A DNA stretch of 64,000 bases, from NCBI GenBank assembly GCA_963765125.1, contig CAVXUZ010000005.1, positions 33,596-97,595 of the forward strand, written 5' to 3'. This document shows positions 1-64,000 of this stretch, in pieces. How positions within the stretch are numbered: the stretch's first letter is position 1; each line of letters starts with the position of its first letter. Below the pieces are notes generated by a model. The model saw nothing but the letters and a program-made list of their open reading frames with translations. It had not been told where the DNA came from and searched no databases. The position numbers and the translations under genes are program-made. Source of the DNA: an uncultured candidate division WWE3 bacterium. Lineage in GTDB: Bacteria; Patescibacteriota; WWE3; UBA101185; UBA10185.

Positions 1-2
1 CG

Positions 3-149
3 ACTGGAAAATGGCTTACCCCATCAAAAGATTGGGTTCATAAGGTAGGAATCGAGCCCGATGTGAAGGTTGAAATATCAAAAGAAGATATCGAAGGTGG
101 AATAGACACGCAATTAAACAAAGCTCTCGAACTAGCAAAAGAAATTTAG
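3..149 (+). CDS. 3' fragment (C-terminal about 48 aa) of an S41 C-terminal processing (tail-specific) protease; the gene starts upstream of the window
   Basis: Frame 3 reads ...TPSKDWVHKVGIEPDVKVEISKEDIEGGIDTQLNKALELAKEI*, which resembles the conserved C-terminal tail of CtpA/Prc-type peptidases. It runs in frame from the window edge to a TAG at 147-149. Confidence 0.4.
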   Translation, partial: TGKWLTPSKDWVHKVGIEPDVKVEISKEDIEGGIDTQLNKALELAKEI

Positions 150-221
150 ATTGCTGTATAATACTATCGAATTTAAGTAATTTCTCAGTTTCGGTAATTA
201 ACATTTAAACATTCACTAATT

Positions 222-1400
222 ATGAAAAACATTAAATTTACAAGAACACTATTTTTTATCATCTGGTTAGTATTTATAGTCGGTGTATTGTACTTCTCGT
301 TTTCTTTAGTAGATAAATCCGGTCTTGGTAAAAGCGACAATAAACCACAATCCTCACAGAATAAAAATATTATTGAAAAGTTTTTGAGTGGAGATCTATT
401 CAAAAAAAACAGATACGCAGAACTTAAAAAGATCACAAACGGTGGTGTTATAGAAGAAGAATCAGCCACGATCGACGCTGTCGAAAGCGTGTCGCCTGCC
501 GTTGTGTCTATAGTAGTAAAAACAATCGAATTTGATTTTTTTAATGGGCCTTCGCAAAACGAATCGGGGATTGGTACAGGTTTTATTGTTAGCCCCAACG
601 GATTAATTGTTACAAACAGCCATGTCGTAAACAATACAAGAGGGGAGTACTCAGTGGTTTTGAAAAATGGTGAAACTTACAATGTCGAAAAAATTCATTT
701 AGATACAATATCTGACTTAGCAATCCTTGAAATTACTGCACGTGATCTTCCAGTTGTTGAGCTTGGTGATTCAGACACGTTGAAAGTAGGCCAAAAAGCT
801 ATTGCGATCGGCAACGCTTTAGGTCGATACCAAAACACAGTTACCATGGGTGTTATTTCTGGTGTAGGAAGAGAATTTTATGCTTCAGCCGGATTCGGGA
901 GTAGGGGAACGTTGCAAGAAAACGCCATACAAACTGACGCCGCGTTAAACCCAGGAAATTCAGGCGGACCTTTGCTTAATCTTGCAGGTCAGGTTGTTGG
1001 GATTAATGTGGCAACGACAATTGGTGCTGATAACATAAGTTTTGCAGTTCCAGTAAATACGTTAAAACCACTGCTTGAAATATTCGAAAAAGAAGGAAGA
1101 ATCATCAGACCATACCTAGGTATAACTTATACGGCTATTACAAAGGAGCTAGCAGCTCTCAGGCGCTTACCAGAAGGCGCTTTTATCTCAAGAGTCATAC
1201 CAGAGTCTCCTGCAGAAAAGGCTGGCTTGAAAAGAGGAGATATTATAGTGAAATTTGATGGAAATGATGTTAATTCAGAGTATTTGCTCTCGCGTGAAAT
1301 TGCTAAAAGAAAAGTTGGAGATAGGGTAGAGATTGTAGTTGATCGTAGTGGCCAACAAGAAACAATGCAGGTTACTCTTGATGAGGCGCCTGAAAACTAG
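222..1400 (+). CDS. htrA: HtrA/DegP-family periplasmic serine protease (trypsin-like S1C domain plus C-terminal PDZ)
   Basis: N-terminal TM/signal segment. Catalytic motif TDAALNPGNSGGPLLNLAGQVVGIN (GNSGGPL Ser box). His-region ...IVTNSHVV.... PDZ-like C-terminus (YLGITY...GLKRGDIIVKFDG). Confidence 0.85.
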   Translation: MKNIKFTRTLFFIIWLVFIVGVLYFSFSLVDKSGLGKSDNKPQSSQNKNIIEKFLSGDLFKKNRYAELKKITNGGVIEEESATIDAVESVSPAVVSIVVKTIEFDFFNGPSQNESGIGTGFIVSPNGLIVTNSHVVNNTRGEYSVVLKNGETYNVEKIHLDTISDLAILEITARDLPVVELGDSDTLKVGQKAIAIGNALGRYQNTVTMGVISGVGREFYASAGFGSRGTLQENAIQTDAALNPGNSGGPLLNLAGQVVGINVATTIGADNISFAVPVNTLKPLLEIFEKEGRIIRPYLGITYTAITKELAALRRLPEGAFISRVIPESPAEKAGLKRGDIIVKFDGNDVNSEYLLSREIAKRKVGDRVEIVVDRSGQQETMQVTLDEAPEN

Positions 1401-2325
1401 TCAAAATATCATCTATTTCGCCGTTCATAATTGCAGCTAAATTGTGCCACGACAGCTTAAGTCTGTGGTCGGTAATTCTGTCTTGAGGAAAATTGTAAGT
1501 TCGTATTTTTTCTGAACGATCTCCTGAACCTACTTGTGCGGTTCTTAGACCAGATAGGTTTTTTACTTGCTGTTCTTGCATTGCTGTGTAAAGGCGTGAC
1601 TGTAAAATACCTAAAGCTTTCTCTCTATTTTTACCCTGTGTTCGTTCTTCTTGGCATTCGACTACCACTTGTGTTGGAACGTGGGTGAGCCTAACGGCAG
1701 TAGAAACTTTGTTTACATTTTGTCCACCCTTACCACCTGAACGAAAAAAATCCCATTGTAAATCTTCAGGTCTGATTTCAAAGTCGACGTGTTTAATGTG
1801 TGGGAGTACAGCAACCGTTGCTGTGGATGTGTGTATTCTGCCTCCAGACTCAGTAACAGGTACTCTTTGTACTCTATGTACCCCAGATTCATTTTGAAGA
1901 AGTTTAAATATTCCACGACCTTTTATTTCAGCAGTTACTGTTTTTATTCCACCAGAAATGTTTTCAGACCTAAAATATTCTTCAACTCTGTAACCCTTAA
2001 CCTCTGCGTAGCGTAAATACATTCTGTAAAGATCACCAGCAAAAAGACCAGCCTCGTCGCCTCCTGTTCCAGCACGAATTTCGATAATCGCTAAATTTGG
2101 GTCAATTACTGCACCATCATCACTTTGGTCTGATGCAGTCTCGTCAAAATTTGTGTCTAGAGAATTAAGCGATTTTTCAAGGTCTGAGATTTGAGATTTA
2201 ATCTTTTCTATCTCTTCTTTGGCAAGTTGTGACATTTCTGGGTCTTGTAAAAGCTGGTTATTTTCTTGAAGCGCGGTATTAAGCTTTTCAATCTCTGAAG
2301 TGATGCTTTGTTTTACGTAATCCAT
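1372..2325 (-). CDS. prfA: Peptide chain release factor 1
   Basis: GGQ motif (SGGKGGQNVNKVSTAVRLTHVPT). PVT tripeptide of RF1 (RVPVTESGGRIHTS) rather than the SPF of RF2. Length 317 aa. Confidence 0.9.
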   Translation of the reverse strand: MDYVKQSITSEIEKLNTALQENNQLLQDPEMSQLAKEEIEKIKSQISDLEKSLNSLDTNFDETASDQSDDGAVIDPNLAIIEIRAGTGGDEAGLFAGDLYRMYLRYAEVKGYRVEEYFRSENISGGIKTVTAEIKGRGIFKLLQNESGVHRVQRVPVTESGGRIHTSTATVAVLPHIKHVDFEIRPEDLQWDFFRSGGKGGQNVNKVSTAVRLTHVPTQVVVECQEERTQGKNREKALGILQSRLYTAMQEQQVKNLSGLRTAQVGSGDRSEKIRTYNFPQDRITDHRLKLSWHNLAAIMNGEIDDILTSFQAPHQE

Positions 2326-2375
2326 ACAAAATAATCTTAACCTTTAAAGAGAATAAAATAAAATAATGGAATAAT

Positions 2376-2711
2376 CTAAGCAGTTTGATTTCTTGCTTGT
2401 TCTAGGAGATCTTTGAGTGTGGGTTGGCCACTTGCTGCTTTTTCTACTGTTTTAGTAGCTCTTGAGTCTTTTGCTTTTTTAATATCTTGCGCAGCTTGTT
2501 TCTTTTCGGTAGCGATTTTTTGCTTTTTGATGAATTTGTCAATTCTTCCTTCAGTATCGACAAACTTTTGTTGACCAGTGTAGAAAGGATGACACGCACT
2601 GCAGATTTCGACCGAAATCGTGTCTTTTGTTGAAAACGTGGTGAATTTATTACCACAAGCGCAGGTAACAACGGCCTCTTTATTTACTTTTGGGTGAATT
2701 CCATCTTTCAT
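2376..2711 (-). CDS. rpmE: 50S ribosomal protein L31 with a Lys/Ala-rich C-terminal extension
   Basis: [63 protein letters not shown] is a canonical L31 zinc-ribbon sequence. It lies directly upstream of prfA on the same strand. Confidence 0.85.
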
Positions 2712-2727
2712 AACGTAGAGGAGTATA

Positions 2728-3717
2728 TCAACTTTTTTTTATTTCAGCAATCACTACGCCAATTGCAATCAGCGCACCGCCAGTGAGCATATACGCGTTT
2801 GGTACCTCCCCTAAGATGGCGTAGGCAAATGGAAAGGTCATAAGCGGGCTTAAATAGCTCAAAATCGCGGTATCTTTGACTTCTACCTCTTTTAAACTCC
2901 ACTCAAAAAGGGTGTAAGCGATAATCGATGAAAAAATTGCCATAAAGAGTATTCCTAGAATTGGAGTGAGGGTTAAAGCTTGGAAGTTAAAATAGAAGTC
3001 ACCAAAAAAACCTGTACTTTCAATTATCGCCATAGGAATGAACGTAGCCAGACCTATGTAAAAAGAAATGACCGAAACAAAGATAGTAGGGTACTTATGG
3101 TGCATAGGTTTCATATGGATTAAGCCGAGGGTTCTTTTAATTTCTTTGGTACTTTGCCCATCAATAATTTTTGACCAAATTACATAGAGTAGGAATGAAA
3201 GACTACTTAATGCAATGAGAATATTTCCAACAAGTCTTAATTCGGTTGTTGTAGAAAACTCAGATGGGTTCATTAGAGGTTCGAGTGTCACAAAGACGGT
3301 TCCAAGAGTTGCGAGCCATAGCCCAGCTTTGACGTGCCAATCAATTTTTTCATGGTAAAAGTAATGACCAGCTAGTACTGAAAGTATAGGTCCAAGAAGT
3401 GAAATAATTACGCCATCCATGGCTGTTGTAAACCTAAGACCAAAAAATATTAAAACGAGACTGCTTTGCGATGCTACGCCTAGAATAATAATTTTGATTA
3501 AATCATCTTTGTAAATCGGTATGCGTCTCAGCATAGTAATCGTATATGGGAGAAGAATAACGCAAACAATCGTCAACCTAAAAAGTAAAAACGTCATAGG
3601 AGGTACGGTATCTAGCGTTATTTTAATGATTGGTGTAGCCGCAGCCCAAATAAACGTTGAAAAAAGAACTGCAAGAAGGTAGGGGACTTTTTTAGATTTG
3701 GGCAGTCTATAATTCAT
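2728..3717 (-). CDS. Polytopic membrane protein, probably a DMT/EamA-type permease (about 10 TM)
   Basis: 329 aa, almost entirely hydrophobic helices in two similar halves. No catalytic motifs recognised. Confidence 0.45.
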
Positions 3718-3858
3718 CTTTTTAATAATAGCTTAAAATGGTGTTTGTCTAAAGCGTGAAATGTTTAAAGGTCGAATTGCTAATCTTAAGATTTTAGGGC
3801 AAGAATAATAATTTATTATTCTTGCCCTTACGCACCCACTTAGGTTTAGCCATTAACA

Positions 3859-4020
3859 TTAACAGGTCGCTTTATCGTGAGGGCTTACTGCAATGCTAGT
3901 CTTTGTACGTGACTTTCTTTTAAGCTTTTTAATGTATTTTTGATAAGCAAGGCAATCTTTTAGATGATACTCGCCATCAAAATACGTAAAACCACAAAAA
4001 ATACACGTTATTTTGTTCAT
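3859..4020 (-). CDS. Small hypothetical protein (53 aa) with a CxxC...HxxxC pattern; below the ORF-track size cutoff
   Basis: Reverse-strand translation MNKITCIFCGFTYFDGEYHLKDCLAYQKYIKKLKRKSRTKTSIAVSPHDKATC. Found by manual reading. No homolog recognised. Confidence 0.25.
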   Translation of the reverse strand: MNKITCIFCGFTYFDGEYHLKDCLAYQKYIKKLKRKSRTKTSIAVSPHDKATC

Positions 4021-4294
4021 ACCGCATCTCCTTTTTACAGGCTGTATTATTGAGTTTTAATTGGAATTTAAAAAAACTCGGAGCCTGACTCCGAGCATTT
4101 AAAGGACAAATCTAAATACACAAGGTCAAGCACCAAATATTTGGCATCTAAAGTGCCAAACGCAGTGATAATAATTTGTGTATTTTTTCATGTTAGTCAT
4201 GATGTTGTGATTATAGAAGCCTGTGAGCCATTAGGTCAAGCCCTAAAATCAACTCAGAAATCCACTACTATTCGTGAATGATCTTTGTTAATAT

Positions 4295-4957
4295 ATGCCT
4301 ATGGAAATTACGTTAATTGGTCATTCTTGCTTTAAAATTAAGGGAAAAAGCCTTAGTATCGTTATAGATCCTTATAACCCAGATACAGTTGGCTATAAAA
4401 TGCCAAAAGTTTCAGCGGACGTTGTTTTATTAACGCACGATCGCGATGATCAAAAAAGCTTAGAAGCCGTAACCGATTATAAGTTTGTAATAAATAGCGC
4501 TGGCGAATATGAGATATCAGACACATTTGTTTACGGTATGAAAACTTTTCACGATGACGCTAAAGGTGCAGAGAGAGGGGAGAACATCATCTACCAAATT
4601 CTAATGGATGATTTTAGTATTTTACATTTGGGTGACTTGGGGCATGAACTTACACGCGAAACTCTTGAGAAGATTACTAACGTTGATATTCTTATGATTC
4701 CTGTTGGTGGTAGTTACACCATCGACGCAAGAACTGCCTTAAAAGTAATCTCACAAGTTGAACCCTCAATAATCATACCAATGCATTTTCAAACAGAAGA
4801 TTTAAAACTTCCTCAAAAACTTCAAGACGTGAAAGCATTTTTAGAAGAGTACGGTGCAGAAGGAAATGGTCTTAAAGAGGCAGACAAGCTGAGATTTTTG
4901 ACAAGAAATGACATTCCAGAGGAAAGTGAAGTATACTTACTGAGCCCCCAACATTAA
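4295..4957 (+). CDS. Metallo-beta-lactamase-fold metal-dependent hydrolase (UPF0173-like)
   Basis: MEITLIGHSCFKIKGK... N-terminus. HxHxDH-like region LLTHDRDD. Size (220 aa) and pattern are typical of the UPF0173 MBL family. Confidence 0.65.
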   Translation: MPMEITLIGHSCFKIKGKSLSIVIDPYNPDTVGYKMPKVSADVVLLTHDRDDQKSLEAVTDYKFVINSAGEYEISDTFVYGMKTFHDDAKGAERGENIIYQILMDDFSILHLGDLGHELTRETLEKITNVDILMIPVGGSYTIDARTALKVISQVEPSIIIPMHFQTEDLKLPQKLQDVKAFLEEYGAEGNGLKEADKLRFLTRNDIPEESEVYLLSPQH

Positions 4958-4972
4958 CCTGCTCATTGAACT

Positions 4973-6316
4973 ATGGCACAAGATAATACGACAAATATTA
5001 AATCGCACGTACCGCCGCACGATCTTGAGGCAGAAAAATCTGTTCTCGGCGCTCTTTTAATCGATAAAGACGCAATTGTTAAGGTTGTTGAGTTTTTAAG
5101 ACCAAGCCACTTCTATAAATCAGCACATGAAAAAATCTATGACGCAATAATTAATCTTTACGAAAAACGAGAACCCGCAGATTTAATAACTGTTCCTGGA
5201 GAATTACGAAAGATGAAGGAGTTAGAAAATACCGGGGGAGTAACTTACCTTACGGAGCTAGTGAATAGTGTTCCGACTGCAGCAAATGTTGAGCATTACG
5301 CACAGATTATAAGAGACGAGGCAATTAAACGTCTCCTGCTCTCATCTGCAGCAAGAATTGGTGAAATGGTTTTTGAAGAACCTGATATTGATAGGTTATT
5401 AGACGAGTCTGAACAACTACTTTACTCTGTCTCTAAAGACAAGGTTCACCAAGATTTTATACCTATAAAAGAAACTTTAGAGGTTACTTTTGAGAGACTC
5501 GACGAGTTATCTAAGACTAAAGGTGCGTTGAGGGGTGTTCCCACCGGAATAAAATCTCTAGATAGAATGCTATCTGGTCTACAAGACGAGGACCTCATTA
5601 TTTTAGCCGCAAGACCCTCCGTAGGAAAATCATCTTTAGCAATAAACATAGCACAACACGCAGCCGTTAATCACGGCATAGGCGTAGCAATATTCTCATT
5701 AGAGATGGGAAGAGAGTCGATAGTAGACAGAATGATTTCATCACAGGGGGATATAGATAACTGGCGTATTACCACAGGAAACCTAGAAGCAGAGGATTTT
5801 GAAAAATACGGAATAGCAGCAGGTGAGCTCGCAGACGCGCCGATCTCAATTGACGATACTCCTGGACAAAGTGTTTTAGAAATGAGAACAAAGGCAAGAA
5901 GATTGATGTTAGACCAGAATATTGGGCTTATCGTAGTCGATTACTTGCAGTTGGTTAAAGGTAGACGACAAGAGAGCAGAGTACAGGAGGTTTCTGATAT
6001 TTCGCAATCACTAAAAAACCTAGCAAGAGAGCTTAAAGTCCCTGTGTTGGCACTCTCCCAGCTATCGCGTGCAGTTGAGCAACGTGGTGGTGATAAACGA
6101 CCGCAATTATCTGACTTACGCGATTCGGGTTCTATCGAACAAGATGCAGACATTGTGTTGTTTTTGTATAGACCAGACGATGAAGACCGTGAAAACGGCA
6201 AATTAATTATTGCAAAGCACAGAAACGGTCCCACTGGCGAAATAGACCTTTACTTCAGGCCCGATCGAACTAAGTTCTTTGAAGTCTCAAAAGCAGAAAA
6301 CCAGCAAGAATCCTAG
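4973..6316 (+). CDS. dnaB: Replicative DNA helicase DnaB
   Basis: N-terminal DnaB domain (HDLEAEKSVLGALLID). Walker A ARPSVGKSSLAINIA. Walker B LIVVDYLQL. RecA-like C-terminal domain. 447 aa. Confidence 0.9.
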   Translation: MAQDNTTNIKSHVPPHDLEAEKSVLGALLIDKDAIVKVVEFLRPSHFYKSAHEKIYDAIINLYEKREPADLITVPGELRKMKELENTGGVTYLTELVNSVPTAANVEHYAQIIRDEAIKRLLLSSAARIGEMVFEEPDIDRLLDESEQLLYSVSKDKVHQDFIPIKETLEVTFERLDELSKTKGALRGVPTGIKSLDRMLSGLQDEDLIILAARPSVGKSSLAINIAQHAAVNHGIGVAIFSLEMGRESIVDRMISSQGDIDNWRITTGNLEAEDFEKYGIAAGELADAPISIDDTPGQSVLEMRTKARRLMLDQNIGLIVVDYLQLVKGRRQESRVQEVSDISQSLKNLARELKVPVLALSQLSRAVEQRGGDKRPQLSDLRDSGSIEQDADIVLFLYRPDDEDRENGKLIIAKHRNGPTGEIDLYFRPDRTKFFEVSKAENQQES

Positions 6317-6376
6317 TATTTTAATGATTTCCGTAATTTAATTGTGGTAAAATTCACACTATATTTGTAAAGTTTT

Positions 6377-6463
6377 GCCGTGGTGGCGGAATGGTATACG
6401 CGGTGGTCTCAAAAACCACTGGGCCTTAAGCCTGTGTGGGTTCGACTCCCACTCACGGCACCA
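6377..6463 (+). tRNA. tRNA-Leu (anticodon CAA), class II with a long variable arm; CCA encoded
   Basis: Manual fold. Acceptor GCCGTGG/CCACGGC. D-arm GCGG-AATGGTATA-CGCG. Anticodon stem GTGGT/ACCAC with loop CTCAAAA. Variable arm GGGCCTTAAGCCTGTG. T-arm TGGGTTCGACTCCCA. Terminal ACCA. Confidence 0.85.
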
Positions 6464-6663
6464 ACAGGGTGCTTGAAATAAAATTACCAAATAGTGCAGT
6501 AAAATACATTTTGTATCAAAGAACGGGCTATCATTTAAACGAACCCTTTTTTTCGCTTCTCACGTATTTTGGAGCTTTAAGCTTCTCACACCTCTACAAA
6601 CTTAGCGTCGAACTAAAAAGTATTTTTTACAGCAGTCAGGTTAAGTCCGCGTTTGTAAAAGAT

Positions 6664-7188
6664 ATGAACGGTGAAATTTCGTTAATTAAAAAATATCTTC
6701 CAAAAACTATCGATTCGATCCTAGATATTGGTTGTGGTGTAGCAGGAATTGACGTCATGATAAGTAATTATTATAAAAATAAAATTAACGTTTACTTGTT
6801 AGATAAGACACTCGTTGACAAAAAAGTATTTTATAAGTTCGAAAAGAGAGCATCGTTTTACAACTCGCTTGATTTAGCAAGAAAAATATTAGAAATTAAC
6901 GGGGTCGCAAGCGCAAGCATCCACACTCAAGAAGCTACTGCAAATAATAAAATTAAATTTAAGACAAATTTCGACCTAATTATTTCTTTAATTTCTTGGG
7001 GGTTTCATTACCCAGTCGAGATTTATCTAAATGAGGCATACGCAAAATTAAAAAAGGGTGGCGTACTAATAATTGATATAAGAAAAGACACGGGTGGCGT
7101 TGAATTAGTCAAAAAGAAATTCGGAAACCTTGATGTAATAAAGGAATTTAGTAAGTTTGTTAGAATAAGATCAGTTAAGAAATTTTAG
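6664..7188 (+). CDS. Class I SAM-dependent methyltransferase (substrate unknown)
   Basis: Motif I ILDIGCGVAGIDV. A later GGVLIID motif. The track ORF starts at 6436 inside the tRNA-Leu gene, so the start was moved to the internal ATG at 6664 (MNGEISLIKK...). The true start is uncertain. Confidence 0.5.
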   Translation: MNGEISLIKKYLPKTIDSILDIGCGVAGIDVMISNYYKNKINVYLLDKTLVDKKVFYKFEKRASFYNSLDLARKILEINGVASASIHTQEATANNKIKFKTNFDLIISLISWGFHYPVEIYLNEAYAKLKKGGVLIIDIRKDTGGVELVKKKFGNLDVIKEFSKFVRIRSVKKF

Positions 7189-7222
7189 TTAAAACTGATA
7201 CTTTTGGTATAATACGAGCGCT

Positions 7223-7774
7223 ATGCTAGCTTCTGAATTAAAAACAGGTTCAATATTTAAAGACGAGGGGTACCCATTTTTGGTTGAAAAATATGAGCAT
7301 ACAAAAACCGCTAGGGGAGGCGCAACAGTTAAGGTTAAGGCAAGAAATTTGCTAACGGACCAAGTGCTAGAAAAACGATACCAATCGACGTCAAGAGTTG
7401 AAGACGCTGATGTGATGAGAAAAAACGCGCAGTATCTCTATGAAGATAACGGTTACCATTTTATGGACCCCGACACTTACGAGCAGTTTATGATGACTAA
7501 GGATAGGGTTGGTGATAGCACTAAATTTTTACTTTCCGGAGAAAACGCGCAAATAATGTACTTTGAAGGTAATCCGGTATCTTTGGAATTACCAAATACG
7601 ATGATCTTTGAGGTAGCAGAAACTACACCGGGTTTTAAAGGAAACACTGTGTCCAGTGTATTTAAAGACGCCACACTCAACAACGGCGCTGTAGTAAAAG
7701 TTCCAACATTTATTAAATCAGGTGAAAAGATTAAAATGAATACAAGAACTGGCGAGTATGTTTCAAAAGCATAG
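7223..7774 (+). CDS. efp: Elongation factor P
   Basis: MLASELKTGSIFKDEGYPFLVEKYEHTKTARGGATVKVKARNLLTDQ... This includes the KPGKG-equivalent loop region (TKTARGGA). 183 aa, three OB-like domains. Confidence 0.9.
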   Translation: MLASELKTGSIFKDEGYPFLVEKYEHTKTARGGATVKVKARNLLTDQVLEKRYQSTSRVEDADVMRKNAQYLYEDNGYHFMDPDTYEQFMMTKDRVGDSTKFLLSGENAQIMYFEGNPVSLELPNTMIFEVAETTPGFKGNTVSSVFKDATLNNGAVVKVPTFIKSGEKIKMNTRTGEYVSKA

Positions 7775-7789
7775 TAGTTCACAACGGTT

Positions 7790-8776
7790 ATGACATTACC
7801 GCAAAATATAAATCTTGGTTTTTTGAGTTTTCCAACTATTTATTTTGTAATAGCACTAGTTGTTCTTGTCGTTATCTTTTTTGTGTGGCATGAAGCAACA
7901 AAAGATGGTTTTGATAACGAAAAGGTTTTTGACTTGCTGTTTTCTCTACTAGGACTTTCTTTTGGAGGCACAATAATATTTAATTATTACGCCCCATACA
8001 GGCTTTTTCTAAGAGGCCATAAGGAAGAAATGCTGATTGTTGGATTTACCCTTATTTCGATTTTAATTATTAAGATTGTAAGCAAGGTTTGGAAATGGTC
8101 AGTGTACAGACTACTAGACATATTTTCATTATTACTCTTCAGTTTTTTTGGCTATAAATACATACAAATTTTATTAGTAGATTTAAACCACGTGAGATTA
8201 ATTGCATTAATCTTATACGTTATTGCTTACTTTACCCTTTTTATACGCAGAAGTAAGATGCTGTCAGGTTTACTATTTTCATTGTTTTTGTTGATGACAT
8301 CAATCGTGGGGCAGTTTTTTTATTCAGAAAAACTTTATTTGATATTTTACTTCTTATTGATTACAATCAGTATGGCTGTACTTGTATTTAGAACAAAAAG
8401 AAACATGACAAATAATAAAATCAGTTTAGACTTCATTCAAAAAATTAAAGACTTTCTGAAAAACAAGAGTAAAAGACTTAAATCTGAGCAAAAGAAGTTA
8501 ATCGAAGATGACCCATACCTTCAAGAGGGTAGAGACTCTGGCAATGCAGAGGATATTGACGAGGCAATACTAGAAGATCTTGCGAAAACAGAAATTGAAA
8601 TCAAGAAAAAGAATGTATTAAACATGAGCAAAGAAGTCGATAACGCACTAGATAAGATTGAAGAAGGCAAATACGGACTATGCGAGATTTGCGGTAGCCC
8701 TATTGATAAAGCAAGATTAGAGGCTTACCCAGAAGCAGTTACGTGTCTCGAATGCTCAACAAAAGAAACTCAATAA
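7790..8776 (+). CDS. Polytopic membrane protein fused to a C-terminal DksA/TraR-type C4 zinc finger
   Basis: About 200 aa of TM helices, a charged coiled-coil linker, then EEGKYGLCEICGSPIDKARLEAYPEAVTCLECS (CxxC-x17-CxxC, TraR/DksA signature). Confidence 0.5.
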   Translation: MTLPQNINLGFLSFPTIYFVIALVVLVVIFFVWHEATKDGFDNEKVFDLLFSLLGLSFGGTIIFNYYAPYRLFLRGHKEEMLIVGFTLISILIIKIVSKVWKWSVYRLLDIFSLLLFSFFGYKYIQILLVDLNHVRLIALILYVIAYFTLFIRRSKMLSGLLFSLFLLMTSIVGQFFYSEKLYLIFYFLLITISMAVLVFRTKRNMTNNKISLDFIQKIKDFLKNKSKRLKSEQKKLIEDDPYLQEGRDSGNAEDIDEAILEDLAKTEIEIKKKNVLNMSKEVDNALDKIEEGKYGLCEICGSPIDKARLEAYPEAVTCLECSTKETQ

Positions 8777-8777
8777 A

Positions 8778-9083
8778 GTGTCTACAGTAAACTGTACCTA
8801 TTTATTTTATTCTTTTTTACCATTTAAATATTTTCTCGCTATCTGTGTTCTAGCAGTTTTTGTACTTTTTCTCTATATATTAAAAAAGCGACAAACCACT
8901 CTTTCAGTAGTGGCGTTGACACTTATTACTGCAGGAGGTTTACAGAATTTAGTTGAGAGGGTAGTGTATAATTGTGTCCAAGATCACTTGAATTTTTTTG
9001 GGCTGTTCTCCTTTAATACTGCCGATACGTTAATCACGGCCGGTGTATTTTTATTAATTTGTGATTTATTAAAAAATGAGTAA
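8778..9083 (+). CDS. lspA: Short lipoprotein signal peptidase (LspA)-like protein (101 aa, about 3 TM)
   Basis: AGGLQNLVERVVYNCVQDHLNFFGLFSFNTADTLITAGVFLLI matches the LspA C-terminal conserved blocks (GGxxNLxDR ... FNxADxxIxxG). The first catalytic Asp position is Glu here. The protein is much shorter than the canonical ~160 aa. Confidence 0.4.
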   Translation: MSTVNCTYLFYSFLPFKYFLAICVLAVFVLFLYILKKRQTTLSVVALTLITAGGLQNLVERVVYNCVQDHLNFFGLFSFNTADTLITAGVFLLICDLLKNE

Positions 9084-9453
9084 AAAGATTTTACTAATTG
9101 AAGACGAAACAAATATTCGCACAATGTACGCTGATATTCTTACAGAAGAGGGTTACGAAGTAATACAAGTGGGGGATGGTAAGCAGGGCTATGAGGTGGT
9201 GATGAATTCCGACTGGGACGTACTTTTATTAGACATTATGTTGCCAAGGCTTGATGGCATTGAGCTTCTCAAGCGCATGCGTGTATCACCAGCTAAAAAA
9301 GATAAACCAATAATTATTCTCACTAATTTAGAAGACAGCAGAATAAGAGAGACTTGCCTGAATTTGGGTATTAAAGATTTTCTAGTAAAGTCTAATATTA
9401 CGCCAGATGATGTAGTCTTAGCTGTGAAAAAATATGTCTTCAACAACGAATAA
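9076..9453 (+). CDS. Single-domain response regulator (CheY-like receiver only)
   Basis: LLIEDETNIRTMYADIL...DVLLLDIMLPRLDGIELLKRMR...IIILTNL...K (DD pocket, phospho-Asp, T and K positions). No output domain. Confidence 0.8.
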   Translation: MSKKILLIEDETNIRTMYADILTEEGYEVIQVGDGKQGYEVVMNSDWDVLLLDIMLPRLDGIELLKRMRVSPAKKDKPIIILTNLEDSRIRETCLNLGIKDFLVKSNITPDDVVLAVKKYVFNNE

Positions 9454-10147
9454 ATACCCTGTTATTTTCGAAGACGACGACGTTTTAATAATTGATAAAC
9501 CTACAGGTGTAGTTGTTAACATCTCAGAAACATCACCAGAAAACACAATTCAAAACTTTTTGAATGAATATTTAAAGATTGATTTAAACGCGGACTCGGA
9601 ATATGTAAAAAGATCTGGAGTAGTACACAGACTAGATAAAGACACTTCCGGGTTACTCGCAATCGCAAAAAATGAAAACGCCTTTTTTGCGCTAAAAGAG
9701 CAATTCAAAACGCGAAGTGTGAGTAAGGAGTACATTGCAGTTGTTTACGGGTTATTAGAAGAAAAACTTATTACAGTAAAGGCGCCTCTAGGAAGAGACC
9801 CAAAAAATAGACTTAGAATGGCAGTTATTAAAGACGGTAGATTTGCGCTAACAAACTTTGAGACAGTAGGTAACTACAAGAGCGGAGAGCTTGATATGAC
9901 TGTAGTTATTGCTAAACCTTTAACAGGAAGAACTCACCAAATAAGAGTACATTTATCGGCGTTAAGCCACCCTATAATGGGGGATCCGGTTTATATAGGT
10001 AAAAAAAGATATTTAGCCACTTTCGACATTTTTAAAAGAATGATGCTTCATGCGTGGAAATTATCATTTGATCACCCAGTTACTAAGGAGAGAATATCAT
10101 TAGAGTCGCCATTGCCCGAAGAATTTAGAAGAGTTTATTCAAAATAG
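9434..10147 (+). CDS. RluA-family pseudouridine synthase
   Basis: Catalytic block GVVHRLDKDTSGLLAIAKN (HRLD...SG). Later GRTHQIRVHL motif. No S4 domain, so a short RluA/RluD-type enzyme. Confidence 0.8.
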   Translation: MSSTTNKYPVIFEDDDVLIIDKPTGVVVNISETSPENTIQNFLNEYLKIDLNADSEYVKRSGVVHRLDKDTSGLLAIAKNENAFFALKEQFKTRSVSKEYIAVVYGLLEEKLITVKAPLGRDPKNRLRMAVIKDGRFALTNFETVGNYKSGELDMTVVIAKPLTGRTHQIRVHLSALSHPIMGDPVYIGKKRYLATFDIFKRMMLHAWKLSFDHPVTKERISLESPLPEEFRRVYSK

Positions 10148-10174
10148 GAACAAAAGTTGATACAATCAAAATAG

Positions 10175-11230
10175 ATGCCAAGAGGTTCTGCCCGAAAAAA
10201 ATCTAAAAAACCCGTTAACAAACGCATTGAGAAAAAAATGCAAAAAGTTAGAAAAGTTGCAGTAGTAACTATTTTGTTTATGGTCGCAGCAACTTTTTTA
10301 AGCGGATATTTTATTTATAAAAGACTAAATTCCGAATTAGCATCAGCATTTTCCCCGTCAAGTTACAACATATTAGACCATGAAATATTTACAGTCGCAT
10401 ATTTAGAAGTAGATAATTTTCAAGATGAGCCGTTAAAAACAAAACGTGTAGAAATGTTAGTTTTTGATAAAAGTACACAAAAACTAGTGAAATATAACAT
10501 TCCTCTAAATTTGGAAATTGATGTACCCGGAAGATTTGGGGTTGAACCATTTAGCAACATATTGGCGATTGGGAAGATGGATAATAGCGAGTTATGTGTC
10601 GGTGCTAAAGTCGCCGTTGACTCACTTTTTAAGCTAATGGCGTACCCAGTTGATCGTTATGTGCTCGTTGAAGAGAGAACCGCCCCTTTGATAGACGGTG
10701 TTTTGAATGGTGAGTTACAGGCGAAAGCGATAGAAAGCGAGTTATTTCTAATTAAGGACTCCATAAAAACAAATATGTCGCTTAGGGAGTTATTTGACGC
10801 TTATTCTTTCGCCATGTCACTTCCTCGCGACCGCGTCATAACAAAGGAATATAGCATTTCTTACAGTGAAAACCCGCTTCTCTTAGACGAAGAATTTATG
10901 GATATTACCTTTGATACTGAGTTATCTAGAGAGGAGAAGAGCATCTCCATATTAAATGCTTCTGATTCTTCTGGAGTTGCAACATTGGGTGCCAGAGTTG
11001 TTAAAAACCTTAGCGGTAGGATAGTATCGGTTGGTAACGCGTCATCAACAAGAGAAAAAGGTGTAATTATTACAGACGATCTGACTTCTGAAACAACAAG
11101 AACTTTAATGAACGTATTTAACATAGAAGAAGTATTACTGGATTCTGATGCTGGAGAGTTTAATGAGAGTGAAATATCTCGTTCAGATGTAACAGTTATC
11201 CTCGGGATTGACTTTACAATATCGATGTAA
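10175..11230 (+). CDS. Membrane-anchored hypothetical protein; basic N-terminus, one TM, large extracytoplasmic domain (possibly LytR/CpsA/Psr-like)
   Basis: MPRGSARKKSKKPVNKRIEKKMQKVRK, then TM VAVVTILFMVAATFLSGYFIY, then a 280-aa domain. The architecture resembles LCP proteins but no catalytic motif could be verified. Confidence 0.35.
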   Translation: MPRGSARKKSKKPVNKRIEKKMQKVRKVAVVTILFMVAATFLSGYFIYKRLNSELASAFSPSSYNILDHEIFTVAYLEVDNFQDEPLKTKRVEMLVFDKSTQKLVKYNIPLNLEIDVPGRFGVEPFSNILAIGKMDNSELCVGAKVAVDSLFKLMAYPVDRYVLVEERTAPLIDGVLNGELQAKAIESELFLIKDSIKTNMSLRELFDAYSFAMSLPRDRVITKEYSISYSENPLLLDEEFMDITFDTELSREEKSISILNASDSSGVATLGARVVKNLSGRIVSVGNASSTREKGVIITDDLTSETTRTLMNVFNIEEVLLDSDAGEFNESEISRSDVTVILGIDFTISM

Positions 11231-11331
11231 GATAATTTTGATACATGTCTCTCTCCTTTCCAGCACCCGCTCCATATTAGGGCGGGTGTTGTGTTGTCTA
11301 AAACCAGATTTAGGATTTAGATAGTGAGATT

Positions 11332-13857
11332 ATGAATATATTATTATTAACATTAGGAATATTTTTAGTTTTATTTGCAATATTTATTGTTTTTAAAAGA
11401 ACAGTAAGTGCTTCGCATTCCGAATCGTCTACAGGATCAAAACTCGAAATTTTAGAAATCAACATACTAAAGGCAGTTGAAACAGACGCAGATATTCATG
11501 CCTCGTCTCTTGCTGCAGAAAATATGTTTGCGTCGCTGCATGGGTTGCTTCGTGAAGACGCCGGTCATCAAGAGCATTTTTCGTTTGAAATTGTTGCTAG
11601 TAAAGAGTTGGGGCTTCGTTTTTACATTGCAGTACCAACAAATATAATTAAGTATATCGAGGGGCAGGTTTACGCTCAGTACCCATCAGCCCAGATAAAA
11701 GTAGTACAGGATTACGTAGGTCAGCTAGACTTTGAAAACTCAGTTTATGAGATTGCAACCTTAGGTCTTACTAAGCCAAATTATTTTCCGATAAAGTCGT
11801 ATAGAGACCTTGAAGTTGACCCATTATCGTCGATCACGTCTGTACTTTCTCAAGTTACAAACGATGAGACAATACTGCTGCAGTACCTTGTCAAACCAAT
11901 CGGAGACACATGGCAGGAAGAAGGACATAAATATGTAAACAACGTCAGATTAGGTTTAGACGTTCAAAAAAATGCGTCACTATTGAGCACTACTTTAAAA
12001 GCAGCTAGTACTGAGGCGATAGGAATCGCGGGTGGAATATTTACAGGCATGTTTAGATATAAAGAGCTGGATACTTATGCGAGTAAACCTCAAAAAGAGG
12101 TTGTTAGGCTTACTCAAACACAAGATACTCAAATAAAGGCAATCGAGGATAAACTTTCGCGTATGGGTTTTGAAGTAGAAATCCGCGTTGTGTCAGCTGC
12201 AAAGACGCTCGATCAGGCAGAAAACAGGCTAAGGTCATTGTTGGCGACATATCAACAAATATCGACAACGACGATTAATTCATTTAAATCAAAGTTGATT
12301 GTAAATAAAAGCTCACACTTAGAAAAAATTAAAAATAGAACGTTTGAACCAGAAAATGCTTTTGTACTGAATACTGATGAACTTGGCACAATCTACCATT
12401 TACCATCGGCAAATATTATTACGCCAAATATATCTTGGGTCTACTCAAGAAAAACAGAACCTCCTGCAAGTTTACCAACGAAAGATTGCGTTTATATTGG
12501 TGAAACAGTTTTTAGAAGTGAAAAAACTCGTTTTGGAATTACTGAGGGCGATGACCGCTTACGACACATGTATGTGATAGGGAAGTCAGGTACTGGAAAA
12601 TCAACTCTTTTTGAAGGAATGATCGCGCAAGACATTAAAAACGGTTACGGAGTTGGAATTTTAGATCCGCATGGAGAAACTATCGACAAAGTGTTAAATA
12701 GGATTCCTGATGAGAGGATTGATGATGTAATATATTTCGATCCCTCAGATACCGACCGTCCGATAGGCTTAAATTTGTTGCAGATTGATGACGCGTCGCA
12801 GAAAAATCTTTTAGCTTCTGGGCTGTTGTCAGCTATAAAACAGCACTTTGATTTTTCTTGGGGACCCAGATTAGAGTACCTTCTTAACTACGCGATTTTA
12901 ACGCTACTTGAAGTACCCGGAACCACGATGCTTGGTATTACAAGACTTCTAGAGGACCAAAATTATCAAAACTTTATACTTCACCAAGTAAAAGACCCTG
13001 TTGTTAAAAGATTTTGGAATGAAGAATTCAAACAGATGAAGGGCAACCAAAAACTCGTCACCGAGGCAATTGCACCTATTCAAAATAAAGTAAACAGATT
13101 TTTAGCTTCAAGCACAATCAGAAATATTCTTGGTCAGAAAAAATCTACTTTGGATATCAGCGACGCGATGAACAATGGAAAAATACTTTTAATAAACCTT
13201 TCAAAAGGAAAAATTGGTGCAGATAACGCTAACTTGCTTGGTGCACTCTTAGTTTCGAGAATTCAATTTTACGCACTTCAGCGTGCAAACATACCATATG
13301 AAAAGAGAAGACCTTTTTATCTCTATGTTGACGAGTTTCAGAATTTTGCCACAGGCAGTTTTGAAGAAATTCTTTCTGAATCGAGAAAATATAAATTGGG
13401 GTTGTATCTAACTCATCAGTTTACCGCACAGCTCCCTGAGGAGCTGCTCAAGGCTGTTTACGGTAACGTTGGTACTATCGCTACATTTTCACTAGGTGCG
13501 CCTGACGCAAAGGCGCTTGCGAACGAATTTGCCCCATACTTTACCGCAGAGGACATTATTTCGCTGGAAAGATTCGAAATGTATATAAAACTTATGATAA
13601 ATGGTATGACCTCTATACCATTTTCAGGGAGAATACTACTACCGTGGGTAAAAGACGAAGCTATAGCCCCTATTACAAGCAATAGAGAAAAAGCATTGGC
13701 TTTAAGTAGGCAGAAATACGGAGTTGACAAAGAGTATGTCGAAGAGAAAACAAGAAAATGGGTAGACACGAAATTTGACAAAGGTATGGCAATTGCGCTT
13801 GAATATAAGAGAGAGGGAGATGAAAATACAAATTTAGAAAAAGGAGACCAAATATGA
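11332..13857 (+). CDS. Membrane-anchored P-loop NTPase of the VirD4/TraG/VirB4 (AAA_10/TrwB-like) superfamily
   Basis: N-terminal TM. Walker A RLRHMYVIGKSGTGKSTLFEGMI. GILDPHGE. Walker B-like RPFYLYVDEFQNFAT. C-terminal helical domain. 841 aa. Confidence 0.55.
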   Translation: MNILLLTLGIFLVLFAIFIVFKRTVSASHSESSTGSKLEILEINILKAVETDADIHASSLAAENMFASLHGLLREDAGHQEHFSFEIVASKELGLRFYIAVPTNIIKYIEGQVYAQYPSAQIKVVQDYVGQLDFENSVYEIATLGLTKPNYFPIKSYRDLEVDPLSSITSVLSQVTNDETILLQYLVKPIGDTWQEEGHKYVNNVRLGLDVQKNASLLSTTLKAASTEAIGIAGGIFTGMFRYKELDTYASKPQKEVVRLTQTQDTQIKAIEDKLSRMGFEVEIRVVSAAKTLDQAENRLRSLLATYQQISTTTINSFKSKLIVNKSSHLEKIKNRTFEPENAFVLNTDELGTIYHLPSANIITPNISWVYSRKTEPPASLPTKDCVYIGETVFRSEKTRFGITEGDDRLRHMYVIGKSGTGKSTLFEGMIAQDIKNGYGVGILDPHGETIDKVLNRIPDERIDDVIYFDPSDTDRPIGLNLLQIDDASQKNLLASGLLSAIKQHFDFSWGPRLEYLLNYAILTLLEVPGTTMLGITRLLEDQNYQNFILHQVKDPVVKRFWNEEFKQMKGNQKLVTEAIAPIQNKVNRFLASSTIRNILGQKKSTLDISDAMNNGKILLINLSKGKIGADNANLLGALLVSRIQFYALQRANIPYEKRRPFYLYVDEFQNFATGSFEEILSESRKYKLGLYLTHQFTAQLPEELLKAVYGNVGTIATFSLGAPDAKALANEFAPYFTAEDIISLERFEMYIKLMINGMTSIPFSGRILLPWVKDEAIAPITSNREKALALSRQKYGVDKEYVEEKTRKWVDTKFDKGMAIALEYKREGDENTNLEKGDQI

Positions 13858-14684
13858 ATCCTCAAGCACAAAACCATTTAGACGAGCTAAAGAAAAAACT
13901 AGCTCAAGTTGAGTCATTATTAATTTCAGCCAGAAAAAGTTTAGAAAAATTAGAACATGAGTATCTGAGACCAGATTATACTCAAGTTGAGGGAATGGTC
14001 GGAGTTTATGATGGAAAATATATGGTGGCTCAAGACGGTACTAAGATAGAAGTTCCATCAAATTATGCTGCAAAAACAAAATTGGTTTTTGGCGACACTT
14101 TAAAACAGATTGAAGAAGACGGAAAAAAGCTTTTTAAGCAGATCGAGCGCGTTGAGAGAGAAAAAGTTGAGGGCATAATGACAAAGAAAGAAGGGGAGTG
14201 GTACTTATTAACCGACAGAGGGTCGTACAAAGTATTAGACACCGCTGCCGATTTTCAAGGTGCAGAATTAAATAGTCAGGCGACAGCATTTGTACCCAAG
14301 AACAAGCTGGATTCACCATTTGCAACAATCGATATTATTGAAGGTTTTGGAAGAAAAGCAGAGCCAGAGAAGCCCCAAGCACCTGTTAAGCAAGAACCTA
14401 CTAAACAAGCGTCAACAAGACAAGCACCTTCTAAACAAGTGCCTGCAAAAGCAGAGTTACCGGCTAAAGTTAAGGAATCCCCGCAAGAAAAGCCTACCAA
14501 GACCGAAGAAAGAGAAAAAGCACCTGAAAAGAGCAGAAAACCTACCCAGAGTTACAAAAGAGAGAATAAACCGTCAATTTATAAGAAATCTGAAGCCGAA
14601 AAACCACAGCCTACAAATGAAGAAGTTGAGGAAAAACATACCCCAGCTAAAGAAATAGTGCTTGAAGCGGATGATTTAGTGTAA
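13854..14684 (+). CDS. Coiled-coil protein with a Lys/Pro/Glu-rich low-complexity C-terminal tail; translationally coupled to the upstream ATPase (ATGA overlap)
   Basis: The N-terminal 60 aa are predicted coiled coil. The C-terminus has repeats KPQAPVKQEPTKQASTRQAPSKQVPAKAELPAKVKESPQEKPTK.... 4-nt overlap with the preceding gene. Confidence 0.5.
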   Translation: MNPQAQNHLDELKKKLAQVESLLISARKSLEKLEHEYLRPDYTQVEGMVGVYDGKYMVAQDGTKIEVPSNYAAKTKLVFGDTLKQIEEDGKKLFKQIERVEREKVEGIMTKKEGEWYLLTDRGSYKVLDTAADFQGAELNSQATAFVPKNKLDSPFATIDIIEGFGRKAEPEKPQAPVKQEPTKQASTRQAPSKQVPAKAELPAKVKESPQEKPTKTEEREKAPEKSRKPTQSYKRENKPSIYKKSEAEKPQPTNEEVEEKHTPAKEIVLEADDLV

Positions 14685-14685
14685 A

Positions 14686-15369
14686 TTATTCTTCTTCTAT
14701 ATCGATACTTTCGGTTTCGGTAACGTCTAATTCAGGTTCGTCTAGAACATCCCTTTTCATAAAAGGTTTTTCTATTTGTTTTTCTGACCTGAAGATTGGA
14801 AATTTGCTCTGAAGCGCGATAACAACGCTTTCATCTTTTATTTTTATAACTTTGGCAGTAACGTGTTTATTGTCTTGTTTTGCTTTAAAGACAATGACGC
14901 TTGTTTCGTCTTTAATTTCTCCAAGATCTCTATCCTTTTCAGTATCTATAAAATTCAATTTTGTTTTGTTAATTCTTAAACCTAGCTCTTGGCCAATTTC
15001 AAGACTCTTTAAATACTTTTTCTCGGTTTTTAATTCAATCTGAACAGTTGTTCCTGGCTCTTTAATGTAGGCTTTTGTGAGTTTTGCAATATCTTTTCCT
15101 GCGACGTCGTCTTTTTTTTCAGCTGCGAGTTTATAGTTTTTTTGGGCGATTTTGTTAATGGGGTCTGCGTCGAGTATTTGCTTAAAGATCTTTTTTGCTT
15201 TTGCGTAATCCTTATTCATCAAGAGCGCACGGCCAAGTCTAATGGAAGCGTCCCTGTCATCTGGAATTTTCTCAAGGATCTCCCCATTTACCTTGATAGC
15301 TTCTTCCCAGTCTTGATTTAGGGCAGATGTGATAGCTTTTTTTTCTAACGCGCTAACGTTAAGTTGCAT
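14686..15369 (-). CDS. TPR-repeat protein
   Basis: Tandem TPR-like helices (AIKVNGEILEKIPDDRDASIRLGRALLMNKDYAKAKKIFKQILDADP). The start was moved to the internal ATG (MQLNVSALEKK) at 15367-15369, because the track start at 15474 overlaps the next gene by 29 nt. Confidence 0.55.
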   Translation of the reverse strand: MQLNVSALEKKAITSALNQDWEEAIKVNGEILEKIPDDRDASIRLGRALLMNKDYAKAKKIFKQILDADPINKIAQKNYKLAAEKKDDVAGKDIAKLTKAYIKEPGTTVQIELKTEKKYLKSLEIGQELGLRINKTKLNFIDTEKDRDLGEIKDETSVIVFKAKQDNKHVTAKVIKIKDESVVIALQSKFPIFRSEKQIEKPFMKRDVLDEPELDVTETESIDIEEE

Positions 15370-15445
15370 GAGTATGAACTTATCAAATATAAAACATTTG
15401 TCAATAAAAAAGACCAAGTTTGTTTTTAAACTTGGTCTAGTTTTG

Positions 15446-15691
15446 TTAGGAAGTCTGATGACCAACCCAACCATTCTTTCGACTTATTTCACTGATATCC
15501 TTTCTATCATGTTCAATAAGCTTTTTAACTATGCTTCTCGCCTTATCGAAGTTCTGTGCCCAGACTTTTACTGCTACGGTGTATGTAGTGATCACCCGGT
15601 TTTGACTGTCCAGTTTTTTAGCCGTTGCAAAGATAGTAAACTTGCGCTTACCCCCGCGCCGTTGTATTTCATCAAATCTGCTATTTGACAT
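15446..15691 (-). CDS. Small basic hypothetical protein (81 aa)
   Basis: ORF with no recognisable family. Basic and RNA-binding-like in composition. Confidence 0.3.
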   Translation of the reverse strand: MSNSRFDEIQRRGGKRKFTIFATAKKLDSQNRVITTYTVAVKVWAQNFDKARSIVKKLIEHDRKDISEISRKNGWVGHQTS

Positions 15692-15792
15692 ATCTTTTAC
15701 TCCTTTACTTTGGATTTAATGCCAGATCTTGATGGGGTTTTGCCCAATATACACCTAAACCAACCGCTGTTCAATGTGGTAAGATATCAAAT

Positions 15793-16338
15793 ATGAGTGG
15801 GCATTCAAAATGGCACAACATTAAAAGACAAAAAGGTCTTAATGACGCTAAAAAAGGCCAAACATTTTCAAAGTTGGCTAGGTTAATTACCATCGCTGCA
15901 AAACAAGGCGGTGGGGATCCTAATAGTAATGCAGCACTCAGGTTGGCAGTTCAAAAAGCAAAAGACGAGAGGATGCCAAAAGAAAATATCGAAAGAGCAA
16001 TTAAAAAAGGTACAGGTGAATTATCAGGAGAAAGCTACGAAGAAGTTGTATACGAGGCGTTTGGGCCCTTTGGAGGCGCTTTTGTGTTGGCTTGTGTTAC
16101 AGACAATATAAACAGAACCGTGTCTGAACTAAGAGCTCTTTTTAACAAAAATGGTGGTAGTTTAGGTACAAAAGGTAGTGCTGCATACATATTCAATACA
16201 CCAGACAAACAACCGAGTTTTTTTATTGACATAACAACAGAGGACGCAGCAGAAAAGATTGATAGTATTATCGAACTTTTAGAGGATAACGAAGATATAC
16301 AAGAGATCTTACATAATTATAAATTTCCAGAAGCATAA
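15793..16338 (+). CDS. YebC/PmpR-family transcriptional regulator (short form, 181 aa)
   Basis: MSGHSKWHNIKRQKGLNDAKKGQTFSKLARLITIAAKQGGGDPNSNAALRLAVQKAKDERMPKENIERAIKKGTGE is a canonical YebC N-terminus. The C-terminal domain is shortened relative to ~240-aa homologs. Confidence 0.8.
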   Translation: MSGHSKWHNIKRQKGLNDAKKGQTFSKLARLITIAAKQGGGDPNSNAALRLAVQKAKDERMPKENIERAIKKGTGELSGESYEEVVYEAFGPFGGAFVLACVTDNINRTVSELRALFNKNGGSLGTKGSAAYIFNTPDKQPSFFIDITTEDAAEKIDSIIELLEDNEDIQEILHNYKFPEA

Positions 16339-16340
16339 AA

Positions 16341-16814
16341 ATGATAATACTAGGAATTGATCCGGGTACAGCGAGCATGGGTTATGGAATTATTAAAGTG
16401 GAAAAAGACGGCCCAGTACTAAAAGGGCATGGTGTAATAAAAACCAGCGCAGACGCTTTAATGCAAAAACGCCTTGAGGTGTTGTACTCAAATTTAATTG
16501 ATATTTCAAAAGAATATAAACCAAATATAATGTCGATTGAGAGATTATTTTTTAACACTAACGCTAAGACCGCGATGACAGTTGGTCAGGCAAGGGGAGT
16601 CGCGATGCTTGCTGCGGCACATAGCGGGCTTGAAATAGTAGAGTATACTGCGCTTCAGGCTAAAATGGAGTTGACTGGTTACGGCAGAGCTGACAAAAAG
16701 CAAATGCAGGAGGCAGTTAAAAAGATCATTGGTCTAAGCGTGCCTATTAAATCAGATGATGCAAACGACGGTGTAGCAATGGCGCTATGCCACTATTTTA
16801 AATCGTCAAAGTAA
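16341..16814 (+). CDS. ruvC: Holliday junction resolvase RuvC
   Basis: MIILGIDPGTASMGYGII (catalytic Asp7). E-region IERLFFNTN. D/H motif DDANDGVAMALCHYF. 157 aa. Confidence 0.85.
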   Translation: MIILGIDPGTASMGYGIIKVEKDGPVLKGHGVIKTSADALMQKRLEVLYSNLIDISKEYKPNIMSIERLFFNTNAKTAMTVGQARGVAMLAAAHSGLEIVEYTALQAKMELTGYGRADKKQMQEAVKKIIGLSVPIKSDDANDGVAMALCHYFKSSK

Positions 16815-16815
16815 T

Positions 16816-17610
16816 ATGCATATAGATATAACAAGAAGACAAAGATTTTTTATTTTTACAGCAGCTCTTTCAGTACTTGTATATTTTTATTTAAAGCAGC
16901 TTCCTCAGATAAATATTCCACTAATTGCAATAATTGGTCTTTTAATACCGGTTGGATCATTTTGGGCGCATAGCCCTAATTCAAGAATATTAAATATAAT
17001 TGTGACAAGTATTACACCGATGGCTTTAGCCGGAGGGTATATGTTATCGATGGCATTTTTTCCAAACTTCAGTAACATATTTAAGATTGCCTCGATTGTA
17101 GTCTTTGCAAATATTTTCTACATCTTGTTATTAGTAAACAATGTATTTTTAGTGGTTGAAAGTAGGAAAGAGCCAATTCCGCTTTTTAGGGTGGCAATTA
17201 CTTGGAGTAAAATTCTGATTGCCGCGGTGGCGATTCCACTGTTGGCGGGGGTGTTTAAAATATCTGTAAACTCATTTTTTGAAGCTGGCATAACAACAGG
17301 TCTTTCGTTGTTATTTTTCATATATTTAACGTGGGCATTAAGACACGACACTGATGTTAAAACTTACAAAATAGGGGAGATTGCAGCCATTGTCGCCTTT
17401 GGCAGCTTTATGGTAACTGTAGCAAGTATTTCAGTCTCATTTATTCCTACTGAGACATTCCTAAGGGCTATGTATGTCGCATCAATTTTAATATTTGGTA
17501 TAAGTTACTTTGAGGCGCATCTAAAGAATTCCATCACAAAAAAACTAATTAATGAGCATATTGCAATCTCATTATTATTTTTAATATTACTTTTTGTATT
17601 TAAACCATAA
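16816..17610 (+). CDS. Polytopic membrane protein, unknown function (about 8 TM)
   Basis: 264 aa of hydrophobic helices. No motif recognised. Confidence 0.45.
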   Translation: MHIDITRRQRFFIFTAALSVLVYFYLKQLPQINIPLIAIIGLLIPVGSFWAHSPNSRILNIIVTSITPMALAGGYMLSMAFFPNFSNIFKIASIVVFANIFYILLLVNNVFLVVESRKEPIPLFRVAITWSKILIAAVAIPLLAGVFKISVNSFFEAGITTGLSLLFFIYLTWALRHDTDVKTYKIGEIAAIVAFGSFMVTVASISVSFIPTETFLRAMYVASILIFGISYFEAHLKNSITKKLINEHIAISLLFLILLFVFKP

Positions 17611-18468
17611 GCACAATCCGCTACAACAGCAACATTAAAGAAGGGGAGAGGGAAGTGAAAATACTCGAAACCTAGCAACCTATAGTATGCATTGCTAACA
17701 AATTGCGACGTAACCCTATAGTACTATGAACGTTTGTCATAAACTGCAACATATATTGCAGTATATTTTGGTGTTTATCTGGTCTACTGTGCAATAAACG
17801 TTGTAGTATACTGTCAAATATATTACAGCAGCAACATATAGTAAGAGTGTCATAGAGGGGGTAGGGGTGGTGTGGATAAGTCTGAGGTGCATTTAGAAAT
17901 GCAATTTAAATTCAACAGCCAAACATGGCGAAACGCTGAATAATTAATTTAATTAATAATAAATAGAGAATATATATGCTCGAAATAGACAGGAATTGAC
18001 TGCAAGACCCATCTCCACCTCTTTCCCCCCGAATAGATCTGGAAAGTGGATGACAAAGGCATCTTATATCAAGAACGTCGTTAAACATACATTATACGAC
18101 GTTACCAATCTATATAAAACAGGCACTCTCCTCAAGTATTCATCTCTTATTTTATTCAAGTCACTTGCCTTCTCTTTTTACTTCTCAATTCACTTGCAAT
18201 GTTTTTATAGTTGCCTATTGCAATCTCTTTATTCAATTTCAGTCGCATTTAAATTAATAATTTTTCAGCACAATTCCCTTGCAATTTCCGAATGATTTTT
18301 TGCTACATGTCTTTCTAAGTCTTTTAACTCCCCCTCTATGACTTACAAGTGTGCTTTATGTATAATAGGGGTACAGGAGAAACACGTCGCATCTGTTATA
18401 CGTTGTACTGACGATATAAAACGCCTGTGACGTCACAGAATGCCCTGTGAGCTCTCCTACAAAAAATC

Positions 18469-19506
18469 ATGAGTAAAGTATCATCAAACACAAGTCTGAG
18501 TGAAGCACTAGTCAAATATTTAGAGTTTTGCGAGATAGATCGCAACCTTTCCCAAAACACAATTAAGATGTATCACTTTTACCTCGAAGATTTTAATTCG
18601 TGGATAAGAGATTATTTGCAAAAAGAAGAAGTGTTACTATCTGACATCGACGGCGATCTGGTTAAAAAATATCGCGTATACCTAAACAGACGAATTAGTT
18701 CAAAATCTGACCAAGAGTACAAAAGATCAACACAAAACACTTTCTTAGTGGCGATAAGAGCCTTTTTAAAGTACTTAGTGGTTGAAGAAGAGCTCGAAAT
18801 ATTTCCACCAGATCAGATTATATTAGGTAAAGCAGAGGGCAGTATGCCTAAAGTGTTAAATGACGAGCAGTTATCAAGGCTTTTTCAGGTACAGAACCTA
18901 AATAGACTCTCTGGTGTTAGGGATCGCGCAATACTAGAGACCTTTTTTAGTACCGGACTGCGCGTATCAGAACTGAGATCCCTCAATATTGACGATATAA
19001 ATCCAGAGACGGGCGAATTTACTATTATTGGTAAGGGTAGAAAGGTTAGAACTGTTTATTTAAGCGACAGCGCAAAGAGCTGGCTAGGAAGATATATTGC
19101 ATCAAGACGCGATAATTTTAGACCGTTGTTTATTAGGTACTCGGGTAGAAAAATGACGGAAAATGACTTTACAGGTGAATCTTTGCGCATCACACCAAGG
19201 AGTATTCAAAGGTTACTTAAAAAGTACGTGATTAGAGCTGGTATATCTGTTGATGCCACGCCACATACACTTCGTCATACTTTTGCAACCGGGCTACTTA
19301 AAGAAGGCGCTGATTTACGCTCAGTTCAGGAATTACTAGGACACTCCAACGTTTCTACGACACAGATATATACGCACGTTACAAATAAGCAACTGAAGGA
19401 TACCCACAAGAAGTTTCATAGAGACCTCTACCCCTCTGAATCCCCTAACGAAAGCCTTTCCACTTTGTCAGAAGAAGAAGAAGATTCTGTGTCTTCAATT
19501 GCTTAA
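18469..19506 (+). CDS. Tyrosine site-specific recombinase of the XerC/XerD type with an acidic Ser/Glu-rich C-terminal tail
   Basis: N-terminal SAM-like domain (LVKYLEFCEIDRNLSQNTIKMYHFYLEDF). Catalytic RxxR...HxLRH...Y residues (RDRAILETFFSTGLRVSEL; TPHTLRHTFATGLLKEGADLRSVQELLGHSNVSTTQIYTHV). C-terminus SESPNESLSTLSEEEEDSVSSIA. Confidence 0.8.
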   Translation: MSKVSSNTSLSEALVKYLEFCEIDRNLSQNTIKMYHFYLEDFNSWIRDYLQKEEVLLSDIDGDLVKKYRVYLNRRISSKSDQEYKRSTQNTFLVAIRAFLKYLVVEEELEIFPPDQIILGKAEGSMPKVLNDEQLSRLFQVQNLNRLSGVRDRAILETFFSTGLRVSELRSLNIDDINPETGEFTIIGKGRKVRTVYLSDSAKSWLGRYIASRRDNFRPLFIRYSGRKMTENDFTGESLRITPRSIQRLLKKYVIRAGISVDATPHTLRHTFATGLLKEGADLRSVQELLGHSNVSTTQIYTHVTNKQLKDTHKKFHRDLYPSESPNESLSTLSEEEEDSVSSIA

Positions 19507-19528
19507 AAATTCCCTATTTTGGCCGGTG

Positions 19529-20173
19529 TTATTTAACTTTAAAAGTTTTTCTGTGTAAATCGGAGAACCCGTGTTTTTTAATCATGTTGCGGTGAAATTC
19601 GGTGCCGTATCCTTTATGTCGTTCAAAACCATAGACTTCGTATTTGTTGTTATGTGAAAACCTCTCCATTAAGGCGTCCCTATAGACTTTCGCGACGATA
19701 GACGCTGCTGCAATAGAAATGCTGAGACTATCTCCCCTTTTAATGTTTGTCTGTGATTCTTTCGCAAAGTTCTTAATCTCAAACGCGTCTGTAAGTATAT
19801 GGTGGGGTTTTTTATCGAGTTTGAGTACAGCTTTTTCAAAGGCAATTTGAGTGCATTTTGAAATACCTAGCCTATCAACCTCTAAATTGTCTATTTCAAC
19901 CACTGAGTACGCTAATGCCTCATTAACGATGAATTCATTTAATTTACAGCGTTTATTGTGGGTTAGTAATTTTGAATCATTAATTTCGTCGTACAACTTG
20001 TGTTCATCTAATAAATTTTTGTAATCATTTAAGTGTTTGGGGTTTAGAATAACGGCAGAAACAACCATTGGCCCTGCGAGGCACCCGCGCCCTACTTCAT
20101 CCACGCCAGCGATGTACTTTAGTCCCCTGTTCCAGAGGTTTCGTTCGAATTTTGTGAGTAGATCAAGCGGCAT
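19529..20173 (-). CDS. rnhB: Ribonuclease HII
   Basis: GVDEVGRGCLAGPMVVSAVIL (DEVGRG catalytic motif). Downstream SKLL and DSK motifs. 214 aa. Confidence 0.85.
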   Translation of the reverse strand: MPLDLLTKFERNLWNRGLKYIAGVDEVGRGCLAGPMVVSAVILNPKHLNDYKNLLDEHKLYDEINDSKLLTHNKRCKLNEFIVNEALAYSVVEIDNLEVDRLGISKCTQIAFEKAVLKLDKKPHHILTDAFEIKNFAKESQTNIKRGDSLSISIAAASIVAKVYRDALMERFSHNNKYEVYGFERHKGYGTEFHRNMIKKHGFSDLHRKTFKVK

Positions 20174-20188
20174 TTAATTGTTGGGTAA

Positions 20189-22804
20189 TTATTTTTCTGC
20201 AGGTTGAGGTGCACTGGTTTCGACAGTTTCATCCTCTAGCACTGCTACTGAGGTAACCTTATCGTTATCCTTTAGTTTGATTAATCTGACGCCTAAAGTA
20301 GCGCGTCCGAGTACTGGAATATCAGCAGCGGCAACTCTTATCACCATGCCACTTTCAGTTGCTATTAGAAGATCAATCTTAGTTCCATCGTTGATTGCCT
20401 TAGCTGCGACTAGGTTGCCGGTTTTATCGCTTGGTTTATATGCAATAATCCCCGACCCTCCCCTATTTTGTGTTTTGTACTCAGTGAAAGGAGTTTTCTT
20501 ACCGTAACCTTTTTCAGCTACTGTACACAGAAGCATTTTGTCGCTTTTTTCAGGAATTATAATTGCGCTTACGACTACATCTTTTGGATTTTTTAGCTTG
20601 ATACCGCCAACGCCGCTAGCGGTTCTACCCATAGGTCTTGCGTCAGCCTCATTAAATCGTATAGACTGCCCCTCAGCGGTCGTAATCATTACATCATCTT
20701 TACCGTATGTAATGCCGGCAAACACTAGGCTATCACCATCTGTTAGGTTAATTGCCTGTATACCTGATGATCTTATATGGCGATACTGCTCAATATCGGT
20801 CTTTTTAACTTTTCCTTGGTTTGTAACGAAAAAGACAAAGCCACCCATATTATCCATTTCTTCTGGGCTAAGCGTTAAAAATGCCTCGACTCTTTCTTCG
20901 GAGCCTATGCTTAAGAAGTTAACTAGAGGTGTTCCTTTTGCGATTCTCGAGTATTCAGGTATTTCCCATATTCTCATCTTGTAAACCTTGCCTGTGTTTG
21001 TAAATACGAGAGCCCAATCATGAGCTTGGCACGACTTGATGGTTGTAACTTGGTCTTCATCTTTCAGCTGCGCACCAGATATACCCGTTCCTCCTCTACC
21101 CTGTGTTCTGTAGGCGCTTTCTTTCATTCTCTTTATATAACCGCCTGCAGATATGGTAATTATTGACTCTTCGTTTACGATTATGTCTTCATCGCTTATT
21201 TCATCAATCAAACCTTTTACTACTTTAGTGCGGCGTTCATCGTTAAATTTTTCTTTTAGCTCTAATAATTCGCTTCTGACCCTTTCAATAATTAGTTTTG
21301 GTGATGCAAGTAGTTCCTCAAATCCTTGTATTGTCTTAATAATCTCTTTTAACTCGTCCTCAATCTTTTTTCTTTCGAGCGCGGCGAGTCTTCTAAGTTG
21401 CATATCTAAGATTGCCTGAGCTTGAATATCTGAAAAATCAAATACTTTAATAAGCTTTTCTTTTGCTACATCAGCGTCTGGGCTACTTCTGATCAATTTT
21501 ATTATTTCGTCAAGATTGTCCAAAGCTTTTTTCAGACCGAGCAATATGTGTTCTCTAAGCTTTGCTTTCTTAAGTAAAAAGATTGTTCGTCGGATTATTA
21601 CTTGCTGTCTGTGGATAATAAATTCTTCGAGAATATTCTTAAGAGTCATTAATCTTGGCTCATTATTTAGCAGTGCGACAATGTTTGCGTTGAATGTACT
21701 CTGCAGAGGAGTGTATTTGTACAAACTGTTCTCAATCTTCTTGGGTATTGCGTCTCTTTTTAACTCAATAACAACTCTGATTTCGTTTCTGCTTGATTCG
21801 TCGCGTAAATCTGTGATTCCCTCAATCCTTTTATCTTTAACTAGTTCGGCAATTTTGGTTAAGAGTGAAGATTTTTCAATTTGATATGGAATTTCTTTAA
21901 CGATGATGCGAGTTTTTCCGCCTTTTGTTTCCTCAATCTCCATCTTGGCTCGTGTTACTACCCTTCCTCTACCTGTTGCGTACATATGGACGATTTCTTT
22001 TTGATCATAAATTATTCCACCCGTTGGGAAATCTGGTCCGTGAATATAACTGATAAGTTCTTGTGCTGTGGCGCTAGACTCAAATTTAGTTTTTGCGATT
22101 TTTAAAATCTGTTTTTGATTAACAACGTCAATTTCATGGTCATAAGTGTCTGTTCCTATGGAGTCTGCTTTATCTATCATGAAATTAATAGCGTCTATCA
22201 CTTCGCCTAGATTATGGGGAGGAATATTTGTTGCCATTCCGACTGCGATGCCCGATGAGCCGTTAATTAAAAGGTTTGGTAATAGTGATGGCAAGTATTG
22301 TGGTTCTTCGGTTTGCAGGTCATTAAGCTCAAAATCAACCGTATCCGAGTCAATATCGCGGTAAAGCTCTTCTGCAATTTTGCTAAGTTTGCTTTCTGTG
22401 TACCTCATGGCTGCTGGAGGGTCGCCGTCGATGCTTCCGAAGTTTCCTTGAGGCATTATGAGTGGGTATCTAAGTGAAAAGTCTTGTGCCATTCTAACCA
22501 ATGAGTCGTAGATGGCTGTATCACCGTGAGGATGATACTTTTTCATAACTTCACCAACAACAGAGGCGCATTTAAAGTATTTGCCAGTATGGACCATATT
22601 TTGGTCCTGCATAGCGTAGATGATTCTTCGGTGGACTGGTTTTAAGCCGTCTCTGACGTCAGGTAGTGCTCTAGAAACGATTACGCTCATCGCGTAGTCA
22701 AGATATGCGGTTTGCATCTGCTCATTAATGTCAGTTGTACCTTTTAGCAGGCCGTTATCGTCATACTCTTTAATGGGTTCTAGTTCTGTATCTTTTTCTT
22801 CCAT
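20189..22804 (-). CDS. gyrA: DNA gyrase subunit A
   Basis: AYLDYAMSVIVSRALPDVRDGLKPVHRRIIYAM. Active-site Tyr region. C-terminal beta-pinwheel repeats. 871 aa. Confidence 0.95.
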   Translation of the reverse strand: MEEKDTELEPIKEYDDNGLLKGTTDINEQMQTAYLDYAMSVIVSRALPDVRDGLKPVHRRIIYAMQDQNMVHTGKYFKCASVVGEVMKKYHPHGDTAIYDSLVRMAQDFSLRYPLIMPQGNFGSIDGDPPAAMRYTESKLSKIAEELYRDIDSDTVDFELNDLQTEEPQYLPSLLPNLLINGSSGIAVGMATNIPPHNLGEVIDAINFMIDKADSIGTDTYDHEIDVVNQKQILKIAKTKFESSATAQELISYIHGPDFPTGGIIYDQKEIVHMYATGRGRVVTRAKMEIEETKGGKTRIIVKEIPYQIEKSSLLTKIAELVKDKRIEGITDLRDESSRNEIRVVIELKRDAIPKKIENSLYKYTPLQSTFNANIVALLNNEPRLMTLKNILEEFIIHRQQVIIRRTIFLLKKAKLREHILLGLKKALDNLDEIIKLIRSSPDADVAKEKLIKVFDFSDIQAQAILDMQLRRLAALERKKIEDELKEIIKTIQGFEELLASPKLIIERVRSELLELKEKFNDERRTKVVKGLIDEISDEDIIVNEESIITISAGGYIKRMKESAYRTQGRGGTGISGAQLKDEDQVTTIKSCQAHDWALVFTNTGKVYKMRIWEIPEYSRIAKGTPLVNFLSIGSEERVEAFLTLSPEEMDNMGGFVFFVTNQGKVKKTDIEQYRHIRSSGIQAINLTDGDSLVFAGITYGKDDVMITTAEGQSIRFNEADARPMGRTASGVGGIKLKNPKDVVVSAIIIPEKSDKMLLCTVAEKGYGKKTPFTEYKTQNRGGSGIIAYKPSDKTGNLVAAKAINDGTKIDLLIATESGMVIRVAAADIPVLGRATLGVRLIKLKDNDKVTSVAVLEDETVETSAPQPAEK

Positions 22805-22897
22805 AACTGATTAATGATACCAAGATTACATTGTGTAATCAATGGAAATACTACGTTTAAACACGCACTTTTTGGCTTTATTTCGACCTTGATTAGA

Positions 22898-24922
22898 TTA
22901 TAATCCGAAGTAAACAATTACCAATGGAGCTATTAACAAAGCTACAATTTGGATTATTTTCATCATCGGATTTATTGCTGGTCCGGAAGTATCTTTGAGA
23001 GGATCACCTACGGTGTCCCCTACTACGGCAGCTTTATGTGCCATACTTCCTTTTCCACCCATATTGCCGTCCTCAATGTACTTTTTAGCGTTATCCCAAG
23101 CTCCGCCTGTGTTGCAGCTATAAAGTGCAACCATTAAACCTGACGCGATAGCCCCTGCTAAAAATCCACCGAGAGCCTCAGCACCAAGCGTGCTGGCAAA
23201 AATTGGTGATGTAACAACAATAGCTGCAGGAATGATCAACTCTTTTTGTGCAGCCGCTGTAACAATATCAACAGCTTTTGAGTAATCTGGTAATGCTTTA
23301 CCTTCCATTATGCCTTTAATTTCTTTGAATTGGCGCCTTACCTCTTCAATGACTTGGTAAGCAGCAACACCAACTGCCTTCATAAGCCTTGAACTAAATA
23401 AGTAAGGAAGTACGCTACCAAACAATAACCCAACAAAAACCTTAGGATTTGCGATATCTATAGCTACAAGTCCGGTTATTTCAAAGTATGTTGCAAATAA
23501 TGAACTTGCGGCGATGACGGCTGATCCTACTGCAAAACCTTTTGTAAGAGCTTTTGTGGTATTACCGACAGCGTCGAGACCTGATGTGACTTCAGCAGCC
23601 TTTTCAGATAAACCTGCCATTTCACACATTCCTTGAGCATTGTCTGAGATAGGTCCAAATGTATCCAATGCCATAATAATTCCTGTCGTAGCGAGCATTC
23701 CCATACCAACTAGTGAAACACCGTAAAATCCAAGAAGCTCGTAACCTATTAGTATGCCCCCGATCATAACCAATGTTGAAGCAAAGGTTGACTCCATTCC
23801 GTAAGACATTCCAGAAATGATGTTTGTACCGGCGCCTGTTTCAGAAGCTTTTGCGATTGCAACAACCGGCTTTTCTCCTGGTCCAGTGTAGTATTTGGTG
23901 ATAAAAAGCAAAGCTAACATAGCAACAATACCTGCGACCGCTGCGTATCCCGCTTTTACTTCTCCAAGAAGATAATAAGCAAGACCCATAAATATAAACG
24001 CAGAAGATATGGCTGAGATAACAAAACCTCTAATTAACGGTTGAATTGCACCCTTATCTTTTTTAGTAGCTTTAACAAAGAATGAACCAAGGATCGAAGT
24101 GAAAATAGCTGCTGACCTTGCAAGTAGAGGGAAAACGACTCCTTTGAGTCCAAACATATGTCCGCCTAAAATCATGGCTGCAACGACGGTTAACTCATAT
24201 GATTCAAAGACATCCGCTGCCATACCGGCGCAGTCTCCAACGTTGTCACCAACGTTATCTGCGATAACTGCTGGATTTCTTGGGTCATCTTCAGGAATAC
24301 CTTTTTCAACTTTGCCTACTAAGTCGGCACCTACATCAGCTGCCTTTGTAAATATACCGCCCCCTACTCTCATAAAGAGTGCGAGAAGCGCAGCACCAAA
24401 TCCATAACCAACCAAAACATCAGTTGCGTGTTTAGCAACTTGCGCATCGCCCTGTGTGTGAAAAGAGAAATATGACCACATATAGATAAGTGAAACACCG
24501 AGTAGTCCAAGTCCGACAACGAGCATTCCGTTTACTGTACCTGCGCCAAAAGCAACTTTTAGAGCGGGGTTTAGGCCTCTTAACGCGGCATTTGCTGTTC
24601 TAACGTTAGCTTGAACGGCAACCCACATACCAATGTATCCGATAATTGCGCTTGAGATTGCACCGAGCAAAAACGTTACCGCAATATCAGCACCCATAGT
24701 CGCGAAAAGAATAAAGAAAAGGACAATCATAAAAGGAATGATTACCTTAAATTGTCTTTTAAGATAAGCCATGGCTCCGTCTCTGATAGCTTGAGCAATA
24801 GCCTTAAGCTTTGGAGAACCTTCTGGCTCTTTTAGTACTTGTTTTGTTAAATAAAAACCATAGGCAAGCGCAATAACCGATGTTATTGGTGCTCCGAAAA
24901 GTGCGATCAATTGTATATCCAT
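22898..24922 (-). CDS. hppA: Membrane-bound H+/Na+-translocating pyrophosphatase
   Basis: [18 protein letters not shown] and other V-PPase signature blocks. About 16 TM helices. 674 aa. Confidence 0.9.
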
Positions 24923-25058
24923 TTGTTGTCCTTAATATGATAAAGAAATAATTACTTTAGTTTGAAAAACTTCGTAAATTATACATTTATATCTGTATAT
25001 GGCAAGTTTTTCTGCCTGTTTGAACCAATAATGCGAACGTTAAAAATTTATCGTTAAA

Positions 25059-25556
25059 TCATTTAAGATTTAAGTTAAAACCACGCTCGTAAACACTGTT
25101 GTCATTTCCTCCGTCGCTTTGTGCATTTATCTGGTAGCGGTTTGACTCAAAAACCATATTTAGTTCAAAATCGGTACCGTTTGAATAATATGAGAATACG
25201 TAAGGATCGGAATTTACCGGATCGGCTGGAAGTACAGATATTACATCGATTAATCCCCTACCCTTTAAGTCAACAAATTTTACCCACCCCAATCCGTTTA
25301 TATTATTTGAACCAAGATTTGAACTGCAGTCAGAACAACCGATTGTGTTGCTAAGTTGGATTACACCGTTTGCAATAGAATCAATAATTGCAGTTTGAAC
25401 ACTGAGCATATCATTCATTCTGCGCGCATCTCTTGCTTGTTTTTGATACTCGTTAACGTCGAGTATCTTAACCATAATTCCTGTAAGTATTCCAATAATT
25501 GAAATTACGATTAGAAGTTCAATAAGTGTAAATGCATTTGGTTTGGTGATGGGCAT
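25059..25556 (-). CDS. Type IV pilin paralog (prepilin leader MPITKPNA|FTLIELLIVISIIGIL)
   Basis: Class III signal peptide with E+5. The C-terminal blocks LPADPVNSDPYVFSYY, FELNMVFE and DGGNDNSVYERG are shared with the pilins at 32599 and 48299. Confidence 0.75.
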   Translation of the reverse strand: MPITKPNAFTLIELLIVISIIGILTGIMVKILDVNEYQKQARDARRMNDMLSVQTAIIDSIANGVIQLSNTIGCSDCSSNLGSNNINGLGWVKFVDLKGRGLIDVISVLPADPVNSDPYVFSYYSNGTDFELNMVFESNRYQINAQSDGGNDNSVYERGFNLNLK

Positions 25557-25579
25557 TACTAAAAGTATAGTGTGAAGTG

Positions 25580-27559
25580 CTAGGTTTTGTCGATATTTGC
25601 TTCTTTAGCGTGAGTTTGTATAAATCTTTTTCTTGGAGGTACTTCGCTTCCCATTAGCATTGTGAAAACCTCGTCTGTTTTTGCTTCGTCGCTAATGCTG
25701 ATTTGTAAAAGTTTTCTTGTTTCTGGATTCATTGTGGTTTCCCAGAGTTCATCGGCATTCATTTCTCCTAGACCTTTAAACCTTTGCACAACAGCTTTTT
25801 TACCGGCGTCTGTCTTGAGAAATTCCTGTCTTTCATTTTCGTCAAAAAGGTACTTCTTTTCCTTATTCCAAGAAGCTTTAAACAGCGGTGGAACTGCCAC
25901 AAAAATGTGTCCTTCATCAATCAATTGCTTCATATGTCTATAGAAGAAAGTTAAATGCAAAGTCATGATGTGCATTCCGTCACTATCTGCATCGGCCATA
26001 ATGATGATCTTGTGATATCTGAGTTTTTCTGCGTTGTATTGTTCCCCTATTCCAGCGCCGACAGCTACGATTAAGCTTTTGAATTTGTCAGATTCTACAA
26101 TTTTATCGATTCTTGCACGTTCGGTATTTAAAACTTTTCCAAACAAAGGAAGAATTGCTTGAGTTTCTCTGTTTCTACCTTGTTTTGCTGAACCTCCTGC
26201 TGAATCTCCCTCAACAATAAAAAGCTCTGCTCTTTTTGGATCTTTTGTTGCGCAGTCAGAAAGTTTACCTGGTAATACGCCGCTACCTGAATCCAAAAGA
26301 TTCTTTCGGATAACTGTATCCCTTGCAGCTTTTGCAGCCATTCTTGCTTTTAATGCGAGTACATTTTTTTCAATGATTGCTTTAGCGTCTCGAGGGTTTT
26401 CGTTTAGAAAATTTTCAAGTCCGTCTTTAACTACGGTTTCAACTGCTTGTCTAACGATTGTGTTTCCTAGTTTTGCCTTTGTTTGGCCTTCAAACTGAAG
26501 TGTTTCAGAGTTCAGCTGAACAGAAATTACTGCTGTTAGGCCCTCTCTTAAATCGTCACCTGAAAGATTATCGTCTTTGTCTTTAATAATATTTGATTTT
26601 CTTGCATAGTCATTGATTGATTTGGTTAATGCCGATCTAAACCCTGTCATATGGGTTCCACCTTCATTATTTTTAAGATGGTTTGCAAAGCAAAGGAGTG
26701 TTTCATTAAATGAATCGTTGTATTGAAGAGCTACTTCAACGTCGACGTCATCTTGGGTTTTTTTAACAAAAAAGATATTTGGGTGCATGACCTGCTTATT
26801 TCTGTTAATAGCCTTTAGATAAGATTTAATTCCACCCTCAAAATAAAATGATTCTTTTATATCGTTGCGATAATCGTGCACGTCAAATTTAATATTTGCA
26901 GTTAAATACGCGTACTCTTTTACTTGATTTAAAAAGAATTTATGTTTAAAGTCGATTGTTTCAAATATTGTGTCATCGGGTAAAAACTGGACTATACTTC
27001 CCGATTCGTAGTTCCAGTCGTCGAGGTGTAATAACCATTTTGGTTTTGCGCTTAATTTTGTAACTGGTTTTTTAAGATCAAGCGTTTCTACTGGTCTAAC
27101 AACTTTTCCTCCGTTTTCATATTCTTGGATAACAATTGTATCCCCTCTTTTGACTATCACTCTGCACCACTTAGAAAGTGCGTTTACTACCGAAGCACCA
27201 ACTCCGTGGAGTCCGCTTGAGACTTTGTAACCGCCTCCGCCGAATTTTCCACCCGCGTGGAGCCTTGTATAAGCAAGTTCCAAAGCGCTTACGCCATAGC
27301 CTTCTTTTATATCAAATGGAATTCCTCTTCCGTTATCGTAGATTGCAGCTGAGCCATCTTCTAAAAATTCAAGTCTAATATGATTTGCAAAACCACCAAT
27401 ACCCTCGTCCATTGAGTTATTGAGAATTTCTGTAACCAAATGATGAAGACCCTCTTCACCTGTCGACCCGATGTACATACCAGGTCTTTTTCTGACCGGT
27501 TCGAGACCTTCTAGTACTTGTATTTGATCAGCGCTGTATTCAGAAGTTTGTTTAGTCAT
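25580..27559 (-). CDS. gyrB: DNA gyrase subunit B
   Basis: GHKL ATPase N-terminus (LHHLVTEILNNSMDE). TOPRIM domain EGDSAGGSAKQGR. C-terminal tail. 659 aa. Confidence 0.95.
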   Translation of the reverse strand: MTKQTSEYSADQIQVLEGLEPVRKRPGMYIGSTGEEGLHHLVTEILNNSMDEGIGGFANHIRLEFLEDGSAAIYDNGRGIPFDIKEGYGVSALELAYTRLHAGGKFGGGGYKVSSGLHGVGASVVNALSKWCRVIVKRGDTIVIQEYENGGKVVRPVETLDLKKPVTKLSAKPKWLLHLDDWNYESGSIVQFLPDDTIFETIDFKHKFFLNQVKEYAYLTANIKFDVHDYRNDIKESFYFEGGIKSYLKAINRNKQVMHPNIFFVKKTQDDVDVEVALQYNDSFNETLLCFANHLKNNEGGTHMTGFRSALTKSINDYARKSNIIKDKDDNLSGDDLREGLTAVISVQLNSETLQFEGQTKAKLGNTIVRQAVETVVKDGLENFLNENPRDAKAIIEKNVLALKARMAAKAARDTVIRKNLLDSGSGVLPGKLSDCATKDPKRAELFIVEGDSAGGSAKQGRNRETQAILPLFGKVLNTERARIDKIVESDKFKSLIVAVGAGIGEQYNAEKLRYHKIIIMADADSDGMHIMTLHLTFFYRHMKQLIDEGHIFVAVPPLFKASWNKEKKYLFDENERQEFLKTDAGKKAVVQRFKGLGEMNADELWETTMNPETRKLLQISISDEAKTDEVFTMLMGSEVPPRKRFIQTHAKEANIDKT

Positions 27560-27685
27560 ACGAATGTTGGGTTATTATATGTTACTTTTTTCTAAATAAC
27601 GATAATAACTGTTAGATTTTATAGTAATTGCTAGGGCTTTTCAAGGCTACGTATTTATAGAGATGGCCTTATTAAAGCTAAAAAG

Positions 27686-28357
27686 TCAGTTTAGATTAAT
27701 GAAGATTGTTTCTAATGCCAATCTCGCATTAACGTTTGTTTCTTCAATGTCTTTTTTAATCTCTAACGCTCTTTTCAAAAATTGAACAGAGCTCTTGTCT
27801 GCAAAATTTAACATCTCTTCCCTACCCTGTGTAATTAAATCTTCTAAAACTAATACAATCTCTTCTTTTTCAAATTTCCCAATTTCCTGAGCTAATTCTA
27901 GTTTTTGTCCAAAATCCATCATTTTAATTGTTTTTAATTTATAGTTACTTTTAATTTCTTCTGTGTCATCCCTTTCTGCGTGTATTTTTCTACACCTAGA
28001 AACAACTGTTGGAAGTAGTGAATTTTCTGTTTTTGCACTTAGAACTATAAGTACTCCTGCGGGTGGTTCTTCGAGTGTTTTTAAAAGTGCGTTTTGGGCT
28101 TGGGATGTTAGAAGGTGAGCGTCGTGAATTATTACAGCTTTATTCTTTGCGCTGTAGGCTTTAGTAGAAAGAAAGGTTGTACATTTTCTAACCAAATCAA
28201 TACCTATACTATTTTTTCCTTTTTCTTTTTTAATCACTAAAAGGTCAGGATTTTCTTTTTCAACAAGTTTTAGATTGGCGTTTTTAATGATCTCAAAGAC
28301 CTTTTTTTCGCGTATTTTTAAAGTATTTCCGATAACGAGTACCGCTCCCGATGTCAT
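27686..28357 (-). CDS. holB: DNA polymerase III delta-prime-like clamp-loader subunit (short, degenerate P-loop)
   Basis: AVIIHDAHLLTSQAQNALLKTLEEPP (sensor-1 / SRC-like arginine-finger region, typical of HolB). 223 aa. Confidence 0.6.
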   Translation of the reverse strand: MTSGAVLVIGNTLKIREKKVFEIIKNANLKLVEKENPDLLVIKKEKGKNSIGIDLVRKCTTFLSTKAYSAKNKAVIIHDAHLLTSQAQNALLKTLEEPPAGVLIVLSAKTENSLLPTVVSRCRKIHAERDDTEEIKSNYKLKTIKMMDFGQKLELAQEIGKFEKEEIVLVLEDLITQGREEMLNFADKSSVQFLKRALEIKKDIEETNVNARLALETIFINLN

Positions 28358-28419
28358 ATTCGCATTATACTATCAATCAAATGATTGTGTTATGATAGAT
28401 AATATAATTAAACCTGCCT

Positions 28420-30183
28420 ATGTTTGATGCAAGTAAACAAAAAGGAATCGAAGACGTTTTAGCCGCAAAAGGTATCTTGAGCAAAGACCAACTTTCAGCC
28501 GTAAAATTTGATCACGTTAATACTGGAAGGAGCATGCACGAGATCCTTAAAGAAAGAGGCTTTGTCTCAGAAAAGGATTTCGTAGAAGCCTACGGTGAGG
28601 TTTATAACATTCCCTATCTCAATCTAGAGAGTGAACAAATAGATGAGAATATTTTTAACATCCTTCCTCTTTCAGTTTTAAAAAAGTACAAAATAGTCCC
28701 AGTTAAACTTGAAGATAAATCAAAACTACATTTAGCCATGGAAGATCCACTCGATCTTCAAACAATCGAGTTTGTAGAAAGAAAAACCGGCTACCACGTA
28801 ATTCCCTATATTGCGACGACAAAAGCATTAGAAAAGATCTTAGAAGAGTTTAAAAGTGAAGCTATTGGTGATGAAATTAGCGCTGCGTTAGAAGAAATCA
28901 CCCAAACAACGTTAAAAATTGAAGAAGGTTCTGCCGATTTGTCTGACGAAACAATAAGAGATGCGCCTGTTGCAAGAATTGTGAGCATGATTTTAGAAAC
29001 CGCTGTTAAAACCGGCGCCTCTGATGTGCACCTAGAGCCTGGTGAAGATAAGTCAAGACTACGTTACCGAGTTGATGGAATTTTAGAAGAAAAAAGAACA
29101 TTTCCTAAAGAAATGCACGATTCAATCGTTGCAAGAATAAAAATCCTTTCTAATATGAAAATTGATGAGCGCAGACTTCCTCAAGACGGTAGATTCAAAG
29201 TTCAAGTTGGCGAAACAAGCACAGATTTGCGCGTGTCGTCACTGCCGACGATATACGGTGAAAAAGCAGTTATTAGGTTGTTGAAAGAACAAGGGGTTGT
29301 TTTTAGCTACAAAGATTTAGGATTACGCGGTCTCGCGTTGAAAAGATTTGAAGCAGCATCGTTTAAACCAACGGGTATGATTCTTGTTACAGGTCCTACA
29401 GGTTCAGGAAAAACCGTCACGCTTTCTGCAGCGCTCTCTAAATTAAATACTGCGAGAGTAAACATCGTTACAATTGAAGACCCTGTTGAAATTCGTGTCA
29501 GCGGTGTTAACCAGGTTCAAGTCAATCCTCAAGCAGGATTAACATTCGCTGCAGGGCTAAGATCATTCTTACGACAAGACCCAAACATTATTCTAGTGGG
29601 AGAGATTCGAGACAGTGAAACTGCGGAGCTAGCAATCCACGCGGCATTAACTGGGCATTTAGTTTTATCGACTCTCCACACCAATTCTGCTGCTGGAGCA
29701 ATTCCTAGGTTATTAGATATGAAGGTTGAAGATTTTCTGCTCTCCTCTACCCTGAATGCTGTTTTAGCACAAAGACTTGTGAGAAAAATTTGTAATGAAT
29801 GCAAAGAGCCGTACGAACCTCCTGAGGAAATACAAAAACAAATTAGAGAAATTCTCGCCGAAGTTAAGACAAACAAAATTCTCGTTTCAAAAGATCCGGA
29901 CGTGGCAAAATTATTAAAAGAATTAGATAAACCAGCAATTACTTTATATAAAGGAAAAGGTTGCGATGTTTGTGGCCAGACAGGCTACAAAGGTAGAATT
30001 GGTATTTTTGAATTATTAGAAATGAATGAAAAGATTGCACGTTTAACGATAGATGGTAGCCCAGCAGAAACAATCGAAAAACAAGCGATAGAAGATGGAA
30101 TGCTCAAACTGCTGCACGACGGCTACTTGCGAGCTTTAGAAGGAAATACAACTATTGAAGAAGTTATGAGGGTTGCAAAATAA
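28420..30183 (+). CDS. pilB: Type IV pilus assembly (extension) ATPase PilB/GspE family
   Basis: N-terminal GSPII_E_N domains. Walker A LVTGPTGSGKTVTLSAAL. Asp/His boxes. Tetracysteine CNECK...CDVCGQTGYKGR zinc motif. 587 aa. Confidence 0.9.
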   Translation: MFDASKQKGIEDVLAAKGILSKDQLSAVKFDHVNTGRSMHEILKERGFVSEKDFVEAYGEVYNIPYLNLESEQIDENIFNILPLSVLKKYKIVPVKLEDKSKLHLAMEDPLDLQTIEFVERKTGYHVIPYIATTKALEKILEEFKSEAIGDEISAALEEITQTTLKIEEGSADLSDETIRDAPVARIVSMILETAVKTGASDVHLEPGEDKSRLRYRVDGILEEKRTFPKEMHDSIVARIKILSNMKIDERRLPQDGRFKVQVGETSTDLRVSSLPTIYGEKAVIRLLKEQGVVFSYKDLGLRGLALKRFEAASFKPTGMILVTGPTGSGKTVTLSAALSKLNTARVNIVTIEDPVEIRVSGVNQVQVNPQAGLTFAAGLRSFLRQDPNIILVGEIRDSETAELAIHAALTGHLVLSTLHTNSAAGAIPRLLDMKVEDFLLSSTLNAVLAQRLVRKICNECKEPYEPPEEIQKQIREILAEVKTNKILVSKDPDVAKLLKELDKPAITLYKGKGCDVCGQTGYKGRIGIFELLEMNEKIARLTIDGSPAETIEKQAIEDGMLKLLHDGYLRALEGNTTIEEVMRVAK

Positions 30184-31253
30184 TGTCAGAAAAATTAAAC
30201 GCCACACCGCTTTTAGAGAAAATATTGGACCTAAACGCGTCAGATTTACTGCTATCTGTAACAAATGTACCTATTATTAGAGTTCACGGTAAACTTCAGC
30301 AATTGCCCGGTTACGAGCCTTTAACCGCTTTAGACATTGAGTTTTTTCTTTCGCAAATACTAAAAGCAGATCAAAAGGACATTTTAGACGTTAATAAGGA
30401 GATTGATTTTTCAGTTGCGCTTGGTAATAAGGCAAGATTTAGGGTAAATGCATTTTTTCAAAAAGGCTACCCCTCAGTTGCTTTAAGAGCAATCCCCTTG
30501 CGAGTTCCGAACTTAGAAGAATTAAATTTGCCAAAAATTGTTGAACAACTAACAAATCTTAAACAGGGATTAGTGCTAGTAGTCGGTCCCACTGGTCATG
30601 GAAAGTCCACGACGATTGCTGCAATGATCGAAAAGATCAACGAAACCAGATCAGAGCATATCATCACGATAGAAGACCCAATTGAGTACATCTTTTTTAA
30701 TAAGAAATCACTCATTGAGCAGCGCGAAATGTACCTAGACACCCACTCTTGGGATGTTGCACTCAAATCAGTTTTACGCCAAGATCCAAATATTGTTATG
30801 GTTGGTGAGATGCGAGATACGCAGACGATGTCTGCAGTTTTGCAGATTTCTGAAACAGGCCATTTGGTTTTTGCTACACTCCACACAAATTCAGCTGCGC
30901 AGACAATTGAAAGAATCATTGTCTCCTTCCCAGAAAGTAAGCAAGGTCAGGTTAGACAGCAGTTATCACAGGTTATTGAGGCCGTAGTCTCTCAAAGGTT
31001 AGTGCAGGCAAAAGGTGGAGGTTTAATACCTGCGGTTGAAATATTACTTTCGACCGGAGCTGTGAGAAACTTGATACGAGAAGGTAAAACCCACATGATA
31101 GACAACGTAATTAGCACAAGTTTAGGTATAGGCATGATAGACCTAGACCACAGCCTTGCAGAGCTGGCGATGCAAAACAAAGTAGATATTGAAGAGGCGA
31201 TGAAATATTCACTCAAACCAGATAATTTAAGGACTGCTCTCAAGCAGAAATAA
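30183..31253 (+). CDS. pilT: Twitching-motility (retraction) ATPase PilT
   Basis: VVGPTGHGKSTTIAAMIEKIN (Walker A). ITIEDPIEY. AIRNLIREGK motif region (GAVRNLIREGK). 356 aa. 1-nt overlap with pilB. Confidence 0.85.
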   Translation: MSEKLNATPLLEKILDLNASDLLLSVTNVPIIRVHGKLQQLPGYEPLTALDIEFFLSQILKADQKDILDVNKEIDFSVALGNKARFRVNAFFQKGYPSVALRAIPLRVPNLEELNLPKIVEQLTNLKQGLVLVVGPTGHGKSTTIAAMIEKINETRSEHIITIEDPIEYIFFNKKSLIEQREMYLDTHSWDVALKSVLRQDPNIVMVGEMRDTQTMSAVLQISETGHLVFATLHTNSAAQTIERIIVSFPESKQGQVRQQLSQVIEAVVSQRLVQAKGGGLIPAVEILLSTGAVRNLIREGKTHMIDNVISTSLGIGMIDLDHSLAELAMQNKVDIEEAMKYSLKPDNLRTALKQK

Positions 31254-31255
31254 AT

Positions 31256-32458
31256 ATGCCAGTTTACGCTTACACTGCCTCAGATACTGCCGGTAATAAA
31301 AGAACAGGTGCAGTTGACGCGCGAAACAGAGAGTTTGCCGTTGGTCTGCTTAAAAACCAAGGTTTATACGTTATTGAACTGCACGAAAAACATGATTCTT
31401 TGATTGATAAACTAGGTCTTTTTGGTAATGTTCCTGAAGGTGAAGTTGTAGCTTTCACAAGACAATTTTCAACAATGATCAGCGCAGGGCTGCCAATTTC
31501 ACGTGCGTTAGACGTTCTATCTTCACAATCAACAAGTAAAGCTCTGAGAAAAGTATTAATCGATGTTTTAAGAGATATTGAAGGCGGTTCTTCACTCTCG
31601 ATGGCGCTTGGTAGATACCCAGACGCGTTTCCTGCTACGTATCAAGCTTTAGTTCGCGCAGGCGAAGCATCCGGTAAGCTCGACGATATTTTAAAACGAC
31701 TCGCTACAACATTAGAAAAACAAAGGGAGCTAAACTCTAGTTTCAAATCGGCGATGATTTATCCGACAATTGTTTTCTTTGCCATGATAGGTGTTTTTGT
31801 GTTAATGATGATATTTGTTATACCAAAACTCGCAGATATGTATGAAAGTTTAAACGTTGAGTTGCCCGCAACAACCCAGATGATGATAGATACTTCAAAC
31901 TTCATTGTAAACAATATCGTAGTTATGATTATTTTATCTCTCGGAGGCATAATCGCCTTAAGATCATTTTTGAAAACAGAAACCGGCCACGAGTTAGTCG
32001 CAGAAATTACATTTAAACTACCAGTTTTTGGAAAAATAAATAAGCAAAAAGAAGTTACAGATTTTACAAGGACGTTAGGTTTGTTAATCGCATCTGCTAT
32101 ACCAATTGTTGAGGCATTAAATATCACTGCTGGTGTTATGAAAAATAAATTTTATCGCGAGGCGGCAATAAACGCAGCGGCTGCTGTTGAAAAAGGTAAC
32201 AAACTTTCGGATTACATCAGATCAAATTCAGTTTTTCCTCCCCTACTCGGGCAAATGACTAGTGTTGGTGAAGAGACGGGGCAACTCGACGAAGTATTAG
32301 ACAGAGTTGCAAACTATTTAGAGGGTGAAGTTGACCACGCAGTAAAAGGGCTATCTTCTGCACTAGAACCAATAATTTTGTTAATGCTGGGCGGGATGGT
32401 TGGGTTCTTGATTATCTCGATTATTACACCGATTTATAAGATTACGAGTGCGCTGTAA
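31256..32458 (+). CDS. pilC: Type IV pilus platform protein PilC (GspF family)
   Basis: Two GspF repeats, each with a cytoplasmic domain plus TM segments (…GLPISRALDVL…; …AIPIVEALNITAGV…). 400 aa. Confidence 0.85.
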   Translation: MPVYAYTASDTAGNKRTGAVDARNREFAVGLLKNQGLYVIELHEKHDSLIDKLGLFGNVPEGEVVAFTRQFSTMISAGLPISRALDVLSSQSTSKALRKVLIDVLRDIEGGSSLSMALGRYPDAFPATYQALVRAGEASGKLDDILKRLATTLEKQRELNSSFKSAMIYPTIVFFAMIGVFVLMMIFVIPKLADMYESLNVELPATTQMMIDTSNFIVNNIVVMIILSLGGIIALRSFLKTETGHELVAEITFKLPVFGKINKQKEVTDFTRTLGLLIASAIPIVEALNITAGVMKNKFYREAAINAAAAVEKGNKLSDYIRSNSVFPPLLGQMTSVGEETGQLDEVLDRVANYLEGEVDHAVKGLSSALEPIILLMLGGMVGFLIISIITPIYKITSAL

Positions 32459-32598
32459 AAAACCAATTATTAGGTTGGTGATTGCAACAACAGTAATTGT
32501 TAGCTTTGCTAATTGGATATAAATCTGTTTAGAATTAATAAGTTGAACGTAATTATTTATTATAAAAATATAATTTTGAAAGGGGGTGTATTAGAACA

Positions 32599-33096
32599 AT
32601 GAGAAATCAAAAAGGTTTTACGCTAGTTGAGCTCTTGGTCGTTATCGCAATTGTCGGTATTTTAGCCGGTGTTGTATTGATCGCAATTAATCCTGCCACA
32701 TTATTGGCAAAAGCGAGAGATTCACAGAGATTGCAAGATATAGATACCATCAACAAGGCAATCGGTTTAGCATTAGCAGACAACGAGGTTACACTCGGTG
32801 CAACTGGTACATGTGCCACCTGCGACAGTTTATCAGGTTCACAGACAGTTGAGGGTGCAAACGGTTGGGTAAAGTTCACAATTCCTACAGGAAAGACTGG
32901 ACTTAGCAAATATATCGCCGCACTTCCTGTTGATCCTACAAACACAGGAGCGTTGGTTTATACATTTGCATCAACTGCAACAGCTTATGAGTTGAATGCA
33001 GTACTTGAGAATGTAGATAACGTAGCAAAAATGACTACAGATGGTGGCGACGACGCCGCAGTTTTCGAAGTGGGAACAAATCTTACTATCCTCTAA
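32599..33096 (+). CDS. pilA: Type IV pilin, probable major pilin (leader MRNQKG|FTLVELLVVIAIVGILAG)
   Basis: Canonical G-F cleavage site and E+5. A very strong Shine-Dalgarno (GAAAGGGGGTG) lies 8 nt upstream. A stem-loop terminator lies immediately downstream. Shares C-terminal blocks with the pilins at 25059 and 48299. Confidence 0.8.
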   Translation: MRNQKGFTLVELLVVIAIVGILAGVVLIAINPATLLAKARDSQRLQDIDTINKAIGLALADNEVTLGATGTCATCDSLSGSQTVEGANGWVKFTIPTGKTGLSKYIAALPVDPTNTGALVYTFASTATAYELNAVLENVDNVAKMTTDGGDDAAVFEVGTNLTIL

Positions 33097-33152
33097 TCAC
33101 CTGTCTAAGATTGGATGATAGTAACGCCCATGTGCACATGATAGCGTTACGT

Positions 33153-33186
33153 GAAAAGCCCTCCTAATCGAGGGCTTTTCTAACTT
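33153..33186 (+). terminator. Rho-independent terminator after the major pilin gene
   Basis: GAAAAGCCCTC-ctaatc-GAGGGCTTTTC is a perfect 11-bp stem followed by a T-rich tail. A second palindrome GTAACGC...GCGTTAC lies at 33121-33150. Confidence 0.6.
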
Positions 33187-33212
33187 TAGAAATATGCTAA
33201 ACTTACTAAGGT

Positions 33213-34097
33213 ATGTTGCAACAAGTATTGTTATACATTTTGGTTTTTGTCTCAGGTCTATTTTTTGGATCATTTTTAAATCTCGTTTCTGATCGAGTAA
33301 CTAAAGGTAAATCAGTTTTATTTGGTAGATCACAATGCGACCATTGTAAAAAACCACTTGGTGCAAAAAATCTTATTCCTGTTGTTTCGTATATTTTACA
33401 AAGAGGAAAGTGTGCAAAGTGCCACAAGAAAATTTCATTTTACTATCCATTTTCAGAAATTCTTACCGGTTTAGCATTTGTTGGTGCTGCAGTTTCAGCA
33501 AGAATCACAGTTTTAGTTAACGTTTCAACAATATTTACATTCATATATCTTCTTGGTGTTGCTAGCTTTTTTATCATCTTGCTTTTAACAGATATGAAAG
33601 AAAGAGTAATCCCAAATAAAATTATTTACCCAGCAATTATTTTTGTTTTCTCATTTTTAATATTAAGCGCAGTAATTTATTTCTACATGTATTACATCCA
33701 ACTTAAAGCTGACACGTTTGGTCAATATTTACTCGACGCTGGAATTATGAAAGTACAAATCTTAAACTCATTAGTCTCTCTGGGAATTTTGATTTTAAGT
33801 TCCCTGGTTATTTCTGCATTCTTTGCGTTTTTAGTTTGGATAACAAAGGGCAGAGGTATGGGAGCTGGCGACATTAGACTCGGATTTTTAATTGGGTTGT
33901 TTAACGGCTATCCATTTAACTTTATCGCAATATTTTTAGGATTTGTCTTGGGAGCCCTAGTAAGTTTGGTTCTAGTTGTTTTAAAGAAAAAGACGATGAA
34001 AGACACAATTGCATTTGGGCCATTTTTAATCTTAGGGAGTGTTGTAGCAATGATCTGGGGAAGCCTAATTTTACAGTGGTATACAAACCTTCTCTAA
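33213..34097 (+). CDS. pilD: Prepilin peptidase / N-methyltransferase PilD (A24 family)
   Basis: N-terminal zinc-binding CDHCKKPL...CAKCHKKI. Catalytic Asp regions (TDMKERVIPN; GAGDIRLGFLIG). 294 aa, polytopic. Confidence 0.85.
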   Translation: MLQQVLLYILVFVSGLFFGSFLNLVSDRVTKGKSVLFGRSQCDHCKKPLGAKNLIPVVSYILQRGKCAKCHKKISFYYPFSEILTGLAFVGAAVSARITVLVNVSTIFTFIYLLGVASFFIILLLTDMKERVIPNKIIYPAIIFVFSFLILSAVIYFYMYYIQLKADTFGQYLLDAGIMKVQILNSLVSLGILILSSLVISAFFAFLVWITKGRGMGAGDIRLGFLIGLFNGYPFNFIAIFLGFVLGALVSLVLVVLKKKTMKDTIAFGPFLILGSVVAMIWGSLILQWYTNLL

Positions 34098-35218
34098 TCT
34101 TTTTTAGGTCGTTTTTTAGATAAAGTAAACCAAAACGTCGATCCCTTACCAACCCCATCAGAAAAGACTCCGATTTTTCCACCCATCGCATCAACAAAAA
34201 GTTTTACGATATAAAGACCAAGTCCCGTGCCCTCTGCTTCTGCAACAGTTTGGTAGGACGAATCTAGCCTTCCGAATTTATGAAATAGTCTTTCTAATTC
34301 ACTTTGTTTAATTCCCCTACCCGTATCAATAATCGAAATTTTTATAAAATCACCAGCGTTTCTGATATCAATTTTTATTTCTCCTTGATCGGTAAATTTC
34401 ATAGAATTTCCAACGAGATTTACCAAAATTTCTCTCAATTTCGATGTGTCGACATACGCATAGTGCTTATTATGCTCGTTTGAAATTGTAAGCTTTAAAC
34501 CTTTTTCGTCTGCTTTAACTTTAAAATCAGAAACAAGTTCTGCAACAGTGTCTACGAGTTCGACGCGGTTAATTACTACGTGAAGTGCGTTTTGTTCAAT
34601 TCGCGAAACACTCAAAATATCGTTGATAAGTTCGATCATTCTCTCGGTACTTAAAATCGCTTTTTTAATATACTCTTTTTGTTTATCGGTAAGAGTTCCG
34701 TGTTTTTCAGAACTAATCATCCACAAATAACTTTTAATAATTGTCATTGGAGTGCGCAGCTCGTGTGAGGCAACAGACAAAAACTCATCTTTGGTTCGTT
34801 CAAGTTCTTTGATTTTTGTAATATCAGATATTGTGATTAGGCTTTCCTCTTGCCCCTCACCAAGTTCAATAACTGCAGTCTTTACCTCTACTCGATATTT
34901 ATTGCCTTTTGCTAAAAGGATGATGTCTGCAATATGACTATGTTTTGAACTTTTCTTAAAGCAAAAGCTTTCTGGGCTTACCGGAGAATTATCAGTTGAA
35001 TAAAGCTCTAATAAGTCGTGAACTCCAGCTCCGATGGCGTTTTCTTTTTTTACACCGAATTGCTCCTCAGCAGCTTTATTGAAAAGAGTAATTTTATAAT
35101 GTTTATTTACAGCAAGAATTGATTTTGAGATAGCATCAATAATTTGCTCAATACTTGCCTTGTGAGAATTATTTTTGGTCAAACTTTCAATATTGGGCAT
35201 TAAAACTATTTTACACAA
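34094..35218 (-). CDS. Sensor histidine kinase with a PAS domain (cytoplasmic; HisKA plus HATPase_c)
   Basis: PAS block (ITLFNKAAEEQFGVKKENAIGAGVHDLLELY). H-box SHELRTPMTIIKSY. N/G boxes (NLVGNSMKFT; DTGRGI; GTGLGLYIVK). The track start is TTG at 35218; an alternative ATG start lies at 35200. Confidence 0.8.
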   Translation of the reverse strand: MCKIVLMPNIESLTKNNSHKASIEQIIDAISKSILAVNKHYKITLFNKAAEEQFGVKKENAIGAGVHDLLELYSTDNSPVSPESFCFKKSSKHSHIADIILLAKGNKYRVEVKTAVIELGEGQEESLITISDITKIKELERTKDEFLSVASHELRTPMTIIKSYLWMISSEKHGTLTDKQKEYIKKAILSTERMIELINDILSVSRIEQNALHVVINRVELVDTVAELVSDFKVKADEKGLKLTISNEHNKHYAYVDTSKLREILVNLVGNSMKFTDQGEIKIDIRNAGDFIKISIIDTGRGIKQSELERLFHKFGRLDSSYQTVAEAEGTGLGLYIVKLFVDAMGGKIGVFSDGVGKGSTFWFTLSKKRPKKD

Positions 35219-35248
35219 AAAAATATTTTGGTATATACTAGAAATACT

Positions 35249-35635
35249 ATGGAAGAAAACATTACAAAGAAAAAAACCGTACTTTTAGTTGAGGACGAAG
35301 TAGATTTAGTAGATTTATACACAGAAATATTAAACGAAGCGGGTTACGATGTACTCCCCTCTTATGACGGTGAAGATGGAATTTATAAAGTAAAAAATGA
35401 AAAATGGGATTTGTTACTTTTAGATATTATGCTCCCAGAAAAAGATGGTATGGCTGTACTTGAAGAAATGCAAAAAACTGAGGCCTCAAAAAAGGGACCG
35501 GTGGTGCTACTCACAAACCTAAACAGTGAAGATCTCATAGAACGTGCATACAAACTAGGTGCCGATGACTATTTAATCAAATCAGAAATTTCGTTAGACG
35601 ATATTGTTAAAAAAGTAAAACAGTATCTTAGTTAA
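35249..35635 (+). CDS. Single-domain response regulator (receiver only), divergent from the histidine kinase
   Basis: VLLVEDEVDLVDLYTEIL...DLLLLDIMLPEKDGMAVLEEMQ...VVLLTNL...K. Start taken at ATG 35249 (MEENITKKK); the track uses TTG 35228. The stop overlaps the start of the next gene. Confidence 0.8.
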   Translation: MEENITKKKTVLLVEDEVDLVDLYTEILNEAGYDVLPSYDGEDGIYKVKNEKWDLLLLDIMLPEKDGMAVLEEMQKTEASKKGPVVLLTNLNSEDLIERAYKLGADDYLIKSEISLDDIVKKVKQYLS

Positions 35636-36171
35636 TGTTTAAGCTTAGTAAAAAAAGAATCACAATTATTTTATTTGTTATTGTCATTTTGGCAATTACC
35701 ACAGCCGCCGTCATTTTTATACTTCCAAAGATAACAAATAAAAAAAGTGTAGTTAGAGATCAGCCAATTGCATACGAGGACACTAAAGACACAATTGTTC
35801 CCGAAGAAGCAGCAGCGTTGATAGAGTTAAATGCAATTTTAGATCCTGAAACCGACTATTGGGCAGACTGGAGCTGGCAAGCAAAATATGCAGAGTTTAT
35901 CATAAGCAATTTAAGTGTTGCTGATAATTACATTGTTGGCTACATTAGCAGACCGGTGGCGTTATCGAATAATAATGCGCAGATAGTAAAACACCCGTTA
36001 TGTGATCCTACAAAGTCGATTGCGGTTTCCAAAGATGATCCACTTAGAGGTATAAATGCAAAAGGCTTTGAATTTATGCAACGTGCAAGCTCTGGAGATA
36101 TTTTCTACACCAATTGTTTAGACGAGGAGTGTTTTAACATTGGCAATAACTGTGTCTTAGTAGAATTTTAA
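35635..36171 (+). CDS. Membrane-anchored small secreted protein, member 1 of a C-x3-C-x6-C C-terminal motif family
   Basis: N-terminal signal-anchor KRITIILFVIVILAITTAAVIFIL. C-terminus ...ASSGDIFYTNCLDEECFNIGNNCVLVEF. Clear paralog of the 40272 gene and related to 36174. Confidence 0.6.
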   Translation: MFKLSKKRITIILFVIVILAITTAAVIFILPKITNKKSVVRDQPIAYEDTKDTIVPEEAAALIELNAILDPETDYWADWSWQAKYAEFIISNLSVADNYIVGYISRPVALSNNNAQIVKHPLCDPTKSIAVSKDDPLRGINAKGFEFMQRASSGDIFYTNCLDEECFNIGNNCVLVEF

Positions 36172-36173
36172 AA

Positions 36174-36749
36174 ATGAAAAAATTAATAAACAAAAAAATA
36201 TTACGAATCTTATTAATAATACTTGGCGTTATATTGCTGGGCTTTATAGTTAGCCCATTTATTTTTAGTAAACGAGTAGAAATTAATGAGTTTGACCAGA
36301 TTTATATAAAGAGTAATAGATTTGTTTTACCTAAATTAATTTCAATAGAAAAAAGACAAGATATCGGGGTTAAAGAGGCAGGTTTAATCAAAACCGAAAT
36401 TATCTCTCCTGAGGGTAAAACTGGTATTAACGAACTTTCTTATTGGGATACGTGGACTTGGAACACAAAATTGGTAAAACTAGAAATCTTAAGAGTTTCT
36501 GTTGAAAGCGGTAATGTTTACGCAAGTCTATTACTTCCTGCCGAGTCGAGTGGGTTGTCACCAGAAAAAGAGTACGAAATCAAATGCAGTGTTGATGAAA
36601 CATCTGTTATTTATTTTCGTGATCCAGCTAATCGCAACGATGAGTATAAACCAGCGATTGAACTGTTAGCGTCCGGTGACCTGTTCTACGCATATTGTTT
36701 GGATTCTCAATGTAGTTCTCTTGGTCGACGCTGTATTATTGAGCGCTAA
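36174..36749 (+). CDS. Membrane-anchored small secreted protein, member 2 of the C-x3-C-x6-C family
   Basis: Signal-anchor ILRILLIILGVILLGFIV. C-terminus ...LASGDLFYAYCLDSQCSSLGRRCIIER. Confidence 0.55.
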   Translation: MKKLINKKILRILLIILGVILLGFIVSPFIFSKRVEINEFDQIYIKSNRFVLPKLISIEKRQDIGVKEAGLIKTEIISPEGKTGINELSYWDTWTWNTKLVKLEILRVSVESGNVYASLLLPAESSGLSPEKEYEIKCSVDETSVIYFRDPANRNDEYKPAIELLASGDLFYAYCLDSQCSSLGRRCIIER

Positions 36750-36772
36750 AAACTACCTTTAGTTTAAGGTAC

Positions 36773-36811
36773 CCCATAGTTGATATTTGCCACATAATTT
36801 GAGACAATCCA
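36773..36811 (+). promoter_or_regulatory. Conserved upstream element CCCATAGTTG-N16-TGAGACAAT, copy 1 of 4 (upstream of the 36855 lipoprotein gene)
   Basis: Same bipartite motif as at 40866, 41465 and 42179. Confidence 0.4.
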
Positions 36812-36854
36812 ATTAAACTTAAATAACCCGAAAAAACAATAAAAAGGAGGCAAA

Positions 36855-37748
36855 ATGAAGACTAAGTTTTTTTCAGGGTCTTGGCTATTTAGCCGCACTT
36901 TAAAAACTCTAATTCTCGTACTACTTATTACGTCAGTTGTTATGACAATACTTATCGGCTGTACGCCTGCGACGTCAGTTCTAGTCGTAGAACCGATTGT
37001 AACTACAAACACACCGCTAATAGAGATTGTTGGCGAGTCGACAGCTACAGCAGTACCTACGGCTACCCTATTTCCGACCATGGTTGTTACGCCCGAGCCA
37101 ACTACAATGCCAGAAAATTTTGGGTGGCCCATCTTACAAGAAATGCCTTACGGTGAGGAACGTGCAGAGATTGAGGCTTCGCTTGCAAAGGACCCTAACC
37201 TTGTAAAAGGAACTCCCTCTGAGAATGAGCGGTTCATGATTGCTGATGTATGGGGTTTATGGCCACTTCTTTATAATCCAAACACAGGGATGTTACCTGA
37301 CTATTCAAATAAAAGTCTTCCAGATGACCTTTACAGTTATCTGAATGTTTGGTATAGAGGCAGTCATAAATTTTATGTCGACACCGGAACAAGTGGTAAC
37401 CCGGCGATGTTTGCAGAACAACTAGACGGTAATCTACCGATAATGTTTAAATACCCATTTGTGGTGTATGAATATGCAAATAGCACGTCGAGTAGTCTTT
37501 GCCAGTTTTTCGAAGCCGGAACGTTAGCCGGCTATGGATTGGGTGAAGAGACTGTCGATGGGCAGCCAAGTGACATACCAACCGGAATCGCATATCTGGT
37601 TGAAAGGTTTGGTGATTCTAAAATCATCAATGATGCAGACAGGCTGTACTGTAGTAACTTTGATCCTGTCTCAAACGACTTCTTAACCATAGCAAAGGCA
37701 AAAGGTTACGATACTATAGTTGCACAGGTTTTGGAAAAGCTCAAATAA
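36855..37748 (+). CDS. Putative lipoprotein or secreted protein (297 aa), unknown function
   Basis: Strong SD (AAAAAGGAGGCAAAATG). Signal peptide with lipobox-like LIGC. Thr/Pro-rich linker. An upstream CCCATAGTTG...TGAGACAAT motif is shared with the 40949, 41548 and 42261 genes. Confidence 0.5.
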   Translation: MKTKFFSGSWLFSRTLKTLILVLLITSVVMTILIGCTPATSVLVVEPIVTTNTPLIEIVGESTATAVPTATLFPTMVVTPEPTTMPENFGWPILQEMPYGEERAEIEASLAKDPNLVKGTPSENERFMIADVWGLWPLLYNPNTGMLPDYSNKSLPDDLYSYLNVWYRGSHKFYVDTGTSGNPAMFAEQLDGNLPIMFKYPFVVYEYANSTSSSLCQFFEAGTLAGYGLGEETVDGQPSDIPTGIAYLVERFGDSKIINDADRLYCSNFDPVSNDFLTIAKAKGYDTIVAQVLEKLK

Positions 37749-37847
37749 AATAATCGAGAATTAGAAAATTATTAAGTAACACCCTCAGTCACTTTGAGGG
37801 TGTTTTTTATTGTTATTCTATAAATAATCGTTTAGTATTAATAAGTA

Positions 37848-40097
37848 GTGAACAATACTTCACCTTGCCTAAAACTTAATACCATATTATTAATCCGTTT
37901 GTTAATTTTTATTACTAGTGCTTTTTTACTTTCATTTGCTACAAAAAACGTTATTTACGCAGGCTGCGCCGCAAACGAATGTGACGGACCAGGTGAATAC
38001 GAGTGCGAGAATGGAACGATGTGCTGTACAGGCGGCGGATGTCCATCAAACAGATGTCCAGCCAACTGCACTGCTAGAATTTATTCGGGTTATTGGACGT
38101 GTAATTGTACACTATCAAGAGAGGTATGTTCCATTCCTACACCGTATGATTGTGAGCCTTGCATTACTGAAAGGGTGTGTGGACCAGAGACAACATGTGG
38201 TTATGTGAGTAGTTCAACATGTGCACAATGGGCTACCCGTTCTTACCCATGTCGACAAAAGACATGTTGGTATAATTATTGTTGGTACACTTGGGGCACA
38301 TGCAAGTCAACATACTGTGCAAGATACTATCAGGTTTGGCGCTGCTCAACCACAGACGTTTGCAAAAATGTTAAAAATTGTAGTACTTGCTACAAAAAAA
38401 ATTGCTTCATAGAGTACTACGAAGATCAAACAACCTACACCGCTAGAGGTACATGTAAATACTGTACACAGGGTGGCGGCGGGGGTGGTGGCTCTTGCAC
38501 AACTAACCCAACTGCGCCTACTTTAAATACCCCATTTGAAGGTTCGTCAATGCAAGGTAGTCTAGCAATTGATTTTAGCTGGAATGCCCCGACAAGTTGG
38601 GGGGCTAATTGTACGCCCGCAAGTTACTTTCTAATGGTTGATGACGAGAGTAGTTTTACAGACCCCCGAGTGCACAGCGTGTCGTACCCAACTTCGACTA
38701 CATCACAAACCGTTACAATGCCGGGAGAAGATACTTATTTTTGGAGAGTTCAGGCGTGTAATCAACGCGGCTGTACCTCATCTGTCACGAGGTCATTTAA
38801 CTTTAGTTGCGGTATAGCTCCTGGTAGAGCAACTAACCCATCGCCGTCAGATGGTGCGACCGACGTTACTATTGCACCAACACTATCATGGGATGGCCCA
38901 TCAGATTGGGGTTCAGCATGTGGTATGAACAACAACAATAGATTCACAGTTTACGGTCAGGTTAAAAATGGAGTATGTGAGGGTCCAGGTTCTGGCTATT
39001 CTGCAATACCTTCTTGTACAAATTTACCTGAGGGTACGACATCTTGTATAGACCCATTTTTCAACACCAGCAGTACCCCTTACTGTTGGTATGTTTCCAC
39101 AAACAACGGTACAGAGACGACGCTTTCTGCCTCTACTGCTGATGAAGTATGGGAGTTTAGAACAGAAGAGCCCATCACTTATACAAATTGGGTTACTGCA
39201 TTGTTTGGTGATTTTTATGCAGGAGGTTTAACCGAGCAATACCCAAGCACAACACGCTATGTGACGCCTTGGAATCCTCCATATGCAGCATATGAAAAAG
39301 AACCTACCTCCTCTGATGAGCCAAACGTAGCACTTATCACAAGCAATGATACGGATATAACAAATGATAATGGTGCTAATGAATACAATCCCGGATCTCA
39401 ATCAAATCTATCAGTTGAATTTGCTAACTTTGAAGAAACATGGCCTGCAAGCTACCGCGGTACTCCCCCAGCTTCAGCTATTAATTTACCTTTAAATGGA
39501 GGCTCTTGTTCAGATATCTTCACAGGTAGTACAAAGCTTGATCCTTACGAAGTATATGAAGCTGATGCAAGCTGTATGTCAGAAGCAATCAATGCAGTTG
39601 ATGGTAACCCCAATGGCTATTCACTAGCCTCAGACGGTTATACAGTTATCTTTGTTACAGGAAGCACAAACCTTGAAATAGACAGTCCATTTACCACATC
39701 AAATGATGATTACCGTGTGGTATTTGTTACTGGACCTAATGTTTCAGTACAGATAGATAGAAACTTAAAGTTAGCAACCGATCCTGATTTTAACAGTGAG
39801 CCTTTAATTGAAGCTGCCTTTATCGTTACCAAAGACTTAACCATTGAGGGTGCTGCTAACGATTCATCTATAGACCTAACTACTGATCCAGATGGTTCAA
39901 TTATGGTTGAGGGTCCACTTATCGCAAGAACAGTAAACTTTAACAGAAACAGAGGTCTAACTAATCAATATCCATCAGAGATTGTTAAATACAATCCTAA
40001 CTACATATATAACCTAACAGAACAAGAAAGAACCTCTCTAAAAAACAATGGTTCAGGCCTGTTTGTTATTGATATTACTTGGATGAATGTAGACTAG
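37848..40097 (+). CDS. Giant secreted protein 1 (749 aa): signal peptide, extremely Cys-rich module, Gly7 linker, two FN3-like domains, and a conserved C-terminal domain shared with the 43554 gene
   Basis: About 40 Cys in residues 38-218 (CAANECDGPGEYECENGTMCC...CKYCTQGGGGGGGSC). FN3-like repeats with the W...Y.W.VQACN..GC...TRSF pattern. C-terminal 261 codons nearly identical at the DNA level to 44931-45714. Confidence 0.7.
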   Translation: MNNTSPCLKLNTILLIRLLIFITSAFLLSFATKNVIYAGCAANECDGPGEYECENGTMCCTGGGCPSNRCPANCTARIYSGYWTCNCTLSREVCSIPTPYDCEPCITERVCGPETTCGYVSSSTCAQWATRSYPCRQKTCWYNYCWYTWGTCKSTYCARYYQVWRCSTTDVCKNVKNCSTCYKKNCFIEYYEDQTTYTARGTCKYCTQGGGGGGGSCTTNPTAPTLNTPFEGSSMQGSLAIDFSWNAPTSWGANCTPASYFLMVDDESSFTDPRVHSVSYPTSTTSQTVTMPGEDTYFWRVQACNQRGCTSSVTRSFNFSCGIAPGRATNPSPSDGATDVTIAPTLSWDGPSDWGSACGMNNNNRFTVYGQVKNGVCEGPGSGYSAIPSCTNLPEGTTSCIDPFFNTSSTPYCWYVSTNNGTETTLSASTADEVWEFRTEEPITYTNWVTALFGDFYAGGLTEQYPSTTRYVTPWNPPYAAYEKEPTSSDEPNVALITSNDTDITNDNGANEYNPGSQSNLSVEFANFEETWPASYRGTPPASAINLPLNGGSCSDIFTGSTKLDPYEVYEADASCMSEAINAVDGNPNGYSLASDGYTVIFVTGSTNLEIDSPFTTSNDDYRVVFVTGPNVSVQIDRNLKLATDPDFNSEPLIEAAFIVTKDLTIEGAANDSSIDLTTDPDGSIMVEGPLIARTVNFNRNRGLTNQYPSEIVKYNPNYIYNLTEQERTSLKNNGSGLFVIDITWMNVD
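39267..40050 (+). repeat. 784-bp intragenomic direct repeat, copy 1 (partner at 44931-45714); in-frame coding sequence
   Basis: Base-by-base comparison of the printed lines. The copies are identical except two adjacent third-position synonymous differences at 39956-39957 (ggtcta versus gggtta). Confidence 0.85.
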
Positions 40098-40271
40098 CTA
40101 CTTTAAAATAGGGTTATGTTATTAAACCAATATTGAATTTTGGCCTGTTGATAAGGTAAGAAAAAGTCTTATGATATTGTTAACAAAACTAGACAGTAAA
40201 GACCCAGTAGATTGCGATCGCAAACTGTGTGCCAGTGTCTACTTAAAAAATAGAAATTTTGTAATTTAATA

Positions 40272-40802
40272 ATGCCCGTTAAAGATTACATACAAAAGAA
40301 AAAATTCTCCGTCACCATACTTCTGATAGTTATTGTTGTAACACTAATTACTGTAGGTTTCGTAATGCCGCTCATCACCAACCCAGAAAAAAAAGTTGCT
40401 AAAGATACAAAGACAACGCAAGTTGGAAAACTAGACGCAAACATGTTGCCATCAGAATTTGTAAAAGCGTTTTCAGAAGGGTCAATGTATTTTAAAAATT
40501 GGAACTGGCATGACAAAATGGTGCAAGTCATAATTACAGACTCAAGCGTTAGTGAAGATTCGATGGCAGGCTACATCAGAAACCTAACTGATAAATTTCC
40601 TGACAGAGAAAACAGAAGATTTTTTAACTCGTGCACGCCTGAACAAACTTTTGCTGTGTCTAACGTCAACCCAACTAAAAGCGTTTTAGCAAAAGGTTTT
40701 GGTTTAGTGAGCCGTGCCTCTGCGGGAGACATCTTATATACGTACTGTCTTGACGAAAACTGTGTAAACCTCGGCAAGAGCTGCGTGCTGATTGAATTTT
40801 AA
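40272..40802 (+). CDS. Membrane-anchored small secreted protein, member 3 of the C-x3-C-x6-C family
   Basis: Signal-anchor FSVTILLIVIVVTLITVGFVM. C-terminus ...ASAGDILYTYCLDENCVNLGKSCVLIEF. About 45% identical to the 35635 product over the C-terminal half. Confidence 0.6.
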   Translation: MPVKDYIQKKKFSVTILLIVIVVTLITVGFVMPLITNPEKKVAKDTKTTQVGKLDANMLPSEFVKAFSEGSMYFKNWNWHDKMVQVIITDSSVSEDSMAGYIRNLTDKFPDRENRRFFNSCTPEQTFAVSNVNPTKSVLAKGFGLVSRASAGDILYTYCLDENCVNLGKSCVLIEF

Positions 40803-40865
40803 ATAATCCCCTACTTTATGTTTTTTGGTTTGGTGATTTTTTTTGCGTCGGTGGATAACCGATAG

Positions 40866-40902
40866 CCTATAGTTGATTTTTATGCTGAAAATGTGAGTTA
40901 AT
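40866..40902 (+). promoter_or_regulatory. Conserved upstream element CCTATAGTTG-N17-TGAGTTAAT (putative promoter/operator), copy 2 of 4
   Basis: The same bipartite motif with the same spacing occurs at 36773, 41465 and 42179, each about 45-60 nt upstream of a secreted-protein gene. Confidence 0.45.
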
Positions 40903-40948
40903 CCTTATCAATTGTATGTGCTCAGTCAATACCGCAAAGGAGGTACAA

Positions 40949-41386
40949 ATGGCTGTTAAGAATGGCTCGGCTGTATTTGTTGTTGTGAGCGTTTTATTAC
41001 TGGTTATGGTACTTGTAGTGACGATTGTTTATATAACATTAAAACTTACTGCACCGATTGAGTTAAGGAGCTTTACGGACGTAACTGACAAAGTTATCTC
41101 TGGAGAGATTGTTTGCGCCCCATTGGGAGACGCGCAGTTAGAAAGAACAAGACTTGGTCTAAAATCAGGTCGCACCACTATAGTAAATCAACTCTACCCG
41201 AGTCATAACGTGTCAGTGGCATGTTCCTTTCTTGTGGTGCTCGAGTCAGCTAATCCAGAAGTAGTTACGATCGTTTATTACAAAAAAGGTGGAGTTAGGG
41301 TAGTGGAGAGGGTTTTAATAGACCCGCGGAATGCAGCGCAACTCTGGAAAAATGCTAAACCGGTAAATGGTAACTTAAATTTATAA
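40949..41386 (+). CDS. Small secreted/membrane-anchored protein, tandem paralog A (146 aa)
   Basis: Start at the ATG preceded by AAAGGAGGTACAAATG, which is the identical RBS context of the 42261 gene. Signal-anchor AVFVVVSVLLLVMVLVVTIVYI. Conserved blocks VISGEIVCAPLGD and VVTIVYYKKGGVRVVERVLIDPRNAAQLWKNA are shared with the 41548 and 42261 products. Confidence 0.55.
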   Translation: MAVKNGSAVFVVVSVLLLVMVLVVTIVYITLKLTAPIELRSFTDVTDKVISGEIVCAPLGDAQLERTRLGLKSGRTTIVNQLYPSHNVSVACSFLVVLESANPEVVTIVYYKKGGVRVVERVLIDPRNAAQLWKNAKPVNGNLNL

Positions 41387-41401
41387 ATTGTAGATTTGTT
41401 A

Positions 41402-41440
41402 GTCCCCATCTCTTTCACCAAGATGTGGGGATTTAATTTG
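41402..41440 (+). terminator. Stem-loop terminator after paralog A
   Basis: TCCCCATCTCTTTCACCAAGATGTGGGGA followed by TTTAATTTG. Confidence 0.4.
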
Positions 41441-41464
41441 TTTGATAGCCCAACACAAATAGTA

Positions 41465-41500
41465 CCTATAGTTGCACTTAGCAAAGATTTATGAGTAAAT
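41465..41500 (+). promoter_or_regulatory. Conserved upstream element CCTATAGTTG-N17-TGAGTAAAT, copy 3 of 4
   Basis: Same motif and spacing as at 40866 and 42179. Confidence 0.45.
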
Positions 41501-41547
41501 AGCATCAAGATAAATCCGTATATTCCACATCAAGGAAGGAGGGAAGA

Positions 41548-42099
41548 GTGGCTACAAATAACAACTTTAGTAAGGTTGTAGTTTTAATGCTTGCTGTGCT
41601 ACTGGTTGCTGTTTCAGGTTGTAATGAGACTCAGGCAAGTGTTTCACCGACCGTTGAACCAACTCTGGCACCAACGATCGTGATTAAAAATATTGCTACA
41701 ACGACGCTGCCACCAACTACCAAGCCCACGTTAGTACCAACACCTTCGGAGGAACTTGGGTCAACATCAACACCAATAGCTGTAGTAGAAATTAGATCAC
41801 TAGATGAATTGATTACTACTGTTAATAATGAAGTTATTGCTGGTGCACCCATCTGTGGAACACCCAAACTTGGGGATTCAGGAGTAACGTTATCTAACGG
41901 TTTTAAGTACTTAAGCTTAAAAACAAAAGTGTTTCCGGATTTAGAAAAAATACTTTGCCAGTACCTTATTATTATGCCAAATGAGCATACTCCAACTGTT
42001 ACAGCAGTATATTTAAGAGATGGTGTGTACCTACTTGAAAATGTAAAGATCGAAAAGAGCCTATTAAATGATTTTTGGAAAAAAGGTTTAACTGAGTAG
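41548..42099 (+). CDS. Lipoprotein, tandem paralog B (183 aa); GTG start
   Basis: Signal peptide with lipobox LLVAVSGC. Thr/Pro-rich linker. C-terminal domain VIAGAPICGTPKLGDSGVTLSNGFKYLSLKTKVFPDLEKILCQYLIIMPNEHTPTVTAVYLRDGVYLLENVKIEKSLLNDFWKKGL is homologous to the 42261 product. Confidence 0.55.
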   Translation: MATNNNFSKVVVLMLAVLLVAVSGCNETQASVSPTVEPTLAPTIVIKNIATTTLPPTTKPTLVPTPSEELGSTSTPIAVVEIRSLDELITTVNNEVIAGAPICGTPKLGDSGVTLSNGFKYLSLKTKVFPDLEKILCQYLIIMPNEHTPTVTAVYLRDGVYLLENVKIEKSLLNDFWKKGLTE

Positions 42100-42120
42100 T
42101 AAACACCTAAGTCGCAATCA

Positions 42121-42162
42121 AACCCCACCTTACTTTTTAAGAAGATGGGGTATTTTTTTAAA
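42121..42162 (+). terminator. Stem-loop terminator after paralog B
   Basis: AACCCCACCTTACTTTTTAAGAAGATGGGGT followed by ATTTTTTT. Confidence 0.45.
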
Positions 42163-42178
42163 AAGCATTTTAACATGC

Positions 42179-42214
42179 CCTATAGTTGCAAATTTACCTA
42201 AAATATGAGTAAAT
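42179..42214 (+). promoter_or_regulatory. Conserved upstream element CCTATAGTTG-N17-TGAGTAAAT, copy 4 of 4
   Basis: Reads as TTGCAA-N17-GTAAAT (sigma70-like) preceded by the conserved CCTATAG. Confidence 0.45.
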
Positions 42215-42260
42215 AACAACAGAACAAATCAACGCAAACAATACCATAAAGGAGGTACAA

Positions 42261-42764
42261 ATGAATGCGAAAAATAACCACACTAAGGTTATGGTTGTTG
42301 TTATTGTTATAGTAGCAATACTGGTCATGGGTTATACCACAGCAGACGCAGGGTATCTTCTGACAGGAAAAAATACTCTGGGATCCAAGGTTGCGCGGAG
42401 CTCAGTGTCGTCTTCGATGGCTGATTCCACCTTGATGTTCTTGCCAATATCCCTAGACGAGAAAATTGATTCTATCGCAGAAGATGTAATTGCTGGAAAG
42501 ACAGTATGCGGTGATCCAGGAGCTGACTTAACAGCCATGAAGTTTGACTCTGGATACAGATACGTAAGATGGCATGTAACAAAGTTTCCGGAGTACAAAC
42601 AGGTGATGTGTAAACTCATTGTTGTGCTACCGTCAGAAAAGTCGTCCACTGTTTTTGTTGTATATTTAAACAACGGCGATTACACGGTTAGTGAGGCCCT
42701 TGTTGATTCCAAAATACTTAAATCTTTTTGGAAAAGAAGTCTATTGATAACCACAGAATCTTGA
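42261..42764 (+). CDS. Secreted/membrane-anchored protein, tandem paralog C (167 aa)
   Basis: RBS AAAGGAGGTACAAATG. Signal-anchor VMVVVIVIVAILVMGY. C-terminal domain VIAGKTVCGDPGADLTAMKFDSGYRYVRWHVTKFPEYKQVMCKLIVVLPSEKSSTVFVVYLNNGDYTVSEALVDSKILKSFWKRSL. Confidence 0.55.
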   Translation: MNAKNNHTKVMVVVIVIVAILVMGYTTADAGYLLTGKNTLGSKVARSSVSSSMADSTLMFLPISLDEKIDSIAEDVIAGKTVCGDPGADLTAMKFDSGYRYVRWHVTKFPEYKQVMCKLIVVLPSEKSSTVFVVYLNNGDYTVSEALVDSKILKSFWKRSLLITTES

Positions 42765-42770
42765 TAGGAG

Positions 42771-42810
42771 ATCCCCACTTCAATTTTATTGGACTGGGGA
42801 TTTACTTTAT
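42771..42810 (+). terminator. Stem-loop terminator after paralog C
   Basis: ATCCCCA-cttcaattttattggac-TGGGGAT has a perfect 7-bp stem and is followed by TTACTTTAT. Confidence 0.45.
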
Positions 42811-42811
42811 G

Positions 42812-42840
42812 TTGACATAGGTGAACAATAATTACATAAT
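42812..42840 (+). promoter_or_regulatory. Sigma70-like promoter TTGACA-N17-CATAAT ending 6 nt before the GTG/ATG start of the 42847 gene (possible leaderless transcript)
   Basis: Consensus -35 TTGACA at 42812-42817. 17-nt spacer. -10 CATAAT at 42835-42840. Confidence 0.5.
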
Positions 42841-42846
42841 TTTACT

Positions 42847-43575
42847 GTGATGAATGTATTGCCCAAAAGAAACGCCATCCTGGTAAGTGTAATTATAATC
42901 TTGTTTACTCTAACGCTATTATCCATCGTGCCGTACTTAACGTTAAGAAGCTACATCAAAAGAAATGTTGATAAAAATATAGAATATGTGTTTTACGTTG
43001 AGGTAGAAGATTCATTAAAAAATTCAAAATATCCAAATCTTGCGACTTGGTACCTAAGTAAGGTACAGAACTTTTATAAAGCAGTACTTAATAGGGAGTT
43101 TCTTGTAGAGCTACCTGATTATAATACTGTTTTTCAAGCCTACGACTACACCGAATACCCAGCTGTATTTTTGGTCAAGAATTATGACTTACCAACAGAC
43201 GAGATAAGTATTGAATTTGTAATGCCCACTGATTTTGCTGAATTTACAGCAGTAGCAAAGTTGAACTGCGGTAAGGCAACAACGCGTGCTGGTGTATACA
43301 GTGCTAGCCAGCAAACCGAGAAATGGGCAATACTCAAGGAGTTACGACAGAGTAATCTTAGCGAAGAAGACAGGTTTACTTTGATTGGTAAATTATATCG
43401 CGCAATTCCGTTTGAAGAACAGCTATCAGTGGAAAATGGTGTTGGCCAGACAATTCAGGAGATGCTGGAGCGATCAGAAATAACACAGGACAAAAGGCAG
43501 CTAAAATTGGTAACAACTTGTAGAGAGGACCAGTGTGACAATACCTCTGAGCAATGTATTCTGTACATTCAATAA
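42847..43575 (+). CDS. Membrane-anchored secreted protein (242 aa), divergent member 4 of the C-x3-C-x6-C family; overlaps the start of giant protein 2 by 22 nt
   Basis: Signal-anchor AILVSVIIILFTLTLLSIV. C-terminus ...KLVTTCREDQCDNTSEQCILYIQ. Confidence 0.55.
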   Translation: MMNVLPKRNAILVSVIIILFTLTLLSIVPYLTLRSYIKRNVDKNIEYVFYVEVEDSLKNSKYPNLATWYLSKVQNFYKAVLNREFLVELPDYNTVFQAYDYTEYPAVFLVKNYDLPTDEISIEFVMPTDFAEFTAVAKLNCGKATTRAGVYSASQQTEKWAILKELRQSNLSEEDRFTLIGKLYRAIPFEEQLSVENGVGQTIQEMLERSEITQDKRQLKLVTTCREDQCDNTSEQCILYIQ

Positions 43576-45761
43576 ATATGAAAATTAATAAAAACTATAC
43601 TAATAAGAGTGCCTTACCTTTTGTAGCGTCATTGTTTCTTGCGTGTGTTATTTTGTTTAGTCCTGTTGCCGATGCAAAAATTTACAATCCTAAACCAAAA
43701 CCTGGAAAATATATTAACTGGGACAGAGTTTACAAAGAGAGAATAAATAAAATTCATGAGAAGGATGCCAAGATGGCGGCGACTTACGCAAGACTGGCAG
43801 CTAAAAACCCAGATAAGCTGAGAGATTTAATCGATACATGGGCAGCAAACAAAGGTATTACTCATGATCAGTTTAATGTCTGGGAGGTAAAGAATCTTTA
43901 TTCAATAATCTCGGGAGGAAGCGTTGTCCTTGGTAGCTTTGGGCCGTCTGCGGACTATGAGTTTATTGTCAGCGATGACGGCACAAAGATGTATTGGAGT
44001 GACGCCACCGGCGGTTATACAAGTATAACTGTACCTGCGCGTTACACTACAGTATCAGGTCAGTATGCGTCATATAATTCATCAACTGGTGTTGTTTGTT
44101 ACAGTTGGATTGGTTGTACTATACCAACTACCGCATCTAATGGAAATACAAACAATGGATGTAGTGGGCTACCTACGGCGCCACCACTTGTTAGTCCCCT
44201 CAACGGTGCAACAATCTTTGAGAATAAAACGATTAGTTTTCAGTGGGGTGCACCCACTGGGTGGGGTACAAACTGTCCAACTCATGTATATAGGCTACAA
44301 GTTGACGACGAAAACACGTTTAGTGAGCCTTCTGCTTTAGATTCTGGTTTTGATGGTAGTACAACCTCAACGACAGCAGATTTTACTTTAAATAAAGAGT
44401 ACTTTTGGAAAGTTCAAGCTTGTAACGCAAAAGGATGCACCCCCTCTGTAACAAGATCATTCATACTTGGTTGCGGTATCGCTCCAGGAGTTGCATCAAA
44501 CCCAACACCTTCAGACGGTGCAATAGATGTAGTTATTGCACCAACACTGTCTTGGGATGGTCCATCCGATTGGGGCTCAGCATGCGGTATGGATAACAAT
44601 AATACATTTACGGTATACGGTCAGGTTAAAAATGGACTGTGTGAAACTCCAGGCCCAGGTTATTCTGCAATTCCAACTTGTACAAACCTCTCTGAAGCAT
44701 CAACATCTTGTGTAGATCCATTCTTTAACACTCGAAGCACACCATATTGCTGGTATGTAGGAACAAACAATGGAACAGAAAGTAATACGTCAGCAGCAAC
44801 AGCTGACCAAGTATGGGAGTTTAGAACTGAAGACCCCCTTCTCTTTGAAAACTGGGTAACCACACTTTTTGGTGATTTTTATGCAGATACTCTTGCAGAA
44901 CAATATCCTAAATCAGCAAACTACGCATCCCCTTGGAATCCTCCATATGCAGCATATGAAAAAGAACCTACCTCCTCTGATGAGCCAAACGTAGCACTTA
45001 TCACAAGCAATGATACGGATATAACAAATGATAATGGTGCTAATGAATACAATCCCGGATCTCAATCAAATCTATCAGTTGAATTTGCTAACTTTGAAGA
45101 AACATGGCCTGCAAGCTACCGCGGTACTCCCCCAGCTTCAGCTATTAATTTACCTTTAAATGGAGGCTCTTGTTCAGATATCTTCACAGGTAGTACAAAG
45201 CTTGATCCTTACGAAGTATATGAAGCTGATGCAAGCTGTATGTCAGAAGCAATCAATGCAGTTGATGGTAACCCCAATGGCTATTCACTAGCCTCAGACG
45301 GTTATACAGTTATCTTTGTTACAGGAAGCACAAACCTTGAAATAGACAGTCCATTTACCACATCAAATGATGATTACCGTGTGGTATTTGTTACTGGACC
45401 TAATGTTTCAGTACAGATAGATAGAAACTTAAAGTTAGCAACCGATCCTGATTTTAACAGTGAGCCTTTAATTGAAGCTGCCTTTATCGTTACCAAAGAC
45501 TTAACCATTGAGGGTGCTGCTAACGATTCATCTATAGACCTAACTACTGATCCAGATGGTTCAATTATGGTTGAGGGTCCACTTATCGCAAGAACAGTAA
45601 ACTTTAACAGAAACAGAGGGTTAACTAATCAATATCCATCAGAGATTGTTAAATACAATCCTAACTACATATATAACCTAACAGAACAAGAAAGAACCTC
45701 TCTAAAAAACAATGACTCAGGTCTGTTTGTTGTTGATGTTACTTGGATTAGCGACGAATGA
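43554..45761 (+). CDS. Giant secreted protein 2 (735 aa): signal peptide, non-Cys-rich N-terminal domain, FN3-like domains, and the same conserved C-terminal domain as the 37848 gene
   Basis: Signal peptide ALPFVASLFLACVILFSPVADA. The FN3-like region is 70-85% identical to protein 1. The C-terminal 261 codons (44931-45714) are nearly identical in DNA to 39267-40050. Confidence 0.7.
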   Translation: MYSVHSINMKINKNYTNKSALPFVASLFLACVILFSPVADAKIYNPKPKPGKYINWDRVYKERINKIHEKDAKMAATYARLAAKNPDKLRDLIDTWAANKGITHDQFNVWEVKNLYSIISGGSVVLGSFGPSADYEFIVSDDGTKMYWSDATGGYTSITVPARYTTVSGQYASYNSSTGVVCYSWIGCTIPTTASNGNTNNGCSGLPTAPPLVSPLNGATIFENKTISFQWGAPTGWGTNCPTHVYRLQVDDENTFSEPSALDSGFDGSTTSTTADFTLNKEYFWKVQACNAKGCTPSVTRSFILGCGIAPGVASNPTPSDGAIDVVIAPTLSWDGPSDWGSACGMDNNNTFTVYGQVKNGLCETPGPGYSAIPTCTNLSEASTSCVDPFFNTRSTPYCWYVGTNNGTESNTSAATADQVWEFRTEDPLLFENWVTTLFGDFYADTLAEQYPKSANYASPWNPPYAAYEKEPTSSDEPNVALITSNDTDITNDNGANEYNPGSQSNLSVEFANFEETWPASYRGTPPASAINLPLNGGSCSDIFTGSTKLDPYEVYEADASCMSEAINAVDGNPNGYSLASDGYTVIFVTGSTNLEIDSPFTTSNDDYRVVFVTGPNVSVQIDRNLKLATDPDFNSEPLIEAAFIVTKDLTIEGAANDSSIDLTTDPDGSIMVEGPLIARTVNFNRNRGLTNQYPSEIVKYNPNYIYNLTEQERTSLKNNDSGLFVVDVTWISDE
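44931..45714 (+). repeat. 784-bp direct repeat, copy 2 (partner at 39267-40050)
   Basis: See copy 1. Identity breaks exactly at both ends (g/c before, g/a after). Confidence 0.85.
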
Positions 45762-45892
45762 TTAGATCTGTAAAAGGATTGTTTGAAAACAGTAGATTTG
45801 GGTTGTTGTTTGTGATTGTATTTTTTATGGTGTCGATGTTTGTTGCCTACTACATTGCACCATTAATTATGCAAAGTGTGTTTGCAAGATAG
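45758..45892 (+). CDS. Possible 44-aa single-TM micro-protein whose ATG overlaps the stop of giant protein 2 (ATGA)
   Basis: MIRSVKGLFENSRFGLLFVIVFFMVSMFVAYYIAPLIMQSVFAR, read manually. Below the ORF-track cutoff. No homolog known. Confidence 0.25.
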   Translation: MIRSVKGLFENSRFGLLFVIVFFMVSMFVAYYIAPLIMQSVFAR

Positions 45893-45974
45893 GAGTTTAT
45901 ATCTGCTAGTATAAGTGCAAAGTAACAAATTGTTTGTGCTATACTAAAAAGGTATAGGAATAAGGCTGCTCAGT

Positions 45975-46841
45975 ATGATAAAAAAATACAATACTGCTCT
46001 AAAAGAATCAGAAAAAGGACAAGCGTTGCTTTTTGTTGTAGTCGCTATGACAATTGCTTTGTCTATTGGAATTAATTCAAGTGTCAGAACACTTACCTCC
46101 CTGTCAAGAACTTCAAGATCAGACACGGCCTCAAGAGCTTTAGCTGCAGCAGAGGGCGGCATTGAGAGATATCTTGCACTCTCTACAACCGAACTAGAGA
46201 GTACGATTACTGGCAATTGCGCAGCAGGAACTTATGATCAAACAGCAGAAGCTTGCCTGATAGAGTTTGATGCTTCTTCTGATGCAATTGTTTCTCAAGC
46301 TCACGTTACTGTGCAAAGATACGAACCAGATTTCTATCCCTTTGATTTAGAGAGTGGCCAAGTTAAAGAAGTGAATCTTTATGATTACAACAGCGGTAAT
46401 CATTACGGTGCTTCTACTGTCGAAGTTTGTTGGAATTCAAAACCACAATCAGAGTTAATGTATATTGCATACAAAGACTCCGGTATTAGTGCTCGTGGTG
46501 GTCTTACCGGTTCAAACGCACCAGATGCTCCTTACAGCAGCAAAGGTTTTGAAAGCGCAGGACCGGGCAGAGACGGATACGCTAACTGCAAAACTATAGA
46601 TATAACTAATGATGTTTACGGGCTGAGAATTAGATCTGTTGGTGATGCTTCTAGCGTTGCAGTGTTCCCTACCGGCAATGAGAGACTCCCTCTTCAAGGT
46701 TATACAATTAAATCTATTGGAAGAATACAACAGGACCAAGGCGTTACCGCTACGAGAACAATTAGCATTATAAGAAGTCTAGCTTATCTCCCTGTAAGCT
46801 TTGACTATGCGTTATATTCAGAGGGCTCGATTACTAAATAA
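45975..46841 (+). CDS. PilX-like minor pilus protein (PilX_N-type N-terminus, no prepilin cleavage site)
   Basis: MIKKYNTALKESEKGQALLFVVVAMTIALSIGINSSV...ASRALAAAEGGIE. Paralog of the 50417 gene (shared C-terminal FDYALYS / FDYALFQ). Confidence 0.6.
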   Translation: MIKKYNTALKESEKGQALLFVVVAMTIALSIGINSSVRTLTSLSRTSRSDTASRALAAAEGGIERYLALSTTELESTITGNCAAGTYDQTAEACLIEFDASSDAIVSQAHVTVQRYEPDFYPFDLESGQVKEVNLYDYNSGNHYGASTVEVCWNSKPQSELMYIAYKDSGISARGGLTGSNAPDAPYSSKGFESAGPGRDGYANCKTIDITNDVYGLRIRSVGDASSVAVFPTGNERLPLQGYTIKSIGRIQQDQGVTATRTISIIRSLAYLPVSFDYALYSEGSITK

Positions 46842-46848
46842 TCTGACC

Positions 46849-47298
46849 ATGCCCAAAAATCAATATCTAAAAACACAAAGTGCCTTTACGCTAATCGAAC
46901 TGTTAATTGTTATTTCTGTTGTTGGCATATTATCCGGAGTTTTGGTAAATGTTATAGATTCGAAAGGTCAAAAAAATAAAGCACTAGACAGTGTTCATCG
47001 AAAAGACATAAACGATTTAGCAGTTTCAATCGAGTCTTACAGGACAGCAGAAGGTTCATACCCCGATGAGGGAACAGAAAACAACCCTCTTGACCCCAGC
47101 GCGTCTACGAGAAATACTGCCGCGGTTTATATAACAGAGTGGCCAGTGGGTGTTATTTATATAAAAAACGATCCTGATTTTGCAATTTATATTCAAAAAG
47201 AAGCTGATACAAATTTTATAAAGTATAATTCGGTGTGGAGAGAATTCAGAGAGTGCGCTGATACAACAAATCCAACCAGTATTACCGACTGTGATTAA
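46849..47298 (+). CDS. Type IV (minor) pilin
   Basis: Start moved to the internal ATG. Leader MPKNQYLKTQSA|FTLIELLIVISVVGILSGV with E+5. Confidence 0.7.
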   Translation: MPKNQYLKTQSAFTLIELLIVISVVGILSGVLVNVIDSKGQKNKALDSVHRKDINDLAVSIESYRTAEGSYPDEGTENNPLDPSASTRNTAAVYITEWPVGVIYIKNDPDFAIYIQKEADTNFIKYNSVWREFRECADTTNPTSITDCD

Positions 47299-47734
47299 AA
47301 AAGAATTCGGATTTACCTTAATAGAACTGCTCGTAGTTGTCTCCGTTATTGGAGTTCTCGTGGGAGTAACTGTAAATGTTATTGATGGAAGAAGGCAAAA
47401 GGCAGTTGCGCAAGATTCTGCTAAAAAAACTAATTTAGAAAAAGTGTGTGCAGGTTTACAAGCTTACTATCAAGGTGAAGATTCATATCCGGCTGAAGGT
47501 GACGTAAATGTACCTCTTCATAGTACTGCAGCAACCGCGTCGACTTTAGCTTTTTATATTAATTCTTGGCCTGATGGTTTTATATACAACGTTAACGGGA
47601 ATGACTTTTCAATTCATGTGCAAAAGTCTGTTGATGAAAACTTTTTTAAATGCGGTACTGCTTGGAGAACTGTTCAAGAATGTGCAAGTACTACAGATGC
47701 CAATGATGTAAGTAGTTGCAATCCAATTCCCTAA
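47291..47734 (+). CDS. Type IV (minor) pilin
   Basis: Leader MIKKEFG|FTLIELLVVVSVIGVLVGV. 8-nt overlap with the previous gene. Confidence 0.75.
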   Translation: MIKKEFGFTLIELLVVVSVIGVLVGVTVNVIDGRRQKAVAQDSAKKTNLEKVCAGLQAYYQGEDSYPAEGDVNVPLHSTAATASTLAFYINSWPDGFIYNVNGNDFSIHVQKSVDENFFKCGTAWRTVQECASTTDANDVSSCNPIP

Positions 47735-47790
47735 AGAATATTTCACTCTCCTACCTTGACACCGCAACGCTAAAATCTCATACTTAATCT

Positions 47791-48315
47791 ATGCCCTCAC
47801 ACCTTAAAAATAAAAAATCAGCAGGTTTTACTTTAATAGAGTTATTAGTTGTTATTTTGGTGATTGGCGCACTTAGTGGTGTGCTTTTAAGCGTGATTAA
47901 TAGCTCAGGCATAAGAGGAAAAGCTAGAGATTCTCAAAGAAAAGCAGATGTTAAAAAAATACAAACAGCTCTAGAATTATACTTTTCGGACAATAGAACT
48001 TACCCTGTTAGCGACGATGGCGGAGGTGCAGGATCTTGGGAGCTTGTAGGTGCAGGTGCATTGGGAGCGTTTCTTTCGCCAGATTATATTGACCCACTCC
48101 CGCAAGACCCCAAAAAAGAGGTTTCAACTGATTCCGACCCTTGTTCAAACCCAACTGTTCCTAGATATAATTATCGCTCAGACGGCGCATACTATTTCTT
48201 AACAGCGATCATGGAAGTTGAAACATCTAACGATGATGGCGAGTGTGGCTCAGTCATTGGTTGTGCGGCAGGGTACGCCTCAGAAAATTTCTGCTATTAT
48301 GCCAGAAATCCATAA
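47791..48315 (+). CDS. Type IV (minor) pilin
   Basis: Leader MPSHLKNKKSAG|FTLIELLVVILVIGALSGV. Confidence 0.75.
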   Translation: MPSHLKNKKSAGFTLIELLVVILVIGALSGVLLSVINSSGIRGKARDSQRKADVKKIQTALELYFSDNRTYPVSDDGGGAGSWELVGAGALGAFLSPDYIDPLPQDPKKEVSTDSDPCSNPTVPRYNYRSDGAYYFLTAIMEVETSNDDGECGSVIGCAAGYASENFCYYARNP

Positions 48316-48799
48316 GCCTAAAAATTTAAAAGGAATGACTTTGATTGAGATTGTTCTTGCTGTTGCAGTTATTCTCATTATTTCGGGAGCAGGACTACTG
48401 GCTATTAATCCAGCTGAGAAAAGGGCAAATGCGAGAGACACCGTAAGAATTAGTGATATAGAAACAATCGAGAGGGCAGTTCAGGAATATTTGATGGATA
48501 ACGGCAGCTATCCTGACCTGGCGGGTACTATAAGAGAAAGCGTCACCCTCCCAACAGGAAATACGTCATTAGATAATTCAGCGTCTGGTTGGATTGATAC
48601 CGACCTCTCTAAATATATGTCGAGAATGCCGATCGATCCTATTAATGACGCCACTTATAAGTACAGTTATTACCACACCACTAGCACTTACGAGATTAAC
48701 GCAGTTTTAGAAGACATTACTAACCTAATGTTAGACGACGGTGGAAATGACGCAAATGTTTACGAAGTAGGAAACGATTTAACATTAATCTCGCCATAA
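48299..48799 (+). CDS. Type IV pilin paralog of the major pilin
   Basis: Start moved to the internal ATG, giving leader MPEIHKPKNLKG|MTLIEIVLAVAV. The C-terminus MPIDPINDATYKYSYYHTTSTYEINAVLEDITNLMLDDGGNDANVYEVGNDLTLIS matches the 32599 and 25059 pilins. Confidence 0.7.
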   Translation: MPEIHKPKNLKGMTLIEIVLAVAVILIISGAGLLAINPAEKRANARDTVRISDIETIERAVQEYLMDNGSYPDLAGTIRESVTLPTGNTSLDNSASGWIDTDLSKYMSRMPIDPINDATYKYSYYHTTSTYEINAVLEDITNLMLDDGGNDANVYEVGNDLTLISP

Positions 48800-48825
48800 A
48801 AAAGTATAAGTGTTAGAATTTTAGT

Positions 48826-49371
48826 ATGAGAACTGCCCAAAACTCTCTTTTTCACGGATTTACCCTAATTGAGCTTTTAATAACCATTTCTATTATTACG
48901 ATTATTACAGGCGCGTCATTACCAAGCTTTAATTCTTATATTAAAAATCAAAATGTAAAACAGTCACAAGAAAAAGTAAAAGATGATTTACGAACAGTAC
49001 AAAATAGAGCGTTAAATGGTCAAGACGCAGAAGTGCTACTAAGTGGTAACAAAGTAAATTATTGGGGAATTGAATTTGCTCAAGGAGAGGCCGCCTATAC
49101 ATATTTTATTTCTACAGATACTTCGTCATGTGGACCTGCCGCCAATCGACAAGATTTTAGAGTTAGTGAAATACTCCCTGGCGACAACGTAGTGAGAAGC
49201 GAGGATGGCTGTGTTTTTTTTAGTTTTGAAAATGGTGATGCTTTTTTCTCACCGGCCCCGGCAGACACAATTATTATCGGCCCCCCTACCGGAAGTACAG
49301 GGTGTAAAAGGCTTGAAGTTACCCCTGTCGGGTTAATACAAGCAATAACAAACAATGATTTATGTACGTAA
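48826..49371 (+). CDS. Type IV (minor) pilin
   Basis: Leader MRTAQNSLFHG|FTLIELLITISIITIITG. Confidence 0.75.
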   Translation: MRTAQNSLFHGFTLIELLITISIITIITGASLPSFNSYIKNQNVKQSQEKVKDDLRTVQNRALNGQDAEVLLSGNKVNYWGIEFAQGEAAYTYFISTDTSSCGPAANRQDFRVSEILPGDNVVRSEDGCVFFSFENGDAFFSPAPADTIIIGPPTGSTGCKRLEVTPVGLIQAITNNDLCT

Positions 49372-49864
49372 AATAAAACTAAATAATGAAAGCGGAATTG
49401 GTATTGTTGAGGTGATTGCGGCCTTGGGAGTGTCGGTTGTAGTACTTACCTCTTTAGTTGCGTTGTCAATTTTTTCTCTGAGATCCTCATTACATAGCAA
49501 ACTCCAGCTTGAAGGAACAAAATTTGCAAATCGTGAACTTGAGCTAGTCAGGGCATTTCGTGATACTCCGCCCGAATGGGAAAATGGTACAGATGGATTT
49601 CTTGACCAAGTAATGGGCTGCACCGCCGCGAGTCCTTGCCACATGCTTTTTACAGGTGGTTTAACGGTTGGCAGCGGTAGTACTACTGAGGGAAACGGCG
49701 CAGAAACAATCACCAGACAATTTACAGCTTCGAGAACAGACGGAACGCAGCTTCAATCAGGAGACGAAACGGTGAGAATTAGCGTAACAGTATCTTGGGA
49801 AGTAGGAACCGATACAAAATACGCTCGTTTATATACAGATTTAACGAATTGGGCAGACAAATAA
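49355..49864 (+). CDS. Pseudopilin/minor pilin with an atypical leader (…NNESG|IGIVEVIAALGV)
   Basis: Hydrophobic N-terminal helix with Glu at +5 after Gly. Overlaps the previous gene by 17 nt. Confidence 0.55.
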   Translation: MIYVRKIKLNNESGIGIVEVIAALGVSVVVLTSLVALSIFSLRSSLHSKLQLEGTKFANRELELVRAFRDTPPEWENGTDGFLDQVMGCTAASPCHMLFTGGLTVGSGSTTEGNGAETITRQFTASRTDGTQLQSGDETVRISVTVSWEVGTDTKYARLYTDLTNWADK

Positions 49865-49865
49865 A

Positions 49866-50417
49866 ATGAAAAAAACCGTAGAGAAAAATGGATTTACACT
49901 AATAGAATTAATCATTGTAGTTTCAATTTTAGCCATTGCTGTTGGAGTAACCAGCGATGTTCTAATTAACTTAGTGAGGTCATACAACAAAAGTCAGGTA
50001 TCGCATGAGGTTGAACAGAACGCAAACTTTGTTGGACAAAAATTGGTTAAAGAATTACGAAACGCTACGGTGATTACAGACCTTGATCTCGGCGACTTAA
50101 CCCCGCTTCAACAAGGCGACCATTACAATGAAGTTACTTTTTTAGACTCGGCGGGTAATGAAATAATTTATAGTGTTTTAGGCGGGATAATATTTAGAAA
50201 TAGTGGGTCTGGTGATGAAGAGCTGACTGAGAATAATCCACCATATGGTATTGACGCGGCGTGTCCAAACACAGACGACTGTTTTACTTTGCTATCCGCG
50301 AATCCACAGGTCTTAAGAATATCCATTATTATGACGCAAGCCGGCACACCGGGTAACCGCTCATTTGAAGGCGAAATAAATATCGAAGATACAATAGTCA
50401 TAAGGAACACGTATTAA
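49866..50417 (+). CDS. Type IV (minor) pilin
   Basis: Leader MKKTVEKNG|FTLIELIIVVSILAIAVGV. Confidence 0.75.
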   Translation: MKKTVEKNGFTLIELIIVVSILAIAVGVTSDVLINLVRSYNKSQVSHEVEQNANFVGQKLVKELRNATVITDLDLGDLTPLQQGDHYNEVTFLDSAGNEIIYSVLGGIIFRNSGSGDEELTENNPPYGIDAACPNTDDCFTLLSANPQVLRISIIMTQAGTPGNRSFEGEINIEDTIVIRNTY

Positions 50418-51226
50418 TGAAAAATAACCTTTATAACAATGAAAAAGGTCAGACCTTACTCATCATGTTTGTGATGATGGTTATCGCACTTTCTATAGGA
50501 ATTGCAATTTCTACAAGATACATTGGTGGTTTAAGGAATATTACGCAATCCGATCTTTCTACAAGGGCAATCGCAGTAGCCGAAGCAGCTGTTGAACATA
50601 TCTTGTTATTACCAATCGAAACAATCGAAGACTATGCAACAAATGGCACATGCGGGGCAAACTGTACGCTCTCGATAACTGGCGATGATGGTCAGGTGCT
50701 GACTGCAAACGTGACTTTAACAATCTTAGGTTCGAGTTCAGAGCCTTACCTTCTTCAACTTAAAACAGACGAGACATCGCAGGTTAATCTTCAAGGTTAC
50801 CCACAAAATCAAAACGTTTATATTTGTTGGGATGAACCAGATATGTCAATCACCGGTCTTTATTTAAATGGTGCTGTTGGTAGTTATCAAGCTGACGCAT
50901 TCTCATATAATCCTCCAACGACATCTCATGCTGATAATAATTTTTCAAACGCTGCTGCTCAACAAGGTTATAGCAGTTGTATTACTATAGCCAGTATTGC
51001 AAATTCAAATATGTTGAGATTAAAAGCACTTTATAATGAAGGTTACGTCGTTGTAATACCCGCAAGCGGACAAGTATTACCAAACCAAGGAATTTTAATT
51101 GAGTCAGTCGGCAACGCAGGAGATGTAACAAAAACGGTCACGGTACTTATTACAGACCCCATTATGCCAGCACAATTCGACTACGCGCTTTTTCAAAAAT
51201 CGAACACTCAGCCATTGTCTAACTAG
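50417..51226 (+). CDS. PilX-like minor pilus protein, paralog of the 45975 gene
   Basis: MKNNLYNNEKGQTLLIMFVMMVIALSIGIAISTRY...TRAIAVAEAAVEH. C-terminal FDYALFQ. Confidence 0.6.
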   Translation: MKNNLYNNEKGQTLLIMFVMMVIALSIGIAISTRYIGGLRNITQSDLSTRAIAVAEAAVEHILLLPIETIEDYATNGTCGANCTLSITGDDGQVLTANVTLTILGSSSEPYLLQLKTDETSQVNLQGYPQNQNVYICWDEPDMSITGLYLNGAVGSYQADAFSYNPPTTSHADNNFSNAAAQQGYSSCITIASIANSNMLRLKALYNEGYVVVIPASGQVLPNQGILIESVGNAGDVTKTVTVLITDPIMPAQFDYALFQKSNTQPLSN

Positions 51227-51249
51227 TTTAATTAAGGTAACATTTTCTT

Positions 51250-52281
51250 ATGCCCTCAGTACTAGGTCTTGATTTAGGTCAACACACGTTCCGAGCCGTT
51301 GAGATTGAAGTTTCAAAAAAAGGTACGTTTCTCAATCATTATGGGGTTTACGATAATCAAAATATTGATTTCGATGGAACAGATGCTGACTCACAAAAAG
51401 AATATTCTCACGCGATCAAAGAGTTTATAAAAGACTCAGGATTTTCTACTCCTCAAGTAATAATTTCACTTGAAGATAAAGATATTTTTATGAGGGTGAT
51501 TAGCGTACCTCAAATGAGTGATAAAGAACTAAGTAGTTCGATAATGTTTGAAGCAGAACAATACATTCCCCTACCGATAAAAGAAGTTAATCTTAGTTAC
51601 CAAGTACTTGATATTCCTACTAACGAACCAGGAAGAGTGAGCGTTCAGTTGGTGGCAGCAAGAAAAGATATTATTCAAAAATCAATTAGCCTTGTTAAAG
51701 AAGCGAAACTAACACCGGTAGGAATAGAACCAGAAGCGTTGTCTATTGGACGCGCTTTAGGTGAAGCCTCTGACGCTAGCGCAAATATAATTTTACATTT
51801 AGGTTACAGAAAATCTCTTATTATAGTTGCTCTGAAAGGATTTGTTGTTTTTAACAGAACGTTATCTATTGGAGGAGATGCTATGACCAGGGCCTTGAGT
51901 CAGGCGTTAAACCTAGATTACATACAAGCTGAAGAGTATAAAAAAGCGTATGGATTGATGCAGGAACAAGCTGAGGGGCGTATTTATGAGGTTATTAAGC
52001 CCATGTTTGACAGCATAAACGATGAAATTGGTCGCGCACAAGTATTTTTTACAACTCACCACCCGGGTGTTACTATTAATAAAGTGTTGTTATCCGGAGG
52101 TACTGCCCTAATGCCAGGATTATTATTATACATGGCAAATAATTTAAGCCTCGAAGTCGAACTAGCTAACCCATTTAAAAAGGTAGCATTTTCTAAAGAT
52201 CTAGAGAGTAAAAAAGAGTGGCTGATGGAGAATGGCCCATTATTTACCGCCCCCGTTGGGCTGGCGTTAAAGGAATTTTAA
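51250..52281 (+). CDS. pilM: Type IV pilus assembly protein PilM (actin-like ATPase fold)
   Basis: MPSVLGLDLGQHTFRAVEIE... N-terminus. Sugar-kinase/actin fold blocks (ILHLGYRKSLIIVA; LLSGGTALMPGL). 343 aa. Confidence 0.8.
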   Translation: MPSVLGLDLGQHTFRAVEIEVSKKGTFLNHYGVYDNQNIDFDGTDADSQKEYSHAIKEFIKDSGFSTPQVIISLEDKDIFMRVISVPQMSDKELSSSIMFEAEQYIPLPIKEVNLSYQVLDIPTNEPGRVSVQLVAARKDIIQKSISLVKEAKLTPVGIEPEALSIGRALGEASDASANIILHLGYRKSLIIVALKGFVVFNRTLSIGGDAMTRALSQALNLDYIQAEEYKKAYGLMQEQAEGRIYEVIKPMFDSINDEIGRAQVFFTTHHPGVTINKVLLSGGTALMPGLLLYMANNLSLEVELANPFKKVAFSKDLESKKEWLMENGPLFTAPVGLALKEF

Positions 52282-52284
52282 TCG

Positions 52285-52836
52285 ATGGCGCAATCTATTA
52301 ACCTCATCCCCCAAGAAGAAAGATTAGCTCAAACAAAAACAAAAGTTGTTAAAGTAAGTACGATTCTAACAGTAGTGCTTCTCGTAATTGTTGGAGGTGT
52401 TGGAGGATATTATTTCTATAGAGCGAGTACGATAAAGTCAGAATTAAATAATCTTGAAACACAGGTAAATTCACTTAGATCAGATATTTCGCAACTTAAA
52501 GACATGGAGATCAATGCGAGAAATCTTTATAAAAAATCGACTGCATTGGGTACTATATTTTCGAGTCGTGTCTATTATTCAAAAATGCTTTCAGCACTAG
52601 AACAGAGTACGCCAGAAGGAATCCTGATTGATTCTTTTGGACTCGGAACCGACCAGACGGTTGCAATTTCAGGCCGAGCAAATACCTATAATGATGTGCA
52701 GAGTTTTACAAATCGATTACTTGAACGCGAATTATTTACTGAGGTTGAATTAAAGTCAGTCGGTCTCGAAAGCCGTCAAGAAAAAGTAAACTTTTTTATA
52801 GTAGTAAGTTACGACTTAGGATTATTACATGAATGA
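52285..52836 (+). CDS. pilN: Type IV pilus assembly protein PilN
   Basis: Short cytoplasmic N-terminus (INLIPQEERL), a single TM, then a coiled coil. Position directly after pilM. Confidence 0.7.
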   Translation: MAQSINLIPQEERLAQTKTKVVKVSTILTVVLLVIVGGVGGYYFYRASTIKSELNNLETQVNSLRSDISQLKDMEINARNLYKKSTALGTIFSSRVYYSKMLSALEQSTPEGILIDSFGLGTDQTVAISGRANTYNDVQSFTNRLLERELFTEVELKSVGLESRQEKVNFFIVVSYDLGLLHE

Positions 52837-53755
52837 AGACCTAGGACTACAACCACAAATGGATCAAGCAGATCAACAAATGGATAAAGTGTTATCAGAG
52901 GCGACGAACCAGTTCAAACAGCCGATTGTAATGCCAAAGAAATCAAGTGTTCAACTAGACGCTATAAAAGAAACATTACTAAACTACATAGTCCCGTTGG
53001 TTTCTATACTTCTCACAGTCCTGATCGGTTTATTTGTCTTATATCCTTCATACAAAAGTCTCCCCGACCTTCAAACACAGCTAGATCAAAAGAGGCTTCT
53101 AAAATCAAACCTCGAGAAAAAGATAGACAATTTAAATAGACTCGCAGATTTTAAAAATGTTGTTGATGAAGATGCTGCGCTAGTCAGTAAAGTACTGGTA
53201 TCAGATCAATTAATACCTGGGTTGTTAACTCAAGTCGACAAAATTACACAAGAGGCTGGCCTTTCAATCAATAGACTTAACTACGGAGTTGGTGTAACAA
53301 CCCAAGCCGGCGGTACAGCGACGCCAGTCACATACAACTATGTAACTGTAAATCTTGGCGTAACAGGAAGTTTTGAACAAATTAAAACATTTTTATCAAG
53401 ACTCGAAGGCGCGGCAAGAATAATTGATGTCGATAAGTTTAGATACACACTCAGTGAAACAGACGCAGGAAACTTTTTAGGTGTGAATTTTGTGTTAGTT
53501 TCACCTTATCTATTTGTTGAATCCACAGCTATAACTGATGAGTCTATTAATCTCGATATCTCGAGCCCAGCTTTTGTAGGATTAATTAATAAAATAAAAA
53601 ATCTTAATTACTACGATCCAAATGAAATAAATCTCGAAGTTCCTGTTATAGAGGCAACAGAAGAAGACAAGGAAGAAGAGTTAACAGGTGAAGAAATTAT
53701 TCAACAAGTCACACAGCAAGAAGTTCTGCAGGGTGCGGGTGAACCAACTCAGTAG
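52829..53755 (+). CDS. pilO: PilO-like pilus assembly protein
   Basis: Single TM (IVPLVSILLTVLIGLFVLY) followed by a coiled coil and a periplasmic domain. Position after pilN. The Glu-rich C-terminus is atypical. Confidence 0.5.
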   Translation: MNEDLGLQPQMDQADQQMDKVLSEATNQFKQPIVMPKKSSVQLDAIKETLLNYIVPLVSILLTVLIGLFVLYPSYKSLPDLQTQLDQKRLLKSNLEKKIDNLNRLADFKNVVDEDAALVSKVLVSDQLIPGLLTQVDKITQEAGLSINRLNYGVGVTTQAGGTATPVTYNYVTVNLGVTGSFEQIKTFLSRLEGAARIIDVDKFRYTLSETDAGNFLGVNFVLVSPYLFVESTAITDESINLDISSPAFVGLINKIKNLNYYDPNEINLEVPVIEATEEDKEEELTGEEIIQQVTQQEVLQGAGEPTQ

Positions 53756-54387
53756 TCTTTAGAGTTTTCTTTTCTCCATTTTTTAATTTCAGCGTGATTA
53801 CCCGACACTAATACTTGTGGTACTTTGTGGCCTTTAAATTCCTCTGGTCTTGTATATTGTGGATATTCAAGTGTGTCTTCTGAAAATGATTCTACAGCAG
53901 TTGTCTCATCGTCCAGAACACCTGGTTGTAAACGCGTAATACTTTCCATAATAATTAACGCTGGCAGTTCACCACCAGATAAAACATAATCACCAATAGA
54001 AATCATTTCATCACAATAATTGTTTACTCTTTCATCAACACCTTCGTATCTTCCACAAATTAGAGTTAGCTCGTCGAGTTTCTGATATTCACGGGCAACC
54101 TTTTGCGTATATTTTTTTCCACGCGGCGAAAGAAGAATAGTTTTTCTATTTTCTGATGTAGGTTTGATGGTTTGTAGTGCGTTAAAAATTGGCTCAACCA
54201 TTAAAAGCATGCCTTTACCTCCACCGTAAGGTTTACCATCAACAGTGCCGTAGCTATCGAGCGCAAAATTTCTCAAACCGATTAAATTAACTTCGATTTT
54301 ATTTAATTCTATAGCCTTCTTAAATGGGAGATATTCTAAATGTTTTTCAAATATTTCTGGAAAAAGTGTAACGATATTAAGCTTCAT
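53749..54387 (-). CDS. trmD: tRNA (guanine37-N1)-methyltransferase
   Basis: MKLNIVTLFPEIF...GLRNFALDSYGTVDGKPYGGGKGMLLMVEPI (SPOUT fold, TrmD signature). 212 aa. Confidence 0.9.
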   Translation of the reverse strand: MKLNIVTLFPEIFEKHLEYLPFKKAIELNKIEVNLIGLRNFALDSYGTVDGKPYGGGKGMLLMVEPIFNALQTIKPTSENRKTILLSPRGKKYTQKVAREYQKLDELTLICGRYEGVDERVNNYCDEMISIGDYVLSGGELPALIIMESITRLQPGVLDDETTAVESFSEDTLEYPQYTRPEEFKGHKVPQVLVSGNHAEIKKWRKENSKDY

Positions 54388-54628
54388 TTTCTCTATTTTT
54401 GTCTATCAACTCTACTCGGACTCTGACGCCATCTTTGATAGCCTTAGCCCTGATGAGTGATCTTATGCTTCTGATAGTCTTACCTTGTTTGCCAATCACC
54501 AAACCCATATCTTCGTCGGCAACTTCAATATTAAATGTCACGTATCCATTGTCATTTAATTCTTCAATTTTAATATTTTCGGGCTGTGAAACTATTTGGT
54601 TAAGAATGTATACAAGAAATTCTTTCAT
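54377..54628 (-). CDS. KH-domain RNA-binding protein (UPF0109/YlqC family)
   Basis: GLVIGKQGKTIRSIRSLIRAKA (GxxG KH loop). Conserved position between rpsP and trmD. Confidence 0.75.
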   Translation of the reverse strand: MKEFLVYILNQIVSQPENIKIEELNDNGYVTFNIEVADEDMGLVIGKQGKTIRSIRSLIRAKAIKDGVRVRVELIDKNRENEA

Positions 54629-54642
54629 TGTTTAATTCTACT

Positions 54643-55101
54643 TTACTCTGTAGGTACTTCGCCAGCAGTCTCTTCTGCAGTCTCTTCTGAGGGTGTGTCT
54701 TCGACTTTTGCACTTTCTGCAGCTTCGCTCTCGACGGCTTCTTTTGCACTTTCTGCAGATTTTTTTGCACTTTCCGCGGCGGCGCTTTCAGCAGCCTCTT
54801 TCGCGTTCTCAGCAGCTGCCTTATCGGCGGCTTCTTTTTGAGCTTTAGGATTATAGTCGGCGTATTTAAAAGTACCGTCAAGTAGTGATTTTACTGCTGC
54901 AGTAACAATTGCACCTTTTCCAACCCATTTATCGTAACCGTCTTTATTAATGGTTAATTTGCTTTTTGGATCAATTGGATTATAAAAACCTAGGATTTCT
55001 AAAAATTTCCCATTTCTCTTGGTTTTTGTTTGCGTCACAACAACCCTAAATGAGGGTGCGTGCCTTTTTCCGAATTTTGCTAATCTAATGGTTACTGACA
55101 T
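54643..55101 (-). CDS. rpsP: 30S ribosomal protein S16 with a roughly 70-aa Ala/Glu/Lys-rich repetitive C-terminal extension
   Basis: MSVTIRLAKFGKRHAPSFRVVVTQTKTKRNGKFLEILGFYNP is a canonical S16 sequence. The tail is AAENAKEAAESAAAESAKKSAESAKEAVESEAAESAK, encoded by imperfect tandem DNA repeats. Confidence 0.85.
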   Translation of the reverse strand: MSVTIRLAKFGKRHAPSFRVVVTQTKTKRNGKFLEILGFYNPIDPKSKLTINKDGYDKWVGKGAIVTAAVKSLLDGTFKYADYNPKAQKEAADKAAAENAKEAAESAAAESAKKSAESAKEAVESEAAESAKVEDTPSEETAEETAGEVPTE

Positions 55102-55126
55102 AACGGAATGAATAGTATCATAGGGC

Positions 55127-55813
55127 TTAAAGCTTGTCTATCGCTGTTTTTGCTGCCTCTTGCTCTGCTTTCTGTTTGCTGTGGCCTTCCCCTACTCCAA
55201 ATTCTTTTTCATTGAGATAAACCCCAACTTTAAAGATTTTTTCATGATCTAAACCCCACGAGTCTATAACTTTATAACTTGGTGTAACGCCGAATTTTTC
55301 TTGTGCCATCTCTTGAAATATGGACTTAGCATCCTTATAGGACTGGTTTTCAACTATACTGTCAATTTTGTATAAAAGTTCTTTTTCAACGAATTTTTTG
55401 CATACTTGTAGGCCGTTTTCAATGTAAATTGCGCCTAAAACTGCCTCAAAAGTATTTGCTAAGATATACTCTCTGTCACGGCCGCCCGTTGCTTCTTCTC
55501 CGTTAGAAAGTAAAAGAAACTCCCCAAAGCCTAGTCTACGGGCTTCTTCGCCAATTGAAGCTGTACATACAATTGCAGCTCGATAATTCGTCATATCGCC
55601 TTCTGGAGCCTTAGGAAACCTATTAAAAAGGTATTCTGACGAGACTAGCTGTAAAACAGCGTCACCTAAAAATTCAAATCTCTCATTTGAGGGATTTTCA
55701 TAGTTTGGGTGCTCGTTTAGGTAGGATCTATGGGTAAAAGCAATAACGTAATTATTTTCGTTTTTAATATCGATTTGTAGTATTTTTGAAAGTTTTTTAG
55801 CGTCGAAAGGCAT
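55127..55813 (-). CDS. rnc: Ribonuclease III
   Basis: RNase III signature ERFEFLGDAVLQLVSSEYLF. C-terminal dsRBD (…GEGHSKQKAEQEAAKTAI). 228 aa. Confidence 0.9.
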   Translation of the reverse strand: MPFDAKKLSKILQIDIKNENNYVIAFTHRSYLNEHPNYENPSNERFEFLGDAVLQLVSSEYLFNRFPKAPEGDMTNYRAAIVCTASIGEEARRLGFGEFLLLSNGEEATGGRDREYILANTFEAVLGAIYIENGLQVCKKFVEKELLYKIDSIVENQSYKDAKSIFQEMAQEKFGVTPSYKVIDSWGLDHEKIFKVGVYLNEKEFGVGEGHSKQKAEQEAAKTAIDKL

Positions 55814-55816
55814 ATT

Positions 55817-56053
55817 TTAGTCTAATTTTTCTATTAAAAGCTCAACTAGATCCATTACAGACTCTAGTTCTTCTTTTTCTTCTTCTTCAAACTCTATTTT
55901 ATACTCTTCTTCTAGAGCAGCGAGAACTTCAATTAATTCTAGCTCGCTTATGTTTAGGTCATCTTCAAAGTAAGAGCTTTCAGAAATATCCTCAGGGTCA
56001 ACTCCTGTTCTTTCTATGATAACTGACATAACTTTATTTAAATATTTATTCAT
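55817..56053 (-). CDS. Acyl-carrier-protein-like small acidic protein
   Basis: 78 aa, highly acidic four-helix pattern. A candidate phosphopantetheine Ser lies in DDLNISELELIE. The DSL motif is degenerate, so the call is tentative. Confidence 0.45.
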   Translation of the reverse strand: MNKYLNKVMSVIIERTGVDPEDISESSYFEDDLNISELELIEVLAALEEEYKIEFEEEEKEELESVMDLVELLIEKLD

Positions 56054-56483
56054 TTTTTGTTGCCTCCTTTTTTAACTCAACGACAGTGCCTAACACTCCG
56101 TTGATAAATTTTGATGACGTGTCGTTACCGAACTCCTTGCCCAACTCGACTGCCTCATCTATCGCAACTTTTTCTGGTGTTTTGCCCCTACCAAATAATA
56201 TTTCAAAAATCGCTATTCTCAATATTACCAAATCTACTTTTGAAATTTTATCTAATGGCCAATCAGGTGCACACTGCGCAATTATTTCATCAATTTCCCT
56301 TTTATGTACCTTTACACCTTGAATAATAAAATCCGTCAACTCGATGTCTTGCCCAGCCTCGTTAAGAAGTTCTTCAGAAAGTTCCATATTATTATGGTCG
56401 TCTGAATCTGAAAAAAGCCAACAAAATATAGAAGTAAGTGCTAATTTTCTTGCGGCGTGTCTTGGGTCAGATTTTGTCTTCAT
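56046..56483 (-). CDS. nusB: Transcription antitermination factor NusB
   Basis: MKTKSDPRHAARKLALTSIF... and a conserved helical NusB fold pattern. 145 aa. Confidence 0.8.
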   Translation of the reverse strand: MKTKSDPRHAARKLALTSIFCWLFSDSDDHNNMELSEELLNEAGQDIELTDFIIQGVKVHKREIDEIIAQCAPDWPLDKISKVDLVILRIAIFEILFGRGKTPEKVAIDEAVELGKEFGNDTSSKFINGVLGTVVELKKEATKNE

Positions 56484-56494
56484 TTTATGGATTA

Positions 56495-56641
56495 TTAAAC
56501 TTCGACGTACTCATCAACGTGGGGTCTTTTATAACCCTTTGTGTCTTTGGTCTTTATGGCTTTTACTTCATCTCTTCCATAATGAGCGTTTCTTTTTCGC
56601 CTTGTTCGGCCTTTTGAATGTTTTCTTTTTGGTACTGGCAT
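56495..56641 (-). CDS. rpmF: 50S ribosomal protein L32 (48 aa); missed by the ORF track because of its size
   Basis: Manual reverse-strand translation MPVPKRKHSKGRTRRKRNAHYGRDEVKAIKTKDTKGYKRPHVDEYVEV. The MxVPKRKxSKxR start is diagnostic of L32. Confidence 0.8.
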   Translation of the reverse strand: MPVPKRKHSKGRTRRKRNAHYGRDEVKAIKTKDTKGYKRPHVDEYVEV

Positions 56642-56732
56642 ACTGTACGTTTATAACCTAATTTTAGCGCTTTTGCAACCTTATTTTGATGGTTTGGTGA
56701 TTTGTTGCTTTTTTAAAATCGTAAAATAGCTT

Positions 56733-57248
56733 TTACCAAATCTGCGCTGATCGACTATCCCAAGACCTAAATTTTCTACAAGTTTTTCGATTTGATAGCT
56801 CATTACCGTGAAAAAAGACCGTAATGCCGTCATTATTAAGTATTTCTTCAATATTTTGCATTAAAAATCTATGCGAGGTTGTGTTGTAAAAGGGGTCAAG
56901 AAAGATAATATCGTAGCTTTTTTCTGTGTTTGCAACATACTTTATGGCGTCGCGGTGAAAAAACTCCGCTTTATCTTGATAGCCAAGCTCTTCGATATTT
57001 CTTAAGATTGCATTTCCAGCCTCATGGCTAATGTCCACAAAATCACACCACTGCGCACCTCGGCTCAAAGCTTCAAAACCTAAATTACCGCTTCCTGCAA
57101 AAAGGTCAAGACAGACAGCATTAACCACCTTTTCACCCAACATAGAAAAAAGTGATCCTTTTGCCACTTCTTGCACCGCTCGGTATTCTTTTGTATTCGG
57201 GGTTTTTAAATGTTTGTTTTTTGAAATGCCAGTAGTAATTCTAACCAT
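56733..57248 (-). CDS. rsmD: 16S rRNA (guanine966-N2)-methyltransferase RsmD; the 3' end is possibly frameshifted
   Basis: LDLFAGSGNLGFEALSRGA (motif I). DIIFLDPFY (DPPY catalytic motif). An alternative +1 frame after an A5 run encodes a more RsmD-like C-terminus (see findings). Confidence 0.75.
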   Translation of the reverse strand: MVRITTGISKNKHLKTPNTKEYRAVQEVAKGSLFSMLGEKVVNAVCLDLFAGSGNLGFEALSRGAQWCDFVDISHEAGNAILRNIEELGYQDKAEFFHRDAIKYVANTEKSYDIIFLDPFYNTTSHRFLMQNIEEILNNDGITVFFHGNELSNRKTCRKFRSWDSRSAQIW

Positions 57249-57270
57249 AAGTATATTTTATACTTTTTAG

Positions 57271-57360
57271 CAAAAAAAAACGGCACGAGTTTATTTTATA
57301 AGCAGTAATCGTTATGAGTGGAAGGGGTCCACAACGATTACTTTGCTTTAAACTCGTGCC
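57271..57360 (-). terminator. Exceptionally long intrinsic terminator (about 30-bp interrupted stem plus T9) downstream of the minus-strand tRNA pair
   Basis: Minus strand: GGCACGAGTTTAAAGCAAAGTAATCGTTGTGGACCCCTTCCACTCATAACGATTACTGCTTATAAAATAAACTCGTGCCG followed by TTTTTTTTT. Confidence 0.6.
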
Positions 57361-57362
57361 AA

Positions 57363-57492
57363 GGTGCGGGAGGATGGATTCGAACCACCATTTCCGTGCG
57401 AAGTTGGTTCAACATGGGCATTAAGGCCTGATACGCCAGAACACACTCGGCATGTTAACTACCACGGCGCCTTACCACTAGGCCACTCTCGC
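57363..57492 (-). tRNA. Atypical tRNA-like gene (130 nt): canonical acceptor, D and T arms, with a roughly 57-nt insertion within the anticodon loop; isotype undetermined
   Basis: Acceptor GCGAGAG/CTCCCGC (one A:C mismatch). T8. D-arm GCCT-AGTGGTA-AGGC. Anticodon stem CCGTG...CACGG separated by 64 nt. Variable loop AAAT. T-arm GGTGG-TTCGAAT-CCATC. Discriminator A plus CC. Confidence 0.45.
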
Positions 57493-57504
57493 GATTAAAT
57501 CCAG

Positions 57505-57578
57505 AGCGGGTGGATGGATTCAAACCACCGACCTCTACGTTATCTACGTAGCGCTCATCTCAGCTGAGCTACACCCGC
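57505..57578 (-). tRNA. tRNA-Ile (anticodon GAU)
   Basis: Acceptor GCGGGTG/CACCCGC. D-arm GCTC-AGCTGAGAT-GAGC. Anticodon stem CTACG/CGTAG with loop TAGATAA. T-arm GGTGG-TTTGAAT-CCATC. CCA not encoded. Confidence 0.8.
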
Positions 57579-57645
57579 GTTTGGTAACAGCAATTCTCTC
57601 CTTCTCTCTTACGAGTTTGTAGTATTAAACAAAGTTAATGTTTTG

Positions 57646-59664
57646 TCAATTATTTCCCACGTATCGGCCAAGTCTGTCGTAAATCTTCTTTTTTAGCTTA
57701 GGGTAGTTATCTATTTGGGGAAAATATTTTGCAGAGTATTCTTTTGCCTTTTCTAAAGTTTCAAGATCAGACAAACGCGCGACTTTAAATCTTTTAAAAC
57801 CGTGTTGGAGTGTGCCGTAGATATCCCCACTTCCGCGAAGTTCGAGATCGATTTCTGCTAATTCTAAGCCGTTATTTACGGTTTCTAGATATTTTAATCT
57901 GTTGTAGGCGCTACGGTTATTACTACTCATAAAAATAAAACAATGTCCCTCTTGCCCCATACGCCCGATTCTGCCTCGTAGCTGATGTAAACTTGCGAGA
58001 CCGTATCTTTCTGCGCTTTCGATCACCATAACTGCTGCTTCTGGAATGTCTATGCCTACTTCAATAACCGGAGTGGACACTAGAATTTGTATTTCTCCTT
58101 TTTCAAATCTTTCAACAACGCCTCTTTTTTCTTCAGAAGTCATTTTGCCGTGGAGTAAACCAATCTTAAGATTTTTAAAAACTCCAGTTCTCAATTTTTC
58201 AAACTCAACTGTCGCAGCACGGACATTTTCAAAATCCTCATGCGACGACTCAAGAATAAAAGGACAAACGATAAATGTTTGTTCTCCTCTATCTCTAATC
58301 CATTCAAAGTGTTGATCACGTAATTTCTCAGGAACAACTTTTGTTTTAATTTTCTTTTCTTTTGATAGTATCGTTCTCAATTGTGATATTTCTAAATCAC
58401 CGTATATTGTTAATGCTAGTGTTCTAGGTATAGGAGTTGCCGTCATGGTAAGTAGGTGGGGTGTGAAACCGCCAAAGTCTAAACTCGCAAGTTTTGTTCT
58501 TTGTTCAACACCAAAACGATGCTGTTCATCGATAATCACCAAACCAACACCACTGTAATCCTCTTTAAAAAGAAGTGAGTGGGTTCCGATTAGAATATAA
58601 GGTTCTTTTGCAACTTCAGTTTTTAGCGAGCTCATTGCAATATGAACATTTGCGCCAAGCGGCTCTAGCACCTTTTTAAATGTGTCATAGTGCTGTTTTG
58701 AAAGAATCTCGGTTGGAGACATATAAAGAACATTTTTACCATTTAAGTAGGAAATATAAGCAGAAATAATTGCAACCATAGTTTTACCAGTGCCCACGTC
58801 ACCTTCAAGTAGTCTATTCATAGGGTGCGTCTTATTAAGATCACTTTTAATTTCTACAATTGCAGATTTTTGTGATTCAGATAATTCGAATGGAAGTGTT
58901 TTTATAAGTTCATTAACATTATTTTCATATTTCTCTGATGGTAACTCGCGGGAATGTAATTGTTTTTGCCAAATAGCTTTTCTATTCTCAACGTTTATAA
59001 GTTCTATTAATAATTCTTCAAGTGCAAATCTTTTTCTCGCCTGGTCAATCTCTCTTTGCGTAGTGGGAAAGTGAAAATAGTTTAATGCTTCGCCAAACTT
59101 AGGAAACTTTTCGTGAGAAATTATGTCTTCTGGTAAAAATTCATCTAGTGTCAATTTTGATAAAAGTATTTCATTTATTTTTCCCCTAATCCATTTTGAC
59201 GATACTCCACTCGTTTCAGGGTAAACTCCGATAAGTCTTCCAGTGTTTAGAGCTTGCTCGGCTAAAAGTTCGTATGTGGGTGCTACAAGATTTAATTTAC
59301 TTCCGAATTTGCCAACCTTACCACTAAAACTATATTTCTCACCCTGTTTTAAAGATTTTTTGAGGTAGTGGCTGTTAAACCAGATAACATTTACTTTTCC
59401 GGTTTGGTCAAGAACGTCGGTTTGAGTTAAACGTTTACCGTATTTTGTAAAAATATTTTTCACTTCGCCTAATACGCCTTGAACTGTTGCAACGTCACCT
59501 TCGTTCAAATCTGAGATGTTTTTAATAACTGAATAATCGTCGTATCTAAATGGAAAATGATAAAGTAGCTCTTCTACTGTTCTAATACCGAGCTTTTCTA
59601 AAAGCACACGATACTTGGGTCCTATTTTAGGAACTGCTGTAACCGGATTGGTTAATTCAAGCAT
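57646..59664 (-). CDS. recG: ATP-dependent DNA helicase RecG
   Basis: Wedge/OB N-terminus. Helicase motifs (…GDVGTGKT…; DEQHRFG; …LVSTPVIEVGIDIPEAAVMVIESAERYGLASLHQLRGRIGR). 672 aa. Confidence 0.9.
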   Translation of the reverse strand: MLELTNPVTAVPKIGPKYRVLLEKLGIRTVEELLYHFPFRYDDYSVIKNISDLNEGDVATVQGVLGEVKNIFTKYGKRLTQTDVLDQTGKVNVIWFNSHYLKKSLKQGEKYSFSGKVGKFGSKLNLVAPTYELLAEQALNTGRLIGVYPETSGVSSKWIRGKINEILLSKLTLDEFLPEDIISHEKFPKFGEALNYFHFPTTQREIDQARKRFALEELLIELINVENRKAIWQKQLHSRELPSEKYENNVNELIKTLPFELSESQKSAIVEIKSDLNKTHPMNRLLEGDVGTGKTMVAIISAYISYLNGKNVLYMSPTEILSKQHYDTFKKVLEPLGANVHIAMSSLKTEVAKEPYILIGTHSLLFKEDYSGVGLVIIDEQHRFGVEQRTKLASLDFGGFTPHLLTMTATPIPRTLALTIYGDLEISQLRTILSKEKKIKTKVVPEKLRDQHFEWIRDRGEQTFIVCPFILESSHEDFENVRAATVEFEKLRTGVFKNLKIGLLHGKMTSEEKRGVVERFEKGEIQILVSTPVIEVGIDIPEAAVMVIESAERYGLASLHQLRGRIGRMGQEGHCFIFMSSNNRSAYNRLKYLETVNNGLELAEIDLELRGSGDIYGTLQHGFKRFKVARLSDLETLEKAKEYSAKYFPQIDNYPKLKKKIYDRLGRYVGNN

Positions 59665-59685
59665 ATATTCATTCTACCAATTAAC

Positions 59686-59841
59686 CTAAAACATATATGG
59701 CAAAAGCGATGTTAGTAGTAATGCAATAGTTGCTATGAGAACTAAAACGCTGCCGATATTTTTTGGTCTAAAAGCTCTGCGTATTTTCTTTTTTATTGCT
59801 TTGGCTTTTGATATTTCTGTTTGTTGTTTATCAGACTGCAT
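59686..59841 (-). CDS. Possible 51-aa single-TM micro-protein upstream of recG
   Basis: Manual translation MQSDKQQTEISKAKAIKKKIRRAFRPKNIGSVLVLIATIALLLTSLLPYMF. Below the ORF-track cutoff. Speculative. Confidence 0.2.
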   Translation of the reverse strand: MQSDKQQTEISKAKAIKKKIRRAFRPKNIGSVLVLIATIALLLTSLLPYMF

Positions 59842-59931
59842 AAAAAGAGTATAGCAAAGTTGTAAGAGTTTGATTAGTAAGACAAAAAATAACCCTTAAA
59901 GATTTCTCTGTAAGGGTTATTGTGTTGCAGG

Positions 59932-60156
59932 TTAATCGTAGCATCGGGTGCAAACATTTTCGAGTTTGAACCGGCGAATGGCAACACTGGGATTATCACA
60001 GCAGACTGTTACCAAATCTTTGTCATGTGTGTTATCTGTCAATGTGCCGTCTTTTTTCACGAACCTTTTTCCTCCTGGTTTTATACCAACTACCACCAAA
60101 ACCCAGCGCTCACCATCTTTCTGAGTCTTGACCTCTAATTTCTTGCTGCTAGTCAT
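59932..60156 (-). CDS. Small Cys-containing hypothetical protein (74 aa)
   Basis: …VTVCCDNP…CTRCYD. No family recognised. Confidence 0.35.
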   Translation of the reverse strand: MTSSKKLEVKTQKDGERWVLVVVGIKPGGKRFVKKDGTLTDNTHDKDLVTVCCDNPSVAIRRFKLENVCTRCYD

Positions 60157-60284
60157 AAGCCATCTCCTTTGAATATTAGTTTTGTGGATTATATCACGTT
60201 ATATAGGTTATAAGCAATACTACAGGTCATTTACAATAGGACAACAAAAAGCCCCTTAGATTATATCTTTGGGGCTTATACTTG

Positions 60285-60506
60285 CTAAGATTGTGAACGG
60301 CCTTCCCATCTTCTTGGATTAAATCCGCGAATGTTTGGTATAAAAGGTATCGTTTCACGCTCTTTTTCTGTTTCGCGATGCTTTGCTGCAGCGGTTTCTA
60401 TTTGCGCATCAGTCATCGCCGGCATCTCACATCCACAACCTGGACAAATATTTGTAAGAGATGTGGTACTTTTCCACATCCTACAAGGTATACAGTAAAG
60501 CCACAT
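60285..60506 (-). CDS. Small zinc-ribbon protein (73 aa)
   Basis: CIPC-x15-CPGC four-Cys ribbon. No family recognised. Confidence 0.4.
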   Translation of the reverse strand: MWLYCIPCRMWKSTTSLTNICPGCGCEMPAMTDAQIETAAAKHRETEKERETIPFIPNIRGFNPRRWEGRSQS

Positions 60507-60521
60507 GGTTCTCCTTATATT

Positions 60522-60848
60522 CTATGCAAGTTTTACTCTTAGCCTGCTCCCCACCGTTGTACGCCCGGATTTTATTGTAACGAATTGCGCTTTGCAGCCG
60601 CATCTCAATGATTGACGACCTCTCTCGAGTATCGTCTCGATCTCTTCTTTTTGGGCTTGTAACATAGGTTTACCACAGCATTCGCAGTTTCTAGGTTTTT
60701 TGCTGTCAGATAAAATCTGAAGCCGGCAATCGCCGCACACGAACCAGAACTTACCAGTATCACTTGACATATCGAACTCCTTTTTTTGTGGATTTGGTTG
60801 TGAGCATTTTACCACCTTTTTACTGAATTGAAAAACCGCTGTAGTCAT
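60522..60848 (-). CDS. Small zinc-ribbon protein (probably about 82 aa, starting at the internal MSSDTGKFWF)
   Basis: FVCGDC-x15-CECCGKPM four-Cys ribbon. The N-terminal 26 aa of the track ORF are doubtful. Confidence 0.4.
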   Translation of the reverse strand: MTTAVFQFSKKVVKCSQPNPQKKEFDMSSDTGKFWFVCGDCRLQILSDSKKPRNCECCGKPMLQAQKEEIETILERGRQSLRCGCKAQFVTIKSGRTTVGSRLRVKLA

Positions 60849-60882
60849 AAAAAAAGGACTATATCTTTGATATAATCACTCT

Positions 60883-63591
60883 ATGTTTAGAGTGCTTAAC
60901 GCAAAGAAACGAAAAGTAAAAAAGGCTATTAGAGTATTCAAAAGCAGATTCTTCAATTCAAAGCTTGGAGTTACTTCAATAACCAGAAAGATAGGTACTA
61001 TCGAGCTTGAGGGTAAACAACTTTATCTGGCTACATATCTTGCAACTTTCACTTTGGTAGGGTTAGTTGCTGCAACTTTTCTAGCACTCATAGTTTTGGC
61101 TGTCGTATCGCGACAACTACCCAACCCAAATCAACTTCTTGAGAGGAGTTACGAATTATCGACAAAAATTTACGATCGCAATAATGTACCGATTTATGAG
61201 GTTTATGGAGAAAAAAATAGGACGCTTGTTAAACTTTCAGATATTTCTCCAGACGTACAGCACGCGACTTTAGCAGTTGAGGATGCTGCTTTTTATACGC
61301 ATAAAGGTTTCTCGTTACGCGGAATGGCAAGAGCACTGCGCAATACAATAACTGGAAAAGGACTACAAGGCGGGTCAACTCTTACGCAGCAGGTTATTAA
61401 AAACACACTTTTAACTCAAGAACGTACGATTATGCGAAAACTGAAAGAGTTAGTTTTATCGTTACAGCTAGAAAATCGCTATTCAAAAGATGAAATTTTA
61501 CAAATGTACCTAAATGAGTCTCCTTATGGAGGGCAAAATTACGGCGTTTACACTGCGTCACGAGCCTATTTTGGAAAAGAACCTAAGGATCTCTCGCTCG
61601 CCCAGGCAGCATATTTATCTGGGCTCCCACAAAGACCTAGCTATTATTCACAGTATGGTACTAACCCAGAAGCTGGAATTGAAAGAAAAAATGCAGTTTT
61701 GGAATTAATGCACAAAAAAGGGTGGGTCGGCGCTGACGGAAAAAATTATTATATTAGTGATGAGGATTACGAAAAGGCGATAAATGAGGAGTTAATCTTT
61801 CAAGCTGCAAGTATTCCATTTTTAGCCCCACATTTTGTTTTTTATGTGAAACAAGAGCTGGTTGATTTATTTGGCGAAGATATTGTTGAACAGGGTGGCT
61901 TGCAGGTAAAAACTACTTTAGACTTGGAGTTTCAGGAGGAAGCACAAAAAATAGTGTTTGAAGAAGTCGAAGGTTCTAAAACTCTTAATGTCTACAATGG
62001 CGGTCTCATTGCATTAAACCCGAAAAATGGACAAATACTAGCGATGGTAGGTTCAAAAGGTTATTTCTTAGAATCAGAGCCTGAGGGCTGTATATCTGGT
62101 ATAACGGGAGAAAACAGCTGTTTATTTGAACCTGAACTTAATACCACAACAGCAAACAGACAGCCGGGCTCGAGTATTAAACCGTTAACTTATGCGTCGA
62201 TGCTGAATCAGGGCTACACCAGCTCGTTCACATTCTTAGACGTTCCTACAAAGTTTCCTGGTGAAGATGTAAACAAACCTTATGTACCAGAAAACTACGA
62301 TGGTACATTTCGCGGTCCAATGTCTTTAAGAAAATCATTAGCAAACTCATTAAATATTCCTGCAGTTAAGGCACTAAGAGTTGGTGGTCTTGATAATATG
62401 ATTGATTTTGCAGAAGAGCTTGGTATCACCACATTAAAACAGCGCGAGAGATTTGGATTAGCTTTAACTTTGGGCGGTGGAGAGACCAAGCTTTTAGAGA
62501 TGACTGGAGCATTTGGCGCGTTTGCAAATAAAGGAATGTTCTACAAGCCAATTGCAATTACCGAGGTTACAAACTCAAGAGGCGAAGTTTTATACAAATG
62601 GAGAGACGACGGTGGCAAAAAAGTGATGGGAGAAGAAGTAGCGTTTCTTATTTCAGATATTTTGTCTGATGATGGTGCAAGAAGCGATGCTTTTGGATTA
62701 GGCAGCTTGTTAAACATTTCTGGATATAAGGTTGCAGTTAAAACTGGTACAACGGATGACAAGCGTGATAACTACGCCATGGGTTATACGCCGTCAATTG
62801 CGATTGGTGTTTGGGTTGGTAATAATAATAACGATAAGATGAACCCCTACATTGCATCGGGTATAACAGGCGCAACACCAGTTTGGAATCGTACGATGAA
62901 ACATTATTTACAAAAATACTTTTCTGATGAAGAATCGCGAGAAAATTTTGAAGCTCCAAAAAATGTAGAAAAAATATCAATCGATAAACTTACGGGAATG
63001 CTACCTTACGACGATAAAGATACAAGGTCAGAGTGGTTTATCAAAGGAACAGAACCTACTGCAATTAGCGACTGGTATAAAAAGATAGAAATTTGCGAAG
63101 AAGATGGAAAGATTGCAAATGATTCATGCAAAGACGCTGATAATACAGACACAGAAACTTTTATAGACATTCAAGCCGAGTTGCCCGAGTGGCAATTGTA
63201 TGTGGACAAATGGGTTAGCGAAAATTATTCAGAAAAGGATGAATATTTTCCACCAAAAATGCAAACCTGTTTAGAATTTGATGATGACGGAGATGTCGAT
63301 GATGATAGTAAAGTTTGCGTAAAAATAATTAATTTCAACGACGGCGATCGTGTACCGTTAGATTTTAGACTAAGCGTTGAGGCCTCAAGTGCAAAAGACA
63401 TTGAAACTATAACAATTTATATGGACGGCGAAAAAATTACCGAAGATGACTCATCGCCATACGGTTATAATTTTGAACTTTCTGGAAATAAAATCGGCGA
63501 GCATACATTTAGAGTTACAGCAAAAGATGAAAAAGGAAATAAAGGCGAAGATGAGATTAAGCTGAACGTCAGTGGGTACCAGTTAGATTAA
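60883..63591 (+). CDS. Class A penicillin-binding protein (bifunctional glycosyltransferase/transpeptidase) with a C-terminal extra domain
   Basis: N-terminal TM. GT51 motifs (ATLAVEDAAFYTHKGFS; GGSTLTQQ). Transpeptidase SxxK (PGSSIKP), SxN and KTGTT motifs. A C-terminal roughly 180-aa Ig-like/acidic domain. 902 aa. Confidence 0.9.
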   Translation: MFRVLNAKKRKVKKAIRVFKSRFFNSKLGVTSITRKIGTIELEGKQLYLATYLATFTLVGLVAATFLALIVLAVVSRQLPNPNQLLERSYELSTKIYDRNNVPIYEVYGEKNRTLVKLSDISPDVQHATLAVEDAAFYTHKGFSLRGMARALRNTITGKGLQGGSTLTQQVIKNTLLTQERTIMRKLKELVLSLQLENRYSKDEILQMYLNESPYGGQNYGVYTASRAYFGKEPKDLSLAQAAYLSGLPQRPSYYSQYGTNPEAGIERKNAVLELMHKKGWVGADGKNYYISDEDYEKAINEELIFQAASIPFLAPHFVFYVKQELVDLFGEDIVEQGGLQVKTTLDLEFQEEAQKIVFEEVEGSKTLNVYNGGLIALNPKNGQILAMVGSKGYFLESEPEGCISGITGENSCLFEPELNTTTANRQPGSSIKPLTYASMLNQGYTSSFTFLDVPTKFPGEDVNKPYVPENYDGTFRGPMSLRKSLANSLNIPAVKALRVGGLDNMIDFAEELGITTLKQRERFGLALTLGGGETKLLEMTGAFGAFANKGMFYKPIAITEVTNSRGEVLYKWRDDGGKKVMGEEVAFLISDILSDDGARSDAFGLGSLLNISGYKVAVKTGTTDDKRDNYAMGYTPSIAIGVWVGNNNNDKMNPYIASGITGATPVWNRTMKHYLQKYFSDEESRENFEAPKNVEKISIDKLTGMLPYDDKDTRSEWFIKGTEPTAISDWYKKIEICEEDGKIANDSCKDADNTDTETFIDIQAELPEWQLYVDKWVSENYSEKDEYFPPKMQTCLEFDDDGDVDDDSKVCVKIINFNDGDRVPLDFRLSVEASSAKDIETITIYMDGEKITEDDSSPYGYNFELSGNKIGEHTFRVTAKDEKGNKGEDEIKLNVSGYQLD

Positions 63592-63966
63592 CTAGGATCT
63601 GCATTCATATCCGTAATCAGAGTTGAGCATTTTTATTAATCCATCACGTACTTTTTGTGTGTCACTAGTTTTGTATTTAATTTCAACCAAAACTGCTTTT
63701 TTATTATCCCCCACTTCGGTACCTATATATTCCTCGGTAACGTAAGCTTCATTAATAATCTCAGAAAACTTCTCAATATTTTGTAGAGCAGGGCCAAAAG
63801 ATTCATTAATGTTCATAACTAGTGAAATATTTTCTGTAGTAAAATCAGGAGCCTCATTAACTGGTCTTAAAGAAGTATTTTTAAATTTTAAAAGTTGTTG
63901 CGTGTTTAGTGTAAAACCTTGGACATCCAAAAAACCTATTTTATCTTTACCTATTAAAACATTCAC
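63592..63966 (-). CDS. Hypothetical protein (124 aa)
   Basis: ORF only. No motif recognised. Confidence 0.3.
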   Translation of the reverse strand: MNVLIGKDKIGFLDVQGFTLNTQQLLKFKNTSLRPVNEAPDFTTENISLVMNINESFGPALQNIEKFSEIINEAYVTEEYIGTEVGDNKKAVLVEIKYKTSDTQKVRDGLIKMLNSDYGYECRS

Positions 63967-64000
63967 ACCAAATTCGTTTTTTTCAAAAATGTAATTAGCT

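Follow-up and report, generated by a model that had tools for sequence, protein, structure and literature searches.

Genes A and B, which lie in tandem in a 64-kb window (the whole stretch of DNA analysed here), share a block in which recent homologous, non-reciprocal recombination has overwritten 784 bp of one gene with the sequence of the other, provided that the assembly is correct. Our overall reading, which we consider likely, is that two anciently diverged tandem paralogs, A and B, form part of a type IV pilus (T4P) locus in a Saccharibacteria-like (CPR) bacterium and encode secreted modular proteins with a probable PilY1-like role, and that one recent 784-bp conversion has since made part of them nearly identical. 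The features on which this reading is based are the following.

37848-40097, + strand: gene A, 749 aa, GTG start; no Pfam or NCBIfam match.
43554-45761, + strand: gene B, 735 aa; adjoins a PilX-like gene on the upstream side.
39267-40050, + strand: conversion tract, copy 1; gene A residues 474-735.
44931-45714, + strand: conversion tract, copy 2; gene B residues 460-721.
38736-39266, + strand: old, unconverted homologous flank of gene A; partner in gene B at 44400-44930; 75% amino acid identity.
39162-40094, + strand: conserved C-terminal domain of A, 311 aa, predicted triangular beta-solenoid of the ice-binding-protein/ComZ type with a packing helix; equivalent in B at 44826-45758.

Compared at a fixed offset of 5,664 nt, the two copies of the tract are identical in 782 of their 784 bases, the ends of the match run fall exactly at 39267 and 40050, and the chance of such a 784-nt run is ~1e-105 if the 72.5% nucleotide identity of the adjoining homologous flank is taken as the expectation. 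The tract has a synonymous divergence (dS) of 0.011, versus ~1.6-1.7 in the homologous stretch directly upstream, dN is 0 in the tract versus 0.17 in the adjoining 531 nt, and third-codon-position identity passes from 0.33-0.63 upstream to 1.0 within the tract. Homology of the old level resumes on both sides (72.5% upstream and 79% over the final 42 nt of the two genes), and the switch from ~72% to 100% identity is completed within a few bases at both tract ends; the near-identical repeat and the sharp breaks reported in a first-pass annotation of this DNA are thereby confirmed, whereas the 'gradient' of identity that it described is in fact a step function. That annotation had also placed the repeat at the C-terminus of both proteins, which is correct insofar as the repeat is in frame within the C-terminal domain; the tract ends 47 nt short of the stop codon, however, and is therefore an internal patch and not the extreme C-terminus. 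The two remaining differences are adjacent and both synonymous, as had been claimed, but they lie in the hexamer at 39954-39959 rather than 39955-39960, and only GGT>GGG is a third-position change, CTA>TTA being a first-position one.

A dS of 0.011 in the tract against ~1.7 upstream fits recent non-reciprocal recombination and does not fit selection, and because the sequences diverge once more over the last 47 nt and beyond the genes, the tract is not the end of a duplication. A recent partial duplication was accordingly rejected, identity being old on the 5' side of the tract and falling again 3' of it. Constraint at the nucleotide level, whether imposed by a second, overlapping gene, by an RNA or by some regulatory element, was also rejected: the tract holds no sizeable alternative open reading frame (the longest alternative frame is an 84-codon stop-to-stop stretch on the minus strand), Rfam gave no match within it, and the paralogs of L001, the only other complete tandem pair found, lack comparable conservation. 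If the assembly is right, conversion reset the synonymous divergence of the patch to ~1%, while the remainder of the common region stays saturated. The patch is located inside the conserved C-terminal domain, and this best-conserved region probably offers the longest identical stretches in which recombination can start, in which case dedicated variation machinery would not be needed. Either gene may have been the donor, A and B being equidistant from the outgroup protein P0003.

An artefact of assembly or polishing, in which repeat collapse, a chimeric path or a consensus of multi-mapped reads gave diverged C-termini the same sequence, has to be weighed here because the window lies on one 482-kb contig that was seen a single time, and long exact repeats are notoriously hard to assemble. 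We nevertheless regard it as very improbable: both copies are in frame and sit within unique, differing flanks, identity switches within a few bases at both ends, polishing cannot turn ~72% identity into 100%, and two adjacent differences persist between the copies, which are thus not one consensus pasted twice. With gene conversion retained as the explanation, the mechanism is ordinary and the tract itself is textbook concerted evolution. Paralogs evolve in concert by gene conversion in Helicobacter pylori (babA/babB), Neisseria (pilC1/pilC2 and opa) and Salmonella (tufA/tufB), and A and B resemble such paralogs in sharing a sharply bordered, near-identical block whose dS is close to zero, in being two complete paralogs and in the old divergence around the block; they differ in lineage (CPR/Saccharibacteria) and gene family, both new in this context, in their tandem arrangement 5.66 kb apart, and in that one event is visible.

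The repeat census covers the 64-kb window and the check for a third relative covers protein databases. Self-BLAST of the window, a comparison that the first-pass annotation had recommended, returned the tract pair as the sole internal repeat at E<1e-10. No third copy was found: of 5.8e9 proteins, only P0001 and P0002 (each a one-member cluster) exceed 52% identity to A, metagenome and genome scans yielded distant relatives only, and an index of contigs contained no exact match to A or B. In L001, synonymous sites are saturated along the full length of the pair and there is no tract; the paralog tails there are 76% identical without homogenisation, so identical tails are not required. The earlier suggestion of 'recent or ongoing' conversion is therefore kept in its first half, given the dS contrast and a patch internal to both genes, and dropped in its second, the L001 pair having no tract.

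In cassette systems of antigenic variation (Neisseria pilE/pilS, Borrelia vlsE, Mycoplasma MgPar), variable segments move from silent cassettes into one expression site. The locus studied here is like these in showing homologous non-reciprocal recombination in surface-protein genes, but A and B are both complete ORFs with signal peptides, and the constant part was copied, which is the reverse of pilE/pilS or vlsE logic. Programmed adhesin or antigenic variation, with frequent conversion shuffling heads onto a constant tail, would agree with the variable heads found on a constant tail across the family, with the recurrence of tandem pairs in the window, L001 and L006, which represent three lineages, and with within-genome paralogs being mutually closest, although this last pattern fits repeated conversion and independent duplications alike. 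We consider programmed variation highly unlikely, because silent or partial cassettes are absent and the single repeat pair in the window belongs to two full-length genes, because a tract in the constant domain creates no new head-tail combination, because no G3+N1-7 x4 (G4) motif occurs on either strand of the window, because the L001 pair has no tract, and because the spacer between A and B consists of five ordinary genes. The first-pass comparison with an antigenic- or adhesin-variation cassette system is abandoned on these grounds.

The protein encoded by gene A consists of a Sec-type signal peptide, a Cys-rich head (~38-216), two FN3/Ig-like modules (~216-440) and the C-terminal beta-solenoid domain (439-749); that encoded by gene B has a signal peptide, a head (1 to ~205) unrelated to that of A, two FN3/Ig-like modules and a C-terminal beta-solenoid (425-735). 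Signal peptides were judged by eye on the alignment from an N-terminal hydrophobic segment and A-x-A-like sites just before the head, and the FN3-like repeats were assigned by alignment to FN3/Ig-carrying proteins; BLASTP of A 207-746 against B 193-732 gave 80.6% identity. The head of A contains 28 Cys in residues 38-216 and an MCCTGGGCPS motif, and its motif is common to P0003-P0006. The first-pass annotation was right about the Cys-rich head of one protein and the unrelated head of the other, but at 749 and 735 aa neither is 'giant'. A search for relatives of the head of B gave no match, nor B itself, and is hence a weak negative. Pfam and NCBIfam searches of A, B and the small neighbouring genes likewise returned no matches.

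A profile search placed A and B in an unannotated family with 176 representatives (~176 sequence clusters). The conserved domain forms the extreme C-terminus in 130 of 130 family proteins, and the heads above it carry CBM60, Ig, FN3, PKD-like or Hint modules that differ among members with similar tails. A constant C-terminal module below variable heads, as had been proposed from the two genes of this window, is thus the architecture of the whole family, which is undescribed and probably comprises pilus-associated adhesins. In L006, the contig ends at a break for which there is no identical repeat to account, the two heads there being only 75% identical over 89 nt.

The genes surrounding A and B belong to a T4P locus whose relatives are found in Saccharibacteria/CPR genomes.

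28420-34097, + strand: T4P machinery (PilB, PilT, PilC, major pilin, PilD); Pfam T2SSE/MshEN, T2SSE, N_methyl and Peptidase_A24, with PilC assigned by synteny with L002, whose counterpart carries T2SSF.
35635-37748, + strand: conserved upstream unit of two 's'-family genes (35635-36171 and 36174-36749) and a 297-aa gene (36855-37748).
37778-37804: terminator-like hairpin just 5' of gene A.
40272-43575, + strand: spacer genes between A and B, called as ORFs, with paralogy by BLASTP and no Pfam matches.
40272-40802, + strand: 's'-family small protein in the spacer.
40916-41386, 41548-42099 and 42261-42764, + strand: three tandem 't'-family paralogs in the spacer.
42847-43575, + strand: 242-aa spacer protein, its end overlapping the start of B by 22 nt.
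45975-46841, + strand: PilX-like gene, 288 aa; no Pfam match.
46801-53755, + strand: minor pilins (46801-50417), a second PilX-like gene (50417-51226), PilM, PilN and PilO; NCBIfam/Pfam N_methyl/T2SSG/PilO matches and synteny with L002.

The same slot in T4P loci holds family members in the window, L001, L002/L007, L004, L009/L010 and L011, and in relatives the unit of two 's'-family genes and the 297-aa gene also precedes a single family member. A PilX-like gene lies directly 3' of the family member in all seven loci with visible downstream DNA; the label 'PilX-like' denotes the N-terminal motif and gene position only, the N-terminus being highly conserved (GQALLFVVVAMTIALSIGIN.SVRT..SLSRT.R.DTASRALAAAEGGIERYL). 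The family is tightly coupled to PilX-like/minor-pilin genes, and its layout is as expected of exchangeable tip adhesins. Promoter-like sites were no commoner than in shuffled sequence and say nothing on separate transcription of these genes.

Since a single adjacent PilX-like gene serves two family members in the window, it might be supposed that both paralogs must fit one PilX-like/minor-pilin tip complex and that their tails are repeatedly re-matched while their heads diverge. Such adaptive concerted evolution would agree with the unconverted middle region, in which A and B are 76% and P0004 and P0005 79% identical, both pairs being closer than any ortholog (at most 61%), so that within-genome paralogs are each other's closest relatives. 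Independent duplications explain this tree equally well, however, the L001 tails stand at 76% with saturated synonymous sites although both are presumably functional with one PilX-like protein, and a single event in a single genome cannot show selection; we therefore consider adaptive re-matching unlikely. One recent conversion between old paralogs remains the reading that we prefer.

The C-terminal domain was modelled by AlphaFold2 from an alignment of 39 sequences with a pLDDT of 90.8, whereas the full-length model, from a 7-sequence alignment, was unusable (pLDDT 39.5). The domain ends in a conserved but poorly ordered tail, SGLFVIDVxW. The closest fold match of the domain model is ComZ (PDB 6qvi) at 12% identity, with no relationship at the sequence level, and a PDB sequence-profile search returned no matches. 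Pfam Ice_binding (DUF3494) matched neither A, B nor 39 family members, nothing in the gene context suggests ice binding, and DUF7305 gave only sub-threshold matches in a Pfam search of the family. With a pI of 4.05 and a net charge of -30 (the median across the family is -25), the domain is strongly acidic. ComZ, a competence tip pilin of Thermus thermophilus, shares the ice-binding-protein type of beta-solenoid, but there the solenoid is inserted in a GspK-like pilin domain with an N-terminal hydrophobic helix, whereas that of A and B would stand free as the last domain, preceded by a Sec signal, the head and the FN3-like modules, with no prepilin motif. The tapirins of Caldicellulosiruptor, like A and B, are secreted, encoded beside a T4P locus and equipped with a C-terminal beta-helix domain (10.1101/359786).

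We caution that the 'stalk/anchor' role proposed for the constant module is an inference, since the solenoid of ComZ, tapirins and ice-binding proteins itself binds ligand, which would reverse the assignment of anchor and head. The solenoid might then serve natural transformation as a ComZ-like DNA receptor, or else be a surface binder resembling tapirins or ice-binding proteins, a possibility that gains from the DNA binding of ComZ, the top fold match (PMC6561018), and from the natural competence of Saccharibacteria (PMC10633639). We think it quite unlikely, as a net charge of -30 is a poor fit to DNA binding, the domain of A and B lacks the pilin domain of ComZ, and glycan-binding modules such as CBM60 in the heads point to the heads as the ligand binders.

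From gene context (guilt by association) and fold resemblance, the A and B proteins probably act like PilY1, with the C-terminal solenoid docking at the pilus tip on the complex of PilX-like protein and minor pilins, and the variable heads binding different surface ligands on host bacteria. PilY1 combines a type I signal peptide and an N-terminal part of low conservation with a conserved C-terminal domain seated on PilX at the tip (PMC7541494). A and B resemble PilY1/PilC (Pseudomonas, Neisseria and PilY1.1-1.3 of Myxococcus) in the type I rather than prepilin signal, in the location of the gene within a minor-pilin cluster beside pilX (7 of 7 loci for the A/B family) and in the presence of several paralogs with different heads in one genome (PMC7541494). 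They differ in that the C-terminal domain of PilY1/PilC is a beta-propeller and that of A and B a predicted beta-solenoid; A and B have no Pfam PilC/PilY1 match and no pilin-like N-terminus, and their tip location and PilX docking are predictions.

Attachment to host bacteria is the way of life of Saccharibacteria and other CPR bacteria, and how hosts are recognised is largely unknown. T4P have been implicated in CPR host recognition (PMC11623550, PMC10633639). The tract shows active homologous recombination between paralogs in a reduced CPR genome, and its value is that it points to an unannotated gene family. The 784-bp direct repeats, 5.66 kb apart, would also be a substrate for deletion or amplification of the head of B together with the five spacer genes. 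In a bolder proposal, which we put forward tentatively and regard as unlikely in full, the family would be a CPR-specific class of non-pilin tip adhesins, functional analogues of PilY1 whose ComZ/ice-binding-protein-like solenoid docks on the conserved PilX-like protein; in this genome two heads would share a docking module, conversion would keep both tails matched to the single tip complex, and the repeats would let the second head be lost or amplified reversibly; if so, the epibiont would gain a switchable repertoire for recognising host bacteria. The family is a testable candidate for host-specificity determinants in environmental Saccharibacteria.

Genes A and B, paralogues in the type IV pilus (T4P) locus, share a near-perfect repeat, and self-BLAST recovered this pair as the sole internal repeat of the 64-kb window (alignment of 38736-40084 with 44400-45748; 88.8% identity, 1350 nt).

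37848-40097, gene A ORF, 749 aa
43554-45761, gene B ORF, 735 aa

Aligned at an offset of 5664 nt throughout, 39267-40050 and 44931-45714 match at 782 of 784 positions, and the identical run is bounded exactly by these coordinates, as the first-pass annotation reported. Its description of the two mismatches needs some correction: they lie one base earlier, in the hexamer 39954-39959 rather than 39955-39960 (GGTCTA versus GGGTTA), and both are synonymous as claimed, but only GGT>GGG is a third-position change, CTA>TTA being a first-position one. Nor are the proteins giant, at only 749 and 735 aa. Since the homologous stretch next to it is only 72.5% identical, a run like this would arise by chance with a probability of ~1e-105.

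Divergence between A and B (Nei-Gojobori estimates)
531 nt directly upstream of tract: dS ~1.7, dN 0.17, 72.5% nucleotide and 75% amino acid identity
Tract (39267-40049): dS 0.011, dN 0, 99.7% nucleotide identity
Last 42 nt of genes: dS 0.33, dN 0.23, 79% nucleotide identity

At third codon positions, identity rises from 0.33-0.63 in the flank to 1.0 in the tract, a step where a gradient had been described. Purifying selection on the protein does not explain the tract because it has no power to erase synonymous differences, and neither an alternative ORF of sizeable length nor an Rfam family was found within it. A recent partial duplication is excluded, since older homology continues on either side of the patch, and no third copy that might have been donor to both genes is known: among 5.8e9 proteins, only the related proteins P0001 and P0002, each a one-member cluster, exceed 52% identity to A. 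An assembly or polishing error is a small residual possibility, against which stand the sharp jump in identity from 72% to 100% and the two differences kept between the copies. The synonymous divergence, the internal patch and the lack of a third copy, alternative ORF or Rfam family make recent non-reciprocal homologous recombination between A and B the straightforward and well-supported reading, in line with the gene conversion first proposed; the two genes lie at the same distance from the nearest outgroup, so neither can be named as the donor. The conversion mechanism is ordinary, and the position of the tract would have a simple explanation: the best-conserved region would retain the longest identical stretches, where recombination could start.

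Two further proposals of the first-pass annotation, ongoing conversion and an antigenic- or adhesin-variation cassette system, fared less well. Nine distinct loci carry the C-terminal domain, with two copies in the window and in L001, a relative's locus. In the closest relative, L006, the contig (which carries P0003) breaks off within the first part of a second gene (4880-5140); this gene follows an s-s-x gene unit, and its product starts with a signal peptide and a head that is Cys-rich and bears MCCTGNGCPS, implying tandem pairs in at least three lineages. The L001 paralogues are 69.5% identical across 2.1 kb, with third-position identity of ~0.3-0.7 along their whole length and no conversion tract. 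In the unconverted middle region, paralogues from one genome are more similar to each other than to any other member (A-B 76%, P0004-P0005 79%, any other member <=61%), a pattern equally compatible with independent duplications or occasional older conversions. One recent event is what the evidence shows; it does not point to a mechanism that is dedicated or ongoing. Because the window contains no silent cassettes (self-BLAST) and no G4 motif, and because the part copied by the tract is the constant part, cassette-type antigenic variation is unsupported. The 784-bp direct repeats, 5.66 kb apart, would lend themselves readily to RecA-type deletion or amplification, through which B's head and the five spacer genes could be lost or multiplied.

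Neither A nor B matches anything in Pfam or NCBIfam, and they have only five close homologues besides themselves (5.8e9 proteins); a profile built from the C-terminal 311 residues found 176 cluster representatives (1.84e9 proteins). The domain is the extreme C-terminus in 130/130 proteins containing its end, and the N-terminal parts differ in length and content (CBM60, Big_7, FN3/Ig, Hint and GBS Bsp-like modules), so the constant tail under variable heads noticed in the window is true family-wide. Similar tails can accompany strongly different heads, as in two family members, P0014 and P0015, with 59% tail identity and only 22% head coverage. The contrast drawn between a Cys-rich head in A and a different N-terminal domain in B also stands: A has 28 Cys in residues 38-216 and the motif MCCTGGGCPS, common to its closest relatives P0003-P0006, and P0013 matches 98% of its N-terminal part; for B's head, unlike A's, no relative was detected, a weak negative given that a search with this head alone missed B itself. 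The middle of both proteins consists of two tandem FN3/Ig-like modules.

Structural matches of the shared C-terminal domain, a predicted beta-solenoid (score)
ComZ of Thermus thermophilus (6qvi_A), 203 residues aligned: 11.2
DUF3494 ice-binding proteins: 9.3-11.0
Two-partner-secretion domains and tapirins: 5-6

ComZ, a competence pilin at the tip, has a large solenoid that was reported to be most similar to the ice-binding protein FfIBP (PMC6561018), and tapirins are encoded beside the T4P locus of Caldicellulosiruptor (10.1101/359786). With a pI of 4.05 and a net charge of -30 (the median for the family is -25), the domain is strongly acidic, and its last ~20 residues, bearing the conserved motif SGLFVIDVxWxxEE, were modelled with low confidence.

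Gene order in the T4P locus (G+C ~38%)
PilB, PilT, PilC, major pilin, PilD
Histidine kinase (34094-35218, minus strand), response regulator (35228-35635)
Small genes, then A; five small genes, then B
PilX-like gene (45975-46841), minor pilins, second PilX-like gene (50417-51226)
PilM, PilN, PilO

Genome collections yielded Candidatus Saccharibacteria MAGs and a single WWE3 MAG as relatives. The kinase and regulator, between PilD and the adhesin-like genes, recur in the relatives' loci L001, L002 and L009, and thus form a conserved pilus-locus two-component system. A strong terminator-like hairpin (37778-37804; 11-bp stem, then a T-run) precedes A's GTG start by 44 nt, so gene A may begin its own transcription unit. 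A 242-aa gene (42847-43575) overlaps the start codon of B (43554) by 22 nt, an arrangement suggestive of translational coupling; the C-terminus of the protein has a Cys pattern loosely recalling a small-protein family, to which BLAST found no similarity. That family (~176-220 aa, N-terminal membrane helix, C-terminal Cys motif C..E.C...G..C.L.EF, no Pfam match) is found alongside the large genes of the window (35635-36749, 40272-40802), L001 (17148-17810), L002 (7872-8954) and L006 (2459-3646). The A-B spacer also holds three tandem paralogous small genes (40916-42764; 156, 183 and 167 aa; 30-32% identity); their products have a membrane helix at the N-terminus and no Pfam match, and no counterpart was seen in relatives' loci. 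At 57365-57492 (minus strand), adjoining tRNA-Ile, an Rfam tRNA match of 128 nt to a 71-position model, not called by ARAGORN, could represent a tRNA that contains an intron or is unusual in some other way.

Family members hold the same T4P-locus slot in distant relatives (L001, L002/L007, L004, L009/L010 and L011), and in 7/7 loci with visible downstream DNA the next gene has an N-terminus that scarcely varies, GQALLFVVVAMTIALSIGINASVRT..SLSRT.RTDTASRALAAAEGGIERYL; it starts after a gap of 1-20 nt in those relatives whose genes were called, and of 213 nt in the window. Pfam does not recognise this gene, and 'PilX-like' denotes motif and position only. The window's two PilX-like paralogues (29% identity) bracket the minor-pilin genes, and the N-terminal 50 residues of the first show almost no variation among loci from Saccharibacteria and WWE3. 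A and B resemble PilY1 in their type I signal peptide, poorly conserved N-terminal part, well-conserved C-terminal domain and gene position beside pilX; PilY1 itself has been placed with its C-terminal domain seated on PilX at the pilus tip and its variable N-terminal domain outermost, at the extreme tip (PMC7541494). This matching layout suggests that A and B are adhesins of a PilY1-like kind, associated with the tip but with another C-terminal fold. PilY1-family membership is ruled out because they lack the propeller, and a ComZ-like pilin identity because they lack a pilin domain. Large accessory pilins, PilX1 and PilX2, have been proposed as tip adhesins in oral Saccharibacteria (PMC11623550), and we found no description of the present family in the literature. 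This unannotated family, to which the conversion draws attention, plausibly contributes to host recognition as a part of CPR pili.

What the first reader, a model, noticed from the sequence alone, without database searches (positions are those of the whole stretch)
37959..38502. Extremely cysteine-rich N-terminal module (about 40 Cys in about 180 aa) plus a Gly7 linker in a bacterial secreted protein
Residues about 38-218 of giant protein 1 contain roughly one Cys every 4-5 residues: CAANECDGPGEYECENGTMCCTGGGCPSNRCPANCTARIY…CWYNYCWYTWGTCKSTYCARYY…CSTCYKKNCF…CKYC. A GGGGGGGS hinge follows before the FN3-like domains. Such knottin/EGF/granulin-like disulfide-dense modules are unusual in bacteria. 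Here it sits as a variable 'head' on the conserved stalk. It may be a receptor-binding or toxin-like domain.
Basis: seen in the sequence. Interest (0 to 1): 0.6.

Follow-up and report, generated by a model that had tools for sequence, protein, structure and literature searches.

The report
Disulfide-rich head on pilus-locus adhesin
A secreted protein encoded in the type IV pilus gene cluster of an uncultured Saccharibacterium starts with a small, previously undescribed cysteine-packed domain whose two ends are strongly conserved and whose middle varies sharply between relatives, which makes it a plausible candidate for the part that recognises the host cell surface.

Summary
The cysteine-rich stretch is real and in the correct frame, but it is overstated. 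It has 29 Cys in 182 aa, of which 28 lie in the 167-aa head proper (16.8% against 0.78% in the other window proteins). It does not have about 40 Cys, and the protein is 749 aa, not giant.

The head has three parts:
- a conserved 7-Cys N-terminal cap (C-x4-C-x7-C-x5-CC-TGGG-C-PS-x2-C) directly after the signal peptide;
- a hypervariable Cys- and aromatic-rich insert;
- a conserved GTCxxC clasp followed by the Gly7 linker.

The same cap and clasp occur in four sequence homologues and in 15 metagenome loci. Insert length ranges from 35 to 139 aa. All 11 complete mature proteins have an even Cys count, which fits full disulfide bonding.

No Pfam, NCBIfam or PDB family matches the head. EGF, granulin and hevein patterns fail. 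The cap spacing fits an inhibitor-cystine-knot framework and equals that of Dickkopf-4 CRD1, but not significantly (E 0.7). AlphaFold2 models were too poor to test the fold.

The gene sits in a Saccharibacterial type IV pilus locus, upstream of the PilX-like and minor-pilin genes, with a paralogue that carries a different head.

Best reading (0.5): the head is the disulfide-stabilised ligand-binding tip of a modular, probably pilus-associated adhesin. It is a new variant of a known kind.

The parts
37848..40097 (+). Gene for the 749-aa secreted modular protein (GTG start), P0001
   Evidence: Only long ORF here. Exact protein is present in the public collection. A terminator-like hairpin at 37778-37813 precedes it.
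37848..37961 (+). Sec-type signal peptide (aa 1-38, ...KNVIYA|G); no prepilin motif
   Evidence: Read from the sequence: n, h and c regions. In every relative the first cap Cys lies 0-3 residues after an AxA-like site. The cleavage site is inferred; there was no SignalP run.
37965..38057 (+). Conserved N-cap, aa 40-70: CAANECDGPGEYECENGTMCCTGGGCPSNRC (7 Cys)
   Evidence: MCCTGGGCPS is identical in P0003-P0006, which are only ~50% identical overall. 15 caps aligned in A3 (17 unique caps were collected) have 13 invariant columns. The spacing fits the generic ICK consensus and the Dkk4 CRD1 framework.
38058..38432 (+). Variable region, aa 71-195 (19 Cys), including the semi-conserved GYWTCNC (38088-38108) and the ~108-aa Cys/Tyr/Trp-rich insert (38109-38432, 16 Cys)
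   Evidence: Insert length is 35-139 aa in relatives, with no alignable sequence apart from W-x-C(C). L009 and L016 diverge only here. No DNA tandem repeat and no second copy in the window.
38433..38465 (+). Conserved C-terminal clasp, aa 196-206: TYTARGTCKYC
   Evidence: Y..xGTCxxC is invariant in A2 and present in 11 delimited heads.
38472..38495 (+). GGGGGGGS flexible linker (aa 209-216)
   Evidence: Read from the sequence. A Gly/Pro-rich linker occupies the same place in all relatives.
38496..39164 (+). Two FN3-like domains (aa 217-320 and 321-439)
   Evidence: BLASTP E 7e-13 to the FN3 repeats of P0009, whose Pfam fn3 hit is 7e-35. Foldseek of the model hits FN3 domains. There is no direct Pfam hit above threshold.
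39165..40094 (+). Conserved C-terminal domain (aa 440-749), family unknown; nt 39330-40049 are 100% identical to the paralogue
   Evidence: It holds most of the invariant columns of A1. An HMM of aa 590-730 hits L005h, L012 and L015. No Pfam or PDB match.
43554..45761 (+). Paralogue (735 aa, P0002): same stalk, unrelated Cys-poor head
35635..37748 (+). Upstream companions: two small membrane-anchored proteins (35635-36171, 36174-36749; C-terminal CLDxxCxxxGxxC) and a 297-aa lipoprotein (36855-37748)
   Evidence: Translations. Homologues of the small proteins lie next to head-bearing genes in L001, L002, L003, L010, L011, L013, L014 and L020.
45975..51226 (+). PilX-like proteins (45975-46841, 50417-51226) flanking about six or seven (minor) pilin and pilin-like genes
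   Evidence: Prepilin GFTLIELL motifs. In relatives the big gene is 1 bp from (L001, L005), 19 bp from (L002), or overlaps (L015) the PilX-like gene.
28420..34097 (+). Type IV pilus core: PilB, PilT, PilC, pilin, prepilin peptidase
   Evidence: NCBIfam: PilB 6.7e-171, PilT 1.7e-125, PilC/GspF 1.6e-104. Pilin and PilD are read from the translations and from synteny with L001.
51250..53755 (+). PilM, PilN, PilO
   Evidence: Synteny with L001, where Pfam PilM_2, PilN and PilO are on record. PilM is 72% identical.

Best explanation
The stretch encodes the N-terminal head of a Sec-secreted, modular surface protein of a Saccharibacterium (Patescibacteria/CPR).

Anatomy. The head is a small domain held together by disulfides rather than by a hydrophobic core: 28 Cys, which would make 14 disulfides, and only 7% Leu/Ile/Val/Met. 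It has three parts.
- A conserved 7-Cys cap sits at the mature N-terminus.
- A hypervariable insert rich in Cys, Tyr, Trp and Thr follows.
- A conserved GTCxxC clasp closes the module.
A Gly7 hinge tethers the head to two FN3-like spacer domains and a conserved 310-aa C-terminal domain.

Proposed mechanism. The C-terminal domain holds the protein on the cell, most likely on the type IV pilus tip complex formed by the PilX-like protein and the minor pilins encoded next to it. The FN3 domains and the hinge project the head outwards. Cap and clasp form a rigid, protease-resistant scaffold, and the variable aromatic-rich insert is the ligand-binding surface, probably for a host-envelope glycan or protein. 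Different paralogues and strains therefore present different specificities.

Shown: the anatomy, the conservation pattern, the even Cys counts, the genomic linkage and the localised hypervariability.

Inferred: disulfide bonding, the knot topology, pilus association and binding function.
For: Frame and module
- The ORF is open and homologues conserve the Cys columns.
- Cap and clasp are conserved in P0003-P0006 and in 15 metagenome loci, while the insert ranges from 35 to 139 aa.
- All 11 delimited heads and all 11 complete mature proteins have even Cys counts (40, 14, 36, 32, 30, 48, 24, 34, 24, 28, 30; chance about 1/2048).
- In every head Cys is 15-20%, aliphatic residues are 4-11% and aromatic residues are 7-17%.
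- 22 of the 24 Cys of P0003 align with window Cys, against 39% identity for non-Cys residues.

Hypervariable insert
- L009 and L016 come from one metagenome. They are 82-100% identical in DNA on both sides and 44-49% identical for ~130 nt exactly between cap and clasp.

Stalk and paralogue
- The paralogue has an unrelated head, and DNA identity rises along the gene to 100% over 39330-40049.

Pilus linkage
- The locus encodes PilB/T/C/D, pilins and PilMNO.
- L001 is fully syntenic.
- The big gene is 1 bp from, 19 bp from, or overlaps the PilX-like gene in L001, L005, L002 and L015, and lies in a pilus cluster in L018.

Adhesin character
- Head-bearing relatives carry PA14 (57.9 bits, cut-off 24), weak CBM60 matches and FN3.

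Literature
- Type IV pili mediate host attachment in Saccharibacteria, and large proteins in these loci that lack a PilD signal are proposed tip adhesins (PMC11623550).
- Type IV pili are essential in Southlakia (PMC10633639).
- CPR genomes are enriched in an MdbA-like oxidoreductase plus VKOR, which can form extracytoplasmic disulfides (10.1101/335083).
- Large Cys-rich extracellular proteins in CPR have been proposed to act in attachment (PMC4736985).
Against: - There is no structural evidence. AlphaFold2 gave mean pLDDT 39 for the full protein (head below 50) and 57 for the minimal head, and Foldseek found nothing. No coordinates were available, so disulfide geometry could not be inspected.
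- No ligand is known, and no carbohydrate-binding family matches the head.
- Pilus linkage is not universal. L008, L011 and L012 show no pilus genes within the available flanks.
- In this window the copy next to the PilX-like gene is the paralogue, not the Cys-rich copy.
- The C-terminal domain matches neither PilY1/PilC nor any other known pilus-docking domain.
- The strong conservation of the cap is not explained by a scaffold role alone.
- The metagenome loci were selected with the motif itself, so the invariance of MCCTGGGCP among them is by construction.
- No disulfide-forming enzyme was found in this window.
Confidence: 0.5

Rival explanations
1. The head does the same job, but the protein is not on the pilus. 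It is a cell-surface adhesin or spike, retained by the small membrane-anchored proteins and the lipoprotein encoded just upstream. Its position in the pilus locus reflects co-regulation only.
For: - Homologues of the small membrane proteins are the most widespread neighbours of head-bearing genes, including loci without visible pilus genes (L011, L013, L014, L020).
- There is no prepilin motif and no PilY1-type domain.
- The L008 variant carries the head directly on a C-terminal membrane helix.
Against: - The big gene has tight operon-like spacing with the PilX-like and minor-pilin genes in four loci.
- Synteny is conserved across lineages whose PilB proteins are only 51-80% identical.
Confidence: 0.25
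2. The head is a passive structural cap. It is a hyperstable, protease-resistant knot that protects the exposed N-terminus or stiffens the stalk, and binding is done by other domains (PA14, CBM-like or FN3).
For: - Cap and clasp are highly conserved, as expected of a folding nucleus.
- Relatives carry recognised lectin-type domains downstream.
Against: - The window protein has no recognisable lectin domain apart from the head.
- The sharply localised hypervariability and aromatic enrichment of the insert are not expected of a purely structural plug.
Confidence: 0.12
3. The head is a toxin-like or inhibitor-like knottin effector, for example a channel blocker, membrane-active peptide or protease inhibitor, which the adhesin presents to the host cell.
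For: - The cap spacing fits the ICK consensus in 10 of 11 heads.
- It equals the framework of the ICK-like subdomain of Dkk4 CRD1.
Against: - The similarity is not significant (E 0.7) and the spacing test has low specificity.
- The heads are homologous to each other, so the 10 matches amount to one observation.
- There is no processing site to release a peptide.
- The conserved part, not the variable part, would be the pharmacophore, which fits poorly with a toxin-target arms race.
- The motif is absent from the viral contigs.
Confidence: 0.08
4. The head is a metal-binding or redox-active cysteine cluster (metallothionein-like or Fe-S-like), not a disulfide domain.
For: Very high Cys content with CC, CxC and CxxC pairs.
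Against: - The protein is Sec-exported.
- The head is rich in aromatic residues, unlike metallothioneins as I recall them.
- Cys counts are even in 11 of 11 proteins.
- No metal-binding family matches.
Confidence: 0.04
5. Artefact: a wrong frame, or a low-complexity non-coding stretch.
For: Non-coding frames in this window can reach 22-27 TGY codons per 167 codons.
Against: - It is the only open frame.
- The full-length homologue P0003 covers 99% of the protein, head included.
- Cap and clasp are conserved in many loci.
Confidence: 0.01

Closest known systems
Inhibitor cystine knot (knottin) mini-domains, and the ICK-like C-subdomain of Dickkopf CRD1 (colipase-type fold)
   Same: - The cap has six Cys with the spacing C-x6/7-C-x5-CC-x4-C-x4-C, which falls within the ICK consensus.
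- With the preceding Cys, the framework C-x2-C-x6-C-x5-CC-x4-C-x4-C of P0004 is identical to Dkk4 C63-C90, including the Met before CC and the Gly after it.
- In Dkk4 these Cys pair I-IV, II-V and III-VI (PMC6078440).
- By analogy, the window protein would pair C45-C60, C53-C65 and C59-C70.
   Different: - The profile match is not significant (E 0.7).
- There is no Pfam hit, and no structure or connectivity data.
- Here the knot-like cap is only the first quarter of a 167-aa domain with 14 presumed disulfides.
- It sits on a 749-aa bacterial surface protein, not on a free peptide or an animal signalling protein.
PilY1/PilC-type type IV pilus tip adhesins, and PilX1/PilX2 of Nanosynbacter lyticus TM7x
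   Same: - It is a large protein with a Sec signal and no prepilin motif.
- It is encoded with the minor pilins.
- One end is conserved and the other is variable and presumably binds the target.
- Type IV pili are needed for host attachment in Saccharibacteria (PMC11623550, PMC10633639).
   Different: - No PilY1/PilC beta-propeller or any other known docking domain is detectable.
- No sequence relative was found outside a tiny family: 7 proteins in 5.8 billion clusters.
- Tip location is untested.
Large cysteine-rich extracellular proteins of CPR bacteria (Peregrinibacteria, PMC4736985)
   Same: They are secreted, large, Cys-rich proteins of host-dependent ultrasmall bacteria, proposed to act in attachment and to vary between strains.
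   Different: - Those proteins average about 7% Cys spread over about 1,650 aa, with weak similarity to the Myxococcus Cys-rich repeat.
- Here 17% Cys is concentrated in a discrete N-terminal module with its own conserved cap and clasp.
- NCBIfam finds no such repeat in the window protein.
Hevein-type chitin-binding domain (CBM18)
   Same: It is a small disulfide-rich module with a C-x(4,5)-CC core, and with aromatic residues that could stack on sugars. A GlcNAc-containing cell wall would be a sensible target.
   Different: - The PROSITE-type pattern, recalled from memory, fails on loop lengths and on the Ser and Gly positions.
- No Pfam Chitin_bind_1 hit was found even at E<=10.

Membership tests
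Knottin / inhibitor cystine knot | Six Cys with spacing CX3-7CX3-6CX0-5CX1-4CX4-13C | tested here: met
   Window C45..C70 matches, as do 10 of 11 heads at the same place, against 1.8 expected in shuffles. The pattern has low specificity and the heads are homologous, so this counts as one observation.
Knottin / inhibitor cystine knot | Disulfide connectivity I-IV, II-V, III-VI, with the third disulfide threading the ring | not testable with these tools
   The AlphaFold2 models are of low confidence (pLDDT below 50 for the head; 57 for the minimal head) and coordinates are not returned.
Knottin / inhibitor cystine knot | Detectable sequence or fold similarity to a known member | tested here: not met
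   - phmmer and profile searches of the PDB find only Dkk4 CRD1, at E 0.7.
- The best Foldseek hit has E 3.9.
- No Pfam hits.
EGF-like domain | Six-Cys EGF signature (C-x-C-x2-[GP]-[FYW]-x4-8-C) or a Pfam EGF match | tested here: not met
   0 of 11 heads match the pattern. There are no Pfam hits at E<=10.
Granulin | Twelve-Cys ladder with four CC pairs (C-x-D-x2-H-C-C-P-x4-C), or a Pfam Granulin match | tested here: not met
   0 of 11 heads match the signature, and only P0006 fits a loose CC ladder. No Pfam hit.
Hevein / CBM18 | C-x(4,5)-C-C-S-x2-G-x-C-G-x(3,4)-[FYW]-C, or a Pfam Chitin_bind_1 match | tested here: not met
   0 of 11 heads match the pattern. No Pfam hit.
Dickkopf N-terminal cysteine-rich domain | Ten-Cys CRD1 with significant profile similarity | tested here: not met
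   Only the C-terminal seven-Cys framework coincides. E is 0.7 at 13.7 bits, and the N-subdomain has no counterpart.
PilY1/PilC-type pilus tip adhesin | Sec signal, no prepilin (class III) signal | tested here: met
   The N-terminus has n, h and c regions ending in VIYA|G and has no G-F-T-L-I-E motif. This was read from the sequence without a predictor.
PilY1/PilC-type pilus tip adhesin | Encoded with the minor pilin genes | tested here: met
   This holds in the window, L001, L002, L005, L015 and L018. It does not hold within the available flanks of L008, L011 and L012.
PilY1/PilC-type pilus tip adhesin | C-terminal PilY1/PilC beta-propeller domain | tested here: not met
   No Pfam or NCBIfam hit for the C-terminal 310 aa, and no PDB sequence relative. 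The fold is unknown because the model is poor.
PilY1/PilC-type pilus tip adhesin | Physical location at the pilus tip; needed for adhesion | not testable with these tools
   This needs microscopy or genetics in an uncultured organism.
Fibronectin type III (stalk domains) | Sequence or fold similarity to FN3 | tested here: met
   - BLASTP E 7e-13 to the FN3 repeats of P0009.
- Foldseek E about 1e-4 with TM-scores of 0.5-0.7 (normalised by target length) to FN3 domains.
- The direct Pfam score is below threshold.
Myxococcus cysteine-rich repeat (TIGR02232) | NCBIfam model match | tested here: not met
   No NCBIfam hit for the whole protein at E<=0.01.
Metallothionein-like metal-binding cluster | Cytoplasmic, few aromatic residues (as I recall the family), thiolate-metal clusters | tested here: not met
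   The protein has a signal peptide, 14% aromatic residues and even Cys counts. Metal content itself cannot be tested here.

The most novel reading that the evidence does not exclude
The cap-insert-clasp head is a bacterial cystine-knot display scaffold and the host-range determinant of Saccharibacterial pilus-mediated attachment. Under this reading:
- a conserved knot (predicted C45-C60, C53-C65, C59-C70) and clasp hold out a hypervariable, aromatic-rich loop array that recognises the host envelope;
- specificity is changed by recombination anchored on the conserved cap and clasp (as between L009 and L016) and on the identical 3' ends of the paralogues.
It would be the first knottin-type domain built into a bacterial pilus adhesin, and a handle on what decides which host an epibiont can attach to.
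Probability: 0.2. Interest if true: 0.8.

Novelty: new variant of a known kind. Interest (0 to 1): 0.55.

Why it matters
Saccharibacteria and other Patescibacteria live attached to host bacteria. Type IV pili are known to be needed for that attachment, but the molecules that recognise the host are largely unknown.

This locus offers a concrete candidate: a compact, undescribed disulfide-rich domain family with a fixed frame and a sharply hypervariable centre, placed at the outer end of a protein encoded with the pilus tip genes. If it binds host-envelope components, it would make host specificity testable by swapping inserts, and traceable in metagenomes.

Separately, a 70-170-aa bacterial scaffold with 6-14 disulfides that tolerates inserts from about 35 to about 140 aa would interest protein engineers.

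If it is only a stabilising cap, it is one more example of the Cys-rich surface proteins already noted in CPR genomes.

Tried and rejected
- Searches with the head alone found nothing. The word-indexed search of 5.8 billion clusters gave no hit. The exhaustive HMMER search of 1.84 billion representatives gave only the protein itself and a spurious repeat protein, P0013. The relatives came from the full-length search instead.
- A profile search with A1 added no new family members.
- Pfam, NCBIfam and PDB sequence searches of the head, the whole protein, 10 heads and 3 profiles gave no significant hit.
- AlphaFold2 on the full protein with 7 sequences gave pLDDT 39. On the 81-aa minimal head of P0004 with 5 sequences it gave pLDDT 57. 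Foldseek of the minimal-head model against the PDB was uninformative.
- Tandem-repeat origin of the insert is rejected, because TRF finds none.
- Variation driven by a diversity-generating retroelement has no support: there is no second copy or template repeat of the head in the window.
- A viral origin or a viral relative is rejected, because the motif is absent from the viral contigs.
- A lipoprotein reading of IYAGC is rejected, because relatives have AxA-type sites followed by variable residues and not a lipobox.
- Recoding of the in-frame stop in L008 is rejected, because the codon is TAA, not TGA.
- The exact look-up of P0001 in the contig index failed, and cluster names were empty. The organism was therefore inferred from L004 and L005, titled 'uncultured Candidatus Saccharibacteria', and from 72-82% identity of PilB, PilT, PilC and PilM to L001.
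Full report
**Observation.**
Window 37959-38502 lies in frame within ORF 37848..40097 (+), 749 aa with a GTG start. The five other frames are closed by stops.

The counts are off. There are 29 Cys in 182 aa, not about 40; 41 is the total for the whole protein. Mean spacing is about 6 residues. The head proper runs from C40 to C206: 167 aa with 28 Cys, or 16.8%. C217 belongs to the next domain and is conserved in the Cys-poor paralogue.

The other 62 proteins of the window hold 0.78% Cys (binomial P about 2e-28). However, non-coding frames of this AT-rich window reach 22-27 TGY codons per 167 codons, so composition alone would not prove anything. The frame is proven by the open reading frame and by the homologues.

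**Anatomy.**
The N-terminus is a Sec-type signal peptide ending in VIYA|G. Alignment with relatives divides the head into three parts.

- N-cap, aa 40-70: CAANECDGPGEYECENGTMCCTGGGCPSNRC, with seven Cys. The decapeptide MCCTGGGCPS is identical in P0003, P0004, P0005 and P0006, although these proteins are only about 50% identical overall. It is the best-conserved stretch of the whole protein.
- Variable region, aa 71-195. It has a semi-conserved W-x-C-(x)-C element and an insert rich in Cys, Tyr, Trp and Thr.
- Clasp, aa 196-206: Y-T-A-R-G-T-C-K-Y-C. It is followed by a Gly/Pro-rich linker in every relative.

The smallest heads (P0004, P0005 and L015, 69-72 aa) have 12-14 Cys. The window, P0003 and P0006 carry inserts of 123-139 aa. 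No DNA tandem repeat underlies the insert, and there is no second copy of it in the window.

After the linker come two FN3-like domains. The evidence is BLASTP E 7e-13 to bona fide FN3 repeats and Foldseek hits to FN3. A 310-aa C-terminal domain of unknown family follows.

**Relatives.**
- Searches with the head alone found nothing.
- The full-length search found a tiny family: 7 proteins among 5.8 billion clusters.
- Scanning metagenome contigs with a back-translated cap motif gave 15 loci with GC 36-54%.

The motif itself was imposed by that search. The following features were not imposed, and they recur:
- a signal peptide ending 0-3 residues before the first Cys;
- Tyr and Cys at fixed upstream positions;
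- the GTCxxC clasp and the Gly linker;
- the composition: Cys 15-20%, aliphatic residues 4-11%, aromatic residues 7-17%.

Downstream architectures differ: PA14 (57.9 bits), weak CBM60 matches, FN3 and EGF-like repeats. L012 and L015 share the C-terminal domain of the window protein.

**Evidence for disulfides.**
- All 11 delimited heads have even Cys counts.
- All 11 complete mature proteins have even Cys counts, including the paralogue and L005h, which lack the cap. The chance of this is about 1 in 2048.
- The near absence of aliphatic residues argues for a fold held by cross-links rather than by a hydrophobic core.
- CPR bacteria are reported to be enriched in an MdbA-like oxidoreductase with VKOR (10.1101/335083). 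None is encoded in this window.

**Evidence for a variable binding surface.**
- The in-window paralogue (43554-45761) has an unrelated, Cys-poor head. DNA identity to it rises along the gene from about 40% (head) to 40-57% and then 67-86% (the two FN3-like domains) and reaches 100% over 39330-40049. This indicates recent gene conversion of the C-terminal domain together with divergence of the N-terminus.
- L009 and L016, two variants from one metagenome, are 82-100% identical in DNA on both sides. They are only 44-49% identical over about 130 nt, exactly between cap and clasp.
- Long inserts are richer in Trp and Tyr than minimal heads.

**Context.**
The window is a housekeeping region of a Saccharibacterium. 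The closest loci are titled 'uncultured Candidatus Saccharibacteria', and their PilB, PilT, PilC and PilM proteins are 72-82% identical to those of the window.

The gene lies inside a type IV pilus cluster with this order:
1. PilB, PilT, PilC, a pilin, PilD
2. a histidine kinase and a response regulator
3. small membrane proteins and a lipoprotein
4. the big protein
5. (a second set of small genes and the paralogue)
6. a PilX-like protein and the minor pilins
7. PilM, PilN, PilO

L001 is fully syntenic. In L001 and L005 the big gene ends 1 bp before the PilX-like gene. In L002 the gap is 19 bp, and in L015 the two genes overlap. L018 (PilB 51% identical) has the big gene at the edge of its pilus cluster. 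L008, L011 and L012 show no pilus genes in the flanks that are held.

Homologues of the small membrane proteins (C-terminal CLDxxCxxxGxxC) accompany head-bearing genes in eight loci.

The literature supports the setting:
- Pili mediate Saccharibacterial host attachment, and large locus-encoded proteins without a PilD signal are candidate tip adhesins (PMC11623550).
- Pilus genes are essential in Southlakia (PMC10633639).
- Cys-rich extracellular proteins of CPR bacteria have been proposed to act in attachment (PMC4736985).

**Comparison with known Cys-rich families.**
- No Pfam family matches any of 10 heads even at E<=10. There is no NCBIfam hit and no PDB sequence relative.
- EGF, granulin, hevein and beetle-antifreeze patterns, written from memory, do not match.
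- The cap fits the generic ICK spacing. A profile of 15 caps picks only Dkk4 CRD1 from the PDB, at a non-significant E of 0.7. Even so, the seven-Cys framework C-x2-C-x6-C-x5-CC-x4-C-x4-C is identical to that of P0004.
- In Dkk4 the last six of these Cys form I-IV, II-V and III-VI in an ICK-like subdomain (PMC6078440). By analogy I predict C45-C60, C53-C65 and C59-C70 for the window protein, with C40 pairing outside the cap. L019, whose cap lacks that first Cys, fits this idea. This remains a lead, not a test.

AlphaFold2 could not settle the fold. The full protein gave mean pLDDT 39, and the minimal head gave 57.

**Interpretation.**
The head is best explained as the disulfide-stabilised distal module of a modular adhesin. 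In this model the conserved cap and clasp form a rigid frame, the hypervariable aromatic-rich insert is the ligand-binding surface, and the Gly7 hinge and FN3 domains act as a flexible spacer. The conserved and homogenised C-terminal domain would be the part that docks to a common partner, most likely the PilX-like and minor-pilin tip complex. Alternatively it docks to the co-encoded small membrane proteins. I put this at 0.5.

The main uncertainty is how the protein is displayed (rival at 0.25) and whether the head binds anything at all (structural cap only, 0.12). Toxin-like and metal-binding readings are weakly supported.

**Novelty.**
Cys-rich surface proteins in CPR bacteria, and pilus-locus adhesins in Saccharibacteria, are both known kinds. 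This particular cap-insert-clasp domain family is not described in Pfam, NCBIfam, the PDB or the papers searched. I therefore rate it a new variant of a known kind, with interest 0.55.

Noticed in passing
window 39330-40049 vs 45000-45713 (approx.): The two paralogous big genes are 100% identical over about 720 bp of their 3' parts, while their 5' parts are unrelated. This points to recent gene conversion. As direct repeats about 5.7 kb apart, they could also mediate a deletion that fuses head 1 to the copy next to the PilX-like operon.
   Followed up: partly
window 35635-36171, 36174-36749, 40272-40802 (and perhaps 42847-43575): This is a family of small proteins of about 180 aa with one N-terminal membrane helix and a C-terminal motif Y.(Y/N)CLD..C...G..C. 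It occurs in several copies here and next to head-bearing genes in L001, L002, L003, L010, L011, L013, L014 and L020. No Pfam family matches. It may be an anchor or chaperone for the big proteins.
   Followed up: partly
window 40916-41386, 41548-42099, 42261-42764: Three small secreted or lipoprotein paralogues lie between the two big genes. They share a motif VI(S/A)G..(V/I)C(G/A).P... and a second conserved Cys near the C-terminus. There is no family match.
   Followed up: no
L008 2251-2720: This is a head-only variant: signal peptide, cap and a short insert, then an in-frame TAA, then the clasp (GTCEYC), a Gly linker and a C-terminal membrane helix. It is either a disrupted gene or a sequencing error. 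If intact, the head would sit directly on the membrane (10 Cys, an even number).
   Followed up: partly
L005 1017-3467: A Saccharibacterial homologue (816 aa) has the same FN3-2 and C-terminal domains. Its N-terminal region is also Cys-rich (30 Cys in the mature protein) but different, with no MCCTGGGCPS cap. A fragment of a second PilX-like gene lies upstream (88-474).
   Followed up: partly
L013 1881-3983: This cap-bearing protein continues with CGNG..ESGE.CE modules, which look like the Myxococcus-type Cys-rich repeat, and with a (DDTG)6 acidic repeat. It shows that the cap is combined with other disulfide-rich modules.
   Followed up: no
L009 vs L016 (same metagenome, Ga0315268): The two variants are 82-100% identical in DNA, except for about 130 nt between cap and clasp (44-49%). 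This is a sharply bounded replacement cassette.
   Followed up: yes
window 25059-25556 (-): An orphan pilin gene (N_methyl motif, 9.4e-07) lies between the H+-pyrophosphatase and gyrB, about 3 kb from the start of the main pilus cluster.
   Followed up: no
window 18469-19506 (+) and 11332-13857 (+): A tyrosine recombinase (Phage_integrase, 1.9e-41) and a HerA/TrwB-like ATPase (841 aa) lie in the housekeeping part of the window. No tRNA gene lies beside the recombinase.
   Followed up: no
window 60522-60848 (-): A small ORF (108 aa) has 8 Cys in CxxC and CxC-type pairs, so it looks like a zinc ribbon. It lies upstream of the class A penicillin-binding protein gene and is the second most Cys-dense ORF in the window.
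   Followed up: no

Follow-up and report, generated by a model that had tools for sequence, protein, structure and literature searches.

The 64-kb stretch of DNA analysed here (64,000 nucleotides, hereafter the window) belongs to a WWE3-like genome of the Patescibacteria, and the closest named homologues of its PilD protein come from Patescibacteria and candidate division WWE3. Three small genes lie in tandem on its plus strand, at 40949..41386 (copy 1, 145 aa), 41548..42099 (copy 2, 183 aa, with a GTG start) and 42261..42764 (copy 3, 167 aa). This trio belongs to the fast-evolving accessory section of a type IV pilus cluster and separates the core pil genes from a block of minor pilins: PilB, PilT, PilC, a pilin and PilD are encoded upstream of it, and the minor pilins downstream, where candidate PilM/N/O-like genes, recognised by size and position only, are also found. 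All genes of the trio region are on the same strand. The trio, gene 40272 and gene 42847 are bracketed by the two arms of a direct repeat on the plus strand (39267..40050 and 44931..45714; 784 bp with 2 mismatches and an exact run of 689 bp, 5664 bp apart), the upstream arm being within a 749-aa gene (37848-40097) and the downstream arm within its 735-aa paralog (43554-45761). The 689-bp run at 100% identity is true gene conversion beside the trio, which lies inside a lineage-specific expansion flanked by these two large, adhesin-like, Cys-rich paralogous genes. The region is poorly conserved among relatives, whose assemblies frequently break there; no homologue of the trio was present at their syntenic loci, and in two of them a PilX-like gene comes directly after the large gene. 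An Rfam search of the trio region and of the whole window returned no RNA family in the region.

A preliminary description of this DNA had proposed that the three genes are paralogs sharing several sequence blocks, and this was confirmed, as BLASTP found copies 1 to 3 mutually homologous (E-values of 1e-7 and 2e-22) and the blocks were recovered in the alignment of the three products, which contains 22 invariant columns, two Cys among them. A six-frame hmmsearch found no further copy in the 64-kb window. Exact copies 2 and 3 are also carried by ERR15459710 and ERR12035938, on contigs that begin at about 41487, within the promoter of copy 2. An antisense ORF of 181 aa at 41631-42176 was rejected as spurious, since it was placed wholly within copy 2, whose frame is backed by paralogy. 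As each product has an N-terminal hydrophobic signal or anchor along with the two conserved Cys, all three are predicted to be exported, as had been suggested. In copy 1 an N-terminal membrane anchor of about 24 hydrophobic residues, which would remain uncleaved, is followed by LTAP, a very short linker and a two-Cys domain of about 105 aa. Copy 2 carries a lipoprotein signal with the lipobox V-S-G-C25 (LLVAVSG-C25), followed by a Thr/Pro/Val-rich linker of about 50 aa and the two-Cys domain, while copy 3 has an A-D-A↓G cleavage motif, as in what is probably a cleavable Sec signal peptide, a linker of about 30 aa rich in Ser, and the same domain. If a lipoprotein is defined by a lipobox [LVI][ASTVI][GAS]C at the end of its signal peptide, the original designation "lipoprotein-like" is correct for copy 2 (VSGC) and wrong for copies 1 and 3, which have no Cys in their first 50 residues. 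Nor did Pfam find the class III signal of type IV pilins and pseudopilins (N_methyl) in the trio proteins; the motif (PF07963) is present in the neighbours 32599, 46801 and 47291. Homology of the trio to a neighbouring family of small proteins (35635, 36174 and 40272) was rejected, as was homology to a 242-aa protein, with an hhalign probability of 0.3% in either case. It may be noted that the 242-aa protein itself is tentatively a member of that small-protein family, with which it has a C-terminal three-Cys motif in common (E = 0.006 in a 29-protein search).

Judged by its sequence, the trio domain is a lineage-restricted orphan family. A word-index search of 5.8 billion clustered proteins with the three-protein profile gave self matches only, and an exhaustive HMMER scan of 1.84 billion representative proteins with the domain profile found no homologue beyond the three self matches; three weak, multi-stretch HMMER matches to Ig-like HYR/TQ repeats in giant proteins were judged non-specific. 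Pfam yielded nothing above cut-off for the trio, PHROGs and viral contigs gave no match, and the best match in a sequence search of the PDB had an E-value of 0.22. The sole match in NCBIfam was a weak hit of copy 2 to PamR, the RbmA-like protein of the CPR Pam pilus (NF058578; bioRxiv 10.64898/2026.03.03.709456), which copy 2 resembles as a CPR envelope protein with an N-terminal signal and a Thr/Pro-rich region. This hit (E 2.8e-5; 23.2 bits against a cut-off of 300) covered residues 10-105 only, a stretch made up of the signal and the low-complexity linker; neither copy 1 nor copy 3 matched NF058578, and no window gene scanned with Pfam or NCBIfam resembled the pam operon components. AlphaFold2 models built on the three-sequence alignment showed five strands and a C-terminal helix at low confidence (pLDDT 46.6 and 61.1), and a Foldseek search of the PDB with the model of pLDDT 61 found no fold match, the best E-value being 0.23 with a TM below 0.3.

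Each copy is preceded by a promoter-like element on the plus strand. That of copy 1 (40866..40902) consists of CCTATAGTTG, an 18-nt spacer and TGAGTTAAT, a TG-extended -10-like element, and those of copy 2 (41465..41500) and copy 3 (42179..42214) consist of CCTATAGTTG, a 17-nt spacer and TGAGTAAAT. The motif earlier described as CCTATAGTTG-N17-TGAGTWAAT is thus present before all three copies as far as its boxes are concerned, but its spacing needs correction for copy 1, where the spacer is 18 nt. The first box, in which TTG is the proposed -35 core, is found at exactly three places in 64 kb (40866, 41465 and 42179), and the looser pattern TAGTTG-N16-19-TGAGT has 3 matches in the 64-kb window against 0.09 expected, a number reached in none of 100 shuffles. 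Shine-Dalgarno sequences AAGGAGG follow at 40937..40943 (5 nt before the ATG of copy 1), 41536..41542 (5 nt before the GTG of copy 2) and 42249..42255 (copy 3); it is from the position of this element that the start of copy 1 was set at 40949 and not at an ATG lying further upstream, at 40916. Copies 1 and 3 have in common the start context AAAGGAGGTACAAATG, copy 2 having GGAAGGAGGGAAGAGTG, which bears out the statement that two copies are identical in this respect.

A fourth cassette of promoter, leader and RBS, which is not in the preliminary description, was found at 36773..36854 on the same strand, composed of CCCATAGTTG, a 17-nt spacer, TGAGACAAT and a 46-nt leader with AAGGAGG at 36844-36850. 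It precedes a 297-aa lipoprotein gene (36855..37748, plus strand) with the lipobox LIGC and a Thr/Pro linker, whose product is unrelated to the trio (hhalign probability 0.3%). The distance from the second box to the start codon is 46, 47, 46 and 46 nt for copies 1, 2, 3 and the site at 36773, respectively. AAGGAGG occurs five times in the window, four of these being the RBSs of the trio and of 36855, and Shine-Dalgarno complementarity of at least 7 nt was seen in 4 of 62 candidate genes, exactly the trio and 36855, against 4 nt or less in 54 of the 62; several neighbouring genes look leaderless. A consensus RNA fold of the four leaders showed no structure. Since the cassette also stands before an unrelated gene, the conserved flanks would mark co-regulation and are not a duplication relic of the trio family alone. 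The trio and 36855 are therefore, on the pattern of four sites in 64 kb, probably a small, co-regulated and highly expressed set of envelope proteins.

Hairpins of the form CCCCA…TGGGG had been reported after each copy, and we found them there and nowhere else: CCCCA-N-TGGGG occurs only three times in the window against 0.25 expected, each time 8-23 nt past a trio stop codon. They lie on the plus strand at 41404..41430 after copy 1 (CCCCATCT…AGATGTGGGG, then ATTTAATTTGTTT), at 42123..42150 after copy 2 (then TATTTTTTT) and at 42773..42799 after copy 3 (then ATTTACTTTATGTT), with folding energies of -17.3, -12.2 and -22.1 kcal/mol. The hairpin of copy 3, the most stable of the three, stood out from shuffled sequences (z -3.9), and that of copy 2 did so modestly (z -1.4); of the 13 pairs in their consensus hairpin, 3 show compensatory changes. 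Intrinsic (Rho-independent) terminators are G+C-rich hairpins directly followed by a U run, and here a T7 run follows the hairpin of copy 2 while copies 1 and 3 are followed by interrupted T-tracts, which would allow read-through. None of the three was listed by a generic terminator scan, which demands a loop of at most 8 nt and a T-run. The next promoter box begins 34 nt past the hairpin of copy 1 and 28 nt past that of copy 2. An integron-like cassette array of ORFs and hairpins was also considered and rejected, because the 27-nt hairpins are devoid of attC-like cores, no integrase is adjacent to them and every ORF comes with a promoter of its own.

The tandem layout, the identical promoter boxes, the two identical RBS contexts and the exported products had led to the suggestion of a recent triplication with homogenised flanks, giving alternatively expressed surface proteins subject to phase or antigenic variation, and the real gene conversion in the neighbourhood and the often broken assemblies of relatives also speak for it. 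However, the copies are old and anciently diverged: their products are 28-31% identical in amino acids, third codon positions are 31-37% identical and hence saturated, and nucleotide identity is 44-49%, which contradicts a recent origin. An alignment including the flanks, the check named beforehand, upheld the boxes and the Shine-Dalgarno sequence but not the rest, as the promoter spacers (4-8 of 17 positions identical) and the leaders outside the Shine-Dalgarno sequence (7-13 of 30) are random-like. Only box 1 (10/10 across the promoters of the three paralogs), box 2 (8-9/9) and the Shine-Dalgarno sequence are conserved, and nothing longer than about 10 nt is kept, so the flanks are not homogenised; the 689-bp exact run nearby, where gene conversion did occur, looks quite unlike this pattern. 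Short signals conserved amid saturated divergence argue for purifying selection and not for recent duplication or gene conversion. Phase or antigenic variation is recognised by a simple-sequence tract in the promoter or the start of the gene, an invertible promoter flanked by inverted repeats and with a nearby recombinase, or highly similar recombining cassettes. In a TRF search neither the promoters nor the 5' coding regions showed simple-sequence tracts, apart from a trivial GTTATT x3.8 in the signal-peptide coding region of copy 3; the promoters are not flanked by inverted repeats, the only tyrosine recombinase gene, at 18469, is 22 kb from the trio, and the copies are too diverged to serve as conversion donors. 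In the Mycoplasma vlp and vsp families, switching is brought about by homopolymer tracts in promoters, by site-specific inversion or by recombination among highly similar repeats. The trio is like these families in being adjacent small genes for envelope-tethered proteins, each with its own conserved promoter and RBS region, but it has no such switching features and only one of its three copies is a lipoprotein. Taken with the presence of the cassette on the unrelated gene 36855, these results largely refute the model of recent triplication and homogenisation, which we now consider very improbable.

We favour, with a probability of about 60%, the reading that these are three independently transcribed, strongly translated and co-regulated envelope-protein genes whose conserved flanks would be selected cis-elements. 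Each unit would run from a sigma-70-type promoter through a leader of about 40 nt without structure and a near-perfect Shine-Dalgarno sequence to the ORF and a hairpin terminator, and would probably be transcribed independently; the mono-cistronic organisation proposed at the outset is plausible in that every copy is provided with a promoter-like element, a strong RBS and a hairpin of its own. The products would present a diverged extracytoplasmic two-Cys domain of about 105 residues on three tethers, namely a membrane anchor almost without linker, a lipid anchor with a Thr/Pro linker of about 50 aa, and a signal peptide, probably cleavable, followed by a Ser-rich linker. The flanks would be kept by purifying selection as functional cis-elements, and the same cassette would drive the lipoprotein gene 4 kb upstream. 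It is distinctly unlikely, in our estimate, that the genes instead form one operon, transcribed chiefly from the first promoter, or from a point further upstream, and read through, with hairpins acting as partial attenuators or mRNA stabilisers and internal boxes that are weak or silent. Such an arrangement would agree with the common strand, the interrupted T-tracts after copies 1 and 3, the absence of the hairpins from the generic scan and a copy 2 hairpin only modestly more stable than shuffled sequence, yet if the internal boxes were silent it is hard to see why copies 2 and 3 would have kept box 1, box 2, the distance between them and the length of the leader amid saturated divergence, and a promoter 28-34 nt past a hairpin is the classic layout of separate units.

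The nature of the boxes allows a further alternative, since they need not form one sigma-70-type promoter, for which the criterion was a TTGACA-like -35 and a TATAAT-like -10 hexamer 16-18 nt apart. The geometry TTG-N17/18-(TG)-hexamer is that of sigma-70, and the -10-like hexamers GTAAAT, GTTAAT and GACAAT match the consensus at 3-4 of six positions and do not have the canonical T-12/A-11 of neighbouring promoters, A-11 being missing in three of the four sites. In Gram-positive bacteria the TG-extended -10 of sigma-70/sigma-A promoters reads TRTGnTATAAT. The window sites are similar to such promoters in the TTG core, the 17-18 nt spacer, the TG 2-3 bases before a hexamer ending in AAT and a purine 7-8 nt downstream of the hexamer, and differ from them in having G at -12 with T at -11 at three of the four sites and in the invariant CCYATAG directly 5' of the -35. 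TATAGT in box 1, a 5/6 match to TATAAT, might thus be the -10 with box 2 as an operator or leader element, or the boxes might be the target of an alternative sigma factor or activator. A generic promoter scan in fact chose TTTAAA-18-TATAGT at 42157-42186 and, of the four sites, listed only 36780-36808 as promoter-like; CCYATAG upstream of TTG and GAG in box 2 are invariant though outside the canonical consensus, the neighbouring genes use canonical TTGACA-17-TATAAT-like promoters, and the cluster encodes a histidine kinase and a receiver-only response regulator. We nevertheless find this alternative rather doubtful, as the four sites have no consistent -35 before TATAGT, the response regulator is without a DNA-binding domain and no sigma-factor gene was found among the approximately 40 window genes scanned. 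The 17/18-nt spacing of TTG and hexamer favours the simple sigma-70 reading, as does an alignment in which the window sequence TTGATA-N17-GACAAT is in register with TTGATA-N17-TATAAA, TTGCAA-N17-TATAAA and TTGCAC-N17-TATATA, canonical promoters found before the positional counterparts of 36855 in four relatives.

A bolder version, which we put forward as speculation and hold to be improbable, is that CCYATAGTTG-N17/18-TGAGWNAAT together with the fixed leader of about 40 nt and the perfect Shine-Dalgarno sequence would define a dedicated, factor-dependent regulon of host-contact envelope proteins in an episymbiotic WWE3 pilus locus, the orphan two-Cys domain being deliberately displayed on three types of tether and at three distances from the membrane: integrally anchored, lipid-anchored on a long Thr/Pro stalk, and released or associated with the wall. 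The setting of the proposed regulon is a genome in which most genes have no Shine-Dalgarno sequence or are leaderless. When public collections, which do not include the source genome, were scanned for CCTATAGTTGN{17,18}TGAGWNAAT, 19 single matches were obtained in species-representative genomes and 37 in metagenomes; they were scattered over unrelated taxa, no contig carried two or more, and this is chance level.

Combined together, the trio is an ordinary gene organisation around an orphan family and no new type of system. It is also a clean natural case of discrete cis-elements outlasting the saturation of their surroundings, coding sequence included. The candidate promoter and RBS cassette, which may give strong expression in this Patescibacteria lineage, could serve in genetic tools or in genome annotation. 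Like the accessory gene sets of other Patescibacteria type IV pilus loci, the trio stands between core pil genes and minor pilins, beside large Cys-rich adhesin-like proteins, but its products are not pilins and have no homologue in any relative. In Saccharibacteria, type IV pili are implicated in episymbiont-host binding (PMC12206443). As a lineage-specific block of predicted exported proteins within a pilus locus through which these episymbionts are presumed to attach to their hosts, the trio and its neighbours may be regarded as candidate host-specificity factors.

The three genes within 40866-42810, all on the + strand, encode proteins of 145 aa (copy 1, 40949-41386), 183 aa (copy 2, 41548-42099, GTG start) and 167 aa (copy 3, 42261-42764). 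Their paralogy, as proposed in the preliminary description, was borne out by BLASTP (copy 3 matches copy 2 at E 2e-22 and copy 1 at E 1e-7) and by an alignment in which the blocks VI[SA]G..[VI]C, FP, VY..G and WK are present, with 22 invariant columns including two cysteines. A six-frame profile search of the window found no fourth copy; an antisense 181-aa ORF lying almost wholly opposite copy 2 (41631-42176, - strand) was judged spurious.

Exact copies of CCTATAGTTG stand upstream of each trio gene and nowhere else in the 64 kb, and TAGTTG-N16-19-TGAGT, which joins box 1 (the element with the TTG core) to box 2 (the TGAGTWAAT-type element), has three matches against 0.09 expected, a count reached in 0 of 100 shuffles. 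The 17-nt spacer originally reported holds for copies 2 and 3, but copy 1 has 18 nt. When the three units were aligned together with their flanks, the boxes (10/10 positions for box 1 and 8-9/9 for box 2) and the AAGGAGG core held while spacers and leaders had diverged, with 4-8 positions matching between copies in the 17-nt spacers, 7-13/30 in the leaders without the SD and 10-14/40 in the 40 nt 5' of box 1. A relaxed scan revealed a fourth cassette, CCCATAGTTG-N17-TGAGACAAT, at 36773-36808 (box 1, 9/10; box 2, 7/9) upstream of the gene at 36855-37748, which encodes a 297-aa lipoprotein with a lipobox LIGC and a Thr/Pro linker; its mature part shows no relationship to the trio (hhalign probability 0.3%), and a weak resemblance to copy 2 (E 0.013) is confined to the signal and linker region. 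All four units keep AAGGAGG and place the start codon 46-47 nt after the end of box 2; a purine lies 7-8 nt past box 2, which would imply a leader of about 40 nt, and no consensus secondary structure was found in the four leaders. Four of the five AAGGAGG occurrences in the window are the RBSs of the cassette genes, which are also exactly the four among 62 candidate genes with SD complementarity of at least 7 nt, 54 of the 62 having 4 nt or less. Since the cassette also serves the unrelated 36855 gene and its RBS is so distinctive, the flanks are read as a shared expression cassette and not as a by-product of duplicating one family.

In several neighbouring genes the ATG is preceded at 6-12 nt by a TATAAT-like hexamer, which points to leaderless mRNAs. 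The same arrangement recurs across the window at many genes that lack an SD, for example 28357(-), 28420(+), 42850(+), 47791(+) and 60883(+), which may likewise be translated from leaderless mRNAs. The promoter of the 242-aa gene ends 7 nt before its GTG/ATG start.

The cassette has sigma-70-type geometry, with TTG, 17 or 18 nt and a hexamer preceded by TG-n, and canonical promoters occur at neighbouring genes, for example TTGACA-17-CATAAT (42812-42840, that of the 242-aa gene) and TTGATA-16-TATGAT (40148-40175). At the syntenic loci of relatives the positional analogues of 36855 are each preceded by a separate intergenic promoter and a strong SD, and in an alignment of these promoters TTGATA-N17-GACAAT of the window falls in register with TTGATA-N17-TATAAA (locus L065), TTGCAA-N17-TATAAA (L063) and TTGCAC-N17-TATATA (L021), an agreement that supports assigning the -35 element to the TTG of box 1 and the -10 region to box 2. 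We infer from these sequences that the cassette would act as a sigma-70-type promoter. The four window hexamers are non-canonical, with G at -12 (GTAAAT twice, GTTAAT and GACAAT), and an invariant CCYATAG 5' of the -35 lies outside the canonical consensus; the cassette may therefore depend on an extra factor. We consider a different or factor-dependent promoter unlikely, noting that its probability overlaps with that of our main reading. Taking TATAGT within box 1 as the -10 leaves no consistent -35. In L064 a motif, [CT]TATAGTGTATAA[AG], is common to the -10 regions of two strongly SD-led pilus-accessory genes (10985-11000 and 17490-17510); it contains the CTATAG/TTATAG core of box 1 at another promoter position, and could be a coincidence or a related regulatory signal.

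The CCCCA-N-TGGGG hairpins described after each gene were confirmed, with three in the window against 0.25 expected, lying 8-23 nt past the stop codons with folding energies of -17.3, -12.2 and -22.1 kcal/mol; they share a 13-pair consensus with compensatory changes at three inner pairs. Operon read-through across the trio, to which three successive genes on one strand might lend themselves, appears improbable beside a cassette before and a hairpin behind every gene.

The view that the copies arose by recent duplication with homogenised flanks and undergo phase or antigenic variation had the shared boxes and RBS in its favour, but we now regard it as very improbable. Pairwise codon alignments give an amino-acid identity of 28-31% and a nucleotide identity of 44-49%, third codon positions agree at 31-37%, about the base-composition expectation, and the longest stretch common to the flanks is about 10 nt, which leaves a recent event unsupported. 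The pattern points to old copies with purifying selection on short cis-elements, not homogenisation. True gene conversion nearby looks different: a direct repeat (39267-40050 and 44931-45714, 5664 bp apart) inside the genes for 749-aa and 735-aa proteins has 2 mismatches in 784 bp and a 689-bp run of 100% identity, its flanks agree at 70-80%, and the two proteins are unrelated over their N-terminal ~200 aa; it looks like recent conversion of the C-terminal halves. Nor was a switching device found at the trio locus. Simple-sequence tracts are lacking in the trio promoters and 5' coding regions, as are inverted repeats flanking the promoters and any recombinase gene near the trio, the sole one found being an integrase-family gene at 18469, and divergence between the copies is too great for them to recombine. 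Copies 2 and 3 were found exactly on ~3.3-kb contigs of two Logan assemblies (ERR15459710 and ERR12035938), which start near window position 41487 and end at the start of the large repeat; the exact copy 1 protein is not recorded for these assemblies, which could reflect an assembly break or strain variation.

All three proteins open with M-[AN]-x-[KN]-N and continue into a hydrophobic stretch. In copy 1 a hydrophobic segment of ~24 residues, with LTAP after it, would be an uncleaved anchor nearly without linker; copy 2 has a lipobox VSG-C25 and a ~50-aa Thr/Pro/Val-rich linker; copy 3 has a 14-residue h-region, an A-D-A|G motif at which signal peptidase I probably cleaves, and a Ser-rich linker. 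C-terminal to the linker lies a domain of ~105 aa whose two conserved cysteines are consistent with an extracytoplasmic, disulfide-bonded fold. A search of 5.8 billion clustered proteins gave self matches only, 1.84 billion representatives scanned exhaustively with HMMER contained no homologue beyond the trio, and Pfam, PHROGs and PDB sequences gave no match. Three marginal multi-stretch HMMER matches lay in Ig-like repeats of giant proteins and were discarded, as was the assignment of copy 2 to PamR, a CPR pilus protein (preprint 10.64898/2026.03.03.709456), since the NCBIfam match, at 23 bits, falls far below the cut-off of 300 and covers the signal and linker alone. An AlphaFold2 model from the three sequences (pLDDT 61 at best) has five strands and a C-terminal helix and gave no Foldseek match in PDB.

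The window is a chromosomal segment (DnaB, EF-P, RF, GyrA/B, H+-PPase; GC 38%). At 57365-57492 (- strand), adjoining tRNA-Ile(GAT) at 57505-57578, Rfam reports a tRNA (45.7 bits) with 64 nt in place of the 7-nt anticodon loop, which would imply an insertion or intron of ~57 nt; ARAGORN calls no tRNA there.

The trio sits in a type IV pilus cluster that runs from PilB (28420) through PilT, PilC, pilin and PilD to a histidine kinase (- strand) and a receiver-only response regulator, followed by two small membrane-anchored paralogs (35635 and 36174), the 297-aa lipoprotein (36855), the 749-aa Cys-rich protein (37848), a third small-family member (40272), the trio, the 242-aa protein (42847), the 735-aa paralog (43554), a 288-aa protein (45975) called PilX-like from its position and N-terminus and matching nothing in Pfam/NCBIfam, several minor pilins and three genes that are candidates for PilM/N/O by size and position alone. 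The small N-terminally anchored family (35635-36171, 36174-36749 and 40272-40802) has a C-terminal CxxExCxNxGxxCxL motif and homologues after the response-regulator gene in all four relatives examined (L021, L063, L064 and L065); the 242-aa protein (42847-43575) is tentatively placed in it. PilD has its nearest named homologues in Patescibacteria and candidate division WWE3 (best match 72% identical), and the gene order GyrB, HolB, PilB/T/C, pilin, PilD, histidine kinase and response regulator is common to the relatives. In L065 and L064 a single large gene, 42-49% identical in its C-terminal half to the two large paralogs of the window, is directly followed by the PilX-like gene (60-62% identical to 45975), and tblastn and unfiltered profile searches found the trio, 242-aa and 297-aa proteins in none of the relative loci; 40098-45761 is thus read as a lineage-specific expansion. 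Two WWE3-like JGI metagenome contigs, L022 (86 kb) and L023 (107 kb), end just past the histidine-kinase gene by PilD, at the border of the variable accessory region. This position suggests that repeats or polymorphism affect the region in those populations as well.

Taken together, we favour, with a probability of about 0.6, a reading in which the trio genes are old paralogs that would be transcribed independently, strongly translated and co-regulated as a set, an orphan exported domain being held by three different tethers within a lineage-specific expansion, among the accessory genes of a WWE3-like type IV pilus locus. In this view the flanks in common would be functional signals that also drive the unrelated lipoprotein gene at 36855. 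That these genes form a dedicated regulon of host-contact proteins displaying one domain at three tether lengths is a speculative extension, to which we give little weight. The large repeat is a substrate through which the 5.7-kb interval with the trio could be deleted or amplified, and the trio locus itself represents ordinary gene organisation around a family of unassigned function.
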